Shown here: in pieces, positions 1 to 32,000 of the stretch
Layout of the letters: the number at the start of each line of letters is the position of its first letter
Numbering within the stretch: the first letter of the stretch is position 1
Assembly (NCBI RefSeq): GCF_000007185.1
Contig: NC_003551.1
Location: 695,456-727,455 of the forward strand
Reading direction: 5' to 3'
DNA length: 32,000 bases
DNA from: Methanopyrus kandleri AV19
Lineage (GTDB): Archaea; JAADCQ01; Methanopyri; Methanopyrales; Methanopyraceae
The notes under the pieces: generated by a model
The model's database searches: none
Told to the model about the DNA's origin: nothing
Seen by the model: the letters and a program-made list of their open reading frames with translations, nothing else
Program-made: the position numbers and the translations under genes

Positions 1-506
1 CGATGGAGCCCGACGATCTCGTTCCCCCGATGCCGGTGTTCGGCAGAGGGCACCGAGTCCACGTGACCGGGCTCACCCACGACGAGCGAGGATATCCGGC
101 TACGGACGACCCCGAGGTTCATCGCAAGCTCGTCATGAGGCTGTGCAACAAGGTCAGGAAGCGGGCTCGAGAGATCCACGAGGAGGTAGGGTACGACTTC
201 GAGGAGCGCGAGTCCGACGTCGCCCTAGTGGCCTACGGAGGCTGCGCCAGGACCGTGATCGAGGCGGCCGAGGAGCTCGGGGTCACCGTCTTCCGCCCCA
301 AGGTTGTCCACCCGTTCGACCCCGATATGATCCGTGACTTACTCGACGGCTACGAGGTCCTAGTCGTCGAGATGAACTTGGGTCAGTACGTCGAGATGGT
401 CGAGCGTGCCCTGGATCGCGAGTGCGTGCACCTGCTCGGCTATCCGGGTGGCTATCCACCGACCCCAGAGCGCGTAATCCGTGAGGTGAAGAAGCTCTCG
501 GGGTGA
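1..506 (+). CDS. korA: 2-oxoacid:ferredoxin oxidoreductase alpha subunit, C-terminal part (5' end outside window); probably 2-oxoglutarate synthase
   Basis: The frame is open to the window edge. The translation (VALVAYGGCARTVIEAAEELG ... LVVEMNLGQY) looks like the C-terminal domain of OFOR alpha subunits. GTGA overlap with the next subunit gene. 2-oxoglutarate specificity is inferred only from linkage to sucCD. Confidence 0.8.
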   Translation, partial: MEPDDLVPPMPVFGRGHRVHVTGLTHDERGYPATDDPEVHRKLVMRLCNKVRKRAREIHEEVGYDFEERESDVALVAYGGCARTVIEAAEELGVTVFRPKVVHPFDPDMIRDLLDGYEVLVVEMNLGQYVEMVERALDRECVHLLGYPGGYPPTPERVIREVKKLSG

Positions 507-1318
507 CCGTCGTGGATTGGAAGGAGCTCGTACGCTGGGACCGCATGCCGCACATCCTCTGCCCCGGTTGTGGGAACGGCACCATCCTGAACGCGCTGGT
601 TCGCGTCCTGGCGGAGAAGTTCGAGGAAGGGGAGCTCGATCCGGATAAGACGGTGCTGGTCTCCGGCATCGGTTGCTCGTCCAGATTACCGGGCTACGTG
701 AAACTGGACTCCCTTCACACTACCCACGGTCGTCCACTGGCCTTCGCGACTGGAATCAAGCTGGCGAACCCCGACCTCGAGGTCATCGTGATCACCGGTG
801 ACGGTGACGCGGCCGCCATCGGTGGGAACCACCTGATCCACGCCGCCCGCAGGAACTTGGACGTCACGGTGATCTGTGCCAACAACTACATTTACGGAAT
901 GACGGGCGGCCAGGTCAGCCCCACGACGCCCAGAGGTGCCAAGTCGACCACGACTCCCTACGGGAACCCGGAGCCACCGTTCGACCTTTGTGAGCTCGTT
1001 ATGGGGGCCGGAGCCCCTCACGTGGAGCGGTGGACCACGGCTCATCCCGCCCAGTTGAAGGCCGCGATCGCCCGTGCCCTCGAGCGCGAAGGTTTCTCCT
1101 TCATCGACGTGCTCTGTCAGTGTCCCACGAACTACGGCCGGAGGAACGACATGAGGGACCCTCGAGAGATGGTCGAGTGGCTCCGGGAGAACACCTCCAC
1201 GCGGGAGGAGGAAGGCAAGATCCGGATCGGAATCCTCCGCGATGAGGAGCGCGAGCCTTTCCACAAGCGCATGTACGACATGATCGAGGAGGTGAGAACG
1301 GGTGAGGAAGGAGATTAG
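503..1318 (+). CDS. korB: 2-oxoacid:ferredoxin oxidoreductase beta subunit (TPP-binding)
   Basis: TPP motif GDGDAAAIGGNHLIHAARRNLDVTVICANNYIYGMTGGQ. N-terminal CPGCG. Overlaps the korA stop. Confidence 0.9.
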   Translation: MTVVDWKELVRWDRMPHILCPGCGNGTILNALVRVLAEKFEEGELDPDKTVLVSGIGCSSRLPGYVKLDSLHTTHGRPLAFATGIKLANPDLEVIVITGDGDAAAIGGNHLIHAARRNLDVTVICANNYIYGMTGGQVSPTTPRGAKSTTTPYGNPEPPFDLCELVMGAGAPHVERWTTAHPAQLKAAIARALEREGFSFIDVLCQCPTNYGRRNDMRDPREMVEWLRENTSTREEEGKIRIGILRDEEREPFHKRMYDMIEEVRTGEEGD

Positions 1319-1832
1319 GATCAGCGGGTTCGGCGGTCAAGGGATAGTACTCGCCGGCGTGGTTCTGGGCCGGGCCGCCGCGGTTTACGAGGGGTACAAC
1401 GCCGTGCAGACGCAATCCTACGGGCCGGAGGCCCGGGGCGGTGCCTCGCGCTCGGACGTGATAGTATCCGACGAGGAGGTCATGTACCCGTACGTACGCC
1501 GACCCGACTTCCTCGTGACTATGTCGCAAGAAGCCTACGAGAAGTACGTGGGGAGCGTTCCCGAGGACGGTCTCGTCGTCTACGACTCGACGCTCGTCGA
1601 ACCCTCCCGCGAGGACGTCGAGCACGTGGGCGTCCCCGCGACCGAGCTCGCCGAGGAAGAGCTCGGGCTCAGGATCGTCGCTAACATGGTCATCTTAGGC
1701 GCGTTGCGTGAGCTCACCGGGATCGTCTCGTTCGACTCACTACGAAAGGCCGTCGAGGATTCCGTACCGCCCGGGACGGAGGACGTCAACGTCCGGGCCC
1801 TCAAGCTCGGAGCCCGGGAGGTGAGGGAATGA
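1302..1832 (+). CDS. korG: 2-oxoacid:ferredoxin oxidoreductase gamma subunit
   Basis: The N-terminus IRISGFGGQGIVLAG and overall length are typical of OFOR gamma subunits. 17-nt overlap with korB. Confidence 0.85.
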   Translation: MRKEIRISGFGGQGIVLAGVVLGRAAAVYEGYNAVQTQSYGPEARGGASRSDVIVSDEEVMYPYVRRPDFLVTMSQEAYEKYVGSVPEDGLVVYDSTLVEPSREDVEHVGVPATELAEEELGLRIVANMVILGALRELTGIVSFDSLRKAVEDSVPPGTEDVNVRALKLGAREVRE

Positions 1833-2908
1833 TCAGGCTGTTGGAGTACCAGGCTAAGCATCTGCTCAAGGAGGCCGGGGTGCCGATTCCAGAAGGCGAC
1901 GTCGCCCGCACCTCGGCGGACGCGGCCCGGATCGCCGCCGAACTCGGGGGACCGGTGGCCGTCAAGGCGCAGGTGCCCGTCGGGGCCCGTGGTAAAGCCG
2001 GGGGTATCCTGTTCGCGGACGACCCGGAAGGGGCCAGAAAGGCCGCCCGGAAGCTGCTCGGCTCGCGGATCCGGGGTGAGACCGTCAGGAAGGTGCTCGT
2101 GGAAGAGAAACTGGACATAGCCGAGGAATGGTACGTGTCCATAACGCTCGACCGTGCGAAGCGTAGGCCCGTACTCCTCGTCTCCCGCGAAGGTGGAGTA
2201 GATATCGAAGAGGTTCCGGACGAGAAGATCGCCCGCAGGTACCTCGACCCGATCCTAGGATTACGCCCCTTCGAAGCTCGAGAGGCGATCCTCGAGGCGG
2301 GTATCCCGAAGGAGCACCTGCGGGACGTCGAGGAAGTGATCACATCCATGTACGAGGTGTTCGAGAGCTACGACGCTCACCTCGTGGAGATCAACCCGCT
2401 AGTTCTTACGGAGAACGGGGAGGTAGTGGCCGCGGACGCTGTCGTGAACCTGGACGAAGACGCCGCCAATATCCGGCACCCGGAGTTCGCCGAAGAGACC
2501 CGCGATTTCCCCTTCGTCGAGCTCGACGGTGACATCGGTATCATCGCCAACGGTGCGGGTCTCACCATGGCCACCATAGATCTCGTTAAGGATCTCGGTG
2601 GTAAGCCCGCCAACTTCTTGGACGTAGGTGGTGGGGCTTACCCGACGCTCATCCGTAGAGCCATCCTCACCGTGGCCGAGCTGGACGTGAAAGTGATCCT
2701 CCTCAACATCTTCGGTGGCATCACTCGGTGTGACGAGGTGGCGGAAGGTATCGTTCAAGCCCTCGACGACGTGGACGTCCCGCTCGTGGTGAGGCTCGTG
2801 GGGACGAACGAGGAGGAAGGTCATCGCATACTCCGCGAGCACGGGGTCGACGTCTACACCGAGCTTAAGGAGGCGGTCGAACGCGCGGTCGAGTTAGCGG
2901 GGGCTTAG
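1829..2908 (+). CDS. sucC: succinyl-CoA synthetase beta subunit (ATP-grasp)
   Basis: [57 protein letters not shown] overlap with the korG stop. Confidence 0.9.
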
Positions 2909-2911
2909 CCC

Positions 2912-3775
2912 TTGTTAGACTCAGACACGCGCGTCCTCGTGCAGGGTATCACGGGCCGGCACGGAAGTTTCCATACGAAGCTAATGCTGGAGTACGGGAC
3001 CGAAATCGTCGCCGGCGTAACCCCCGGCCGGGGCGGCCAGGAGGTTCACGGGGTCCCGGTCTACGACACCGTCGAAGAAGCCGTCGAAGAGACCGACGCC
3101 GAGGCTTCCGTCATATTCGTTCCAGCTCCGCAGGCACCCGACGCGGTCATGGAAGCCATCGAGGCGGGGCTCGATCCCATCGTCGTGATCACCGAGCACA
3201 TACCGGCTCACGACACCATGCGGTTCGTCGAGCTAGCCCGGTGGGAAGGTATCCGCATTATCGGCCCTAACACTCCCGGAATCATCGTACCGCCGGAGCG
3301 GGTGAAGCTGGGGATCATGCCTCATCAAGTGTTCACCGAGGGTGAAGTGGCCGTAGCGTCGAGGAGCGGTACCCTCACGTACGAGATCGTTCAGGCGATG
3401 ACCGAGGCCGGACTCGGTCAGTCCCTCTGCGTGGGACTCGGGGGCGACCAAATCGTCGGAACTACCTTCATAGACTTCTTGGAGTACGTCCGGGAAGATG
3501 ATCGCACCGAGGCCGTGGTTCTCATCGGGGAGATAGGTGGAAATGCGGAAGAGCTCGCCGCCGAGTACATCGCGGAAACCGACTTCCCGAAGCCCGTCGT
3601 CGCCTACATCGCCGGCCGTCACGCCCCACCCGGCAAACGTATGGGCCACGCCGGGGCCATCATCGAGAGAGGTCGTGGAACCGCGGAGTCCAAGATCGAA
3701 GCTTTCCGAAAGGCAGGAGTCGATGTAGCCGAGAAGCCGTGGGAAGTGCCGGAGCTGCTTCGGGAGTACCTCTAG
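2912..3775 (+). CDS. sucD: succinyl-CoA synthetase alpha subunit
   Basis: CoA-binding [13 protein letters not shown] and phosphohistidine loop [12 protein letters not shown] start 3 nt after the sucC stop. Confidence 0.9.
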
Positions 3776-4636
3776 TTGAAACTCTCCGTCCCCGGTGCCC
3801 TGACGGGCTTTTTTCACCCGCAGCCCGGTAAGACGCCGAAAGACACAGGATCGCCCGGCTTCGGCCTAGCCGTCGATTCCGTTGTGATCGTACGTGTCCG
3901 ACGCCTTCGGGCTGAGCGTCTCAGAGTTCGCGCAGATCATCCAATCGACTCTCGAATAGCCCGGAAGTGCTACGAAGTGCTCGATCCCGATGGGGGCCTC
4001 AGCGTTCGTTACGAATTCTCCGTACCCCCTGGTTGCGGCTTAGGGACCAGTGCGGCCTCCGCCCTGGGAACGTTGGCGGCCGGGGCCGCCGAGATAGGTC
4101 TCGAGGTGAGCCCCGAGTGGATCGCACGTCGCGCTTACGAGATAGAGCTAGAGCTAGGTACGGGCATCGGTGACGTGGTAACGATCTGGCACGGCGGAGC
4201 CGTCCTCCGGGTCGGACCCGGGTACCCGGACGAGGTTCTCATCCACCGAATACCAGTCGAACCGGACCTCCGTGTCCTGATCTATGAGCCCCGACCTATC
4301 GAGACTCGCGAGGCACTCGATGGACTTTCGGGCACCGAGGTAGCCCTCAGGTACCTGAAGGAACTCGAGAGGCACCCGGATCTCGAACTCGCGCTCCGTA
4401 GGTCGTTGGAATTCGCCGAACGGCTCGGATTCTCCGAGGAAGTTAAGCTCGCCAAGGAGCTCTCCCACAAGCACCTGGGAGCTTCGATCGCCATGCTCAG
4501 TCGAACGGTTTTCGCGGTATCGTGGGAACAGGATCCACAAGCCGACGTCGAGCTCCCTGTATCCTGCAGCTCCTTCCCGGAAATCATTTCAGGAATTTCC
4601 GAAATTCAGTGTGAACGGGGACTGAGAGATGTGTGA
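3776..4636 (+). CDS. GHMP-superfamily kinase, archaeal pantoate-kinase-like
   Basis: GHMP motif PPGCGLGTSAASALG. N-terminal VPGALTGFF and GTGIGDVVTIWHGG resemble the archaeal COG1829-type pantoate kinase family as I recall it. TTG start immediately after the sucD stop. Confidence 0.6.
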   Translation: MKLSVPGALTGFFHPQPGKTPKDTGSPGFGLAVDSVVIVRVRRLRAERLRVRADHPIDSRIARKCYEVLDPDGGLSVRYEFSVPPGCGLGTSAASALGTLAAGAAEIGLEVSPEWIARRAYEIELELGTGIGDVVTIWHGGAVLRVGPGYPDEVLIHRIPVEPDLRVLIYEPRPIETREALDGLSGTEVALRYLKELERHPDLELALRRSLEFAERLGFSEEVKLAKELSHKHLGASIAMLSRTVFAVSWEQDPQADVELPVSCSSFPEIISGISEIQCERGLRDV

Positions 4637-4805
4637 GTTCACTGTCAAACTAGGTGGTGAGGTGATCGCGGAGGACGTCCTGTACCTGGAAGTGACGGAG
4701 GAGGGTGTCGTACTGCGCGACGTGATGGGGGAGGAACAGGTGATCGAAGGTGCCCAAGTCAAGCGCATCGACATGGACGAGCACGTGGTGGAGCTCGAGC
4801 GCTGA
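4629..4805 (+). CDS. CooT-family small protein (58 aa, putative nickel-binding/formerly 'predicted RNA-binding')
   Basis: ATG at 4629 overlaps the upstream stop by 8 nt. Translation: MCEFTVKLGGEVIAEDVLYLEVTEEGVVLRDVMGEEQVIEGAQVKRIDMDEHVVELER. The N-terminal Met-Cys-Glu and alternating beta-strand pattern match CooT/PF10133-type proteins. Missing from the ORF track because it is under 60 aa. Confidence 0.6.
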   Translation: MCEFTVKLGGEVIAEDVLYLEVTEEGVVLRDVMGEEQVIEGAQVKRIDMDEHVVELER

Positions 4806-4841
4806 CCCCCAGTTCAGGTCCCGACCCCGGGCACCGAGGAT

Positions 4842-4860
4842 CGTTATGGACACCATAACG
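4842..4860. terminator. perfect 8-bp hairpin CGTTATGG-ACA-CCATAACG between convergent genes
   Basis: Read directly. It lies in the 88-nt convergent spacer between the CooT-like ORF and pyrF. Its core is related to the palindrome 3' of tRNA-Lys. A terminator role is inference. Confidence 0.3.
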
Positions 4861-4893
4861 GTCATGAGTGGGGCTCGGCGCTCATGGGACTCG

Positions 4894-5550
4894 TCACCGT
4901 TCGGCCGGCCTGGAAGTCCTCATCGCCCGAGTCAAATCCTTCGCCGCTTCCACGGGGTCGTGCGCTTCCGTGATCGCCCGACCGACTATCTCGAAATCCG
5001 CACCAGCTCGCACCGCGTCACCGGGCGCCGCTCCCTGAGCTCCTACACCGGGGCTGGCGATGAGCTTGTCGGTGATCTTCCGGACCTCCCGGACTCTCTC
5101 GGGTCTCGTCGCCGGGGCCACGTACCCGACAACACCGTCGATGTCGTCGCATGCTTTAACGATGTCCCGGCAAGCTCGATCGTAGAACTCCCGCGCCCCC
5201 GGGTGACTCATCGTAGCTACCACGAACACCGGTAGCACCTCAGCGCATTCCTCGACGACGTCCGGACCTACGAACCCGTGAACTATGGCGGCGTTGGCGC
5301 CGGCCTCGCTCACACGCTCGACGATCGACCGCGATATCTCCGGAATGTCCGCCGTTTTCAAATCCACGAGCAGGAACGATTCTTCTAGCACTTCGGCGAC
5401 CCGCTCTATCCCCGCCGCCCCTTCGGCCAGCACCACTTCGTACCCTACTTTGAACCCGTCGACGTATCCGTCAAGTGTTTCCGCGATCTCCACCGCGCGA
5501 TCCGGTGACACGTCCAGCGCAACGATCAGGCGCGTATCGGGTTCGAGCAC
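4894..5550 (-). CDS. pyrF: orotidine 5'-phosphate decarboxylase
   Basis: LIVALDV ... GFKVG ... LLVDLKTADIPEI (D-x-K-x-x-D catalytic motif) and the C-terminal GADFEIVGRAI. Confidence 0.85.
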   Translation of the reverse strand: MLEPDTRLIVALDVSPDRAVEIAETLDGYVDGFKVGYEVVLAEGAAGIERVAEVLEESFLLVDLKTADIPEISRSIVERVSEAGANAAIVHGFVGPDVVEECAEVLPVFVVATMSHPGAREFYDRACRDIVKACDDIDGVVGYVAPATRPERVREVRKITDKLIASPGVGAQGAAPGDAVRAGADFEIVGRAITEAHDPVEAAKDLTRAMRTSRPAER

Positions 5551-6023
5551 CTGATCGCCCCCGTCAACAGTTCCGCAGCGTGGTACCCGAGGTCGAAGGT
5601 TATGACGGCGAGTGCCGTGATACCGTCCAGGACCCCAAATGCCCAGCCCACCACGGCTCCGATCTTGAGTACGGGTCGTAATCCCGTGGGTTCGACGGGG
5701 TGAATGATCTCGTCGAGGGTCGCTAAGACCGTGATGACCAGCAAGGTGAGCGGGGTTACCTCGGGGCGCGTGATCAGGACGCCGAGCGCTACGATAGCGG
5801 CGGCCGCGAGGTGGGGAATCTCGTCGATCTTACCGGCGACGGCGTTGCCGAGGATCAGTCCCAGGTATAAGTCCGGCCTTACCCCGGTGGCCACGGAAGC
5901 TAGGGCCGCGGCCGCCGCCACGAGCCCGCACGGTAACGCCCACTGCGGCCGGCTCAACTCATCTACCAAGTCGTCCGCGATCTTCAGCGCGAACCCGGAC
6001 ACCGCCGCCAGCTCAGGCCCCAA
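5526..6023 (-). CDS. small integral membrane protein, unknown function
   Basis: About 4-5 hydrophobic spans with repeated acidic motifs (KIADDLVDE, GKIDEIPH, TLDEIIH). TTG start directly after the deoxyhypusine synthase stop. Overlaps the pyrF start by 25 nt. No family recognised. Confidence 0.5.
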   Translation of the reverse strand: MGPELAAVSGFALKIADDLVDELSRPQWALPCGLVAAAAALASVATGVRPDLYLGLILGNAVAGKIDEIPHLAAAAIVALGVLITRPEVTPLTLLVITVLATLDEIIHPVEPTGLRPVLKIGAVVGWAFGVLDGITALAVITFDLGYHAAELLTGAIRCSNPIRA

Positions 6024-6917
6024 TCATACGATCCCCAGCCGCTGCATGACGCCGGATGCGAGCAGTGGGAAGATTATCAGGTAGTCCCCCACGATGGTGG
6101 CCACCTCGGCGTCTTCTCGCACCTTCTCCCACGATTTACCTTCCTCCAGAGGCGCACCACTGAGGCTTCCCGTTTCGGGCCTATCCATCGTGATCTGAAC
6201 GGCGTAGTCCAGACCACCTCGAAGCATCGCGGCCCCCATCGCGAAGTGCTTCGGCACGCTCCCGCCTAAGATGATGGCTCCTAACTCCTCGGCTTCGAAA
6301 ACGAGGTCCGCGAGATGGTGCATATCGTCCACAAGGTCCAGGTGAAAGTCGTGATCCTGTGAGTGTATCCACACGTGCAGGCCGACCATCGAGTCCAGTA
6401 TTCCCGGCGAGTATATCGGCACTCCTTCGTCGGCTGCGGCCCTGAGGAAGCCGCTCTCGAGCCTCTTCCCCATTTCCCACAGCAGCTCTCGGCAGGATAC
6501 GCGCCCCGAGAGATCGGAGAGGACTTCCCGCATGAAGTGCTCGAACTTCTCGAACGCTTCCGTCGGTATGTGCGTATCATGAACCCGACCGTACCCATCG
6601 ACGTTGCGCTCTCCCAAGCACACGTGGATACCGCCGAGGGCGTCCAGGGCGTCGTGAACTACGTTAGCGCCGGACGTGATCACGGCGTCGACGAGGCCTT
6701 CACGGATGAGCCGCTCGAAGAGCTCGCCGAGTCCACCCGCTACCGCAGGGCCGGCTACGGTGAGGAGGACCGTGACGTCGTCCGAAGACCACATCTTCTC
6801 CAAGATCCGTGCCGCTCTACCCAATCTTCCGGCGCCTAACGCGCCGACGCGTTCCATCTCTCGCAGGAACCCGTCGAGGTCCATGTCGCCTCGATACCTG
6901 AACGTTTCACGCTTCAC
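6024..6917 (-). CDS. dys: deoxyhypusine synthase
   Basis: GAGRLGRAARILEKMW ... LTVAGPAVAGGL ... VDAVITSGANVVHD ... GGSVPKHF are typical DHS blocks. 4-nt overlap with the agmatinase gene. Confidence 0.9.
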   Translation of the reverse strand: MKRETFRYRGDMDLDGFLREMERVGALGAGRLGRAARILEKMWSSDDVTVLLTVAGPAVAGGLGELFERLIREGLVDAVITSGANVVHDALDALGGIHVCLGERNVDGYGRVHDTHIPTEAFEKFEHFMREVLSDLSGRVSCRELLWEMGKRLESGFLRAAADEGVPIYSPGILDSMVGLHVWIHSQDHDFHLDLVDDMHHLADLVFEAEELGAIILGGSVPKHFAMGAAMLRGGLDYAVQITMDRPETGSLSGAPLEEGKSWEKVREDAEVATIVGDYLIIFPLLASGVMQRLGIV

Positions 6918-7627
6918 CTTTCAGCCACTCCCTTGAGGTATTCGCCCACCAAGCGGGCGGCCGTCACCGGCGACACGTGGCTTTCGACCGTGGGACAGAG
7001 CTCGACTACATCTAGGTGAGCACGCTTCCGACCGGCCCATCTCAAGATGTCGGCGCAGAGGCGGTACGGGAGTCCCCCCGGTTCTGGAGTGGTTACACCC
7101 GGGACTACGGACGGATCCAGGACGTCGAGGTCTAGCGACACGTAGTCCACGTCGTCGATTACCTCGGTTATATCTCCGTGATCGACGGAGACCACGTGCT
7201 CGTGCTCGCGGAACACGTCGTACTCTTCCCGGGACCAACACCTGACGCCTACCAAGAACACCTCGTCGACGATCTCCAGGCAGCCCCGTAGGGCCCCGTC
7301 GTGACGTTCGGATCTACGGAGGTCCGGGTGCGCGTCCAGCCAGAGCAAACGCCGTGGGGTGAGTTCTTGAACGATTTCGGGCGTGATAGAGTGATCGCCG
7401 CCGAGCACCACGAATATCTCGGGCTCGCTTTCAGGCTCGAACGTCCTGAGGTTCCCCTCATCTACCAGGGTCAGGATTTCCAGCGGGTCACCGACCTCCG
7501 GGTCGTAAAAGTCCAGGGTGGAAGCCGCCGACCTCACGGCGTTCGGAGCCTCGGCTTGTCCGGTCGGGTACTCTGGGAGCACACGCTCCCTGGGAAGTCC
7601 GACTACGGCTACATCCGGGGATTTCAC
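6914..7627 (-). CDS. speB: agmatinase / ureohydrolase family
   Basis: Mn-ligand motifs GGDHSIT, LDAHPDL and SLDLDVLDP. The maximal ORF runs to 7738, but that extension overlaps the aIF5A 3' end. The in-frame GTG at 7627 gives MKSPDVAVVGLP, a typical agmatinase N-terminus. The start is uncertain. Confidence 0.8.
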   Translation of the reverse strand: MKSPDVAVVGLPRERVLPEYPTGQAEAPNAVRSAASTLDFYDPEVGDPLEILTLVDEGNLRTFEPESEPEIFVVLGGDHSITPEIVQELTPRRLLWLDAHPDLRRSERHDGALRGCLEIVDEVFLVGVRCWSREEYDVFREHEHVVSVDHGDITEVIDDVDYVSLDLDVLDPSVVPGVTTPEPGGLPYRLCADILRWAGRKRAHLDVVELCPTVESHVSPVTAARLVGEYLKGVAER

Positions 7628-7661
7628 GTCGTCGGATGAAAACGAGAGTGGGAAGCGGGGT

Positions 7662-8066
7662 TCACTCTTCCTCCTTGATTCCCACAATTTTACGCTTGCC
7701 CGCTGCCTCCATGTACTCCACCATGGTTCCCGGTTCAAGCTGCGAGGCGAGTTCCTCGTCCTCCGGCTTCTGAACTTCGAATGTCTCGTAGGTTTCCATA
7801 TCCATCAGCTGCACCGTATCACCCATATCGGAGACTACCTGGGCTGTCTTCCGCTCGATCACCGGTACATCCACCTTCGCGTCCACCGGTTTAGTAAGCG
7901 TGCGCTTCTTACCGTCGAACAGCCCTACCGCTACGATCCGCGCCTTCGCCGAACCGTGCTTACCCGGTGAGGACGTGGTGTACTCCACAATCTTACACGG
8001 CTCGTCGTCGATCATGATGTACTTGCCCTTCTTAAGCTGCCGCACCTCGACTTTCTTCACGGCCAC
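7662..8066 (-). CDS. eif5a: translation initiation factor 5A (aIF5A, hypusine-containing)
   Basis: [35 protein letters not shown] contains the hypusination loop GKHG-AK. GTG start preceded by a G-rich SD-like tract. Confidence 0.95.
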
Positions 8067-8114
8067 GTCCAGAACCCCCTTCCCGGAGTGTCACGGCGCG
8101 AGCGAGATCCCTCC

Positions 8115-8124
8115 TAATAAGCTT
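8115..8124. promoter_or_regulatory. only A/T-rich island (TAATAAGCTT) in the 74-nt divergent aIF5A/pdaD spacer; candidate shared TATA element
   Basis: Position and composition only. It lies about 50 nt from the aIF5A GTG and about 20 nt from the pdaD TTG. Confidence 0.25.
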
Positions 8125-8140
8125 CGCGAGGGGGATAGGA

Positions 8141-8596
8141 TTGCTGGGAGTACCTAAGAAGTACGCCCTAGTATCCGGAACCGGCGAGGCAGATACGTCC
8201 CTAGCGGCCTTCGACGCCGCGCTGATCGATGCGGGGATAGGTGACTGCAACCTCGTGGAGCTGTCCAGCATACTTCCCCCGAACGCTGAGGAGGACGACC
8301 TTCCGGAGTTCCCACCCGGGTCCATAGTGCCGGCCGTAGTAGCGAAGGCCGTGGGACGCGGCCTGGTGTCGAGCTGCATCTGCGTAGGAAGGCTGGAGTC
8401 CGGTCTCGGGATCGTTTCGGAACGGGCCGCCACCGATAGCGTAGAAACGGTTCGGAGGCTCGCTAAAAGGGACGTCGAGGAGATGGCTAGACTCCGCGGT
8501 GAGAAGCTCGTGGAAGTGCGCACGGTCACGGCTTCTACCGAGCCCGAGGACGCGGAATGGGCGGCGGCGGTAGCGGCGGTGGTCTTCTGGGGGTGA
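8141..8596 (+). CDS. pdaD: pyruvoyl-dependent arginine decarboxylase
   Basis: SGTGEADTSLAAFDAALIDAGIGDCNLVELSSILPP. The Ser-Ser self-cleavage site and flanks match the PdaD family. TTG start. Confidence 0.9.
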   Translation: MLGVPKKYALVSGTGEADTSLAAFDAALIDAGIGDCNLVELSSILPPNAEEDDLPEFPPGSIVPAVVAKAVGRGLVSSCICVGRLESGLGIVSERAATDSVETVRRLAKRDVEEMARLRGEKLVEVRTVTASTEPEDAEWAAAVAAVVFWG

Positions 8597-8602
8597 TCTC
8601 GA

Positions 8603-9616
8603 GTGAGAGAGACCGTCGAGAAGATCGTCAAGGAGCGGGTTTTACCGGAGGTATCCAAGGTACGTCGTGGTTGGGTCGAAGTCGGTAGGGGTGCGGACGG
8701 AACTCCGACGATGCGGGTGGACGAGGTAGCGGAGCGGGAGTTCCTCCGCGGGTTAGAAGAGGAGGGCGTGGACGCGAGGGTAATCAGCGAGGAATCCGGT
8801 GAGATGCGTGTGGGTGAGGCCCCCGAGGTAACGCTGGTCTTAGACCCGCTCGACGGCTCACACAATGCCAGTCGCGGTCTTCCGTTCTACTGCGTTTCAG
8901 TCGGTATCGCCGATCCGGAGGCCGAGACTCTGGATGACGTGGAAGAGGGTTTGGTGGTTTCGGAACTGCTGACCTTCGGTCCCGGTGACGTCGAAGAGAA
9001 GCCGGTGGTGGAACGCCCGCTGGTTTCGGCGTACTACTACGGATCGGACCGGATGCCGGTTGAGTTCTCCCGGGGTCGTTTCAAGCTCCGTTGCTTGGGG
9101 TCAGTGGCCTTGGAACTGGCTTTAGTGGGGAAGGGAGCTCTGGACGGGTTCGTAGACGTTCGGGGCAGTCTGCGCCCTACGGACGTAGCGGGGGCATTCG
9201 GAGCTGCGCGAGGTGAGCTAGCCTTCATATTCGCGCGGAACGGTCGGGAGCTGGATCCTTCTGAGATACCACTGCGACCGGACTTCCGCTTCGAACTGGC
9301 AACGGCCCGGAGCGAAGATGAGGCTCGGGAGCTCTTCGAGGCCCTGAAGGAGGACGTGGGTATCCGTGTGGCGCAGCGTCTGTTCGGTAAGCATCCCGAA
9401 GGACTCTCGGAACACGCTCTGTGCGGTAAGTTAGGTGAGGAATGCTGCGAACTGGCTCACGCCGTGGGTAAGGAAGAGGGGTACGGGGAGGAGCTCGCGG
9501 ACGTGTTCGCTCTCGTCATGAACCTAGCGAACGAGCTCGACGTGGACGTTTTGACGGAACTGCGGCGTAAGTTTCGGAGGGTGTTCGGATGTTCCGACCG
9601 CAGGTCGTCGGTGTGA
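8603..9616 (+). CDS. inositol-monophosphatase/FBPase-family phosphatase (NADP-phosphatase-like) fused to a C-terminal MazG-like NTP pyrophosphohydrolase domain
   Basis: IMPase motifs ISEESGE, LDPLDGSHN and RPTDVAGA. The C-terminal ~75 aa (KLGEECCELAHAVGKEEGYGEELADVFALVMNLANELDVDVLTELRRKF) follow the MazG/all-alpha NTP-PPase helix pattern. The 3' end overlaps nadK by 28 nt. Confidence 0.7.
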   Translation: MRETVEKIVKERVLPEVSKVRRGWVEVGRGADGTPTMRVDEVAEREFLRGLEEEGVDARVISEESGEMRVGEAPEVTLVLDPLDGSHNASRGLPFYCVSVGIADPEAETLDDVEEGLVVSELLTFGPGDVEEKPVVERPLVSAYYYGSDRMPVEFSRGRFKLRCLGSVALELALVGKGALDGFVDVRGSLRPTDVAGAFGAARGELAFIFARNGRELDPSEIPLRPDFRFELATARSEDEARELFEALKEDVGIRVAQRLFGKHPEGLSEHALCGKLGEECCELAHAVGKEEGYGEELADVFALVMNLANELDVDVLTELRRKFRRVFGCSDRRSSV

Positions 9617-10419
9617 CCGGCAGAACGGACCTGGGTAGAGCAGTGCGGGTCGCGGAGAGAGTGTGTCGTCTTTGCGACCGGGAAGGGTTCGAAGTCCTAG
9701 TGGACGATTCGCTGGGGATCGGCGAATACCCCCGGGTTAACTTGAAAGACATGGGCAAAGAGGTCGATATGATCATCACGATCGGCGGTGATGGGACCAT
9801 ACTCCGCGTCTCGAGGATTACGTCAGAGTATGAGGTGCCGATCTTGGGTGTGAACCTAGGAAAGTTCGGATTCCTAACCGAGGTGAGTGAGAGTGGCCTG
9901 AAGGAAGCCGTATCTCGGCTCGCTCGGGGAGATTTCAACCTAGAAGAACACCGAAAGCTCAGGATAAAGATAGGGGGATCCGACGAAGGAGACGCTCTCA
10001 ACGAGGTCACCGTGATCACGAGTCGACCTGCTAAAATGATCAGGTACCGGCTGTCCATCGACGGGTTCGAGTTGGAGACCACGTGGGCGGACGGTGTACT
10101 AGTGGCGACCCCGACGGGTTCCACCGCCTACTCCCTCTCAGCCGGAGGTCCAATCGTGGAGCCACAGGTGGAGTGTTCCATTATTACTCCTCTGAACCCG
10201 TTCAAGCTGGAGGCACGGCCTATGGTGGTTTCCATGGACCGACGCGTGGAGATCGACGTGGACGACCCTGAGCGTGCCGAGGTCGTCGTCGACGGGCAGG
10301 AGTACATGAATCTCGACGGCACGGTGTCCGTTACGCGATCCCCGAACGTGGCGCGGTTTATACGGTTCGGGTCGACGTACTTCGAGCGGTTGAAGGAAAA
10401 GTTCCTGAGGTGGGATTGA
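9589..10419 (+). CDS. nadK: NAD kinase
   Basis: IITIGGDGTILR, GVNLGKFGFL and TPTGSTAYSLSAGGPIV are the canonical NAD kinase motifs. Confidence 0.9.
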   Translation: MFRPQVVGVTGRTDLGRAVRVAERVCRLCDREGFEVLVDDSLGIGEYPRVNLKDMGKEVDMIITIGGDGTILRVSRITSEYEVPILGVNLGKFGFLTEVSESGLKEAVSRLARGDFNLEEHRKLRIKIGGSDEGDALNEVTVITSRPAKMIRYRLSIDGFELETTWADGVLVATPTGSTAYSLSAGGPIVEPQVECSIITPLNPFKLEARPMVVSMDRRVEIDVDDPERAEVVVDGQEYMNLDGTVSVTRSPNVARFIRFGSTYFERLKEKFLRWD

Positions 10420-10512
10420 TGTCGCTACGCGACACGATCAAGGAAATCGGTGAGGCGATCTTCCGGGCGTTTCTAGTGGGACCACTGCCTAGGCTCCTAG
10501 CGTGCGTGTGTT

Positions 10513-10788
10513 TCACCCTCTGGATCCACCTCTACCGCGAGGGTCGCGAATGGAAGAGATCACATCGAGAGTAGCTGCCGCTAGCTCGACGTCTTCCGCC
10601 TTTACGGTCTTCCTGCCCGCGTGACGGGCCGCGAGAACCGACAACTCCGCCAGTGCTAGGCTGAGGGACTCGATCACCCGATAGTACTCCTTCTTGGCAC
10701 TCATCCTGACGCCGAGGACTCCGTCGGCGGATCGGGCCGACTTCTTGAGTATCTCTTCCAGAACGTTCGTCGGGAGATCGGGGTCCAA
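10513..10788 (-). CDS. histone-fold protein (single fold) with Arg/Gly-rich C-terminal tail
   Basis: ARHAGRKTVKAEDVELAA is nearly identical to the L2-alpha3 segment of archaeal histones, with predicted alpha1 and a long alpha2 upstream. Tail DPRGRGGSRG. TTG start with GGAGGGG 6 nt upstream. Confidence 0.75.
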   Translation of the reverse strand: MDPDLPTNVLEEILKKSARSADGVLGVRMSAKKEYYRVIESLSLALAELSVLAARHAGRKTVKAEDVELAAATLDVISSIRDPRGRGGSRG

Positions 10789-10806
10789 GCTTTCCCCTCC
10801 CCTGGG

Positions 10807-11238
10807 GTGCTCGGGGGGACTCAGTTGACCACCTACGTCCTCGATACATCAGCATTAATCAAGGGTGTGCCTCCGGAGCTCCTGGACGGTCCCGCTTACA
10901 CGGTTCCGGAGGTTATCGAGGAGCTTAAGGATGATCTTTCCCGCGTGAGGTATGAGGTTGCGTCGGTAAGGGTCAAGGAACCCGAAGACTGGGCGGTTCG
11001 CCGCGCGCGCAGGCGCGCTAAGGTCACGGGTGACCTACCTCGGTTGTCGAAGACGGACCTGAAGGTTCTCGCGCTCGCCATCGAGTTGATGGAAGAGCAG
11101 GACGTAGTCCTAGTCAGCTCCGATTACAGCGTCCAGAACGTGGCGCTTACACTGGGTATTCGGGTGTACGGGCCCGTCCACGGCGAGGTGGACGAGGTAA
11201 TCGGGCCGGGGGGACGACGTTGGAGACCGTCGGTGTAA
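10807..11238 (+). CDS. PIN-domain nuclease, Nob1-like but without a zinc ribbon
   Basis: YVLDTSALIKG ... VPEVIEEL ... SKTDLKVLALAIEL ... VSSDYSVQNVALTLGIRV matches PIN acidic-residue spacing. An alternative TTG start at 10825 gives MTTYVLDTS. Confidence 0.75.
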   Translation: MLGGTQLTTYVLDTSALIKGVPPELLDGPAYTVPEVIEELKDDLSRVRYEVASVRVKEPEDWAVRRARRRAKVTGDLPRLSKTDLKVLALAIELMEEQDVVLVSSDYSVQNVALTLGIRVYGPVHGEVDEVIGPGGRRWRPSV

Positions 11239-12074
11239 CGACAGTCGTGACGGTGTCGGGGTTGACGGGGTCGAAGCGTGTAGCAGCCCGTGTGGATACC
11301 GGTGCCGAGAACGACTCGATCGACCTGAAGCTGGCGTCGGAAATAGGCGCCGGCCCCGTCATCGGGGTGAAGAAGGTCCGCTCCGCTTCCGCTTCGCGGT
11401 TACGCTCCGAGCGTCGGCCCGTGGTTCACGTCACTTTGGAGCTGGCCGGAAGATGTCTACCCTCGGAGGCCACGCTGGCGGATCGCCGGGATATGCGGTA
11501 CCCGATGATCGTTGGGCGTAAGACGCTACGCCGGGCGGGGGTCACGGTCGACCCGTCCCGTGAGGAGGAACCGGAGGGGGACGAAGTCGATCCACGTCGC
11601 GTAGTCGGTACCTTAAAGCTTCACAAAAGACTCCTGAGGACCGTCGGAGAGAAGCGCGCGGTGACCCCTGCCGTCCTGGCACTTCAGCACGGGGGAGCGT
11701 GGTCGTACCGCGACGGTGATGTATCGTCGGTGGCCGTTCCTATTCGGAAATTGTCGAACGGTGTAGTGCGTGAAGATCTCTACCTGCTTCTCAACCCCGA
11801 GATCGAGCGCGCCGAGGGTACGTTAACTAGACTCGAGAAGTGTGGTCGCGAGAGAGTTCGGCGCGTCGCGAAGCGTCCACGGCGGCTTGAAGTACGACAT
11901 GATGGTGGCGCCATCATCCGCGTCGATCCGGGGCGTAGACGCATCCGTGTTCGGGAGCTCGACCCGGGAACGCTCCGACTTGAAGGCATTCCCGCCGCCA
12001 ACCTTCACCACGAGCTCTCTCACCTCATGGGGGACGACCTGGGCCCCAGCGTGCTGGAGTTCGAGGTCGAGTGA
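11220..12074 (+). CDS. two-domain protein: retropepsin-like (PF05618 'Zn_protease'-type) N-domain + peptide-deformylase-like C-domain
   Basis: N-domain: AARVDTGAENDSIDL ... TLADRRDMRYPMIVGRKTL. C-domain: AVLALQ (motif 1-like), LLLNPEI ... LEKCG (EGCLS-like) and HHELSHLMG (QHExDHLxG-like). The start is uncertain (TTG 11220 or GTG 11247). Confidence 0.65.
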   Translation: METVGVTTVVTVSGLTGSKRVAARVDTGAENDSIDLKLASEIGAGPVIGVKKVRSASASRLRSERRPVVHVTLELAGRCLPSEATLADRRDMRYPMIVGRKTLRRAGVTVDPSREEEPEGDEVDPRRVVGTLKLHKRLLRTVGEKRAVTPAVLALQHGGAWSYRDGDVSSVAVPIRKLSNGVVREDLYLLLNPEIERAEGTLTRLEKCGRERVRRVAKRPRRLEVRHDGGAIIRVDPGRRRIRVRELDPGTLRLEGIPAANLHHELSHLMGDDLGPSVLEFEVE

Positions 12075-12988
12075 AGGGGGACACCATTACCGTGTCGGAG
12101 ACGATCCGAGTCGCCACTCGATCCAGCCGTCTGGCGATTATCCAGACCCGGGAGGTAATCGAGCTGCTGGAGCGGGAATCCCCGCGTGACGTCGAGGTTG
12201 AGATCGTGAAGACGAAGTCACGTGGGGACGTCGTTCGGGATCGACCCCTCCACAAGCTGGGTGAGAAGGGTGTGTTCGTGAAAGAGGTTGACAGGCTGGT
12301 ACTCGAAGGTAAGGCCGATATCGCCGTTCACAGCGCCAAAGACGTTCCTTCCGTCGTAGATTATCCCGTGGATGTGGCGGCTGTGCCTCCCCGGAGGGAC
12401 CCCCGAGAATGTCTGGTGTCGCGACACGGCGGACTCAAAGAACTTCCGCGGGGAGCTACCGTGGGGACCAGCAGTCCTAGACGGCGCGCGCAGATCCTCC
12501 TAGAAAGACCTGACTTGAAGGTGGAGCCGATGCGCGGGAACGTAGACACCAGGGTCTCCAAGGTGAGGCGGAGGGAGTACGACGCCGCCGTTCTCGCCAA
12601 AGTCGGGTTGGACCGGCTCGGGATGACATCCGAGGTTTCCGAGGTGTACGACCCGGAAGAGTTCGTGCCGCCGGCGGGCCAAGGGGCCCTGATGATCACC
12701 TGCCGCAAGGACGACGATCGCGTTAAACGCCTTCTGGAAGTCGTGGACGACGAGAAGAGTCGGGTGGAAGTCGAGACGGAGAAGGCCGTCGTGAGGGAGC
12801 TCGGAGTGGGTTGCTCGGAGCCTGTAGGAGTCCACGTGCGAGCTCGCGACGGTGATCACGTGAGGTTGGTGCTGGGACTGTTCGAAGAAGACGGCTCTTG
12901 CGGCCACGTACTCAAGATGCGGGGCTCGCCTGAGGACGTCGTCCGTGAGGCGGTGTCTCAGGCTAGGGAGGTGTTATCGGATGGGTGA
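12071..12988 (+). CDS. hemC: porphobilinogen deaminase (hydroxymethylbilane synthase)
   Basis: IRVATRSSRLAIIQT ... VKTKSRGD ... LGEKGVFVKEVD ... ADIAVHSAKDVP. GTGA overlap with the upstream gene. Confidence 0.9.
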   Translation: MKGDTITVSETIRVATRSSRLAIIQTREVIELLERESPRDVEVEIVKTKSRGDVVRDRPLHKLGEKGVFVKEVDRLVLEGKADIAVHSAKDVPSVVDYPVDVAAVPPRRDPRECLVSRHGGLKELPRGATVGTSSPRRRAQILLERPDLKVEPMRGNVDTRVSKVRRREYDAAVLAKVGLDRLGMTSEVSEVYDPEEFVPPAGQGALMITCRKDDDRVKRLLEVVDDEKSRVEVETEKAVVRELGVGCSEPVGVHVRARDGDHVRLVLGLFEEDGSCGHVLKMRGSPEDVVREAVSQAREVLSDG

Positions 12989-13772
12989 GCTGTACCTGGT
13001 CGGAGGGGGTCTCTCCGACGTTCGAGATCTCACGCTGCGGGCCCTTGAAGTGCTAGCTAGCGTGGAGTTGGTGCTGGTCGACACCTACACCAGCGTGTAC
13101 GACGTAAGCGAGGGCGACCTGAAACGGTTGCTCAACGGGTTCGGAGGTGATCCTGAAGTACGTATGTGCTCGCGGCGGGACCTGGAGGAGCGCTTCTTCG
13201 ACCTGTGTGAGGGGTACGATCGCGTCGCCCTGCTCTCCCCGGGCGACCCGATGGCAGCGACCACTCACGTGGCGCTGGTGGTCGAGGCCGCCGACCGTGG
13301 GTGGGACGTCGAGATAATCAACGGCGTATCGGTGTTCACCGCGGCACCATCCAAGTCGGGGCTGGAAATGTACCGGTTCGGACGTACCGCCACGATTCCG
13401 TTGAACGTGCGCTCCGTGTATCCCTACGATGTGCTCGAATCGAACCGGCAGGCCGGTTTACACACCCTCTTCCTGCTGGAAGTTGCTGAAGACGGGGAGT
13501 TCGTCTCTGTCGCTGACGCCGCCCGCTACCTATTGGAAATTGAGAGGGAAGAAGGTCGCGGAGTACTCGACCCCTCGGATCTCGCGATCGCCGTAGTGAG
13601 GCTGGGGTTCGAGGACGAGTTGGTGGCTTGGGGAACCCTCGAAGAACTCTCCGACTGGGAGCCCGGTGAACCTCCGCAAGCTCTAATACTGCCCGCCTCC
13701 CGACTCCGTGAAGCGGAGCGCGAATACATCCGCCGCGTCCTCCCACACATCCGAGATGTGCGTGGGGTCTAG
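12981..13772 (+). CDS. dphB: diphthine synthase (tetrapyrrole-methylase fold)
   Basis: MGELYLVGGGLSDVRDLTLRALEVL ... LSPGDPMAATTH. The ATG at 12981 overlaps the hemC stop by 8 nt. The longer track ORF from 12945 is unlikely. Confidence 0.9.
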   Translation: MGELYLVGGGLSDVRDLTLRALEVLASVELVLVDTYTSVYDVSEGDLKRLLNGFGGDPEVRMCSRRDLEERFFDLCEGYDRVALLSPGDPMAATTHVALVVEAADRGWDVEIINGVSVFTAAPSKSGLEMYRFGRTATIPLNVRSVYPYDVLESNRQAGLHTLFLLEVAEDGEFVSVADAARYLLEIEREEGRGVLDPSDLAIAVVRLGFEDELVAWGTLEELSDWEPGEPPQALILPASRLREAEREYIRRVLPHIRDVRGV

Positions 13773-13775
13773 CCT

Positions 13776-14132
13776 TTGGGTGAGGAGACTGGCGGTGACT
13801 ATCACGTCGTGCTCGAGGCCGCGTGGATCGTGTACAACGTCGACGACGAGGACGACGCTATCAACATCGCCATTGCCGAGGCGGGTAAGCGCTTGAACCG
13901 ACACGGCCTCGATTACGTGGATATCGATGTCGGGTTTTACGAGTGTCCTGAATGTGGTAATGAAATCGAAGGTGTGTGGATAGTAGCAGGTACAGCCCTC
14001 GTCCGACTGATTCTATCGATGCGAGTGTTCAACGCGGAAAGCGAGGAACACGCCATTCGCATCGCTAAGTACGAGATCGGTCAAGCGCTGGAGGATGTAC
14101 CCTTAGGTGTCGTTGAAGTAACTCCGCTCTGA
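13776..14132 (+). CDS. conserved archaeal protein, UPF0212/DUF555-like, with one CxxC
   Basis: [33 protein letters not shown] ... YECPECG resembles the UPF0212 family as I recall it. TTG start. Confidence 0.55.
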
Positions 14133-14136
14133 CCAT

Positions 14137-15246
14137 TTACTTACCCCTTACGAGATGCGCCCATATTAGCGCCGAGAGCAACGTGAACGTAGCCAAGGCG
14201 AAGGAGTTCATCGCCCTAGAGAACAGGAATACTCCTATCAGTGATTGGACTGAGAACGCGATCAGACAACCGAAGAGCATGGCCTCTCTCGCCAGGAATC
14301 TCGCCGTCATCCTACGCCTTCGTAGTTTTATGTACTCCGAGAGGCACCTCGATCCCACGTATAGTGTGGCCGCGACCCATATGGACAGTAATACCGCCCC
14401 GATGTACCCGAAGTCGAAGGCCCAGGTGAACAAGCCAGGCAGCATGTAATCGAGAAGGTCCTTTTTAACGACGAGTGCTCCATGTAGTGTAGGTACGTCG
14501 AGCCGGAACATCATGAGATATCCGACAGGCAGTGTGACGAACCCGTCACCGAAGCCCCGCCACTCGTATCCGGCGGGAAGCGCCTTCGTGGAGTGACCGA
14601 TGATGTGCGTGTTCTTCGCCACGAACTCGAGTCCCGGTACGGTGTATTCCGCGAATCGCTTGATACGGAGTGTCGGGCTGAACACGGGCTTATTCAGGAC
14701 GTAAGCGAGCAGTTCCAGGAGACCGAGGAAACCTATGGCCATCAGCGTGGCCATCACGATCGACCTTTTGCTCATCTTAGCTGCTCGGGCGGCAAAAGCG
14801 CGGAATCTCGACTCCACTTTCAAGTACTTCGCTATGAAATGCTCCGTAAGCGCCCAGCATAGGAACCAGGAGAGTAGGAAGTCACGATGCATAATTCCTC
14901 CGACCATTCCCACGTACACCCATAGGAGATTGAAGTATGGCCGAGTACGTCGGGCCGCCGTGATACCACGGGTTTCGAGCAGTTGCAGGAGGTACCTCGA
15001 GGTCGCCCAAGCGGCGAGTGCCAGTGGGCCGAACGGGTGCGTAAACTCGTGGCGTGATACGGGGAGGAACAGCGAGAAAGCGTCCACGGTGAATAGAAGG
15101 GCCAGCACTCCCAGTGTGAAGAGGGACAGTGAGAGGACCCTCTGTACCGTTACCGAGGAATAGCTCAGGGCGAACGGTATCGTCAGGTGGGTGATCACGA
15201 AGAAGTCCAGGAGGGCTTCACCCGTGTTATAGGGGACCACGTACAA
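14137..15246 (-). CDS. polytopic membrane protein (~9 TM) with large external loop and SEDS (FtsW/RodA)-like C-terminal motif; last gene of the cell-wall operon
   Basis: Hydrophobicity pattern. An ~80-aa loop is followed by LPGLFTWAFDFGYIGAVLLSIWVAATLYVGSRCL ... RFLAREAMLFGCLIAFSVQSLIGVF. Compare the SEDS block LPExHTDFIFaviGEElGfiGa ... Rf..lla.G......Q.fiN. 1-nt gap to the upstream gene. The functional call is hypothesis. Confidence 0.55.
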   Translation of the reverse strand: MYVVPYNTGEALLDFFVITHLTIPFALSYSSVTVQRVLSLSLFTLGVLALLFTVDAFSLFLPVSRHEFTHPFGPLALAAWATSRYLLQLLETRGITAARRTRPYFNLLWVYVGMVGGIMHRDFLLSWFLCWALTEHFIAKYLKVESRFRAFAARAAKMSKRSIVMATLMAIGFLGLLELLAYVLNKPVFSPTLRIKRFAEYTVPGLEFVAKNTHIIGHSTKALPAGYEWRGFGDGFVTLPVGYLMMFRLDVPTLHGALVVKKDLLDYMLPGLFTWAFDFGYIGAVLLSIWVAATLYVGSRCLSEYIKLRRRRMTARFLAREAMLFGCLIAFSVQSLIGVFLFSRAMNSFALATFTLLSALIWAHLVRGK

Positions 15247-15247
15247 G

Positions 15248-16498
15248 TTACCACGCCCGCAGCCTCCGATTTACGAGCTCTCTGATTCCTCCGAGCACGA
15301 TCAGCGCAACTCCTACGGCGGAGCTGATTAGACCGAGGGAGTGTAGTGTCTCAGGGGAGATCGGGGTCTTCAACGGCGGCTTTTTGTACCCCTCCGGTAG
15401 CGGACGCATGTAGATAGTGATCAGGTTGGCCTCGGGTTCCACTTTGACATCACCCGGTAGTATGTAGTCGTACCCCAACAGTGTGTTGTTGTCTATGTCG
15501 GAGTCGATCGCGCGGGCGATGTCCTCCGGCTGCTTCTTCCCGGCTTGGACCAGCGTCTGGACGGTCTCGACTATCGACACTTTATCGTACACGCTCTTGA
15601 TCCCGTAGACCCGGACGATCGGCTGGTCCTTCCTTACCGTGATCATGTCTCGGGCAACCTGCCAGGCGTACTCCGTTCGGAGGGAGGACCCACAGACGGG
15701 ACACCGCGAGTACTTGGAGGCCGCCGGGTAGGCGACGCTCCATCCACATTTGGGGCAGACTTTACGGTAGGCTGTGTCCATCGGGATGCCGCGCGCGTTG
15801 AGCTTGGGCGGGACGAAAGTGTCACCCGTCGACAGACCGGCGGTGATGTTGACTACACCACCTCCGTACTTCTCTCCGGACTTCTTGGCCACGTAACCCA
15901 TGATCCTCGTCACTATCTCCGTCGCGGGTAGACCGTCCCTGATCATCCTGCCGGCCATGATGGCGGCCTCTATTCGGACCTTCGTAGCGGTGCCGTACAT
16001 AGGGTTGCCCGGCGTGTTACGCAGGTGGATTACGGCGCACTTGACGTTCTTGGGTATACGGACGATGTTAGGGCCTCCGCTGCTGTGGTACTGCTTGATG
16101 ATGATCTTGTTCCCTTTCACGATCACCACGGCGATATCGTAGCTTCCGCCCACCGCAACGCCCTTCCCGGGGCCTCCGACCAGAAGTCGGTCCGTGGGTG
16201 ACCGGCTGATACCGGCCCTCACGGCACTTTCTATGTCCTCACCCAGCTCTAACGCCCGTATACACGCCAGGATAGCCTCCAGGCGTGCCGTACCCTTGCT
16301 CAGACCTCCCGCTAGGACGGCTACGTGTAGCTTCTTGGACACTAGGAACGTCGACTGGAACATGTTAGGAGCGAAGGACATCGAGGCTGCGGCTGCACCG
16401 TTGGGATCCTTGCCGCTGGGGTCCGTGATCACGATCATGTTGAAGGTAGCGGACGCCCCGGAGACCAGTGCCAGGAGCGCGATCAGCGGGATCAGCAC
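15248..16498 (-). CDS. exported, C-terminally membrane-anchored protein: Ntn-hydrolase-like (DUF1028-type) N-domain + Cys4 zinc ribbon
   Basis: N-terminal hydrophobic leader LIPLIALLALVSGASA followed by TFNMIVITDPSG, which has the same form as MTFSIVa.DP.tG at the N-terminus of DUF1028/Ntn proteins. CPKCG-x14-CPVCG. C-terminal TM LGLISSAVGVALIVLGG plus RRLR. GTG start. Confidence 0.6.
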   Translation of the reverse strand: MLIPLIALLALVSGASATFNMIVITDPSGKDPNGAAAASMSFAPNMFQSTFLVSKKLHVAVLAGGLSKGTARLEAILACIRALELGEDIESAVRAGISRSPTDRLLVGGPGKGVAVGGSYDIAVVIVKGNKIIIKQYHSSGGPNIVRIPKNVKCAVIHLRNTPGNPMYGTATKVRIEAAIMAGRMIRDGLPATEIVTRIMGYVAKKSGEKYGGGVVNITAGLSTGDTFVPPKLNARGIPMDTAYRKVCPKCGWSVAYPAASKYSRCPVCGSSLRTEYAWQVARDMITVRKDQPIVRVYGIKSVYDKVSIVETVQTLVQAGKKQPEDIARAIDSDIDNNTLLGYDYILPGDVKVEPEANLITIYMRPLPEGYKKPPLKTPISPETLHSLGLISSAVGVALIVLGGIRELVNRRLRAW

Positions 16499-16517
16499 AC
16501 GGATCGCGGGGTCCCCC

Positions 16518-16967
16518 CTACCTCGGCAGTCCGTAGTCTTCGATCACCCGGACCACGACGACCCCTGATCGTTTGATCGTGATCTGGACGGATCGAATGG
16601 GTTTGATCTTCGTTCCCGGGATCACGCTCCTCATCGCGTATATCCTCGCCCTCCTGATCGCCTCGTGCAGCGGGATTTTCTTGCCTTCCGGGGTGATGAG
16701 GGTTCCGCCCTTGATAACCGAACCGGGACGCAGGCCCGACGCCATCACGTTGCTACGTATGACCTCTTCCGGCAGGAAATCGCAGCCGACTACGTCGATA
16801 CCTATGATCCTGAGTCCCTCTTGCTTGGGTACCGGACGTGCCGCCCACGCTGTGTACTCCGCGATTCTTCCGATGCTGAGGAGTAGAGCACCCATCAGCA
16901 TGATCGCCAGGTTACGCCGGGAAACGGGCCACGGTTTGATCCACTTCCTCTTCCTTTCCTCTTCCAC
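16518..16967 (-). CDS. bitopic membrane protein (N-in) with FtsQ/DivIB POTRA-like external domain
   Basis: Basic N-terminus EEERKRKW and TM LAIMLMGALLLSIG. Then LRIIGIDVVGCDFLPEEVIRSNV..GLRPGSVI ... IRSVQITIKRSGVVVVRVIE follows the POTRA beta-alpha-alpha-beta-beta pattern of FtsQ. 2-nt gap to the upstream Mur ligase. Confidence 0.5.
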   Translation of the reverse strand: MEEERKRKWIKPWPVSRRNLAIMLMGALLLSIGRIAEYTAWAARPVPKQEGLRIIGIDVVGCDFLPEEVIRSNVMASGLRPGSVIKGGTLITPEGKKIPLHEAIRRARIYAMRSVIPGTKIKPIRSVQITIKRSGVVVVRVIEDYGLPR

Positions 16968-16969
16968 CG

Positions 16970-18400
16970 CTAGATCGCCCCCATATCGCGCAGGACCTCT
17001 CGAGCAGGTTCCATTCCTTGGGCTCCTCCCAGTAGAATCACGGTGTCGTCGTCCGCCAAGTCCAGTGCGCGCTCCAAAGCGTCTTCTAACCGATCGTAGT
17101 GCTCGTAGTCGATGCCGGAGCGCTCCAGTTCCTCCAGGAACGCCCTCCGCTCCTCAGGCCGCACTACGTTAGCATCGTCCACGAGGCCCTCTGATGAGGT
17201 CGCGATCACGTGGACGTGGATTCCCTCGTCCTGTAGATCCTTCGCGCCTTCAGCCAGCGCCCGAGCGATTTGACGGTTAATGTCGACGCCACGCGACCCG
17301 CGGATCGCGAACACAACAATCACCTTGGAGCGACCCAACCGTCGCAGGGCGCGAACAGTGGCGAGTACTCCGTCGGGATTGTGGCAGAAATCGTCGTAAA
17401 TCAGCGGGTCGTCGCACAGGCGTTCGAACCTCCGCTTCAAGGGTTGGTACGTCCTCAAGCCTTCGGCGATATCCTCCCGATCTATTCCTAGAGCTCCCGC
17501 GGCGGCTACGGCGGCCAACGCGTTGTACAGGAAGTGGTCCACCGGTAGGGGGAACTCCCGGACGGGTATTAGGGGTTCTTCGTCCAGTACTATCCACTCC
17601 TCCCCGTCGCGTTCCTCAATGTGGGAGTATCCTTCGTCCCATCCGTACCATACCGTCTCCACACCTTCCCTGGTCATCCGCCGTACGTACCGATCGTCAC
17701 GGTTGAGCACCGCGATACCTCCCTTTCGTAGGGCCCGCACGACACCGTATACAGCGTCAACCATCTCTTCCAGAGAGGAAACCAGGTTCGTGTGGTCCAC
17801 CCCGACGTTCGTCACGACCGCCAGCTCGCATTTGAGGGCCTTCGCCATCCGGTAGGCGTGGTCCTCCATTATTCGACCCGTAGGTAAGCCTTGTACCTCA
17901 GATACCTCCACGCACAGGTAATCTTCCGGCCGTTCCTCGCGCAACTCCATCGCGACCACGGGGTCTATGAGGGTGTTCTTCTCGGAACGGAAATCCGTGT
18001 TGCAGTAAGCATCGAAGCCGGCGGTATCGAGGATGTGGTGAAGCAAGTGATTCGTAGTCGACTTACCGTTAGTTCCCGTCACGCAGATCGCGGTAGCGTC
18101 AGGGGCGCACTTCTCACGGGCTACGCGCAGAGCGTACTCGTTCGCCCGATCCACCTCCGTCAGGATCAAGGGGATTCCGAGCTCGTCGCATCTCTCGATC
18201 AGCTTGCCGCGCGGGTGTTCAGTCACCAGACATGCCACGCCTCTCTCCGACGCGATCTCGGCACCTTTATCGTCCAACCACCATCGGATCACTACATCTC
18301 CTTCTTTCGCCCTTCCTAACGTGGAGAACCATCCGGCGATCATACTATCCGGGTCGCCTGAGCGTATTTCCCCTTCCACATTCTCAGCCAGCTCCCTCAC
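16970..18400 (-). CDS. Mur-ligase family protein (MurE/MurF-like; pseudomurein peptide ligase candidate)
   Basis: P-loop VTGTNGKSTT, TNVGVDH, DDFCHNPDG and a C-terminal Mur-ligase domain (VVFAIRGSRG ... ILLGGAQG). Confidence 0.85.
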   Translation of the reverse strand: MRELAENVEGEIRSGDPDSMIAGWFSTLGRAKEGDVVIRWWLDDKGAEIASERGVACLVTEHPRGKLIERCDELGIPLILTEVDRANEYALRVAREKCAPDATAICVTGTNGKSTTNHLLHHILDTAGFDAYCNTDFRSEKNTLIDPVVAMELREERPEDYLCVEVSEVQGLPTGRIMEDHAYRMAKALKCELAVVTNVGVDHTNLVSSLEEMVDAVYGVVRALRKGGIAVLNRDDRYVRRMTREGVETVWYGWDEGYSHIEERDGEEWIVLDEEPLIPVREFPLPVDHFLYNALAAVAAAGALGIDREDIAEGLRTYQPLKRRFERLCDDPLIYDDFCHNPDGVLATVRALRRLGRSKVIVVFAIRGSRGVDINRQIARALAEGAKDLQDEGIHVHVIATSSEGLVDDANVVRPEERRAFLEELERSGIDYEHYDRLEDALERALDLADDDTVILLGGAQGMEPAREVLRDMGAI

Positions 18401-18421
18401 CGTGAGCTTCAGCAGCGCCCC

Positions 18422-19492
18422 TCACCCCACGGAGATCCAGAGTGCCACGGCGGCGAACACCGCTCCGGCGGTCCAATGGAGCGCCACAACCACGGGTTCG
18501 GGTAGGTCGTACTTGTACTGGATATGGTGGTGGAGAGGTTCCACAGCCAACCGGATCACGCCGGCTCGGTGAAGCAAGCTGATGAGCGTGGACAGTACTG
18601 GGACTCCTAAGGCGATCATAGCAGGTATCTCGATCTTGTAATATAGTGCTCCTGCCGCGTAAGCCGCCCCTAAGAAGCAACTCCCCGTGTCTCCCATGAA
18701 GATCTTAGCCGGGTATCTGTTATGGAACAGGAAACCCAGGGACGCTCCGGCAAGTGATGCGAAGAAGGCAGCACCCGGAAGCTGGCCCTGTCCCAGGCAT
18801 ACGCCGGAGCAAGCCAGTGAGGCCAGGAACAGCAGCCCGGCGGCCAGACCGTCCATCCCGTCGATGAGGTTCACGGCGTTGGTAGCGCCGACAATTCCGA
18901 ACACCGCGACCGGATAGAAAAGGTACGAGAGGTTCCAAACGCCGACCTTGGGTATCCAGAGCCATGTGGCGGGGACGATAGGAAGAACGAAGAGGGCGGC
19001 GCCAGTCTGTAGTGCGAGTTTCTCACGTTCACTCAATTCTTTCTTGATAGGCACCTCACCGACGATCTCGATGGCATCCGGGTCCTCTTCGAGTATCCTC
19101 TTCAGATCACGTTTCGCTTTCTCCGTGGCTACACGTGCCTCCTCGCCCGGTTGTAGTATGAGTCTTCCCAGCTCGATCGGTCGATTCGAGACGTTCCGTA
19201 CGACCTTCTGGAACTCTTCCACCTGCAATCCGAGCAGGTCGTCCACTATTCCTAGCACCATCATGGGGAGCGCTGAAGCTATAGGAGGGAGCGCCTGGAT
19301 GGAAGCTAGGAGGGGGCCGGACGCCGTTCCCAGTAAGATCCCCAGACCTCCCATGATGGGCATGCCGGACTTATGCGCGTGTTCCGTTACGATCGGGCGG
19401 TCTACCACGTTAGCTTCCCGCATGTACTTGCGGAGTAATCCAACCGTTACGGCCGAGGTTACTGTGGAGAGTGTAAACGTCTCGATGATCAT
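18422..19492 (-). CDS. MraY/WecA-family polyprenyl-phosphate phospho-sugar transferase (GT4)
   Basis: LGIVDDLLGL, NAVNLIDGMDGLA and FMGDTGS. There is an unusual ~75-aa charged insertion (EEFQKVVRNVSN ... KKELSEREKLA) between TM segments. Confidence 0.85.
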   Translation of the reverse strand: MIIETFTLSTVTSAVTVGLLRKYMREANVVDRPIVTEHAHKSGMPIMGGLGILLGTASGPLLASIQALPPIASALPMMVLGIVDDLLGLQVEEFQKVVRNVSNRPIELGRLILQPGEEARVATEKAKRDLKRILEEDPDAIEIVGEVPIKKELSEREKLALQTGAALFVLPIVPATWLWIPKVGVWNLSYLFYPVAVFGIVGATNAVNLIDGMDGLAAGLLFLASLACSGVCLGQGQLPGAAFFASLAGASLGFLFHNRYPAKIFMGDTGSCFLGAAYAAGALYYKIEIPAMIALGVPVLSTLISLLHRAGVIRLAVEPLHHHIQYKYDLPEPVVVALHWTAGAVFAAVALWISVG

Positions 19493-19508
19493 CGTCCGCT
19501 CCCCACGG

Positions 19509-20648
19509 TCATAAGTACTCCTCGATTTCCCTCAGCCTCCGTCGATACTCACGTTCGGCCCGCTTCACGTCCGCTCCTGCAGCCTTGAGCGCTGAGCGGA
19601 GCCTCGTGAGGGCTTCTTTAAAAGAGTCCCCCCTCACGGTGACACGACCACCTACGTCGAAGCGTCCATAGTACTCGTAGAACACGTGGTACACTCCGCC
19701 GTCGAACATCTCACGCAGGGGATCCTTGTCCGTAGGGCGCCAAACGGGACACTCGATGGCGCACCATAATTTCCTTATCTTCGGTGGCCTCCATCGATCG
19801 GCCGCCATATCGACCAGCTCACGGAGCGGCCATATTCCCGTGCATCCGGACGTCATGTACCTGGTGCCGCTGGGTCTCGGGTTGAACTCGAGGAACCAGA
19901 ACTCGTTCTCCCGGACTACCACGTCGAAGTCCACGTTGCCCTCCAGTCCCAGATGTTCCACGACTCTTACCGCGCACCTTCTTATCTTGCGCTCCACGGA
20001 CGGGTCGATCGGGGCCGGGCTCATCCGCATACGATCGATCGGATGACGACGGTCCGCCGTGGATCCTTTGAACACCGGAACCAGCGGCACCACCTCACCG
20101 TCCCAGGATAGAACTTCGATCGAAACTTCCGCACCTTCGATGAACTCCTCTACCAGCTTACGTCCCGATACTCTCGGCTTGTGCGTCTCGTGGACCGTGA
20201 CTCCGAGCCCCGCCTGTGACCGTGGATCCTTCACGACTACCGGTGGACTGATCGATGGCCTTTCGTTCTCGACGACTTCCCATTCAGGCGTCGGTACGTT
20301 CAGTTCTTCGAAGGCGCGTTTCGTTCTCACTTTATCGATCCCGATTTCAACGCTCTCGCGATCAGACGCCACAACCCGGATACCTTCGGCTTCCAGCTCT
20401 TCTTTCATCTCCCCCACTGCCGGTAGCGGATCGTCTACACCGATGAGTGGTACTACACCGTCTACGTGCCGCTCGCGGGCGATTCTCGTGGGATGTTCCA
20501 TACCGCGCGGTACGAAGTGCACCTCATCCGCCAGCTCCCAGTCCCTGCTCCTCGGGTTCGACTCGGTGAGTATACGGTACACTCCCGTGGAGCCGGCGTA
20601 CTCCGCCACGTCCCGGAGTAGCCTCGCGCCGACGAAGAGTACCTTCAC
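19509..20648 (-). CDS. ATP-grasp ligase (carbamoyl-phosphate-synthase/Ddl-like)
   Basis: Pre-ATP-grasp Rossmann MKVLFVGA, ATP-grasp body (KVRTKRAFEELNVPTP ... VVVKDPRSQAGLGV ... LVEEFIEG ... FLEFNPRPSG). 4-nt overlap with the upstream Mur ligase. Confidence 0.8.
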   Translation of the reverse strand: MKVLFVGARLLRDVAEYAGSTGVYRILTESNPRSRDWELADEVHFVPRGMEHPTRIARERHVDGVVPLIGVDDPLPAVGEMKEELEAEGIRVVASDRESVEIGIDKVRTKRAFEELNVPTPEWEVVENERPSISPPVVVKDPRSQAGLGVTVHETHKPRVSGRKLVEEFIEGAEVSIEVLSWDGEVVPLVPVFKGSTADRRHPIDRMRMSPAPIDPSVERKIRRCAVRVVEHLGLEGNVDFDVVVRENEFWFLEFNPRPSGTRYMTSGCTGIWPLRELVDMAADRWRPPKIRKLWCAIECPVWRPTDKDPLREMFDGGVYHVFYEYYGRFDVGGRVTVRGDSFKEALTRLRSALKAAGADVKRAEREYRRRLREIEEYL

Positions 20649-22183
20649 CTTTCGTCCCCCAGCACTCGCTCGACTTCTTCAGAGATCTCTTCCCGGTACT
20701 TCAGCGGAGCCTCTCCGAACAACACTACCACTTCGCAGTCCGAGCGGAGCGCCTCCTTGAGACCGTCCAACACCTGCTCCCGAGAGGCACCCAGTGTACC
20801 CTTCTTCTCGAACGGCTTGGTGGCGCTCTCCGCTGCGATCACGTTGTCGGCGTCGACGCGGTCCATGACTTCGTACGCCGCGTACGATGCCACCACCACT
20901 AGGTCGGCGAGATCCGCAGCTCTTCTGAGTATCTCTTCGTCTCCTTCCGGTCCCAGCTCCGAAGCTACGGCGATTACCGCGCAGACGCGCCGCTCCCGGT
21001 AAGCCTCCTTCACGCATCTCAACGTCGCGTCCACGCCGGCGGGATTATGGCCGTAGTCTAAGATCACGACTCGCTCGCCGTCGTCCCAGAGTACTTCTAA
21101 CCTGCCCTCGACTCCTTCGAAGGACTGTAGCGCCTCTACCACGTCCTCCACATCAAGTCCCAAGAACTCGGAGCAGACGGCTATCGCCGCGAGGGCGTTG
21201 TAAGCGTTGTGGAGCCCCATCACGGGTAGTCGAACCTCGTACTCCCCATCGGGACAGATCAGTCGGAACCCGGACAAGTCAACGTCCGTAGCTAGGTAGT
21301 CCGGCTCGGGAGATCGCAGGCCACACTCCCGGCACTTGAAGGGACCGACCCAAGGGAGGATCTCATGGACTTCAACGTGTCCGCCGCACCAGCACTCTTT
21401 TTCCGAGGTATCGAACGGTTCCACGTCCAACCCGTAGTACACGATATCGCCGTTGAAATCCACCACCTCGGGGGCACCAACTACCAACGGGTCTTGAGCG
21501 TTCAGCACGGCTAGCTCGATGGTGTCCGGCTCCAACAGTTCGGCCTCACATCTGGCGTACGTCAGGAAATCGCCCGCCTCGTTCAGATGGTCCGGGGTGA
21601 TGTTGGTAACGCAGACGCACTCCACCTGGGATAACTCCGCGGCTTCCAGGATCTCCCCTCTCTTCCCGAAAGTTGCTATCTCTAAGACGCTGACGTCCCC
21701 TGGGAGACGCGCCTGAAGTGGGGGGAGTAATCCGACGTTCCCTTGCATGCCCGGCAAACCGTGGTGCGGGGCCTCGAGCCCGAGTTGCTCGCACACGTGC
21801 CTGATCATCGCCACAGTCGTGGTCTTCCCGTTGGTCCCACCGACTCCGATCACCGGTCGTGTGGGCGGTAACATGTCGAGGAGCTCCTTCACTTCCACGA
21901 TTTCGCAGCCGTGATCCTCGGCCAGTCGGTACGGCTTAGCATCGCGTGATAGGCTCGGAGGAGGTACCACAACTTCGGCTCGTTCGAAGATCTCGGGTGG
22001 GTGGCCTCCCAATACGAGCTCCACGTTACTGTATTCGAGAAGCGTCTCGGCGAACTCGCACTCATCCCGGAGATCCGACGCGATCACATCGTATCCGCGC
22101 TCCGCGAGGACCCGGGCCGCTAGATTGCATACGGGCCCACAGACCCCGATCACGAGAACGGTCGACCAGGGAAGTTCGGCCAA
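20645..22183 (-). CDS. Mur-ligase family protein with MurC/D-like N-domain and MurT-like Cys4 zinc ribbon insertion
   Basis: N-terminal Rossmann LVIGVCGPVCNLAARVLAERGYDVIASD. P-loop GVGGTNGKTTT and TNITPDHL. Ribbon CWCGG-x17-CRECG at nt 21323-21394. DYGHNPAG. TTG start. Confidence 0.85.
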   Translation of the reverse strand: MAELPWSTVLVIGVCGPVCNLAARVLAERGYDVIASDLRDECEFAETLLEYSNVELVLGGHPPEIFERAEVVVPPPSLSRDAKPYRLAEDHGCEIVEVKELLDMLPPTRPVIGVGGTNGKTTTVAMIRHVCEQLGLEAPHHGLPGMQGNVGLLPPLQARLPGDVSVLEIATFGKRGEILEAAELSQVECVCVTNITPDHLNEAGDFLTYARCEAELLEPDTIELAVLNAQDPLVVGAPEVVDFNGDIVYYGLDVEPFDTSEKECWCGGHVEVHEILPWVGPFKCRECGLRSPEPDYLATDVDLSGFRLICPDGEYEVRLPVMGLHNAYNALAAIAVCSEFLGLDVEDVVEALQSFEGVEGRLEVLWDDGERVVILDYGHNPAGVDATLRCVKEAYRERRVCAVIAVASELGPEGDEEILRRAADLADLVVVASYAAYEVMDRVDADNVIAAESATKPFEKKGTLGASREQVLDGLKEALRSDCEVVVLFGEAPLKYREEISEEVERVLGDER

Positions 22184-22235
22184 CCGCGCACCCCGCCGAG
22201 GGGCTGGGGACGCGGTGAGTTGAACCTGTCGGGGA

Positions 22236-23240
22236 TCACGGCCGCGCTCCCGGTATCGTTCGGCCGTACTCGGCCAGTATCGACCTCATGAGCTTTTTAA
22301 CGTCGCGAAGAAGGCGTTCGGCTTCCTCCCTGTCACCGGTCGCTAACCGTACGAACGCTTCGATATCGAGGTGTTCCACCCGGTCGTCGATCTTTCCGTA
22401 CTCCGACATTACGAAGTACAGTTGCGTGAACCTCTCCCTCCGCTCGACCCTGTTGAGGGTTCCGCGTACCAGCGACCTCAGGGCTTGACGTGCGTACATG
22501 AGCAGCCGGTACGTGAGGTCTCGGATGATTTCATCCTCATCTCTCGGTCCGTCCGGGATACCGTTTGGGAACGCTGCTTTCTCTTCCAACCCCAAGATAT
22601 CCAGCACGCGTTCCGGATCCTCCTCTGGGGTCTCCGTCTCCCGGAGGTACGCTAGGGCCTCTTGAGGTGTTGCCACACCTTCCAGCATGATGGTACATGC
22701 GCGACCTGTCAGAGGGTTGTACCCGACCTCCTCTATGAACCTGTGCACGCCGTACGGACGGATCGGACACGTGTACTCGGGATTGAACCAGCCCAGACTG
22801 CTCACGATATCGCGGATGTCTTCCCACGTCCACCGACGGAGTGCCGGGTACCGGACCACGGTGACTCCTGGAGGGTAGGGGTGGGTAGTGCGTCTCCCGA
22901 ACTTCCCGCGGAGCTCGTGACCGGTGAGGACTGTTGCGCATCCTAGTTCACGGGCGCGAAGGCACGCGGCGGTTAGGACGCTTCTACCACACTTCGTACA
23001 TATCGGGCGTCCTTCCTTCAGAGCCCGCGCGAACCATTCTCGAAGTCGTAGCTTGACCACCTCGTGATCCACGCCGACGTGTTCCGCGGCTTTCCGGGCG
23101 TTCTCTAAACATGTCTTATCGGTGAACTCGTGGACTACTGTTACGGCTACCTTAACATTCCACCTATCGGCGGCGTCTATCAGCGTGGCTACACTGTCCT
23201 TACCGCCGGAAAGTGCTATGCTGGAGGGAGGGCTAGTCAT
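22236..23240 (-). CDS. PP-loop ATP pyrophosphatase (TtcA/TilS-like N-domain) with unassigned helical C-terminal half
   Basis: SGGKDS PP-loop. CTKCGRSVLTAACLRARELGCATVLTGHE resembles the CxxC...GH block of TtcA-type enzymes. The ATG overlaps the gltX stop by 8 nt. Confidence 0.7.
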   Translation of the reverse strand: MTSPPSSIALSGGKDSVATLIDAADRWNVKVAVTVVHEFTDKTCLENARKAAEHVGVDHEVVKLRLREWFARALKEGRPICTKCGRSVLTAACLRARELGCATVLTGHELRGKFGRRTTHPYPPGVTVVRYPALRRWTWEDIRDIVSSLGWFNPEYTCPIRPYGVHRFIEEVGYNPLTGRACTIMLEGVATPQEALAYLRETETPEEDPERVLDILGLEEKAAFPNGIPDGPRDEDEIIRDLTYRLLMYARQALRSLVRGTLNRVERRERFTQLYFVMSEYGKIDDRVEHLDIEAFVRLATGDREEAERLLRDVKKLMRSILAEYGRTIPGARP

Positions 23241-24948
23241 GCGCGTACACAGCCCTTACCCCACCGCTGGAGACCTCTTCGAGTCGCACGAAGTACAGCC
23301 GTTCGAACTGGACGGTGCTGCCGGCCTGTTCGCGCTCGACGTTAATTTCGGCGTATCCACTCTCAACGCTACCGTCCGGGCGGACGACCTCGCACCGTAC
23401 TGCCTGGTCGGGCGGTACCCAGTGGACGATTTGAGCACCTTCCTCTTTCGCGATTCGGTAGTCGTCGCTGTGATACCTGCCTCGCAACCATCCGTCTCCG
23501 ACTTCCTCGATCTCGACGTTGACGGCGTTCATCAGCCGAACTACGTCGCCCTCCCACAGGTCTTCTGCGTCTTCACCGTCCAACAGTGCTCGGGCCACGC
23601 CGTTCTCAGGATGTAGAATTAAGACCCTCTCTCCCTCATCCCGATCGGGGTGTAGAGGCAGTCGGGCCAGGACCGACTCCTTCATCCCTTCGATCCGTAA
23701 TTCGACAGGATCACGGACGAAGAAGTACCGGTGAGACTCAGGGTCGATCATCTTACGGTTCCGAGCGTAAAGATGCTCCCAGCTGAACGTCGCGTCCACG
23801 TCGGTCAGGCCGATCTCGAGGATAGTCTCACGTATTGCTTCCGGCTTAATACCCCGGCGTCGGAGGGCGCGTAAGGTAGCCACTCGGACGTCGTCCCACC
23901 CTGTGTACTCTCCTGAATCGATTCCACGGCGGATCTCGGAAGTGCTTAGCACGGCACCTTCAACCTTCAGAATCCCGTAGTGAACGTATTCCGGAGTGTC
24001 CCACCCCAGATGCTCGAACACGTACTTCTGACGCCGTGTGTTGGACTCATGATCCTTCCCACGAAGTACGTGCGTGATGTTCATGAGATGGTCGTCCACA
24101 GCGACGGCGAAGTTCATCGTCGGCCACACAAGGTACCGAGAACCCGTCATCGGGTGCTCTTCTTCGACGATCCTGAACGCTATCCACTCCCTCACCGCGG
24201 GATCCGGGTGATCAACTTCGGTCTTGACACGTACGACGGCTTCTCCTTCTGAGAAAGTACCGTCCAACATCTCCTCCCAGAGCTCGAGGTTCTCCTCCTT
24301 ATCCCGAGAGCGGCACGGGCAGGCTCGCCCCACGTCGCGGAGTCTCCGGAACTCGTCTGGATCACAGGTACAAACGTACGCCCCTTCCCGCTCCAGCAGC
24401 TCCTCGCAAACCATGTAATACAGTTCTATCCTGTTAGACTGCACGTACCGTTCGTCGATGTTGACTCCGAGCCACTCCAGATCCTCTTCGATCATGTCGT
24501 AGGCCTCAGGGTCCACGCGACGCGGGTCGGTGTCTTCAATGCGGAGGACTAAGGTGCCGTCGTACCTTCTAGCGTATTCGTCGTTAAGTACTGCGGCACG
24601 GGCGTGACCTATGTGGAGGGGACCCGAAGGGTTCGGTGCGAACCGAAGGCGAACGTTCCCCGGTTCAGCTCCGGGAAGGGGTTTGAGCCCTTCTTTGTCC
24701 CGGGCTACGTCTTCGCGCGGTCCTCCGAGTTCTTCCAGCTCGCGTCTGATTTCCTCTCCGGACATCTTGTTAACTTCGCGGACCACCTCTCTGACGGTCT
24801 TCAGGACTTCTTTCGCCCTAGGACGTAGCTCTTCGTGTTCCTTCATGATCTTCTTCATCACCGCGTTGGGATTCGCCCTCCCACCGTATCGGGCCGCGTT
24901 CTCCAGAGCGTACCTGCGGACGAGATCTCGAAGTTCCTTCTCCTCCAC
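23233..24948 (-). CDS. gltX: glutamyl-tRNA synthetase (archaeal type)
   Basis: FAPNPSGPLHIGHARAA (HIGH), class I catalytic core and an archaeal/eukaryal-type anticodon-binding C-terminus. GTG start with GGAG 8 nt upstream. Confidence 0.95.
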   Translation of the reverse strand: MEEKELRDLVRRYALENAARYGGRANPNAVMKKIMKEHEELRPRAKEVLKTVREVVREVNKMSGEEIRRELEELGGPREDVARDKEGLKPLPGAEPGNVRLRFAPNPSGPLHIGHARAAVLNDEYARRYDGTLVLRIEDTDPRRVDPEAYDMIEEDLEWLGVNIDERYVQSNRIELYYMVCEELLEREGAYVCTCDPDEFRRLRDVGRACPCRSRDKEENLELWEEMLDGTFSEGEAVVRVKTEVDHPDPAVREWIAFRIVEEEHPMTGSRYLVWPTMNFAVAVDDHLMNITHVLRGKDHESNTRRQKYVFEHLGWDTPEYVHYGILKVEGAVLSTSEIRRGIDSGEYTGWDDVRVATLRALRRRGIKPEAIRETILEIGLTDVDATFSWEHLYARNRKMIDPESHRYFFVRDPVELRIEGMKESVLARLPLHPDRDEGERVLILHPENGVARALLDGEDAEDLWEGDVVRLMNAVNVEIEEVGDGWLRGRYHSDDYRIAKEEGAQIVHWVPPDQAVRCEVVRPDGSVESGYAEINVEREQAGSTVQFERLYFVRLEEVSSGGVRAVYAHD

Positions 24949-25154
24949 GGTCCATTCTCCCCGAGATAATCAGTGAGGGGGTGTCCCCCGTCCTCCGGCC
25001 CCGGGATCATCGACAGGCGACGGCCTTCTCCCCCGGGGGACCCAGACGGGAGTCATCTTTTGCGAAGTCTGGCCCCGGACGCCGCCGACTCATTAGCCCC
25101 TTAATTACGTTCTCCCCGCTACGGAGAGGCGCAGTACCGGGCCCGACCCAGACC

Positions 25155-25170
25155 CGAAATTTCTATATAG
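25155..25170 (+). promoter_or_regulatory. archaeal BRE/TATA-like element CGAAATTTCTATATAG upstream of tRNA-Lys
   Basis: The only strong TATA-like string in the spacer. Its centre is about 33 nt upstream of the mature tRNA 5' end, which would give a short leader. Confidence 0.45.
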
Positions 25171-25197
25171 ATCCTCGAGGGTAGTTCGGTTCGGGTC

Positions 25198-25275
25198 GGG
25201 CCGGCAGCTCAGTCTGGCTAGAGCGCGGGACTTTTAATCCCGTGGTCCCGGGTTCAAATCCCGGCCGGCCCACCA
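25198..25275 (+). tRNA. tRNA-Lys (anticodon UUU), genomically encoded CCA, C at position 8
   Basis: Hand-folded cloverleaf: acceptor GGGCCGG/CCGGCCC, D arm GCTC-AGTCTGGCTA-GAGC, anticodon arm CGGGA-CTTTTAA-TCCCG, variable TGGTC, T arm CCGGG-TTCAAAT-CCCGG, discriminator A, CCA. Confidence 0.9.
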
Positions 25276-25280
25276 AAATG

Positions 25281-25372
25281 CTCAATTGTTATGAAGATCA
25301 TAACATTCGAACGGTTCGGGGTAAACCTTGTGTGGGTCGAGTTCAATCGTTACGATTTCCATAACAATTGGG
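25281..25372. repeat. A/T-rich 92-nt element bounded by 11-13-bp inverted repeats (CAATTGTTATG ... CATAACAATTG) with an internal 8-bp hairpin
   Basis: Read directly: 25283-25293 pairs perfectly with 25360-25370. The inner hairpin TGTTATGA-AGA-TCATAACA at 25287-25305 competes for the same left arm. The element lies between tRNA-Lys and the argS 3' end. Confidence 0.4.
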
Positions 25373-25393
25373 TTGGAGGAAGGAGTTGACACA

Positions 25394-27172
25394 TTACATC
25401 CGCTCCAGCGTCGGAATTCCGAGGAGATTCATCAGGTTCTCCGCCACGATCGTGAATGCCTCTACGAGCTTCAGTCGCGCCTCCCGTACTTCATCGTCCT
25501 CAACGTGCAGCACGGGAACCTCCTCGTAGAACGTGTGGAACGTCTTCGCCAGGTCGTACGCGTACTCGGCGAGGATGTCCGGGCGCCGCTTGCGCACGCA
25601 CTGGGCTACGTGGCGTGGGAACTTCGACATCTTGAGGATCAACTCGAACGAGTGATCGTCGTTCAAGTATGCCGCATCGAAGCGGTTCACCTCCTCGTCT
25701 GCCTTCCGGAGGATCGACTTGGCCCTCGCGTAAGCGTACTGGATGAACGGTCCACCACGACGGAAGTCGAGGGCTTCGTCCCAGTCGAACTCTATCGGTT
25801 TGTTGGGACTCACTCTGGCGATAGCGAAGCGTACGGCCCCTATGGCGATCTCCTCCGCGATCTTCTCTCGCTCCTCGTCGCTCAGTTCCTCCGCTACGCC
25901 CGCTGCCTTCATCTTCTCGAGTGCGCGCTTCTTGGCTTCCTCCAGGAACTCGTCGAGCGTCACGTATCTACCCTTCCTAGTAGACATCGATCCTTCCGGC
26001 AGATGGATGAACTCGTAGAACACCACGTCGATACGGTCGGGGTTCTCCTCGAGCATGTCCAGTACGGCCCGTAGCTGTTCGACCGCTAACTTGTGATCCG
26101 CTCCTAGCACGTCTACCACGAACGTGGCTCGTCCGAGCTTCCAGAGGTGATAGGCGATGTCACGGGTGGTGTACAGCGTAGTGCCGTCGCTGCGCGTGAG
26201 TACGAGCTCCTTGTCGATTCCGTAGTCTTCCAGGTCGACTACCACGGCTCCATCCTCGCGCTCCTCCGCGACTCCCATGTCCAGCAGCTTCTCCACGATC
26301 TCCAGTGCATCGCGCGCGAACTCGCTCTCGTACACGAATCGGTCATGCGCCACCCGGAGGCGCTCCAGCGTTTGGATGTGCCCTCTCAGACACTCCTCCA
26401 CTACGGTCTGGAACGCGTCGGCGATGCGCTCCGCTCGAGATTCTTCCTCCACTAGGTAACGTTCGTACGATCTCAGGAACCTCTCGACTACTTCCTCCAG
26501 CTCGGGATCTTCCTCGATCTCACGCGCGGCTTCAGTGTACAGCTTACCGAAGAACTCGTCCGGTTTTTCGCCCTCGGGTACTTCGGGCCGCCCCTCCTTT
26601 ATGTACTTCCACGCGAGCATCGCGATCTGCTTACCCATATCGTTCACGTAATACTGCACTTCCACCCCGTAGTTCGTGAAGACCATGCACCTCGCGAGAA
26701 TGTCCCCGATGACAGCGTTTCTACCGTGGCCGATGTGTAAAGGACCGTTGGGGTTCGCGCTAGTGTGCTCCAAGATTACGGGGCGACCCATACCGAGGTC
26801 GAGCGAGCCGTACTCTTCGCCGTAGTAGAATATCGACCTGAGCGTCAGCGCCGCGTACTGGGACCTGTCGAGCTTCAAGTTGATGAAGCCCGGGCCTTCC
26901 ACCCAAGCCTTTTCCACGAACACCACGTCGTCGAGGTCAGACTCCTCGACGATCGTTTCAGCCAGCTCTCTGGGGTTCTCGTCCAGCTCTTTAGCTAGGG
27001 AGAGTGCCACCGGCGTGGCCAGATCGGCACCTTCGACGGGTGGGTTCTCGTCGATAGGAACCTCTATCAGCTCGTCTACTTCGTACACGGACGAGATCGC
27101 GTCCCGGATCGATGTTCTTATGGTGCGAATCGTAACCGAAAACGGGTCGCGAGGTGTGGTTTCCTCGGCCAA
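25394..27172 (-). CDS. argS: arginyl-tRNA synthetase
   Basis: SANPNGPLHIGHGRNAVIGD (HIGH), DHKLAVEQL, and a C-terminal DALR-type anticodon-binding domain ending LLGIPTLERM. TTG start. Confidence 0.95.
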   Translation of the reverse strand: MAEETTPRDPFSVTIRTIRTSIRDAISSVYEVDELIEVPIDENPPVEGADLATPVALSLAKELDENPRELAETIVEESDLDDVVFVEKAWVEGPGFINLKLDRSQYAALTLRSIFYYGEEYGSLDLGMGRPVILEHTSANPNGPLHIGHGRNAVIGDILARCMVFTNYGVEVQYYVNDMGKQIAMLAWKYIKEGRPEVPEGEKPDEFFGKLYTEAAREIEEDPELEEVVERFLRSYERYLVEEESRAERIADAFQTVVEECLRGHIQTLERLRVAHDRFVYESEFARDALEIVEKLLDMGVAEEREDGAVVVDLEDYGIDKELVLTRSDGTTLYTTRDIAYHLWKLGRATFVVDVLGADHKLAVEQLRAVLDMLEENPDRIDVVFYEFIHLPEGSMSTRKGRYVTLDEFLEEAKKRALEKMKAAGVAEELSDEEREKIAEEIAIGAVRFAIARVSPNKPIEFDWDEALDFRRGGPFIQYAYARAKSILRKADEEVNRFDAAYLNDDHSFELILKMSKFPRHVAQCVRKRRPDILAEYAYDLAKTFHTFYEEVPVLHVEDDEVREARLKLVEAFTIVAENLMNLLGIPTLERM

Positions 27173-27187
27173 CGTGGGCGAACCCCT

Positions 27188-28417
27188 TCACTTGGGTCGG
27201 AACCTGAGCAGGGCTCCGAGTCCCCGAAACGCGTTATAAAACTGAGCGCCCTCTTCGGTCTCGGTTGAGATGATCTCGACGTTGGATCCCATCTGCTCGG
27301 CCAGTTCCACGTAGTAATCCACTATGTCTTTGATTTCTTCCACGTTGAGCTCTGCTTCCCCGCATTCCGGGCACTCTTCCACGTATTTCTTCGCCTCGTC
27401 TTTCTCCTTCACCGTAACGATGTTCTCGTACCCGCACTCCGGACATCGTAGGATTACCTTGTATCCCTCGAGGTCCTCGGAAACTAGCAGTACCTCCACG
27501 GCACCCATCTTGAGGAGTTCGTCGACTTCCTCTCCATACGCCGCGAGTTCACCGTTCACGGCCTCCTCCATGAACTTTCGCACGAGGCGCTTCTCCCGGA
27601 CTAGCTCGGCTTCCTTCAGCGCTTCTTCGGCTTTGTTCAGGGCCTCCCGGAGCCCGGACTCGTCCGTGTTGCCGACGTCCACCACGGTGAGTACCTTTTC
27701 CTTTAGATCCTTGGGGAGGTAGTCGCCGTCCAGGAACTCCTCCTTCGTGGGACCTGGACCTCCGACGATGATTCCCTTCAGATCCTTCACGTCTTCGAAA
27801 GCCTCGCGGGCGGCTTCTCCCACCTTCTGGTAAAACTCGTGGGCGGCGTGCTCGATCAACCGGTCGAACCTACGCTGAGATTGACCTCCGGCCTTATGCT
27901 TACCCGGCACGTCGGACGTCAGCCTCTTCACGGGTTCGATTCGCTTACCTTTCACGAGACCTATCGTGGCCTCCCGGCGGTCCATTACCAGGATTCCGTA
28001 GACGTCCTTCTCTTCGAGGTATTCCTTGAGGGGTTCTAGATAGAATTTCGAATCACATCGGTAGATGAACCGGTCCACGGGCTCGGGCGGTTCGATCAGC
28101 TCCGCGACCATCTTCTCCTTGGTACCGTCCTGGACGGTGCCGACGAGAACTACGAGTCCGTTTTCCGGAGTCTCTCCGACCATTTTGAGACGCTGCATCA
28201 CGACCTCGATAGCTGATTGGACGTTCTTCCGGGTGCGCTTACTCTTGATGTTGCTGGCTTGGGAGTACTCCTCCCGCATCTGAGCGATGACGTCGCTCAG
28301 ACGATTCTCCGGCGGGATGTAAATCGTGATGAGCTCGGTGCCTTGTCCGCGCAGGTTTTCCAGTCTCTCTATCATCTTCCTGAACCTATATCTCTCGACC
28401 GTAGACGATTCGGCCAT
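27188..28417 (-). CDS. prf1: peptide chain release factor aRF1
   Basis: NIKS codon-recognition motif (QASNIKSKRT), GGQ motif (KHKAGGQSQRRF) and a C-terminal zinc-ribbon insert CPECG...CPECG. The ATG at 28417 with GGGGGTG 7 nt upstream is preferred over the GTG at 28426. Confidence 0.9.
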   Translation of the reverse strand: MAESSTVERYRFRKMIERLENLRGQGTELITIYIPPENRLSDVIAQMREEYSQASNIKSKRTRKNVQSAIEVVMQRLKMVGETPENGLVVLVGTVQDGTKEKMVAELIEPPEPVDRFIYRCDSKFYLEPLKEYLEEKDVYGILVMDRREATIGLVKGKRIEPVKRLTSDVPGKHKAGGQSQRRFDRLIEHAAHEFYQKVGEAAREAFEDVKDLKGIIVGGPGPTKEEFLDGDYLPKDLKEKVLTVVDVGNTDESGLREALNKAEEALKEAELVREKRLVRKFMEEAVNGELAAYGEEVDELLKMGAVEVLLVSEDLEGYKVILRCPECGYENIVTVKEKDEAKKYVEECPECGEAELNVEEIKDIVDYYVELAEQMGSNVEIISTETEEGAQFYNAFRGLGALLRFRPK

Positions 28418-28445
28418 CGTGAACACCCCCTAGGGGTGAGACAGC

Positions 28446-29117
28446 ATGTATTCGGTCGTGGCACTGGGTGGCTCGGTCGTAAACGTGGATAAACCCGAAC
28501 GCATCAAGGAAACCGCCGAAATCTTGCGAAATGGGCTCGATTCCGGGCTGAAGATATGCGTCGTCGTCGGTGGTGGGCCGACCGCCCGTCGGTACATAAA
28601 CGTAGCGCGAAACCTCGGGACACCGGAAACTCTACTCGACGAGATGGGTATCGCCGTTACCCGGCTGAACGCGATGCTTCTAGGGGCGGCGTTGGGTCTG
28701 CACGATCTGCACGTGCCTGAGACCCCAGTAGAAGCCGCGAGAATAGTCCGGCGGAACGGTGTGGCAGTCTGCGGTGGTACACATCCCGGCCACACAACCG
28801 ACGCCGTAGCGGCCATGATCGCGGAACTGCTCGAGGGTCCACTCGTCATAGTTACCAATGTCGACGGGGTGTACGACAAGGACCCCAGTGAACCAGGCGC
28901 GCGCAAACTCCGGGAACTGAGGCCCGAAGAGCTGGAAGAACTGGCAGTCCGCGCTGAGCTTAAGGCGGGGGGAAGCTTCGTAGTGGACCCCCTCGCCGCC
29001 AAGATGATAAGCAGGGGTCAAATCGTCACGCACGTGGTTTCGTGGGAAGACTTCCGGTCCCGTGGGTTGGAAAACGTGGTTCGAGGCCGTCATAATGGGA
29101 CGATAATCGAGGGGTGA
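28446..29117 (+). CDS. pyrH: uridylate (UMP) kinase, archaeal type
   Basis: Amino-acid-kinase fold: VVALGGSVV ... VVVGGGPTARRYI ... CGGTHPGHTTDAVAA ... TNVDGVYDKDP. Confidence 0.85.
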   Translation: MYSVVALGGSVVNVDKPERIKETAEILRNGLDSGLKICVVVGGGPTARRYINVARNLGTPETLLDEMGIAVTRLNAMLLGAALGLHDLHVPETPVEAARIVRRNGVAVCGGTHPGHTTDAVAAMIAELLEGPLVIVTNVDGVYDKDPSEPGARKLRELRPEELEELAVRAELKAGGSFVVDPLAAKMISRGQIVTHVVSWEDFRSRGLENVVRGRHNGTIIEG

Positions 29118-29123
29118 AAGGGT

Positions 29124-29315
29124 TTGACGGAGCGCGTACCTCCCCACTCCCACTGTATCGTTTGTGGGGCCGCAATCCCGGAAGGGGAGCGATTTTGCAG
29201 CGAGAAGTGCCGGATGGAATACGAACGTAGGAGGAAGAAGGCGGCGACACTCCAGTGGATGCTGGCCGGAGCTCTCATAGCCCTAGGTGTGGTCCTGATG
29301 CTCCGGGGTGTATGA
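29124..29315 (+). CDS. small Zn-ribbon plus C-terminal TM protein (DUF2116-like)
   Basis: HCIVCGAAIPEGERFCSEKC followed by a basic linker and TM WMLAGALIALGVVLML. TTG start. The 3' end overlaps the convergent methyltransferase gene by 33 nt. Confidence 0.5.
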   Translation: MTERVPPHSHCIVCGAAIPEGERFCSEKCRMEYERRRKKAATLQWMLAGALIALGVVLMLRGV

Positions 29316-30029
29316 GCGGAGTGAGGGCAATCCGGCTCCGCGAACGCCGATCAACACGTCACCGGGTGTTGGGAGCTCGAGGACGGGACAGAACACATCG
29401 CTGCCACCCGCGATCGTCCCTTCGTACTCCACCCAAGTAAAGAACGCGTATCCCGGCTCCGGAGTTTCGTACTCGAACTTTTTGGGGATGGGTTTGTCGG
29501 TCCGGATTACCTCAAGTGGTTCGATGTCTTCTGGGAGACCCGGCCGATATCTCGGCGTCCTAGGTGGTCGGCGGATAGGGTTGGCCCCAATCCGCACTTC
29601 CTGTGGCACGATCGTCGGTTCATACCTCTCGAGAACGGCGTTGATGACGGGTACGAACTTCTCTTCTAGGAGTAGTGTGTCGATCATCTCACATGCTACC
29701 ACATCGGCGTTCACATCCACATCCCGCGCGTCCCCTACTACTACCTCCCACTCCACGTCGTGCGGGACGTGTTTCCTGAGGTTCTTCTCGAGAAGTCGGG
29801 CTCGTTTGGGATTCTTTTCTACGGCGATCACGCGCTCGGCGCCGGCGTGGGCTGCAACCACCGATAAAGGTCCTGTGCCGGCTCCAAGGTCCGCGAAAGT
29901 GTCCTCTGCGACTTCCGCTACCATCGAGGTGAAGACGAAAACGCGCCTTACGTCACGGAGCAGGTCGAGCTGGTAGGAGTCTACCAACAGCTTGAACTCA
30001 CCTACTGGAGTTCTTATGGTTTTAATCAT
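29283..30029 (-). CDS. class I SAM-dependent methyltransferase with PRMT-like motifs
   Basis: Motif I FADLGAGTGPLS, post-I VIAVEKNP, motif II plus acidic loop DVVACEMIDTLLLEEKFV (compare the PRMT double-E loop SEWMGYxLLxE). ATGA overlap with the upstream NYN gene. Confidence 0.7.
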   Translation of the reverse strand: MIKTIRTPVGEFKLLVDSYQLDLLRDVRRVFVFTSMVAEVAEDTFADLGAGTGPLSVVAAHAGAERVIAVEKNPKRARLLEKNLRKHVPHDVEWEVVVGDARDVDVNADVVACEMIDTLLLEEKFVPVINAVLERYEPTIVPQEVRIGANPIRRPPRTPRYRPGLPEDIEPLEVIRTDKPIPKKFEYETPEPGYAFFTWVEYEGTIAGGSDVFCPVLELPTPGDVLIGVRGAGLPSLRSYTPEHQDHT

Positions 30030-30565
30030 TCGTCACTCACCACATCCTTAGCTTCTTCGGGTTTCTCTTCTTTCCCCTCTGATTCCCGCTCCTTGCGCGG
30101 TTTAAGCTTGATTACATAGTCTGCCGCATTTTGTAGTGCTGTACTAAATCCTGGATCTGCTCCTATTACAATGGTGACCTTACCCTGCTCCTTCGCCTTA
30201 GCTATAATTGGAAGAAAGTCAGTGTCACGCGTCATTAGTGCGATTGCGTCGACGTTATCACTGTAAATAAGTTCCATTGCCTCAACCGCTAAGTACACAT
30301 CAACGTCTCCCGGAATCACTCTAGGAACAAAACCCTGATTGGCTACAGCTTCAATAAGTTTGTCCGAAGCGTATTGGTTCAGGAACGCTAATCCTACTCT
30401 AATATTACCCAATTCTTCAACTAATTCTCTAACCTCCTTCAAACTGACATCGAACTCTTTACGGAGCATATTCGGTCCGTCAATCAACATTGCAATGTCA
30501 AGATTGCCCCGCTTAGCTTTTCTCTTGATTACACCACTCATATAATCTTTGACCGTATCGAGCAA
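30026..30565 (-). CDS. NYN/LabA-like (DUF88) PIN-fold ribonuclease domain protein with Lys/Glu-rich tail
   Basis: IAMLIDGPNM ... DVDVYLAVEAMEL ... ALMTRDTDFLPII ... VIGA is the NYN acidic-residue pattern. TTG start with GGAGGTG 8 nt upstream. Markedly low G+C. Confidence 0.8.
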   Translation of the reverse strand: MLDTVKDYMSGVIKRKAKRGNLDIAMLIDGPNMLRKEFDVSLKEVRELVEELGNIRVGLAFLNQYASDKLIEAVANQGFVPRVIPGDVDVYLAVEAMELIYSDNVDAIALMTRDTDFLPIIAKAKEQGKVTIVIGADPGFSTALQNAADYVIKLKPRKERESEGKEEKPEEAKDVVSDE

Positions 30566-30586
30566 CTCATCACCACCTCCAGTCGG

Positions 30587-31345
30587 TTAACGTGCTGGGC
30601 GCTCGGGTTCATAGACTCTCAACTTACACTCTCCACCGGGAGAGAAGTGGTAAGGGAACTCTTCCACGACGGCCGCGTCTACGACCCCCTGTCGCGTCAA
30701 CACGGCTGTAAGGTGAGGGCACGACTGAGAGTAGAGCACTACAGGGCCCTTATGAGAAGCTAGGAACCTGCGCACCGAACCGTTGGATAGTACCATTCCC
30801 GTAGAGAGCAATACGGATTCACCGAACTTTATATTCCTCTCGACCCGGAGACGTGGATCCTCGTCTACGATCTGAAGGAGTATTCCGCGATCCCGTAGTT
30901 CTCGCGCTATGTGGGCGGAGTATCCCACCAGTATCACCTCATCGCCGAGCTTTTCGGCGGTGTCGGCGACGATCTTCGCTCGGAGGGTAACGGCTCTGCC
31001 GTAGTCCCTGGGCAAGCTGATCTCCTCCTCAGGCTCCACGTTCTCCGCGCTCGCCACCGCATCGAGGGCTGCGCTCCGGGCCTGAGGCTCCTGAAACCTG
31101 CGCCACACTTCCTTCAGCTTCAGTCCCAGTATCTCCCGGAGTCGGAGGCATTTCTCGGGGTGGAGTGACGCTCCTTCCAGCCCTCTTTCCGTTTTGATTA
31201 GCGTAACGATATCGTCGTGGACGCGGTCTCCGCCGGGTGGCCTCCTGTATCCCTCCAGGGCGAGTGCCGCCGCTACTCGGTCGTTCTTACCCTCCGCTAT
31301 CAGCTCCCTTACTACCCTCGAATAGAGCTTCCAGCGCCTCTTCAT
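30587..31345 (-). CDS. conserved hypothetical protein, DUF364-like Rossmann C-domain (tentative)
   Basis: EVILVGYSAHIARELRDRGILLQIVDEDP ... SVLLSTGMVLSNGSV ... VVLYSQSCP resembles the DUF364 'putative chelation' domain layout. Start taken at MKRRWKLY. The track ORF extends to 31441. Confidence 0.4.
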   Translation of the reverse strand: MKRRWKLYSRVVRELIAEGKNDRVAAALALEGYRRPPGGDRVHDDIVTLIKTERGLEGASLHPEKCLRLREILGLKLKEVWRRFQEPQARSAALDAVASAENVEPEEEISLPRDYGRAVTLRAKIVADTAEKLGDEVILVGYSAHIARELRDRGILLQIVDEDPRLRVERNIKFGESVLLSTGMVLSNGSVRRFLASHKGPVVLYSQSCPHLTAVLTRQGVVDAAVVEEFPYHFSPGGECKLRVYEPERPAR

Positions 31346-31620
31346 CGCACTCCCCCGATCCGGACCTGCTTCCGACCTGTACCTCGACGCGACCGTAGTC
31401 CCGGAGGGCTCTCTTGACTGGACCCTCCGGATCCCCTTCACCTCGGACGTCCACTAGGATCACGTACTCCACGGCGCGGAAGGCCCCGACGATGTCGGAT
31501 CCTCGGGTTGCTCGCACCGACAACACGTCGAAGCCGGCGCGCCTCAGGGCTTCGGATACTTCTTTCTCGAGCCTCCGCTCAGGAACTGGTTTGTGGGAAA
31601 GGAGGTGCACGTCGACCATC
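31287..31620 (-). CDS. small protein with restriction-endonuclease-like (Hjc/YraN-like) sequence pattern (tentative)
   Basis: The ATG at 31620 lies 7 nt after the KH-gene stop. LEKEVSEALRRAGFDVLSVRATRGSDIVGAFRAVEYVILVDVRG loosely follows E...GF.V.R...G.D(I/L)...(V/I)(E/D)V(K/R). The 3' end overlaps the next gene by about 59 nt. Confidence 0.3.
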
Positions 31621-31627
31621 AGCTCGC

Positions 31628-32000
31628 TCAAGCCTGCTCGACCTCCAGTCCCATCCCCAGTAGCTCCTGTAGCACCTCCTCGACGTACCGCGCGTACCTG
31701 CCCCGCTGTCCCATGAACGGTCCGAAGTCCTTCTGGTCGATCCATACCTTCAGGTTCGGACCGGCTATGTCCACGTCCACGATACGTTCTCCTATCCACG
31801 GCACCGGGTGGATGTCCGCGATGAAGTCGACGAAGTCCAGTGTGAGGTGCGTCACGACGATCCTCATGTTCGTCTCCGCCTCTATCCTCTCGATACGCTC
31901 ACCTCCCGTTCCTACGACGCGACCTACGTGGCCTTCCTTGGTAACGATCACCGCCTGCGGAACGTTCTCGGTCTTGATCTCGAGGTCTTCCGCGATCGGC
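31628..32000 (-). CDS. KH-domain RNA-binding protein, C-terminal part (5' end outside window)
   Basis: The frame is open to the window edge (…IAEDLEIKTENVPQAVIVTKEGHVGRVVGTGGERIERIEAETNMRIVV). It has a GxxG KH loop and a second degenerate KH-like unit (FMGQRGRYARYV). Confidence 0.7.
   Translation of the reverse strand, partial: PIAEDLEIKTENVPQAVIVTKEGHVGRVVGTGGERIERIEAETNMRIVVTHLTLDFVDFIADIHPVPWIGERIVDVDIAGPNLKVWIDQKDFGPFMGQRGRYARYVEEVLQELLGMGLEVEQA

What the first reader, a model, noticed from the sequence alone, without database searches (positions are those of the whole stretch)
14137..23240. dcw-like cell-wall gene cluster in an archaeon: pseudomurein ligase module extended by three unassigned envelope proteins
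Eight co-directional minus-strand genes, nine with gltX, are separated by -8 to +52 nt. In transcription order they are:

- PP-loop ATPase;
- Mur ligase with a MurC/D-like N-domain and MurT-like ribbon;
- ATP-grasp (Ddl/CPS-like) ligase;
- MraY/WecA-type transferase;
- Mur ligase (MurE/F-like);
- FtsQ/POTRA-like bitopic protein;
- exported Ntn-hydrolase-like protein;
- SEDS-like polytopic protein.

Archaeal Mur-ligase and MraY homologues are the recognised hallmark of pseudomurein-forming methanogens. As far as I recall, comparative work has tied them to peptide-stem synthesis. Seen directly here, the order and content parallel the bacterial dcw cluster (mur ligases, mraY, ddl, ftsQ, ftsW). 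The three distal genes supply candidates for the uncharacterised export, polymerisation and cross-linking steps. No MurG-like glycosyltransferase or PBP-like gene is in the run.
Basis: partly seen in the sequence, partly recalled or inferred. Interest (0 to 1): 0.8.

Follow-up and report, generated by a model that had tools for sequence, protein, structure and literature searches.

The report
Known pseudomurein cell-wall gene cluster
This is the already published pseudomurein (archaeal cell-wall) synthesis gene cluster of Methanopyrus kandleri. The only new result is that its three unnamed envelope proteins get recognisable predicted folds, which turns the unknown outside-the-membrane steps of wall assembly into testable hypotheses.

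Summary
Nine co-directional minus-strand genes (gltX plus eight more) sit at 14137-24948 with spacings of -8 to +52 nt, in Methanopyrus kandleri AV19.

The core is not new. pMurC, ATP-grasp, MraY-like, pMurE, Mfer763 and Mfer764 form 'cluster 2' of Subedi 2021 and 'cluster A' of Lupo 2025. All six have NCBIfam models, and five score above cutoff. Lupo 2025 already noted the last polytopic gene just downstream in Methanopyrus KOL6.

- **Mfer764:** the model has an Ntn-hydrolase sandwich. The best PDB matches are circularly permuted Taspase1 (E 8e-6). An invariant Thr18 directly follows an AxA signal-peptidase site.
- **Mfer763:** its profile hits only BamA POTRA domains in the PDB (E 2.8e-4).
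- **Polytopic protein:** its best PDB matches are FtsW and then WaaL, but weakly (TM 0.47). There is no sequence-level link.

Two parts of the eight-gene module fail the phyletic or synteny test:
- The PP-loop gene occurs only in the Methanopyrus lineage and in Thermococcales relatives.
- The polytopic gene is linked to the cluster only in Methanopyrales.

Verdict: a known system, with modestly new and testable functional hypotheses for three orphan proteins.

The parts
23233..24948 (-). gltX, archaeal glutamate--tRNA ligase. It is the first gene of the co-directional run and is probably not a cell-wall gene.
   Evidence: NF003169 791 bits and TIGR00463 677 bits. It overlaps the next gene by 8 nt. 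The gltX-PP-loop adjacency is kept in three other Methanopyrales-type genomes, L001-L003.
22236..23240 (-). PP-loop ATPase (334 aa; SGGKDS motif at residues 11-16; CxxC motif). It is lineage-specific and probably belongs with gltX and tRNA metabolism rather than with the wall.
   Evidence: Weak N-terminal hits to QueC, LarE, TtuA, TtcA and MnmA models. Close homologues occur only in the Methanopyrus lineage. The next relatives are Thermococcales DUF7411 proteins at 31-34% identity. It is absent from 77 Methanobacteriales cluster loci.
20645..22183 (-). pMurC, a pseudomurein peptide ligase (Mur ligase with a MurD-like N-domain and a Cys-rich ribbon insert).
   Evidence: NF053645 641 bits, above the 560 cutoff; Mur_ligase_M and Mur_ligase_C domains. 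PMC12996149 reports that PMurC adds Ala or Thr to UDP-Glu.
19509..20648 (-). ATP-grasp enzyme (the 'Ddl_archaea' / small CPS-like family).
   Evidence: NF053643 E 4e-95 over its full length, but 319 bits is below the 500 cutoff. ATP-grasp_3 E 2e-17. It is conserved upstream of MraY-like in most loci.
18422..19492 (-). MraY-like phosphotransferase (pseudomurein type).
   Evidence: NF053644 452 bits against a 450 cutoff; Glycos_transf_4 E 3e-33.
16970..18400 (-). pMurE, a pseudomurein peptide ligase.
   Evidence: NF053648 603 bits against a 600 cutoff. PMC12996149 reports that PMurE adds Lys.
16518..16967 (-). Mfer763-family protein (149 aa). It has an N-terminal hydrophobic anchor or signal peptide, followed by a POTRA-like ectodomain of about 105 aa.
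   Evidence: NF053641 171.5 bits against a 170 cutoff. The family profile hits only BamA POTRA domains in the PDB (E 2.8e-4 to 1). Pfam POTRA or POTRA_1 hits appear in 4 and 2 of 26 members, all below threshold. It is always directly upstream of Mfer764.
15248..16498 (-). Mfer764-family protein (416 aa). Parts in order: signal peptide, Ntn-hydrolase-like domain starting at Thr18, Cys/Asp ribbon, alpha/beta domain, C-terminal TM anchor.
   Evidence: NF053642 571 bits against a 560 cutoff. AF2 pLDDT 84.7, with strand 1 starting at residue 18. The top 8 Foldseek PDB matches are circularly permuted Taspase1, E 8e-6 to 1.6e-4. Thr18 is present in 60 of 60 sequences and preceded by A/S-A. Relatives were found in 223 species genomes. 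The 80 listed carry Methanobacteriales- or Methanopyrales-type titles, apart from one 'Methanomicrobiales' label and two generic 'archaeon' labels.
14137..15246 (-). Polytopic membrane protein (369 aa; Lupo's OG0000796). It is an orphan family with a SEDS/WaaL-like predicted fold.
   Evidence: No Pfam or NCBIfam hit in any of 59 members. AF2 pLDDT 80.6, pTM 0.84. Top Foldseek PDB matches are FtsW 8p1u_A (prob 1.0, TM 0.47, E 8.5e-3), FtsW 8bh1_A and WaaL 7tpg_B; everything else has prob below 0.2. An exhaustive profile search found only 62 hits and 3 full-length clusters. The invariant polar residues D55, E67, H70, H120, E178, H218, K262, D263, D266, D278, Q334 and R344 lie on the predicted outer face; E321 is the exception, in a K/R-rich cytoplasmic loop.
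25198..25275 (+). tRNA-Lys(UUU). It marks the upstream boundary of the possible transcription unit.
   Evidence: ARAGORN; Rfam tRNA 67.9 bits.

Best explanation
**Shown**
- The region is the Methanopyrus version of the published pseudomurein biosynthesis cluster: pMurC, ATP-grasp, MraY-like, pMurE, Mfer763, Mfer764.
- In Methanopyrales only, a pseudomurein-archaea-specific polytopic membrane gene is appended at the 3' end, and a lineage-specific PP-loop gene plus gltX sit at the 5' end.

**From the literature**
- pMurC and pMurE extend the UDP-Glu-linked stem peptide with Ala/Thr and Lys.
- The MraY-like enzyme is thought to move the precursor onto the lipid carrier.

**Inferred here from predicted folds and conservation**
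- The three distal proteins act outside the membrane.
- Mfer764 is a membrane-anchored Ntn-type enzyme. Its catalytic Thr becomes the mature N-terminus through signal-peptidase cleavage. It would form an acyl-enzyme on the stem peptide, giving either cross-linking transpeptidation with release of the terminal Ala, or hydrolysis.
- The polytopic protein is a SEDS/WaaL/Wzy-type enzyme acting on the lipid-pyrophosphate-linked precursor at the outer face. It is the best candidate for the glycan polymerase.
- Mfer763 is a small POTRA-like partner or scaffold of Mfer764.
- The PP-loop gene is most likely not a wall gene.
For: - **Identity of the cluster:** exact protein matches to M. kandleri. NCBIfam pseudomurein models score above cutoff for five genes. 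The literature describes the same genes.
- **Synteny:** 3 Methanopyrales-type genomes keep all nine genes. In the 77 Methanobacteriales loci the C-D-E-(ligase)-F-G core is kept wherever enough upstream sequence is present, apart from about ten Methanobrevibacter loci that carry only F-G.
- **Distribution:** Mfer764 relatives were found in 223 species genomes. The 80 listed are Methanobacteriales or Methanopyrales types.
- **Mfer764:** pLDDT 84.7; the secondary-structure order is 4 strands, 2 helices, 6 strands, 2 helices, 1 strand. Foldseek gives E 8e-6 to circularly permuted Taspase1, with further hits to the Ntn proteins Anbu and EgtC. Thr18 is invariant after an AxA site.
- **Polytopic protein:** FtsW, FtsW and WaaL are the only PDB matches with high probability. 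A large outer loop (185-270) is followed by three TM helices. An invariant KDxxDYMLPG motif sits just before the next helix. The only hhalign pairing with SEDS puts its AFDFGYIG on the SEDS EELGYVG motif. UniRef labels some family members 'Oligosaccharide repeat unit polymerase'.
- **Mfer763:** PDB profile hits are exclusively POTRA domains.
- **PP-loop gene:** distribution. It overlaps gltX by 8 nt and lies near tRNA-Lys(UUU).
Against: - All three fold assignments rest on AlphaFold models or weak profile matches.
- No sequence-level link to SEDS (hhalign prob below 1%; no Pfam hit).
- No sequence-level link to type-2 asparaginases (shuffle z at most 1.6).
- The FtsW match has TM below 0.5 and E above 1e-3.
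- I count 9 rather than 10 TM helices, with the N-terminus outside.
- PP2C phosphatases, another alpha-beta-beta-alpha sandwich, also match Mfer764 at E 4e-3 and above.
- In Methanobacteriales the polytopic gene sits next to 2-oxoacid:ferredoxin oxidoreductase or DUF1890/DUF1894 genes, not wall genes.
- The literature favours exported transglutaminases as the cross-linking enzyme (PMC11915815).
- Co-transcription is inferred only from spacing and from the absence of oligo-T runs or AT-rich boxes at the junctions.
Confidence: 0.75

Rival explanations
1. All eight genes, or nine with gltX, form one dedicated pseudomurein operon. The PP-loop ATPase would perform a wall-specific step such as amidation or another ATP-dependent modification of the stem peptide or sugar.
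For: The spacing is tight (-8 to +52 nt) and the junctions lack oligo-T runs or AT-rich boxes. The nine-gene order is conserved in three other Methanopyrales-type genomes. There is a weak hit to the WbuX N-acetyl-sugar amidotransferase model, E 1.3e-4.
Against: The PP-loop gene has no detectable homologue in Methanobacteriales. Its nearest outside relatives are in Thermococcales, which lack pseudomurein. It is never near the cluster in 77 Methanobacteriales loci. Its best model hits are tRNA or cofactor sulfur-transfer and QueC-type enzymes. It overlaps gltX and lies near tRNA-Lys(UUU), which fits a tRNA-related role.
Confidence: 0.15
2. Mfer764 is a pseudomurein hydrolase, not the cross-linking transpeptidase. 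It could be an autolysin, a remodelling amidase or a carboxypeptidase that trims the terminal Ala. It could also process another envelope protein.
For: Most Ntn hydrolases, including the best structural match Taspase1 and the type-2 asparaginases, are hydrolases (established knowledge). The literature proposes exported transglutaminases for cross-linking.
Against: It is strictly co-located with the biosynthetic ligase/MraY genes in nearly every genome. It is membrane-anchored. Some Ntn enzymes, such as gamma-glutamyltranspeptidase, naturally transfer acyl groups to amines (established knowledge).
Confidence: 0.35
3. The polytopic protein is not a glycan polymerase. It could be a flippase or transporter, a WaaL-like ligase that attaches another polymer or protein to the wall, or a membrane metallohydrolase, as the original genome annotation suggested from its HEFTH motif.
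For: - The structural match to FtsW is marginal, and WaaL also matches.
- E67 and H70 are invariant, and His/Asp/Glu residues cluster on the outer face.
- It is not linked to wall genes in Methanobacteriales.
- I count 9 TM helices rather than 10.
Against: The first His of HExxH is replaced in 16 of 59 members. No protease or transporter fold appears among the credible matches; MFS and ABC hits have prob at most 0.16 and TM at most 0.2. Invariant basic and acidic residues on the outer face suit a lipid-pyrophosphate substrate.
Confidence: 0.3
4. The three distal proteins have nothing to do with pseudomurein. They would be general envelope proteins that merely happen to be confined to these two orders.
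For: There are no experimental data for any of them. Lupo 2025 lists other clade-specific clusters that are probably unrelated to the wall.
Against: Mfer763-Mfer764 lie directly downstream of pMurE or pMurC across the two orders. Their folds are those used in bacterial wall assembly or peptide-bond chemistry. All three are predicted to be extracytoplasmic.
Confidence: 0.1

Closest known systems
Pseudomurein biosynthesis 'Gene Cluster 2' (Subedi et al. 2021, PMC10117817) = 'cluster A' (Lupo et al. 2025, PMC11915815)
   Same: The genes and their order match: ATP-grasp, MraY-like, pMurE, Mfer763, Mfer764, with pMurC attached in some species. Lupo already reports the polytopic PM-specific gene (OG0000796) just downstream in Methanopyrus sp. 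KOL6.
   Different: Nothing structural differs. This window is the M. kandleri AV19 copy. Added here are fold-level assignments for the three proteins those papers leave as 'unknown function', and evidence that the adjacent PP-loop gene is not part of the conserved set.
Bacterial dcw (division and cell wall) cluster, e.g. E. coli mraZ-ftsZ
   Same: The content overlaps: Mur ligases, an MraY-family transferase, a Ddl-like ATP-grasp enzyme, and possibly an FtsQ-like (POTRA) and an FtsW-like (SEDS fold) protein. The murC-ddl adjacency is shared.
   Different: The order differs. There is no mraZ, rsmH, ftsL, ftsI/PBP, murG, murF, ftsA or ftsZ. Published trees do not place the archaeal ATP-grasp or MraY-like genes with Ddl or MraY. 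The FtsQ and FtsW resemblance is at fold or weak-profile level only.
SEDS polymerases (FtsW/RodA) and the related WaaL/Wzy lipid-PP-glycan transferases
   Same: These are the top structural matches. The protein is of similar size (about 360-370 aa). It has a large outer loop followed by three TM helices. Invariant acidic residues sit just before that helix.
   Different: No Pfam FTSW_RODA_SPOVE match, and none of the SEDS signature motifs (QPSE..K, QPDLG, LP..SYGGSS). About 9 TM helices are predicted. There is a His-rich outer face (E67, H70, H120, H218). The family is confined to pseudomurein archaea.
Ntn hydrolases of the Taspase1 / type-2 asparaginase kind (also proteasome-like Anbu)
   Same: Both have a four-layer alpha-beta-beta-alpha sandwich with a Thr at the first residue of strand 1 of the mature chain. 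The strand order matches the engineered beta-then-alpha (circularly permuted) Taspase1.
   Different: There is no detectable sequence similarity. The nucleophile would be unmasked by signal peptidase rather than by autoproteolysis. Extra elements are a Cys/Asp ribbon, an alpha/beta domain and a C-terminal membrane anchor. The protein is extracytoplasmic.
POTRA domains (BamA repeats; FtsQ/DivIB POTRA)
   Same: The profile matches start at the typical POTRA strand-helix element (I.G..VkGN..vp...i). The domain sits outside the membrane after an N-terminal hydrophobic segment, as in FtsQ.
   Different: There is a single domain of about 105 aa, with no FtsQ beta-domain. The scores are below Pfam thresholds. 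The N-terminal segment may be a cleaved signal peptide. The protein is archaeal.

Membership tests
Pseudomurein cluster 2/A (Subedi 2021; Lupo 2025) | ATP-grasp, MraY-like, pMurE, Mfer763 and Mfer764 are adjacent and co-directional. | tested here: met
   The same order holds in most of the 80 related loci; about ten Methanobrevibacter loci carry only Mfer763-Mfer764.
Pseudomurein cluster 2/A (Subedi 2021; Lupo 2025) | Each protein reaches the curated NCBIfam equivalog cutoff. | tested here: met
   pMurC 641/560, MraY_archaea 452/450, pMurE 603/600, Mfer763 171.5/170 and Mfer764 571/560 are met. The ATP-grasp model scores 319/500, below cutoff, although E is 4e-95 over its full length.
Pseudomurein cluster 2/A (Subedi 2021; Lupo 2025) | Restricted to Methanobacteriales and Methanopyrales. 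| tested here: met
   Mfer764 relatives occur in 223 species genomes. The 80 listed carry titles of these lineages, apart from one submitter label 'Methanomicrobiales' on a locus with a Methanobacterium-type cluster and two generic 'archaeon' labels. The scan was pattern-based, so divergent relatives elsewhere could be missed.
Bacterial dcw cluster | Conserved order mraZ-rsmH-ftsL-ftsI-murE-murF-mraY-murD-ftsW-murG-murC-ddl-ftsQ-ftsA-ftsZ, including a PBP and MurG. | tested here: not met
   E. coli order, compared with the window order. No PBP, MurG, FtsA or FtsZ is in the run. Only the murC-ddl adjacency is shared.
SEDS (FtsW/RodA/SpoVE, PF01098) | Sequence match to the family model or signature motifs. 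| tested here: not met
   No Pfam or NCBIfam hit in 59 members. hhalign against FtsW or a 4-sequence SEDS alignment gives prob below 1%. The profile search of 1.84 billion representatives found no outside relatives.
SEDS (FtsW/RodA/SpoVE, PF01098) | Same fold as solved SEDS structures. | tested here: inconclusive
SEDS (FtsW/RodA/SpoVE, PF01098) | Ten TM helices, N-terminus inside, a large extracellular loop between TM7 and TM8, and a catalytic Asp at the end of that loop. | tested here: inconclusive
   The large outer loop 185-270, three following TM helices and invariant D263/D266/D278 at the loop-helix junction all fit. Only six hydrophobic helices precede the loop, giving 9 TM with the N-terminus outside by K+R distribution.
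SEDS (FtsW/RodA/SpoVE, PF01098) | Polymerises a lipid-PP-linked disaccharide-peptide. | not testable with these tools
   This needs a biochemical assay.
Ntn hydrolase superfamily | Four-layer alpha-beta-beta-alpha sandwich. | tested here: met
   AF2 model with pLDDT 84.7 and the expected secondary-structure order. Foldseek gives E 8e-6 to 1.6e-4 to eight circularly permuted Taspase1 chains, plus Anbu and EgtC. PP2C, a different fold with the same layering, also matches at E 4e-3 and above.
Ntn hydrolase superfamily | Thr, Ser or Cys nucleophile as the first residue of the mature chain, at the start of a beta-strand. | tested here: met
   Thr18 is present in 60 of 60 sequences. It is preceded by a signal peptide ending in A/S-A, and strand 1 starts at residue 18 in the model. 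Cleavage itself is predicted, not shown.
Type-2 asparaginase / Taspase family (PF01112) | Sequence similarity and the catalytic Thr-Arg-Asp-Thr-Gly set. | tested here: not met
   No Pfam hit. hhalign against E. coli IaaA gives prob below 1%. Smith-Waterman scores are not above shuffles.
POTRA domain (PF07244 / PF08478) | Profile-level match to POTRA. | tested here: inconclusive
   All five PDB profile hits are BamA POTRA domains: best E 2.8e-4 (domain 0.004), others 0.13 to 1. Pfam POTRA hits 4 of 26 members (best 0.011) and POTRA_1 hits 2 of 26 (best 0.065), all below gathering scores.
POTRA domain (PF07244 / PF08478) | Beta-alpha-alpha-beta-beta fold. | not tested
FtsQ/DivIB family | Bitopic protein with a POTRA domain plus a C-terminal beta-domain (about 200 aa outside the membrane). 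| tested here: not met
   The ectodomain is only about 105 aa. hhalign to E. coli FtsQ covers the POTRA region only, at prob 0.25%. The N-terminal segment may be a cleavable signal peptide.
PP-loop ATPase superfamily | SGGxDS PP-loop motif at the N-terminus. | tested here: met
   SGGKDS at residues 11-16. N-terminal hits to QueC, LarE and TtuA models.

The most novel reading that the evidence does not exclude
Mfer763, Mfer764 and the polytopic protein would together form the missing extracytoplasmic pseudomurein synthase. This would be an archaeal counterpart of the bacterial FtsQ / class-B PBP / SEDS machine.

- The polytopic protein polymerises the lipid-PP-linked disaccharide-peptide.
- Mfer764 cross-links stems through a Thr-acyl-enzyme. 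Its nucleophile is unmasked by signal peptidase, which makes it a natural 'circularly permuted' Ntn enzyme replacing the penicillin-binding fold.
- Mfer763 is a POTRA scaffold.

In the strongest form, the POTRA and SEDS-like genes descend from ftsQ and ftsW, carried into the archaeal ancestor together with the mur ligases on a dcw fragment.
Probability: 0.2. Interest if true: 0.85.

Novelty: already known. Interest (0 to 1): 0.4.

Why it matters
How pseudomurein is exported, polymerised and cross-linked has been open since the precursor work of the 1980s-90s. The recent literature still lists these three proteins as 'unknown function'.

The fold-level readings give each protein a concrete test:
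- the mature N-terminal Thr and acyl-enzyme chemistry for Mfer764;
- a lipid-linked glycan polymerase assay and Asp mutants for the polytopic protein;
- partner binding for Mfer763.

If confirmed, they would identify anti-methanogen targets (rumen and gut Methanobrevibacter). They would also bear on whether murein and pseudomurein assembly share ancestry beyond the cytoplasmic ligases. The gene cluster itself is not a discovery.

Tried and rejected
1. **Mfer764 and type-2 asparaginases at sequence level.** By eye, motifs such as HLRNT/HLRNP and DPNGAAAAS/DGNLAAATS looked promising. hhalign against E. coli IaaA gave prob below 1%. Smith-Waterman scores were not above shuffles, z at most 1.6. 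I rejected this as evidence of homology; only the fold argument stands.
2. **The polytopic protein and SEDS at sequence level.** hhalign against FtsW and against a 4-sequence SEDS alignment gave prob below 1%. Profile searches of the PDB, Pfam and NCBIfam gave nothing relevant. The exhaustive profile search of 1.84 billion representatives found no bridging relatives.
4. **PDB profile search for Mfer764.** This returned only chance hits.
5. **HExxH metalloprotease reading of the polytopic protein.** The first His varies in 16 of 59 members, and no protease fold matched.
6. **PP2C reading of Mfer764.** The matches are weaker than to Taspase1, and no PP2C metal motifs were seen by eye.
7. **Context of the polytopic gene in Methanobacteriales.** I looked for wall genes beside it. 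The neighbours were oxidoreductase or DUF1890/DUF1894 genes instead.
8. **Promoter and terminator inspection.** No oligo-T runs or AT-rich boxes occur at the junctions. This is compatible with one transcript but is not evidence for it.

Full report
**What is there**

The window is high-GC (about 0.6). All six proteins looked up in the finding are exact matches to Methanopyrus kandleri proteins (AAM01963-AAM01970 and RefSeq re-annotations).

The ORF list shows nine co-directional minus-strand genes from 24948 down to 14137.

The run cannot extend further upstream as one transcript. A plus-strand tRNA-Lys(UUU) at 25198-25275 lies between argS and gltX. Downstream, the last gene ends 4 nt from a convergent DUF555 gene.

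**What the genes are**

NCBIfam gave the following (gltX):

| Gene (minus strand) | Assignment | Score |
|---|---|---|
| 23233-24948 | archaeal gltX | 791 bits |
| 20645-22183 | pMurC | 641, cutoff 560 |
| 19509-20648 | 'putative pseudomurein biosynthesis ATP-grasp protein' | E 4e-95, full length, 319 bits, below the 500 cutoff |
| 18422-19492 | pseudomurein MraY-family transferase | 452, cutoff 450 |
| 16970-18400 | pMurE | 603, cutoff 600 |
| 16518-16967 | Mfer763 family | 171.5, cutoff 170 |
| 15248-16498 | Mfer764 family | 571, cutoff 560 |

- The gene at 22236-23240 has an N-terminal PP-loop (SGGKDS). It gives only weak hits to QueC, LarE, TtuA and WbuX-type models.
- The last gene (14137-15246) has no hit in Pfam or NCBIfam. 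Neither do any of 58 relatives.

**It is a published system**

- Subedi et al. 2021 (PMC10117817) define 'Gene Cluster 2' as Ddl/CarB-like, MraY, pMurE, Mfer763 and Mfer764, with pMurC or pMurD1 sometimes attached. They describe the last two as highly conserved transmembrane-domain proteins of unknown function.
- Lupo et al. 2025 (PMC11915815) call this cluster A. They add a polytopic, pseudomurein-specific protein (OG0000796) 'located just downstream ... in the genome of Methanopyrus sp. KOL6'. That is the last gene here.
- A 2026 paper (PMC12996149) reports that PMurC adds Ala/Thr and PMurE adds Lys to the UDP-Glu-linked stem.

So the cluster, its taxonomic restriction and its three 'unassigned envelope proteins' are all on record.

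A scan of one genome per GTDB species with the Mfer764 alignment found relatives in 223 genomes. The 80 best loci carry Methanobacteriales- or Methanopyrales-type titles. One carries a submitter label 'Methanomicrobiales' but has a Methanobacterium-type cluster, and two carry only a generic 'archaeon' label.

I mapped the nine window proteins onto these loci:
- Three Methanopyrales-type genomes (65-83% identity) keep the entire gltX-to-polytopic order.
- The 77 Methanobacteriales loci keep ATP-grasp, MraY-like, pMurE, (extra ligases), Mfer763 and Mfer764 wherever enough upstream sequence is present.
- None of the 77 has the PP-loop gene or the polytopic gene within 10 kb.
- About ten Methanobrevibacter loci have only the Mfer763-Mfer764 pair, which is therefore the invariant unit.

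The polytopic protein does have full-length homologues (35-40% identity) in Methanobacterium, Methanothermobacter and Methanothermus. There it sits next to 2-oxoacid:ferredoxin oxidoreductase genes or in a small operon with DUF1890/DUF1894.

An exhaustive profile search of 1.84 billion representative proteins found only 62 hits, three of them full-length clusters, and nothing outside the family.

The PP-loop protein has close homologues only in the Methanopyrus lineage. Its next relatives (31-34% identity) are Thermococcales DUF7411 proteins. It fails the phyletic test for a pseudomurein gene. Three features fit a tRNA-related role better (inference):
- its 8-nt overlap with gltX;
- the nearby tRNA-Lys(UUU);
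- its resemblance to tRNA-thiolation PP-loop enzymes.

**Mfer764 (exported, 'Ntn-like')**

With a 61-sequence alignment, AlphaFold gave pLDDT 84.7. Residues 18-217 form four strands, two helices, six strands, two helices and one strand. A Cys/Asp ribbon follows, then an alpha/beta domain and a C-terminal TM helix with a basic tail.

In the Foldseek search against the PDB:
- The eight best hits are all circularly permuted human Taspase1 (E 8e-6 to 1.6e-4, prob 1.0).
- Next come PP2C phosphatases (E 4e-3 and above), a different fold with the same layering.
- The Ntn proteins Anbu and EgtC also appear.

The permuted Taspase1 constructs start with the catalytic Thr. In the family alignment, Thr18 is present in 60 of 60 sequences, with Asn20 equally conserved. 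It directly follows a signal peptide ending in A/S-A. In the model it is the first residue of strand 1.

The defining Ntn features (sandwich plus N-terminal nucleophile) are therefore met by prediction. The unusual twist is that signal peptidase, not autoproteolysis, would unmask the nucleophile.

Sequence-level kinship to type-2 asparaginases is not supported.

**The polytopic protein ('SEDS-like')**

AlphaFold gave pLDDT 80.6 and pTM 0.84. In the Foldseek PDB search:
- FtsW 8p1u_A: prob 1.0, TM 0.47, E 8.5e-3.
- FtsW 8bh1_A: prob 0.99.
- WaaL 7tpg_B: prob 0.92.
- All other hits have prob at most 0.16 and TM at most 0.2.

The family's invariant polar residues (D55, E67, H70, H120, E178, H218, K262, D263, D266, D278, Q334, R344) lie on the face opposite the K/R-rich loops, which is the outer face. 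The one exception, E321, sits in a K/R-rich cytoplasmic loop. A 58-85-residue outer loop (from about 185 or 213 to 270, depending on whether the amphipathic helix 191-212 is counted) is followed by three TM helices. An invariant KDxxDYMLPG motif sits at the loop-helix junction. This layout recalls SEDS proteins, whose catalytic Asp ends extracellular loop 4 before TM8.

The only hhalign pairing with SEDS puts AFDFGYIG on the SEDS EELGYVG motif. It is far from significant.

Several points count against calling it a SEDS member:
- I count nine TM helices, not ten, with the N-terminus outside.
- None of the SEDS signature motifs is present.
- Of the HEFTH motif that led the genome authors to 'possible membrane metallohydrolase', the first His varies.

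UniRef labels some members 'Oligosaccharide repeat unit polymerase', so a Wzy-type reading already exists as an automatic label.

My conclusion is that it works like a SEDS/WaaL/Wzy-type lipid-PP-glycan transferase with moderate probability. Membership of SEDS is not established.

**Mfer763 ('FtsQ/POTRA-like')**

A 26-sequence profile searched against all PDB sequences returned five hits, all BamA POTRA domains: best E 2.8e-4, the others 0.13 to 1. The matches start at the conserved I-x-G-I-I-V-K-G-N-D-I-V-P element.

- Pfam POTRA and FtsQ-type POTRA_1 appear sub-threshold in 4 and 2 of 26 members.
- hhalign to E. coli FtsQ aligns the ectodomain to the FtsQ POTRA region, without significance.
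- The ectodomain is only about 105 aa, so it is not an FtsQ-family protein.
- Its N-terminal hydrophobic segment ends in a conserved A-x-A. It may be cleaved, making the protein secreted rather than bitopic.

**How it most likely works**

*Shown:* the gene identities, the spacing, the conservation pattern and the predicted folds.

*From the literature:* the cytoplasmic ligation steps and the lipid-carrier transfer.

*Inferred:*
- After flipping, the lipid-PP-linked disaccharide-peptide is polymerised at the outer face by the polytopic SEDS/WaaL-like protein.
- Mfer764 attacks the stem peptide with its N-terminal Thr. It either transfers the acyl group to an amine of a neighbouring stem (cross-linking with loss of the terminal Ala) or hydrolyses it.
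- Mfer763 partners Mfer764.

The main rivals are:
- Mfer764 as a hydrolase.
- The polytopic protein as a ligase, transporter or metallohydrolase.
- Exported transglutaminases as the true cross-linkers, as Lupo et al. suggest.

**Comparison with the dcw cluster**

The E. coli order is mraZ-rsmH-ftsL-ftsI-murE-murF-mraY-murD-ftsW-murG-murC-ddlB-ftsQ-ftsA-ftsZ. It shares content with this run but not order; only the murC-ddl adjacency matches. [quoted passage not shown] 'dcw-like' is therefore a loose analogy.

**Novelty**

Full-text searches found no paper linking pseudomurein to SEDS, POTRA or Ntn folds for these proteins. The 2022 preprint used AlphaFold only on the ligases.

The fold readings seem new but are modest. 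They rest on predictions that anyone can reproduce from public models. The system as a whole is already known.

Noticed in passing
window 25198-25275 (+): A tRNA-Lys(UUU) gene on the opposite strand sits between argS and gltX, with an AT-rich box (ATCTATATAGAAATTT) about 25 nt upstream of it. It breaks the longer co-directional run aRF1-argS-gltX. Together with gltX it flanks the PP-loop gene. This hints that the PP-loop protein may act on tRNA, for example U34 thiolation of Glu/Lys/Gln tRNAs.
   Followed up: partly
window 30026-30565 (-) and 30587-31441 (-): A TIGR00288 NYN-domain gene sits next to a 284-aa ORF with no family hit, in a stretch where GC drops to 0.49. This may be Lupo et al.'s pseudomurein-archaea-specific 'cluster D' (NYN ribonuclease plus nucleotide cyclase), about 7 kb from the wall cluster. 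The second ORF was not identified.
   Followed up: partly
L004-L080, directly downstream of the Mfer764 gene (e.g. L004:11247-11618): In 59 of the 65 loci examined (all 59 Methanobacteriales), a co-directional DUF356 gene follows Mfer764 by about 50-100 nt in most loci. An MBF1-like HTH gene and the proteasome-activating nucleotidase PAN come next. Methanopyrus has the polytopic gene in this position instead.
   Followed up: partly
L085/L086 13492-16583 (Methanobacterium sp. CWC-01): One paralogue group of the polytopic gene lies about 4.4 kb from a sortase / DUF515-RcpC-like gene group. This is Lupo et al.'s clade-specific 'cluster C', which they set aside as pilus- or surface-related. In bacteria, sortases attach proteins to wall precursors.
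   Followed up: no
L083, L087, L088 around 8001-9850; proteins P0089/P0342 and P0246/P0322: The polytopic family splits into at least two groups in Methanobacteriales. Methanothermobacter tenebrarum carries one of each (BDH79006.1 and BDH79231.1). One group forms a tight operon with DUF1890 and DUF1894, and in two genomes it follows a DUF354 gene. Two paralogues in a rod-shaped organism recall RodA/FtsW, but this was not examined.
   Followed up: partly
window 15248-16498 (-), protein residues 248-269: The ribbon in the exported Mfer764 protein has C248 and C266 invariant. C251 is Asp in 12 of 61 relatives and C269 is Asp in 27 of 61. A metal-binding ribbon in an extracytoplasmic domain is unusual, and its role is unknown.
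   Followed up: no
L023, L027, L037, L048, L049, L052, L055, L063, L066: In a subset of Methanobrevibacter genomes, the Mfer763-Mfer764 pair stands alone. No ATP-grasp, MraY-like or pMurE gene lies in the available upstream sequence (about 6-9.5 kb). Here Mfer763 carries a C-terminal extension of about 20 aa.
   Followed up: no
window 16573-17172, 18948-19514, 20059-20760 (+): Long plus-strand ORFs (188-233 aa) lie antisense to the cluster genes. They have low-complexity Ser/Pro/Arg-rich translations and are typical shadow ORFs of GC-rich DNA, not genes.
   Followed up: no

Follow-up and report, generated by a model that had tools for sequence, protein, structure and literature searches.

The window that we analyzed, a 32,000-nucleotide stretch of the Methanopyrus kandleri AV19 genome, contains a gene for a 369-aa polytopic membrane protein at the end of a pseudomurein gene cluster (Table 1). 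On balance, we favor reading this protein as a sequence-orphan transferase of the GT-C_B class with nine transmembrane (TM) helices, which would act on a lipid-PP-linked glycan and is most probably the pseudomurein glycan polymerase. The initial annotation of this DNA had proposed a candidate glycan polymerase for the archaeal wall, and fold, conservation, distribution, and operon together make this the best-supported reading. The combination of a GT-C_B-like fold, a conserved outer site, an exclusive distribution, and an MraY/pMur operon gives a specific and testable polymerase candidate.

Table 1. Features at and around the gene for the 369-aa protein (coordinates are positions in the window).
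Feature	Coordinates	Strand	Evidence
DUF555 gene, convergent to the gene for the 369-aa protein	13776-14132	+	
Candidate pseudomurein glycan polymerase gene, 369-aa polytopic membrane protein	14137..15246	-	ORF, homologues, AF2 model, Foldseek
C-terminal module TM7-TM9, residues 271-365	14152..14436	-	Hydropathy, model, conservation
Large extracytoplasmic loop, residues 185-270	14437..14694	-	Model, conservation, positive-inside count
N-terminal module TM1-TM6, residues 8-184	14695..15225	-	Model helices; conservation in 71 sequences
Mfer764-family protein, 416 aa	15248..16498	-	NCBIfam NF053642, 571 bits vs cut-off 560
Mfer763-family protein, 149 aa, with a single hydrophobic segment at the N-terminus	16518..16967	-	NF053641, 171.5 bits vs cut-off 170
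pMurE, pseudomurein peptide ligase	16970..18400	-	NF053648, 602.8 bits vs cut-off 600; Mur_ligase_M/C domains
Pseudomurein MraY-family phosphotransferase, maker of undecaprenyl-PP-linked precursor	18422..19492	-	NF053644, 452.4 bits vs cut-off 450; PF00953
Ddl/CarB-like ATP-grasp protein of the pseudomurein cluster	19509..20648	-	NF053643, E 4e-95, under curated cut-off; PF02655
pMurC, pseudomurein peptide ligase; the cluster's first clear gene	20645..22183	-	NF053645, 641 bits vs cut-off 560

The gene is real: it is an ORF with a TTG start codon, the identical protein is already on record under Methanopyrus, and this start agrees with the aligned N-termini of orthologues. As first described, it closes an operon, in that the run pMurC, ATP-grasp, MraY-like, pMurE, Mfer763, and Mfer764 ends with it and the next gene is convergent. 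Only 1 nt separates it from the Mfer764-family gene. The product of that gene has an N-terminus that resembles a signal peptide, a TM anchor at the C-terminus, and a zinc-ribbon-like CxxC...CxxC element, the latter with weak, sub-threshold zinc-ribbon matches (best Pfam DZR, E 0.006, 17.2 bits vs the 27.3-bit cut-off). A PDB search with the Mfer764-family protein gave no match, and it is a possible extracellular partner of the 369-aa protein. A promoter and terminator scan was uninformative because the consensus patterns used are bacterial.

The adjacency is retained in two further Methanopyrales lineages, L087 and L088, with orthologues that are 63% and 67% identical. In Methanothermus, Methanobacterium, and Methanothermobacter, the gene lies outside the pMur cluster, so the operon link is specific to Methanopyrales. 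Its neighbors in Methanobacteriales are 2-oxoacid:ferredoxin oxidoreductase genes, or DUF1002, or DUF1890/DUF1894; the only links to wall genes in these contexts are loose proximity to a sortase/RcpC cluster and to a transglutaminase-core gene.

Hydropathy and the AlphaFold model concur on a topology of six TM helices, an outer loop, and three more TM helices, which upholds the architecture originally claimed from the letters (about six TM, a large external loop, three TM). The six helices of the N-terminal module span residues 8-29, 34-58, 73-92, 96-119, 121-142, and 160-184. They are followed by the big loop of ~86 aa, which includes an amphipathic helix at residues 191-212, and then by TM7-TM9 (271-312, 315-341, and 348-365) with a cytoplasmic RRRR loop at 309-312. 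All nine helices are found both in the model of the M. kandleri protein and in that of its Methanothermus fervidus orthologue. Lys and Arg number about 22 in the predicted cytoplasmic loops vs 3 in the short outer loops, which places the N-terminus outside, the C-terminus inside, and the big loop outside, consistent with the outward-facing loop of the initial annotation. The two peptides quoted in that annotation, beginning LPGLFTWAFDFGYIG and RFLAREAML, are found at residues 269-298 and 316-340, respectively (nt about 14227-14442).

The conserved residues are concentrated on one side of the membrane. Scored over 71 full-length homologues, 13 of 14 invariant or near-invariant polar residues, including K262-D263, D266, D278, R194, R344, and three His (H70, H120, and H218), fall on the outer face, either in outer loops or within the outermost quarter of a TM helix. 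Within the TM1-TM6 module, the invariant outer-face residues are D55, E67, H70, H120, and E178; E67 and H70 sit in the motif HEFTHPFGP (nt 15025-15051) and H120 in MHR (nt 14884-14892). The loop contributes S190, P191, and R194 within SPTLRIKR (nt 14656-14679), then G217-H218, G235, and P240, as well as R197, which is Arg in 70/71 homologues. The loop ends in KDLLDYMLPG (nt 14434-14463), where K262-D263 and D266-Y267..P270 are invariant. Conservation also extends to the Asp of FDFG that had been singled out in the initial annotation: this residue, D278 (nt 14413-14415), lies at the outer end of TM7 and is Asp in 70/71 sequences and Glu in 1/71. Further along, Q334 is in the outer part of TM8 and R344 in the TM8-TM9 outer loop. 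The loop at 185-270 is followed by three TM helices, and both this arrangement and the conserved polar residues on the outer face agree with traits of GT-C_B and clan GT-C1; families of this clan show the same outer-face conservation pattern and have a long extracellular loop near the C-terminus, then three TM helices (PMC10920833).

The distribution of the family matches that of the pseudomurein wall. We found 667 homologues, and those with names belong to Methanopyrus, Methanobacterium, Methanothermobacter, Methanothermus, and Methanobacteriaceae, with the exceptions of two MAGs, labelled Methanomicrobiales archaeon and Euryarchaeota archaeon, respectively. When 1.84e9 representatives were searched exhaustively with a HMMER profile, the 63 matches were family members only, in three full-length 50% clusters, with no distant relatives bridging to a known family. 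Across these representatives, the family is confined to Methanopyrales and Methanobacteriales, that is, to archaea with pseudomurein walls. Mean column identity in the family alignment is 65%.

The sequence itself does not connect the family to known proteins. Neither Pfam nor NCBIfam gave a relevant match for the 369-aa protein, singly or across family members, and searches of the PDB by sequence, one using the protein alone and one using the family profile, likewise returned nothing relevant; the sole PDB sequence match, NADH dehydrogenase ND4L (E 0.023), was taken as TM-helix noise. Across 31 family members, PF01098 and the Wzy/O-antigen HMMs produced no match even at E<=10, and the Wzy_C and O-antigen ligase HMMs of Pfam and NCBIfam gave none either. 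Profile-profile comparison by hhalign with a SEDS profile built from 39 sequences (RodA of proteobacteria, together with FtsW of E. coli) gave a probability of 0.3-0.5% and a score of 20, against 20-22 for reversed-profile nulls, and comparison with a 30-sequence WaaL profile gave 18.7 against nulls of 15.5-20.7. The SEDS-vs-WaaL control was also at noise (21.3 against nulls of 20.5-22.0), so these hhalign negatives carry little weight. The match to the SEDS block LPE.HTDFIF/EE.G that had been put forward at first, aligned by eye, lacks statistical backing, with no PF01098 match and an hhalign score at null level. We dropped its pairing of LPE.HTDFIF with LPGLFTWAFDF as evidence, and the non-significant hhalign alignment pairs these regions differently. 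As a lead only, that alignment places KKD263 opposite the RodA catalytic HTD262, FDFGYxG with EELGxxG, and E67/H70 with RodA E114/K117.

Structure gives a more specific signal. The AF2 model of the M. kandleri protein has a pLDDT of 80 and a pTM of 0.83, with the lowest confidence in residues 224-263 (low at 224-227 and 249-263), in the presumed catalytic loop region. Foldseek was run against 350,542 PDB chains, with 50 matches listed per model. For the window protein, the matches are FtsW 8p1u_A (prob 1.00, TM 0.46, E 0.015), FtsW 8bh1_A (prob 1.00, TM 0.41/0.43; the two FtsW chains have E 0.015-0.02), and WaaL 7tpg_B (prob 0.94, TM 0.41/0.39); everything else among the matches listed has prob <=0.11 and TM <=0.19. 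The M. fervidus orthologue, 36% identical and modelled separately (pLDDT 82), has WaaL 7tpg_B as its sole match above background (prob 0.92, TM 0.43/0.39), followed by a match at prob 0.14. FtsW is absent from the 50 matches listed for the M. fervidus model, and RodA entries are absent from the 50 listed for either model. As a background control, the BFVD viral fold library gave nothing above prob 0.16 or TM 0.28. The likeness to WaaL is thus common to both models and well apart from the remaining listed matches. Overall, the predicted fold resembles FtsW/RodA and WaaL. The relationship to SEDS or Wzy families that was first suggested is therefore borne out in part: sequence similarity is not detectable, but the predicted fold resembles FtsW and WaaL, the only PDB matches above background among those listed for the window model.

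The absolute Foldseek scores are weak (E 0.015-0.2, with WaaL at 0.1-0.2; TM <0.5; rmsd 8-13 A), and no profile similarity to any GT-C family was found. These results, together with the separation of the gene from the pMur cluster in Methanobacteriales, would fit a membrane protein that is specific to its lineage and does something unrelated, whose fold likeness is coincidental or a modelling artefact and whose adjacency to pMur genes in Methanopyrales is fortuitous. We consider this unlikely: two independent models pick only GT-C_B proteins out of all the chains searched, with a wide gap to the other listed membrane proteins, topology and conservation pattern fit the GT-C_B class, and the phyletic pattern coincides with pseudomurein, bar the two MAGs noted above. 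The failed hhalign control also makes the profile negative uninformative on this point.

Among GT-C_B proteins, the closest comparison is with the SEDS proteins RodA, FtsW, and SpoVE (PF01098; GT119), which supply the top structural matches of the window protein. In both, a large extracytoplasmic loop that ends in invariant acidic residues precedes the last three TM helices, and in both cases there is a genetic link to the genes for MraY and Mur ligases; E. coli ftsW, for instance, lies between murD and murG. The long loop of SEDS proteins carries an essential Asp, for which D263 and D266 (invariant) and D278 (70/71) are possible counterparts in the family; D263 is paired with RodA D262 only in the non-significant hhalign alignment. 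The chemistry expected of the 369-aa protein would be SEDS-like, with inverting transfer from an undecaprenyl-PP-linked disaccharide-peptide. However, the two differ in several respects. No sequence or profile similarity to SEDS was found, and hhalign found none between SEDS and WaaL either. SEDS proteins have 10 TM helices (PMC10920833), whereas the 369-aa protein has nine with its N-terminus outside, so the first SEDS helix is apparently missing. The C-terminal P..SYGGS motif, present in E. coli RodA and FtsW, is absent from the 369-aa protein; indeed, a motif scan finds no SYGG, YGGS, or GGSS, in agreement with the initial remark that a terminal SYGGSS-type motif was not evident. SEDS proteins work with a class B PBP, and no such partner is known for the 369-aa protein, with Mfer764 only a speculative analogue; no PBP-like gene has been reported in pseudomurein archaea (PMC2812497). 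Finally, unlike SEDS, the family is archaeal and limited to pseudomurein organisms. Without an HMM match, with nine TM helices, and without SYGGS, the 369-aa protein is not a member of the SEDS family and at most represents a distinct family within the structural class to which SEDS belongs.

A bolder version of this comparison would make the family an anciently diverged archaeal counterpart of SEDS and the pseudomurein transglycosylase, paired with the single-pass extracellular Mfer764 as RodA and FtsW are with class B PBPs, with two Methanobacteriaceae paralogues splitting elongation and division like RodA and FtsW. We regard this as doubtful. If true, murein and pseudomurein would share a polymerase besides Mur ligases and MraY, and a lipid-linked wall-polymerising machine would date towards the bacterial-archaeal ancestor or would reflect one early transfer.

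The other structural relative, the O-antigen ligase WaaL (PF04932 Wzy_C; GT121; GT-C_B), also has a long external loop near the C-terminus and invariant Arg and His in or near that loop. WaaL has 12 TM helices and, in its periplasmic loop, two Arg and a His (R191, R265, and H313); the loop of the 369-aa protein offers invariant R194 and H218 and near-invariant R197 as possible counterparts. This raises the alternative of a WaaL-like ligase, which would move a finished undecaprenyl-PP-linked glycan, either a strand of pseudomurein or a different wall polymer, to an acceptor that is not a lipid, for example the existing wall. WaaL is matched by both models and stands alone above background for that of M. 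fervidus, and the invariant outer-face H70, H120, H218, R194, and R344 recall the two-Arg-plus-His signature of O-antigen ligases (PMC10920833). However, the protein has nine rather than 12 TM helices, no HMM or profile similarity to WaaL, and no match to the ligase HMMs, and the acceptor of WaaL, lipid A-core, is absent in archaea. A ligase would also leave the polymerase step without a candidate, and a family that is apparently universal in pseudomurein archaea, and as strongly conserved as this one, would be expected of a core step more than of an accessory attachment. Altogether, we find a ligase role quite unlikely. Wzy-type polymerases (BP-Pol; GT122-GT135) would share the proposed function class, outer-face polymerisation of undecaprenyl-PP-linked repeat units. 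The initial annotation had offered a Wzy-like relationship as an alternative; no HMM match was found in the 31 members searched, and solved Wzy structures are not among the Foldseek matches listed.

Returning to a polymerase, we infer a substrate, catalytic residues, and a reaction from these features. The MraY-like enzyme, encoded three genes upstream, would load UDP-disaccharide-pentapeptide onto undecaprenyl phosphate, and a MurJ-like flippase would export the lipid-linked precursor. On the outer side of the membrane, the 369-aa protein would then bind the glycan attached to undecaprenyl-PP, with the invariant basic residues R194, R344, and K262 holding the pyrophosphate and one of the invariant acidic or His residues near the junction of loop and TM7 (D263, D266, D278, or H218) activating the acceptor hydroxyl. 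In this transglycosylase (polymerase) step, the alpha-linked anomeric carbon of the donor would be inverted, yielding a pseudomurein backbone joined by beta(1-3) bonds. A lipid-PP-oligosaccharide donor and inversion are suggested by the operon with the MraY-like transferase and by the beta(1-3) backbone. Undecaprenyl-linked pseudomurein intermediates exist and the backbone is beta(1-3) linked (PMC10117817), and pseudomurein archaea have no known transglycosylase, whether of PBP type or of another kind (PMC2812497, PMC10117817).

The same polytopic architecture and operon link to the MraY-like gene could also belong to a protein that flips or transports the lipid-linked precursor of pseudomurein, or to a non-catalytic membrane scaffold of wall synthesis. 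There is a precedent in the SEDS proteins, which were once proposed as lipid II flippases. Against this, the dense invariant charges on the outer face and external loop look like an extracytoplasmic active site rather than a translocation path, and transporter folds (MFS, MATE, and ABC) reach only prob <=0.11 in Foldseek with the window model. In addition, MurJ-type flippase homologues have already been reported in pseudomurein archaea (PMC10117817, PMC2812497). We therefore judge a flippase or scaffold role highly improbable. If the protein is instead the polymerase, it would complete the membrane stage of the pseudomurein pathway, bear on whether the murein and pseudomurein machineries have a common ancestry, and offer a methanogen-specific target in gut or rumen Methanobrevibacter for methane mitigation.

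The protein has been noted before as OG0000796 in the most recent pangenomic catalogue, that of Lupo et al. (2025, mSystems), where it is listed as pseudomurein-specific, as a polytopic membrane protein, and as of "unknown function"; in Methanopyrus sp. KOL6, it lies just downstream of OG0001472 (Mfer764) (PMC11915815). Several orthologues carry the UniRef label "Oligosaccharide repeat unit polymerase," with no curated HMM behind the label. To the record of OG0000796, we add the resemblance to the GT-C_B fold and the proposal of a polymerase role.

The gene for this membrane protein stands at the end of a same-strand run that was assigned with NCBIfam curated cut-offs, plus Pfam, as pMurC, ATP-grasp, MraY-family, pMurE, Mfer763, and Mfer764. 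One nucleotide separates the Mfer764 stop from its start, and the next gene, encoding DUF555, is convergent. We therefore conclude, as the initial annotation had proposed, that it closes the operon, which is the pseudomurein "cluster 2/A" described by Subedi et al. 2021 and Lupo et al. 2025 (PMC11915815). Two other Methanopyrales lineages (L087 and L088) retain this arrangement, with gaps of 1-4 nt between the genes; their orthologues are 63% and 67% identical to the M. kandleri protein. In the alignment, the N-termini of orthologues line up at the TTG start.

Hydropathy and an AlphaFold2 model (31 homologues as input; pLDDT 80, pTM 0.83) agree on a layout of six transmembrane (TM) helices, a large loop, and three further TM helices. 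The predicted cytoplasmic loops carry ~22 Lys+Arg, compared with 3 in the short outer loops, which places the N-terminus and the large loop outside and the C-terminus inside. This is the topology first described from the sequence, and the peptides quoted at that stage are found where they had been placed. Mean column identity in the family is 65%. Among 71 full-length sequences, D55, E67, H70, H120, E178, R194, H218, K262, D263, D266, E321, Q334, and R344 are invariant, and the FDFG aspartate, D278, singled out earlier for a conservation check, is Asp in 70 and Glu in one. Of these 14 invariant or near-invariant polar residues, 13 map to outer loops or to the outermost quarter of a TM helix.

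Features of the candidate, its operon, and its surroundings (nucleotide positions in the window unless a locus is named; residues refer to the protein)
Feature	Position	Strand	Detail
tRNA-Lys(UUU)	25198-25275	+	ARAGORN 78 nt, Rfam 75 nt
pMurC	20645-22183	-	above NCBIfam curated cut-off
Ddl/CarB-like ATP-grasp protein	19509-20648	-	not above NCBIfam curated cut-off
Pseudomurein MraY-family transferase	18422-19492	-	above NCBIfam curated cut-off
pMurE	16970-18400	-	above NCBIfam curated cut-off
Mfer763-family protein	16518-16967	-	above NCBIfam curated cut-off
Mfer764-family protein	15248-16498	-	above NCBIfam curated cut-off
Candidate ORF	14137-15246	-	TTG start, 369 aa
TM helices 1-6	residues 8-29, 34-58, 73-92, 96-119, 121-142, 160-184		hydropathy + AlphaFold2
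Large loop	residues 185-270		~86 aa; hydropathy + AlphaFold2
Amphipathic helix in large loop	residues 191-212		
Low-confidence stretch in large loop	residues 249-263		AlphaFold2
TM helices 7-9	residues 271-312, 315-341, 348-365		hydropathy + AlphaFold2
Paralogue subfamilies compared	L085/L086/L091 8001-9086 vs L083/L089 8001-9083		

Against 350,542 PDB chains, Foldseek matched the model to FtsW (8p1u_A, prob 1.00, TM 0.46, E 0.015; 8bh1_A, prob 1.00, TM 0.41/0.43) and WaaL (7tpg_B, prob 0.94, TM 0.41/0.39), with all remaining matches at prob <=0.11 and TM <=0.19. As an independent replicate, a model of the Methanothermus fervidus orthologue (36% identical; pLDDT 82, pTM 0.85) had WaaL 7tpg_B as its sole match above background (prob 0.92, TM 0.43/0.39; next prob 0.14), and FtsW was not among the matches listed for it. 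Predicted viral structures returned background alone (prob <=0.16, TM <=0.28). Thus, the predicted fold comes closest to the GT-C_B class, which includes SEDS and O-antigen ligase; the absolute scores are modest and do not separate SEDS from WaaL. The architecture also fits clan GT-C1 as published, in which the conserved residues are at the outer face and a long extracellular loop with Arg and Asp/His sits towards the C-terminal end (PMC10920833). It differs from SEDS (10 TM) and WaaL (12 TM) in having nine TM helices, an outward N-terminus, and no SYGGS-type motif, whose absence had been noted at the outset. The initial SEDS-like reading therefore stands as to fold class and falls as to SEDS membership. 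We consider it unlikely that the fold match is coincidental and the role unrelated.

Sequence searches of Pfam, NCBIfam, and PDB gave no match, whether with the single sequence or the family. With hhalign, the family scored 20 (probability 0.3-0.5%) against a SEDS profile of E. coli RodA, FtsW, and 37 RodA orthologues from other Proteobacteria (reversed-profile nulls 20-22), and 18.7 against a 30-sequence WaaL profile (nulls 15.5-20.7). The positive control, SEDS against WaaL (families agreed to share a structural class), gave 21.3 (nulls 20.5-22.0). The comparison with PF01098 and Wzy families suggested earlier thus ended in no Pfam match and noise-level hhalign scores; since the control was also at noise, hhalign is blind at such depth and its failure here says little. 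The SEDS motif block originally aligned by eye has no statistical support, and the hhalign pairing differs from it. That pairing, itself non-significant, is collinear (E67/H70 with RodA E114/K117, KKD263 with HTD262, and FDFGYxG with EELGxxG), and we keep it solely as a possible lead. UniRef calls several orthologues (P0041, P0142, and P0158) "Oligosaccharide repeat unit polymerase"; not one of 31 family members is matched by a Pfam or NCBIfam model, even with E<=10 allowed. The label looks like an automatic prediction, though it agrees with the fold result.

Published work has shown that the pseudomurein backbone is beta(1-3)-linked and that its disaccharide-pentapeptide is built on UDP, then passed to undecaprenyl phosphate via an MraY-like enzyme; undecaprenyl intermediates have been isolated, and no transglycosylase, PBP-type or other, is known in these archaea (PMC2812497, PMC10117817). 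A GT-C_B-like fold, an outer-face site, occurrence only with pseudomurein, and a place in the Methanopyrales precursor operon are as expected of the missing polymerase. On these grounds the early suggestion of a wall glycan polymerase holds, and we propose with moderate confidence that the protein is the pseudomurein glycan polymerase, inferring its substrate, residue roles, and reaction. R194, R344, or K262 would hold the undecaprenyl-PP-linked glycan, one of D263, D266, D278, and H218 would activate the acceptor, and the beta(1-3) linkage would form by inversion. A WaaL-type ligase, sharing this chemistry and the fold class but using a non-lipid acceptor, is a distinctly unlikely reading. 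Pseudomurein archaea have MurJ-like flippases, and a flippase or scaffold role appears highly improbable. The polymerase candidate makes the missing transglycosylase step directly testable.

In the Mfer764-family protein, the N-terminus resembles a signal peptide, the C-terminus carries a TM anchor, and a CxxC...CxxC element lies in the middle. Pfam gives weak, sub-threshold zinc-ribbon matches (DZR the best, at E 0.006), and the PDB gives none. The protein could act outside the cell as a partner of the candidate polymerase, as class B PBPs do for SEDS.

Word-indexed searching yielded 64 homologues, a number that rose to 667 with the family profile. All but two of the named ones are from Methanopyrus, Methanobacterium, Methanothermobacter, Methanothermus, or Methanobacteriaceae; the other two are a MAG labelled Methanomicrobiales archaeon, which has both Methanobacteriaceae-typical paralogues, and one with the label Euryarchaeota archaeon. 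When 1.84 billion representatives were searched exhaustively with an HMMER profile, there were 63 matches, all family members or fragments, with three full-length clusters at 50% identity. We therefore regard the family as a sequence orphan limited to the two pseudomurein-making orders. It is an archaeal family of 9-TM, putative GT-C_B-like transferases. Methanopyrales seem to carry just one copy. In Methanobacteriaceae there are two paralogous subfamilies (68 sequences each, 55% identity cut), recalling the RodA/FtsW duplication; one always follows DUF1002 and the other always precedes DUF1890-DUF1894. Three genomes/MAGs hold both (A4E25_00308/_01126, HZC47_05030/_06245, and ACP5C3_06045/_09935).

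Orthologues in Methanothermus, Methanobacterium, and Methanothermobacter lie away from the pMur cluster. In M. fervidus, the same strand carries ftsZ about 4 kb downstream of the orthologue (L083 13026-14162), with DUF1890, DUF1894, MetE-like, ThyA, MCH, and PK_C genes between, a link that is probably not functional. Transglutaminases are the proposed cross-linkers of pseudomurein. The subfamily-A paralogue of Methanothermobacter has a transglutaminase-core protein (L091 4819-5439; L085/L086 about 4605-5307) encoded 2.5 kb upstream and a sortase/RcpC-like cluster (Lupo et al.'s cluster C) 4-7 kb downstream.

Lupo et al. (PMC11915815) list the family as OG0000796, a polytopic protein specific to pseudomurein, with "unknown function", which is encoded downstream of OG0001472 in Methanopyrus sp. 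KOL6. Their text uses this name three times, as does Table 1, and OG0000766 a single time, probably a typo. Leahy et al. 2010 reported two unnamed pseudomurein-specific membrane proteins, equated by Subedi et al. with Mfer371 and Mfer259/Mfer218, one of which may be this family. Full-text searches on pseudomurein biosynthesis brought up no paper that proposes a SEDS, WaaL, or GT-C fold, or a polymerase role, for it.

Between the glutamyl-tRNA synthetase gene and pMurC, a 334-aa ORF (22236-23240, minus strand) has a weak PP-loop ATPase signature alone (QueC, LarE, WbuX-like; E 1e-4 to 5e-6). A similar-sized ORF occupies the matching position in L087 and L088, and it might be an unrecognised operon member. 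The genes for glutamyl- and arginyl-tRNA synthetase have the tRNA-Lys(UUU) gene between them. G+C dips locally to 0.49 at 30001-31000 (about 0.60 elsewhere); this stretch takes in an NYN-domain gene (30026-30565) and partly overlaps a 284-aa ORF that matches DUF364 faintly.

Follow-up and report, generated by a model that had tools for sequence, protein, structure and literature searches.

A predicted Sec-exported, membrane-tethered protein with a predicted Ntn-type fold and an invariant threonine at its putative processing site: a candidate pseudomurein transpeptidase of Methanopyrus kandleri

The results described below suggest that the Mfer764-family protein of Methanopyrus kandleri belongs to the machinery of pseudomurein assembly as a type-I membrane protein, in which a threonine exposed by signal-peptide removal would serve as the N-terminal nucleophile (Ntn) of an acyl-transfer enzyme with pseudomurein stem peptides as its substrate. 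The best explanation, to which we assign a probability of about 0.4, is that this enzyme is the cross-linking transpeptidase of the wall. The reading draws on the computed fold, the invariance of the threonine, the Sec-type leader, the membrane topology, the operon context and the restriction of the family to pseudomurein-containing methanogens. Enzymes for the extracellular steps of pseudomurein assembly have, to our knowledge, remained unassigned since the early 1990s, when the pathway was put forward. For neither of these steps, glycan polymerisation or peptide cross-linking, does a homologue of the bacterial enzyme exist (PMC10117817); exported transglutaminases (OG0000044) have been proposed in the literature for the Glu–Lys cross-link, and a sortase-like protein is also described there as specific to pseudomurein-containing archaea. 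The gene family itself is already known, having been catalogued as an uncharacterised gene always located 3' of pMurE in the pseudomurein cluster (PMC10117817), and what is new is its structural and mechanistic reading; no earlier paper presenting Mfer764 as a Thr-Ntn protein was found in the literature searched.

The gene lies in a window of 32,000 nucleotides (the whole stretch of M. kandleri AV19 DNA that was analysed), and its features are given below in window positions, with mature numbering starting from Thr18.

15248–16498, minus strand: open reading frame of the Mfer764-family protein, 416 aa, GTG start, stop codon at 15248–15250
16448–16498, minus strand: predicted signal peptide, residues 1–17 (MLIPLIALLALVSGASA), with A-S-A at −3 to −1, from the sequence and the classic Sec/SPI-type leaders of the orthologues
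16445–16447, minus strand: Thr18 codon ACC, predicted mature residue 1 and candidate N-terminal nucleophile, invariant in 116/116 orthologues
15803–16447, minus strand: predicted Ntn-hydrolase-like alpha-beta-beta-alpha domain, residues 18–232 (mature 1–215), from the AlphaFold2 (AF2) model, Foldseek PDB matches and conservation
15668–15772, minus strand: zinc-ribbon-like insert, residues 243–277, with the ligand codons of C248, C251, C266 and C269 at 15692–15757
15410–15667, minus strand: C-terminal alpha/beta domain, residues 278–363, from AF2 secondary structure
15347–15409, minus strand: Pro-rich linker before the transmembrane (TM) anchor
15284–15346, minus strand: predicted C-terminal TM anchor, L385–I405, from the sequence and an AF2 helix at 365–398 (mature numbering)
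15251–15283, minus strand: basic cytoplasmic tail, R406–W416 (RELVNRRLRAW), from the sequence

The open reading frame is present as originally predicted, and its product is 100% identical to a hypothetical protein of M. kandleri. It matches the NCBIfam model NF053642 ("Mfer764 family") with an E-value of 9e-172 and a score of 571.3 bits (cutoff 560), residues 17–412 being aligned with profile positions 1–392 of 393; this full-length HMM score above the curated cutoff gives its membership in the family, which corresponds to OG0001472 of Lupo et al. 2025. The supplement of that study (PMC11915815) lists the gene as single copy and as occurring only in pseudomurein-containing archaea. HMMER, run exhaustively over 1.84 billion representatives, returned relatives from Mfer764 only (two full-length clusters and fragments) and none from outside the family; the one other match, P0176, is a spurious repeat protein. 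The orthologue set comprises 117 sequences, 116 of them covering the Thr site.

After the leader MLIPLIALLALVSGASA, whose last residue, Ala17, is encoded by GCT at 16448–16450, the chain continues as T18-FNMIVITDPSGKDPNGAAAAS. Among the 116 orthologues covering the site, +1 is Thr in every one, −1 is Ala in 115 and −3 is Val, Ser or Ala in all, a pattern that is far beyond chance; a single Methanopyrus-like orthologue carries Pro at −1, and the leader of a different one lacks a canonical start codon. Column entropy, 1.2–2.0 bits in the leader, falls to 0 precisely at Thr+1, and mature residues 1–38 form the best-conserved block of the protein (63% invariant versus 12–38% elsewhere), with a sharp boundary at −1/+1. 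Thr18 is thus conserved at the predicted signal-peptidase site; a lack of this conservation, or of a predicted Ntn fold, would have refuted the original prediction, which withstood the check on both points. The leader of M. kandleri itself, as the original prediction noted correctly, carries no charge in its n-region, and no in-frame ATG, GTG or TTG lies farther upstream; this uncharged n-region, the Pro at −1 and the missing start codon speak against the reading. The n-region is net-positive in 94 of the 95 full-length orthologue leaders, whose median 10-mer hydrophobicity is 3.4, and the orthologue of Methanopyrus sp. KOL6 is recorded with a SignalP call of Sec/SPI in the Lupo 2025 supplement (PMC11915815). 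Cleavage after Ala17 would expose Thr18, and the AxA|T sequence suggests that the propeptide is removed by signal peptidase I rather than by autocatalysis, self-cleavage of the Ala–Thr bond being a possible alternative route. A Cys2 nucleophile, arising from cleavage after the Thr or from a lipobox, was discarded as the mechanism of the whole family because +2 is Cys in only 102 of 118 sequences and is Phe in M. kandleri. We take the Gram-negative penicillin V acylases of the cholylglycine hydrolase family to be a precedent, in that their Ntn nucleophile, Cys1, is exposed by signal-peptide removal and not by self-cleavage. They differ from Mfer764 in the Cys nucleophile, in being soluble periplasmic tetramers of unrelated sequence and in having no known role in wall synthesis; the literature searched yielded no paper on signal-peptide exposure of an Ntn nucleophile.

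The AF2 model of the protein (m5d28697838aa) has a pLDDT of 85, with 93–94 for the N-terminal blocks; the small depth of the family alignment (Neff about 2.1) limits how far it can be trusted. It predicts a four-layer alpha-beta-beta-alpha sandwich of the Ntn type, as the original prediction had anticipated, with the order beta4-alpha2-beta6-alpha2-beta and strand 1 beginning at mature residue 2. The best 14 Foldseek matches in the PDB are all Ntn hydrolases (Taspase1, HslV and Anbu; probability 0.98–1.0), headed by Taspase1 in circularly permuted form (probability 1.0 and E 2e-6 over about 270 aligned columns), and HslV is matched over its whole 171-aa chain with a TM-score by target length of 0.55–0.59. 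In these structures the nucleophile Thr stands at the start of the chain (position 2 in the Taspase1 construct, position 1 in HslV chain 1m4y), and from chain order and strand positions, not residue by residue, Thr1 of Mfer764 would superpose on it. PP2C-type proteins (SpoIIE, PPM1K, PppA and ABI1) enter the PDB list from rank 15 with E-values of 1.5e-3 to 1e-2, and they head the match list of the viral structure library. As they too have a four-layer alpha-beta-beta-alpha fold, the domain might be read as a PP2C/PPM-like metal-dependent phosphatase in which the conserved Asp residues D9, D14, D171 and D209 would bind the metal. We consider this very improbable: the 14 PDB matches ranked above the PP2C-type proteins all come from Ntn hydrolases, that of Taspase1 with an E-value lower by a factor of about 1000, the TM-score by target length of the PP2C-type proteins is 0.39 or less against 0.55–0.59 for HslV, and no PP2C or SpoIIE Pfam match appears even at E≤10. 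Moreover, the model pairs the segment behind the first strand with it in a beta-hairpin, just as Ntn enzymes do, and a phosphatase would leave the invariant Thr at the cleavage site without a reason.

The invariant blocks of the Ntn-like domain are, in mature numbering, T1-x-N3, T8-D9-P-x-G12-x-D14-P-N16-G, S22/S24 and N28-MFQST, followed by G47-G48, H141-L-R-N-T-x-G-N-P, R170-D171-G and G-E192-K-Y-G-G-G. Thr1 is the only candidate catalytic residue that could be placed in three dimensions, and Lys38 is not strictly invariant, both of which would suit a catalytically inactive protein that serves the synthesis complex as scaffold or regulator and keeps an Ntn-like sandwich in the manner of proteasome alpha subunits. 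Such a role is nevertheless decidedly unlikely in our judgement, since neither the invariance of the Thr exactly at the processed N-terminus nor the concentration of conservation in the first 38 residues and in the polar motifs HLRNTxGNP, RDG and GEKYGGG is expected for a scaffold.

The relationship of the Ntn-like domain to known families is seen in structure and not in sequence. Pfam scans of the protein and 21 orthologues at E≤10 gave nothing but sub-threshold zinc ribbons, PDB searches by phmmer and by profile hmmsearch gave nothing relevant, and when hhalign was used to compare the family profile with the EcAIII beta subunit, with 2imh and with E. coli HslV, every probability stayed below 1% and the N-terminal motif was missed. 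The specific kinship with DUF1028 (PF06267, SPO2555-like) that had been proposed for Mfer764 was not supported. The N-terminal motif on which it rested is really present and visible (TFSILAHDPETGAIGGAAATGS in 2imh, TFNMIVITDPSGKDPNGAAAAS in the Mfer764 protein), but the likeness is not significant, and DUF1028 membership was rejected because BLASTP finds the motif only at E 26 and hhalign pairs another region instead (probability 0.65%); in addition, no PF06267 match was obtained even at E≤10 in 21 members, and 2imh is absent from the best 50 fold matches listed. The structural check against gamma-glutamyl transpeptidase (GGT, PF01019) was likewise negative, with no GGT among the best 50 structural matches listed and no Pfam or PDB sequence match. 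GGT works in the manner proposed here for Mfer764, as an extracytoplasmic Thr-Ntn enzyme whose acyl-enzyme is resolved by an amine, and its substrates contain gamma-glutamyl isopeptide bonds of the kind present in pseudomurein; it differs in being autoprocessed from a two-subunit precursor.

The best structural matches belong to the Taspase1, type-2 (plant-type) asparaginase, isoaspartyl peptidase and glycosylasparaginase group, which acts on side-chain or isopeptide amides and in which, as in the Mfer764 model, beta-strand 1 opens with a Thr. By eye, a hairpin motif consisting of the Thr, a hydrophobic strand, D-x-x-G(N) and A-A-A-x-S is common to EcAIII (TVGAVALDLDGNLAAATSTGG) and Mfer764 (TCNIIIITDPTGKDPNGAAAGSMS), whereas Asparaginase_2/Taspase (PF01112) gave no Pfam match and hhalign against the EcAIII beta subunit gave a probability of only 0.2%. 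These enzymes arise from alpha-beta precursors by internal self-cleavage, whereas the Mfer764 chain would start at the Thr after a Sec leader, an element order seen within this group only in the engineered permuted Taspase; they are also soluble, without a zinc ribbon or TM anchor. For HslV, the proteasome beta subunits and Anbu, the secondary-structure order from the N-terminal Thr agrees with that of the Mfer764 model, and in our own comparison the G47-G48 loop between strand 4 and helix 1 putatively corresponds to the oxyanion Gly position of HslV and the proteasome. Proteasome/HslV (PF00227) gave no Pfam match and hhalign against E. coli HslV a probability of 0.2%. HslV and the proteasome differ in forming cytoplasmic self-compartmentalising rings; moreover, autocatalysis or Met-aminopeptidase, rather than signal peptidase, frees them of the propeptide or initiator Met. 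Given no sequence-level link to DUF1028, asparaginase-2, HslV or GGT, the predicted structure argues for a new Ntn-fold family.

Beyond the Ntn-like domain, the zinc-ribbon-like insert carries the knuckles C248-P-K-C251-G and C266-P-V-C269-G. This CPKCG/CPVCG motif had been placed correctly at nt 15692–15757, but the 14-residue spacing given with it is in fact 13 residues between G252 and C266. Every sequence has C248 and C266. At C251, 100 sequences have Cys and 18 have Asp, at C269 the numbers are 84 for Cys and 34 for Asp, and no third residue is seen at either position; in combination, the second ligands of the 118 sequences are Cys/Cys in 84, Cys/Asp in 16 and Asp/Asp in 18 (Cys4, Cys3Asp and Cys2Asp2, respectively). 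A putative metal-binding ribbon is thus conserved across the orthologues, as predicted, and a disulfide in place of the metal site is unlikely because the variable ligands switch to Asp alone. Pfam zinc-ribbon models match below threshold (E 0.006–0.8), and the ribbon shows a local match, at rank 19 in the viral structure library, to the small His1 virus protein ORF33. No separate fold match was obtained for the C-terminal alpha/beta domain (278–363). The Sec-type leader, the C-terminal TM helix L385–I405 and the basic tail support the export and type-I anchoring foreseen earlier, and one TM segment is predicted in four of four orthologues in the Lupo 2025 supplement (PMC11915815). As the C-terminal TM helix carries the basic tail, the domain is placed outside the membrane, and the protein is predicted to be exported, tethered and facing outward; only a cleavable leader combined with a C-terminal anchor can leave the N-terminus free while tethering the protein to the membrane.

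The gene is located inside the pseudomurein operon, in the order pMurC/ATP-grasp/MraY/pMurE/Mfer763/Mfer764, and this order is repeated at four other loci in Methanopyrales and Methanobacteriales.

16970–22183, minus strand: rest of the operon, pMurC to pMurE
20645–22183, minus strand: pMurC, by Pfam and NCBIfam
19509–20648, minus strand: ATP-grasp (Ddl_archaea), by Pfam and NCBIfam
18422–19492, minus strand: MraY-like, by Pfam and NCBIfam
16970–18400, minus strand: pMurE, by Pfam and NCBIfam
16518–16967, minus strand: Mfer763-family gene, upstream partner, 149 aa, NCBIfam NF053641 at E 1e-50
14137–15246, minus strand: downstream gene, 369-aa polytopic membrane protein with about 10 TM helices, OG0000796

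Mfer763, which has an N-terminal hydrophobic segment and a conserved domain of about 100 aa, is always adjacent to Mfer764, both in the window and at the four other loci (also PMC10117817). The genomic setting bears on the substrate, about which the fold says nothing. Proteasome-like relatives cleave proteins, and the role of the conserved partner Mfer763 is not assigned, so an Ntn-type protease or acyl-transferase might act on another extracytoplasmic substrate, in the processing of wall or surface proteins or the modification of a lipid-linked precursor; the strict co-occurrence with pseudomurein and the operon link to pMurE and MraY stand against this, and we regard it as unlikely.

In the mechanism proposed for a pseudomurein transpeptidase, Sec export and a signal-peptidase cut after Ala17 would make Thr18 residue 1 of a tethered, outward-facing Ntn-fold domain, and the free alpha-amino group of Thr1 would activate its own hydroxyl group, as in other threonine Ntn enzymes. 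The hydroxyl would then attack an amide of the pseudomurein stem peptide to form an acyl-enzyme ester with release of the terminal residue, and the ester would be resolved mainly by the amine of a neighbouring stem, the enzyme thereby working as the cross-linking transpeptidase alongside the lipid-linked precursor pathway, whose genes share its operon. Thr-Ntn enzymes include transferases, according to PMC11947121. The same fold and activation might instead serve a hydrolase only, that is, a carboxypeptidase, endo(iso)peptidase or sugar-peptide amidase trimming or opening pseudomurein in growth and division, with cross-linking carried out by other proteins such as transglutaminases, which are published candidates for it (PMC10117817). 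Most Ntn enzymes are hydrolases, and the closest structural matches (Taspase1/type-2 asparaginase/isoaspartyl peptidase and HslV) hydrolyse peptide, isopeptide or side-chain amide bonds; we hold a purely hydrolytic function to be possible, though somewhat less likely than transfer in view of the strictly single-copy core gene, accompanied by (and co-transcribed with) the precursor-synthesis genes in every pseudomurein-containing lineage examined, and of the permanent membrane tether of its product. Autolysins are usually multi-copy and wall-bound, and a single-copy operon gene with a permanently tethered product fits a synthase better than an autolysin.

The likeness of the proposed transpeptidase to known wall cross-linking enzymes is one of mechanism only: Pfam and NCBIfam scans gave no match to PBP transpeptidases, YkuD L,D-transpeptidases, sortases or transglutaminases. 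With the class B penicillin-binding proteins (FtsI/PBP2) and SEDS proteins (FtsW/RodA) there is a functional analogy only, FtsI/PBP2 being membrane-tethered extracytoplasmic acyl-enzyme transpeptidases encoded in a wall-synthesis cluster beside Mur ligases and MraY; they differ in their unrelated fold, their internal Ser nucleophile as against Thr1, and their N-terminal rather than C-terminal anchor. If the proposal is true, a Thr-Ntn transpeptidase activated by signal-peptide removal would constitute a further mechanistic class beside the Ser-PBPs, Cys L,D-transpeptidases and sortases, and archaea would have solved wall cross-linking with a catalytic fold different from that of bacteria. This would help to explain the inaction of beta-lactams on pseudomurein-containing organisms and would provide a lineage-specific, surface-exposed target against rumen and gut methanogens. 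Read as an exported enzyme of Thr-Ntn fold, Mfer764 is no longer just an "unknown transmembrane protein" but the subject of a concrete hypothesis that can be probed by mutation, and a candidate for the so far missing enzyme of cross-linking or trimming in the archaeal wall; Thr18, a defined class of substrates and the chemistry of covalent inhibitors are handles at hand.

The downstream gene, which starts 1 nt after the Mfer764 stop codon, invites comparison with the dcw order of E. coli, FtsW being the only confident, though weak, fold match of its product in Methanopyrus. Only the FtsW chains 8p1u_A and 8bh1_A exceeded a Foldseek probability of 0.9 for its AF2 model (mf5ac187af55f, pLDDT 82), with E-values of 5e-3 and 8e-3 and TM-scores of 0.39 and 0.31–0.32, respectively, so that any FtsW/SEDS likeness of the modelled protein is weak. 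PF01098 (SEDS) gave no match in 61 members, profile comparison by hhalign was not significant (probability 0.5% or less), and neither SEDS homology of the downstream gene nor POTRA/FtsQ homology of Mfer763 is demonstrable by sequence. We tentatively suggest that Mfer764, as a Thr-Ntn pseudomurein transpeptidase switched on by signal-peptide removal, may form with its SEDS-like neighbour in Methanopyrus as glycan polymerase and the small bitopic Mfer763 an archaeal counterpart of FtsW–FtsI–FtsQ. In the non-significant hhalign comparison, the best local alignment sets AFDFGYxG of the downstream protein against the SEDS motif GEELGxxG.

The reading of the Mfer764 product as an exported, Thr-exposing protein of the Ntn fold passed every in silico test run. 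Its sequence contains all the elements that had been listed for this ORF, namely a leader, Cys knuckles and a C-terminal helix, at the following positions:

15248–16498, minus strand: Mfer764 ORF, 416 aa, GTG start
15692–15757, minus strand: two Cys knuckles, C248-P-K-C251-G and C266-P-V-C269-G
within 15248–16498, minus strand: C-terminal hydrophobic helix L385–I405, followed by a basic tail

The product is 100% identical to a Methanopyrus kandleri hypothetical protein and matches NCBIfam NF053642 (E 9e-172, exceeding the curated cutoff). According to Subedi et al. 2021 (PMC10117817), pMurE is always followed in pseudomurein gene cluster 2 by Mfer763 and Mfer764, highly conserved proteins with transmembrane segments and without homology to annotated proteins. 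The Mfer764 gene was also catalogued as OG0001472, confined to pseudomurein-containing archaea at one copy per genome and without a known domain (Lupo et al. 2025, PMC11915815). Table 1 of the latter work gives one TM and the signal peptide as "Other" (i.e., none); in its supplementary file 4, SignalP assigns Sec/SPI to two of four members, one of them that of Methanopyrus sp. KOL6. Truncated start annotations, such as the leaders of 6–9 residues seen here in 20 database entries, may account for the two "OTHER" calls. In the literature searched, neither this family nor pseudomurein synthesis was connected to any Ntn hydrolase. The family is already catalogued, but its interpretation in terms of structure and mechanism appears new.

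As originally predicted, an Ntn fold emerges from the AlphaFold2 model, computed from the mature sequence with a 118-sequence alignment (mean pLDDT 85, pTM 0.71; first and second 10-residue blocks, 94 and 93). In mature numbering, the model has strands at 2–7, 18–23, 32–37 and 42–47, six more within 87–142 and one at 196–200, with helices among residues 1–200 at 52–67, 72–82, 154–170 and 175–189. This order of elements, with the first strand beginning at the N-terminus, is that of the proteasome/HslV-type Ntn hydrolases. In the Foldseek search against the PDB, a circularly permuted form of human Taspase1 took ranks 1–8, aligning over about 270 columns at probability 1.0 (E 2e-6 to 5e-5); HslV came next (E 5e-4 and weaker, target-length TM 0.55–0.59) and then Anbu, all of the 14 best matches being Ntn hydrolases. 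PP2C-type phosphatases come next, from rank 15 onward, but with TM ≤0.39 and behind 14 Ntn hydrolases, making a PP2C-like phosphatase extremely improbable.

The kinship with DUF1028 proteins that had been proposed from the N-terminus was not borne out. The DUF1028 protein 2imh reads TFSILAHDPETGAIGGAAATGS, and the resemblance is visible, but it is non-significant by BLASTP (E 26) and hhalign, and a Pfam scan of 21 family members (E ≤ 10) gave sub-threshold zinc ribbons only. PDB sequence and profile searches were empty, and comparisons with the EcAIII β subunit and HslV gave nothing at the sequence level. Membership of DUF1028, Asparaginase_2, Proteasome or GGT was rejected, there being no sequence-level match. 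Searched exhaustively with HMMER, 1.84 billion cluster representatives yielded only the Mfer764 family itself, in the form of fragments and two 50% clusters of full-length sequences. Because the modeled fold and the N-terminus are Ntn-enzyme-like while sequence matches to known Ntn families are absent, Mfer764 is best described as a putative new Ntn-fold family.

The precursor consists of the leader MLIPLIALLALVSGASA followed by T18-FNMIVITDPSGKDPNGAAAAS. Among 117 aligned orthologues (identity 44–78%), Thr directly follows the leader at the predicted cleavage site in all 116 that cover it, in keeping with the original prediction. Position −1 is Ala in 115 of the 116, −2 is Ala, Ser or Gly, and −3 is without exception Val, Ser or Ala; the 95 full-length leaders all have a strongly hydrophobic core, and 94 have a net-positive n-region. 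The M. kandleri leader does lack a charged n-region, as had been cautioned, and no start codon lies in frame upstream of its GTG. Entropy is 1.2–2.0 bits in the leader columns and reaches zero exactly at Thr+1, and mature residues 1–38 form the best-conserved block (63% invariant versus 12–38% elsewhere). Such a profile would be expected of a functionally essential N-terminus generated by signal peptidase I. In two Methanopyrus-like contigs the gene caller misplaced the start. In L001 (7911–8003) it began at an internal Met. In-frame translation recovers the conserved leader, …WWVAVLALLVALPSAASA/TFN (…VAVLALLVALPSAASA/TFN), but no ATG, GTG or TTG precedes it, suggesting either a start at a non-canonical codon or an error in the sequence. 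The L002 leader (7941–8060) ends …QPVSP/T, and Pro at −1 is unusual for signal peptidase I. Mature residue 2 (16442–16444, minus strand) is Cys in 102 of 118 orthologues (T-C-N); M. kandleri has Phe there, and other sequences have Met, Leu or Thr. Being absent from Methanopyrus, this Cys was ruled out as the family nucleophile.

The two knuckles are present as originally described, except that 13 residues rather than 14 separate G252 from C266. In this predicted zinc ribbon C248 and C266 never vary, and the second ligand of each knuckle is either Cys or Asp: at position 251, 100 sequences have Cys and 18 have Asp; at position 269, 84 have Cys and 34 have Asp (Cys/Cys 84, Cys/Asp 16, Asp/Asp 18), the CPxDG variants belonging to many Methanobacteriales. 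Since C251 and C269 vary only to Asp, a Cys4, Cys3Asp or Cys2Asp2 metal site appears more likely than a disulfide, which suggests a graded Cys4-to-Cys2Asp2 site in a putatively extracytoplasmic domain. Residues 278–363 form an α/β domain of no assigned fold and are followed by a Pro-rich linker, the TM helix and the basic tail. The predicted anchor is thus seen in the sequence, and from the cleaved leader, the C-terminal anchor and the positive cytoplasmic tail the catalytic domain is predicted to lie outside the membrane, at its outer face. Leader cleavage with a C-terminal anchor is the sole arrangement that gives both a free N-terminus and a membrane tether. Two proteins from the HMMER search carry parts of Mfer764: P0170 (244 aa) has the exact Methanobrevibacter anchor (…NILNILGSIQTAVGIILILLVIFRSRLLKSFQNR) after an unrelated acidic N-terminal part, and in P0124 (330 aa) a fragment is fused to a Cys-rich C-terminus of unrelated sequence. 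Chimerism arising from assembly or a frameshift probably explains both; a common anchor module is possible instead.

Mfer764 lies in an operon whose genes are all on the minus strand, with intergenic gaps of 0–20 nt:

20645–22183, minus strand: pMurC
19509–20648, minus strand: ATP-grasp "Ddl_archaea" protein
18422–19492, minus strand: MraY-family transferase
16970–18400, minus strand: pMurE
16518–16967, minus strand: Mfer763
14137–15246, minus strand: 369-aa polytopic membrane protein (OG0000796), starting 1 nt past the Mfer764 stop

The order ATP-grasp/MraY/pMurE/Mfer763/Mfer764 recurs in two Methanopyrus-like and two Methanobacteriales contigs; the polytopic gene adjoins Mfer764 only in the Methanopyrus lineage.

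In the proposed mechanism, Mfer764 would be exported and cleaved after Ala17, and at the outer membrane face the exposed Thr1 would attack the pseudomurein stem peptide to form an acyl-enzyme; resolution of the acyl-enzyme by an amine would in principle amount to cross-linking. GGT resolves its acyl-enzyme with an amine in this way, and transferases occur among the Thr-Ntn enzymes (PMC11947121). Homologues of bacterial transglycosylases and transpeptidases are reported to be absent from these archaea, and transglutaminases have been guessed to catalyze the cross-link (PMC10117817, among other papers). We infer a catalytic role for Mfer764 as well motivated, and put the probability that it is a pseudomurein transpeptidase at roughly 0.4. 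The evidence computed here fits transfer and hydrolysis alike; an enzyme that only hydrolyzes is nevertheless rather unlikely, a single-copy, operon-encoded, membrane-tethered protein fitting a synthase better than an autolysin. Action on another extracytoplasmic substrate is quite improbable and a scaffold role very improbable. The structural and mechanistic interpretation as a whole makes the old question of pseudomurein wall synthesis directly testable.

The polytopic neighbor OG0000796 has 9–10 TM helices in about 360–370 aa (AlphaFold2 pLDDT 82, pTM 0.83). In its Foldseek search of the PDB, only FtsW chains from the FtsWIQLB divisome exceeded probability 0.9 (8p1u_A and 8bh1_A; E 5e-3 and 8e-3, TM 0.39 and 0.31–0.32), all other matches having E 0.33 or weaker. 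Sequence and profile tests for SEDS were non-significant; the best hhalign local alignment, likewise non-significant, twice paired the invariant AFDFGYxG with the SEDS motif GEELGxxG, and by eye KDxxDYMLPG...AFDFGYxG resembles the SEDS loop LPExHTDFIF..GEELGxxG. OG0000796 is possibly a pseudomurein glycan polymerase. One source gives the homologue from M. fervidus a name starting with "Oligosaccharide repeat...". In Mfer763 a hydrophobic segment at the N-terminus accompanies a conserved domain, about 100 aa long, with the pattern I.I.GV.V.G.D.VP.D.IR.NV..AG.R.GS ... V.V.K..G.V.V.V.ED, POTRA/FtsQ-like by eye; when Mfer763 was aligned to E. coli FtsQ by hhalign, the best alignment, non-significant (probability 0.2%), covered FtsQ residues 51–92, the POTRA region. 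By analogy, these neighbor matches and the order of the E. coli dcw cluster suggest the hypothesis of an FtsQ/FtsI/FtsW-like trio of Mfer763, Mfer764 and OG0000796.

The operon is flanked by the following genes:

23233–24948, minus strand: glutamate–tRNA ligase
22236–23240, minus strand: 334-aa protein upstream of pMurC
13776–14132, plus strand: DUF555 protein with a CPxCG zinc knuckle, just past the downstream end
12945–13772, plus strand: TP_methylase-family protein, just past the downstream end

For the 334-aa protein the sole match is a weak one to PP-loop (LarE-like) proteins, and its counterparts in L001 and L002 have no recorded Pfam match; it lies between pMurC and the ligase in all three Methanopyrus-like loci, in the same orientation, and may be part of the operon. 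That a Glu-activating enzyme stands beside a pathway starting from Glu may be coincidence. In L001 and L002, too, the operon is bordered by the DUF555 and TP_methylase pair.
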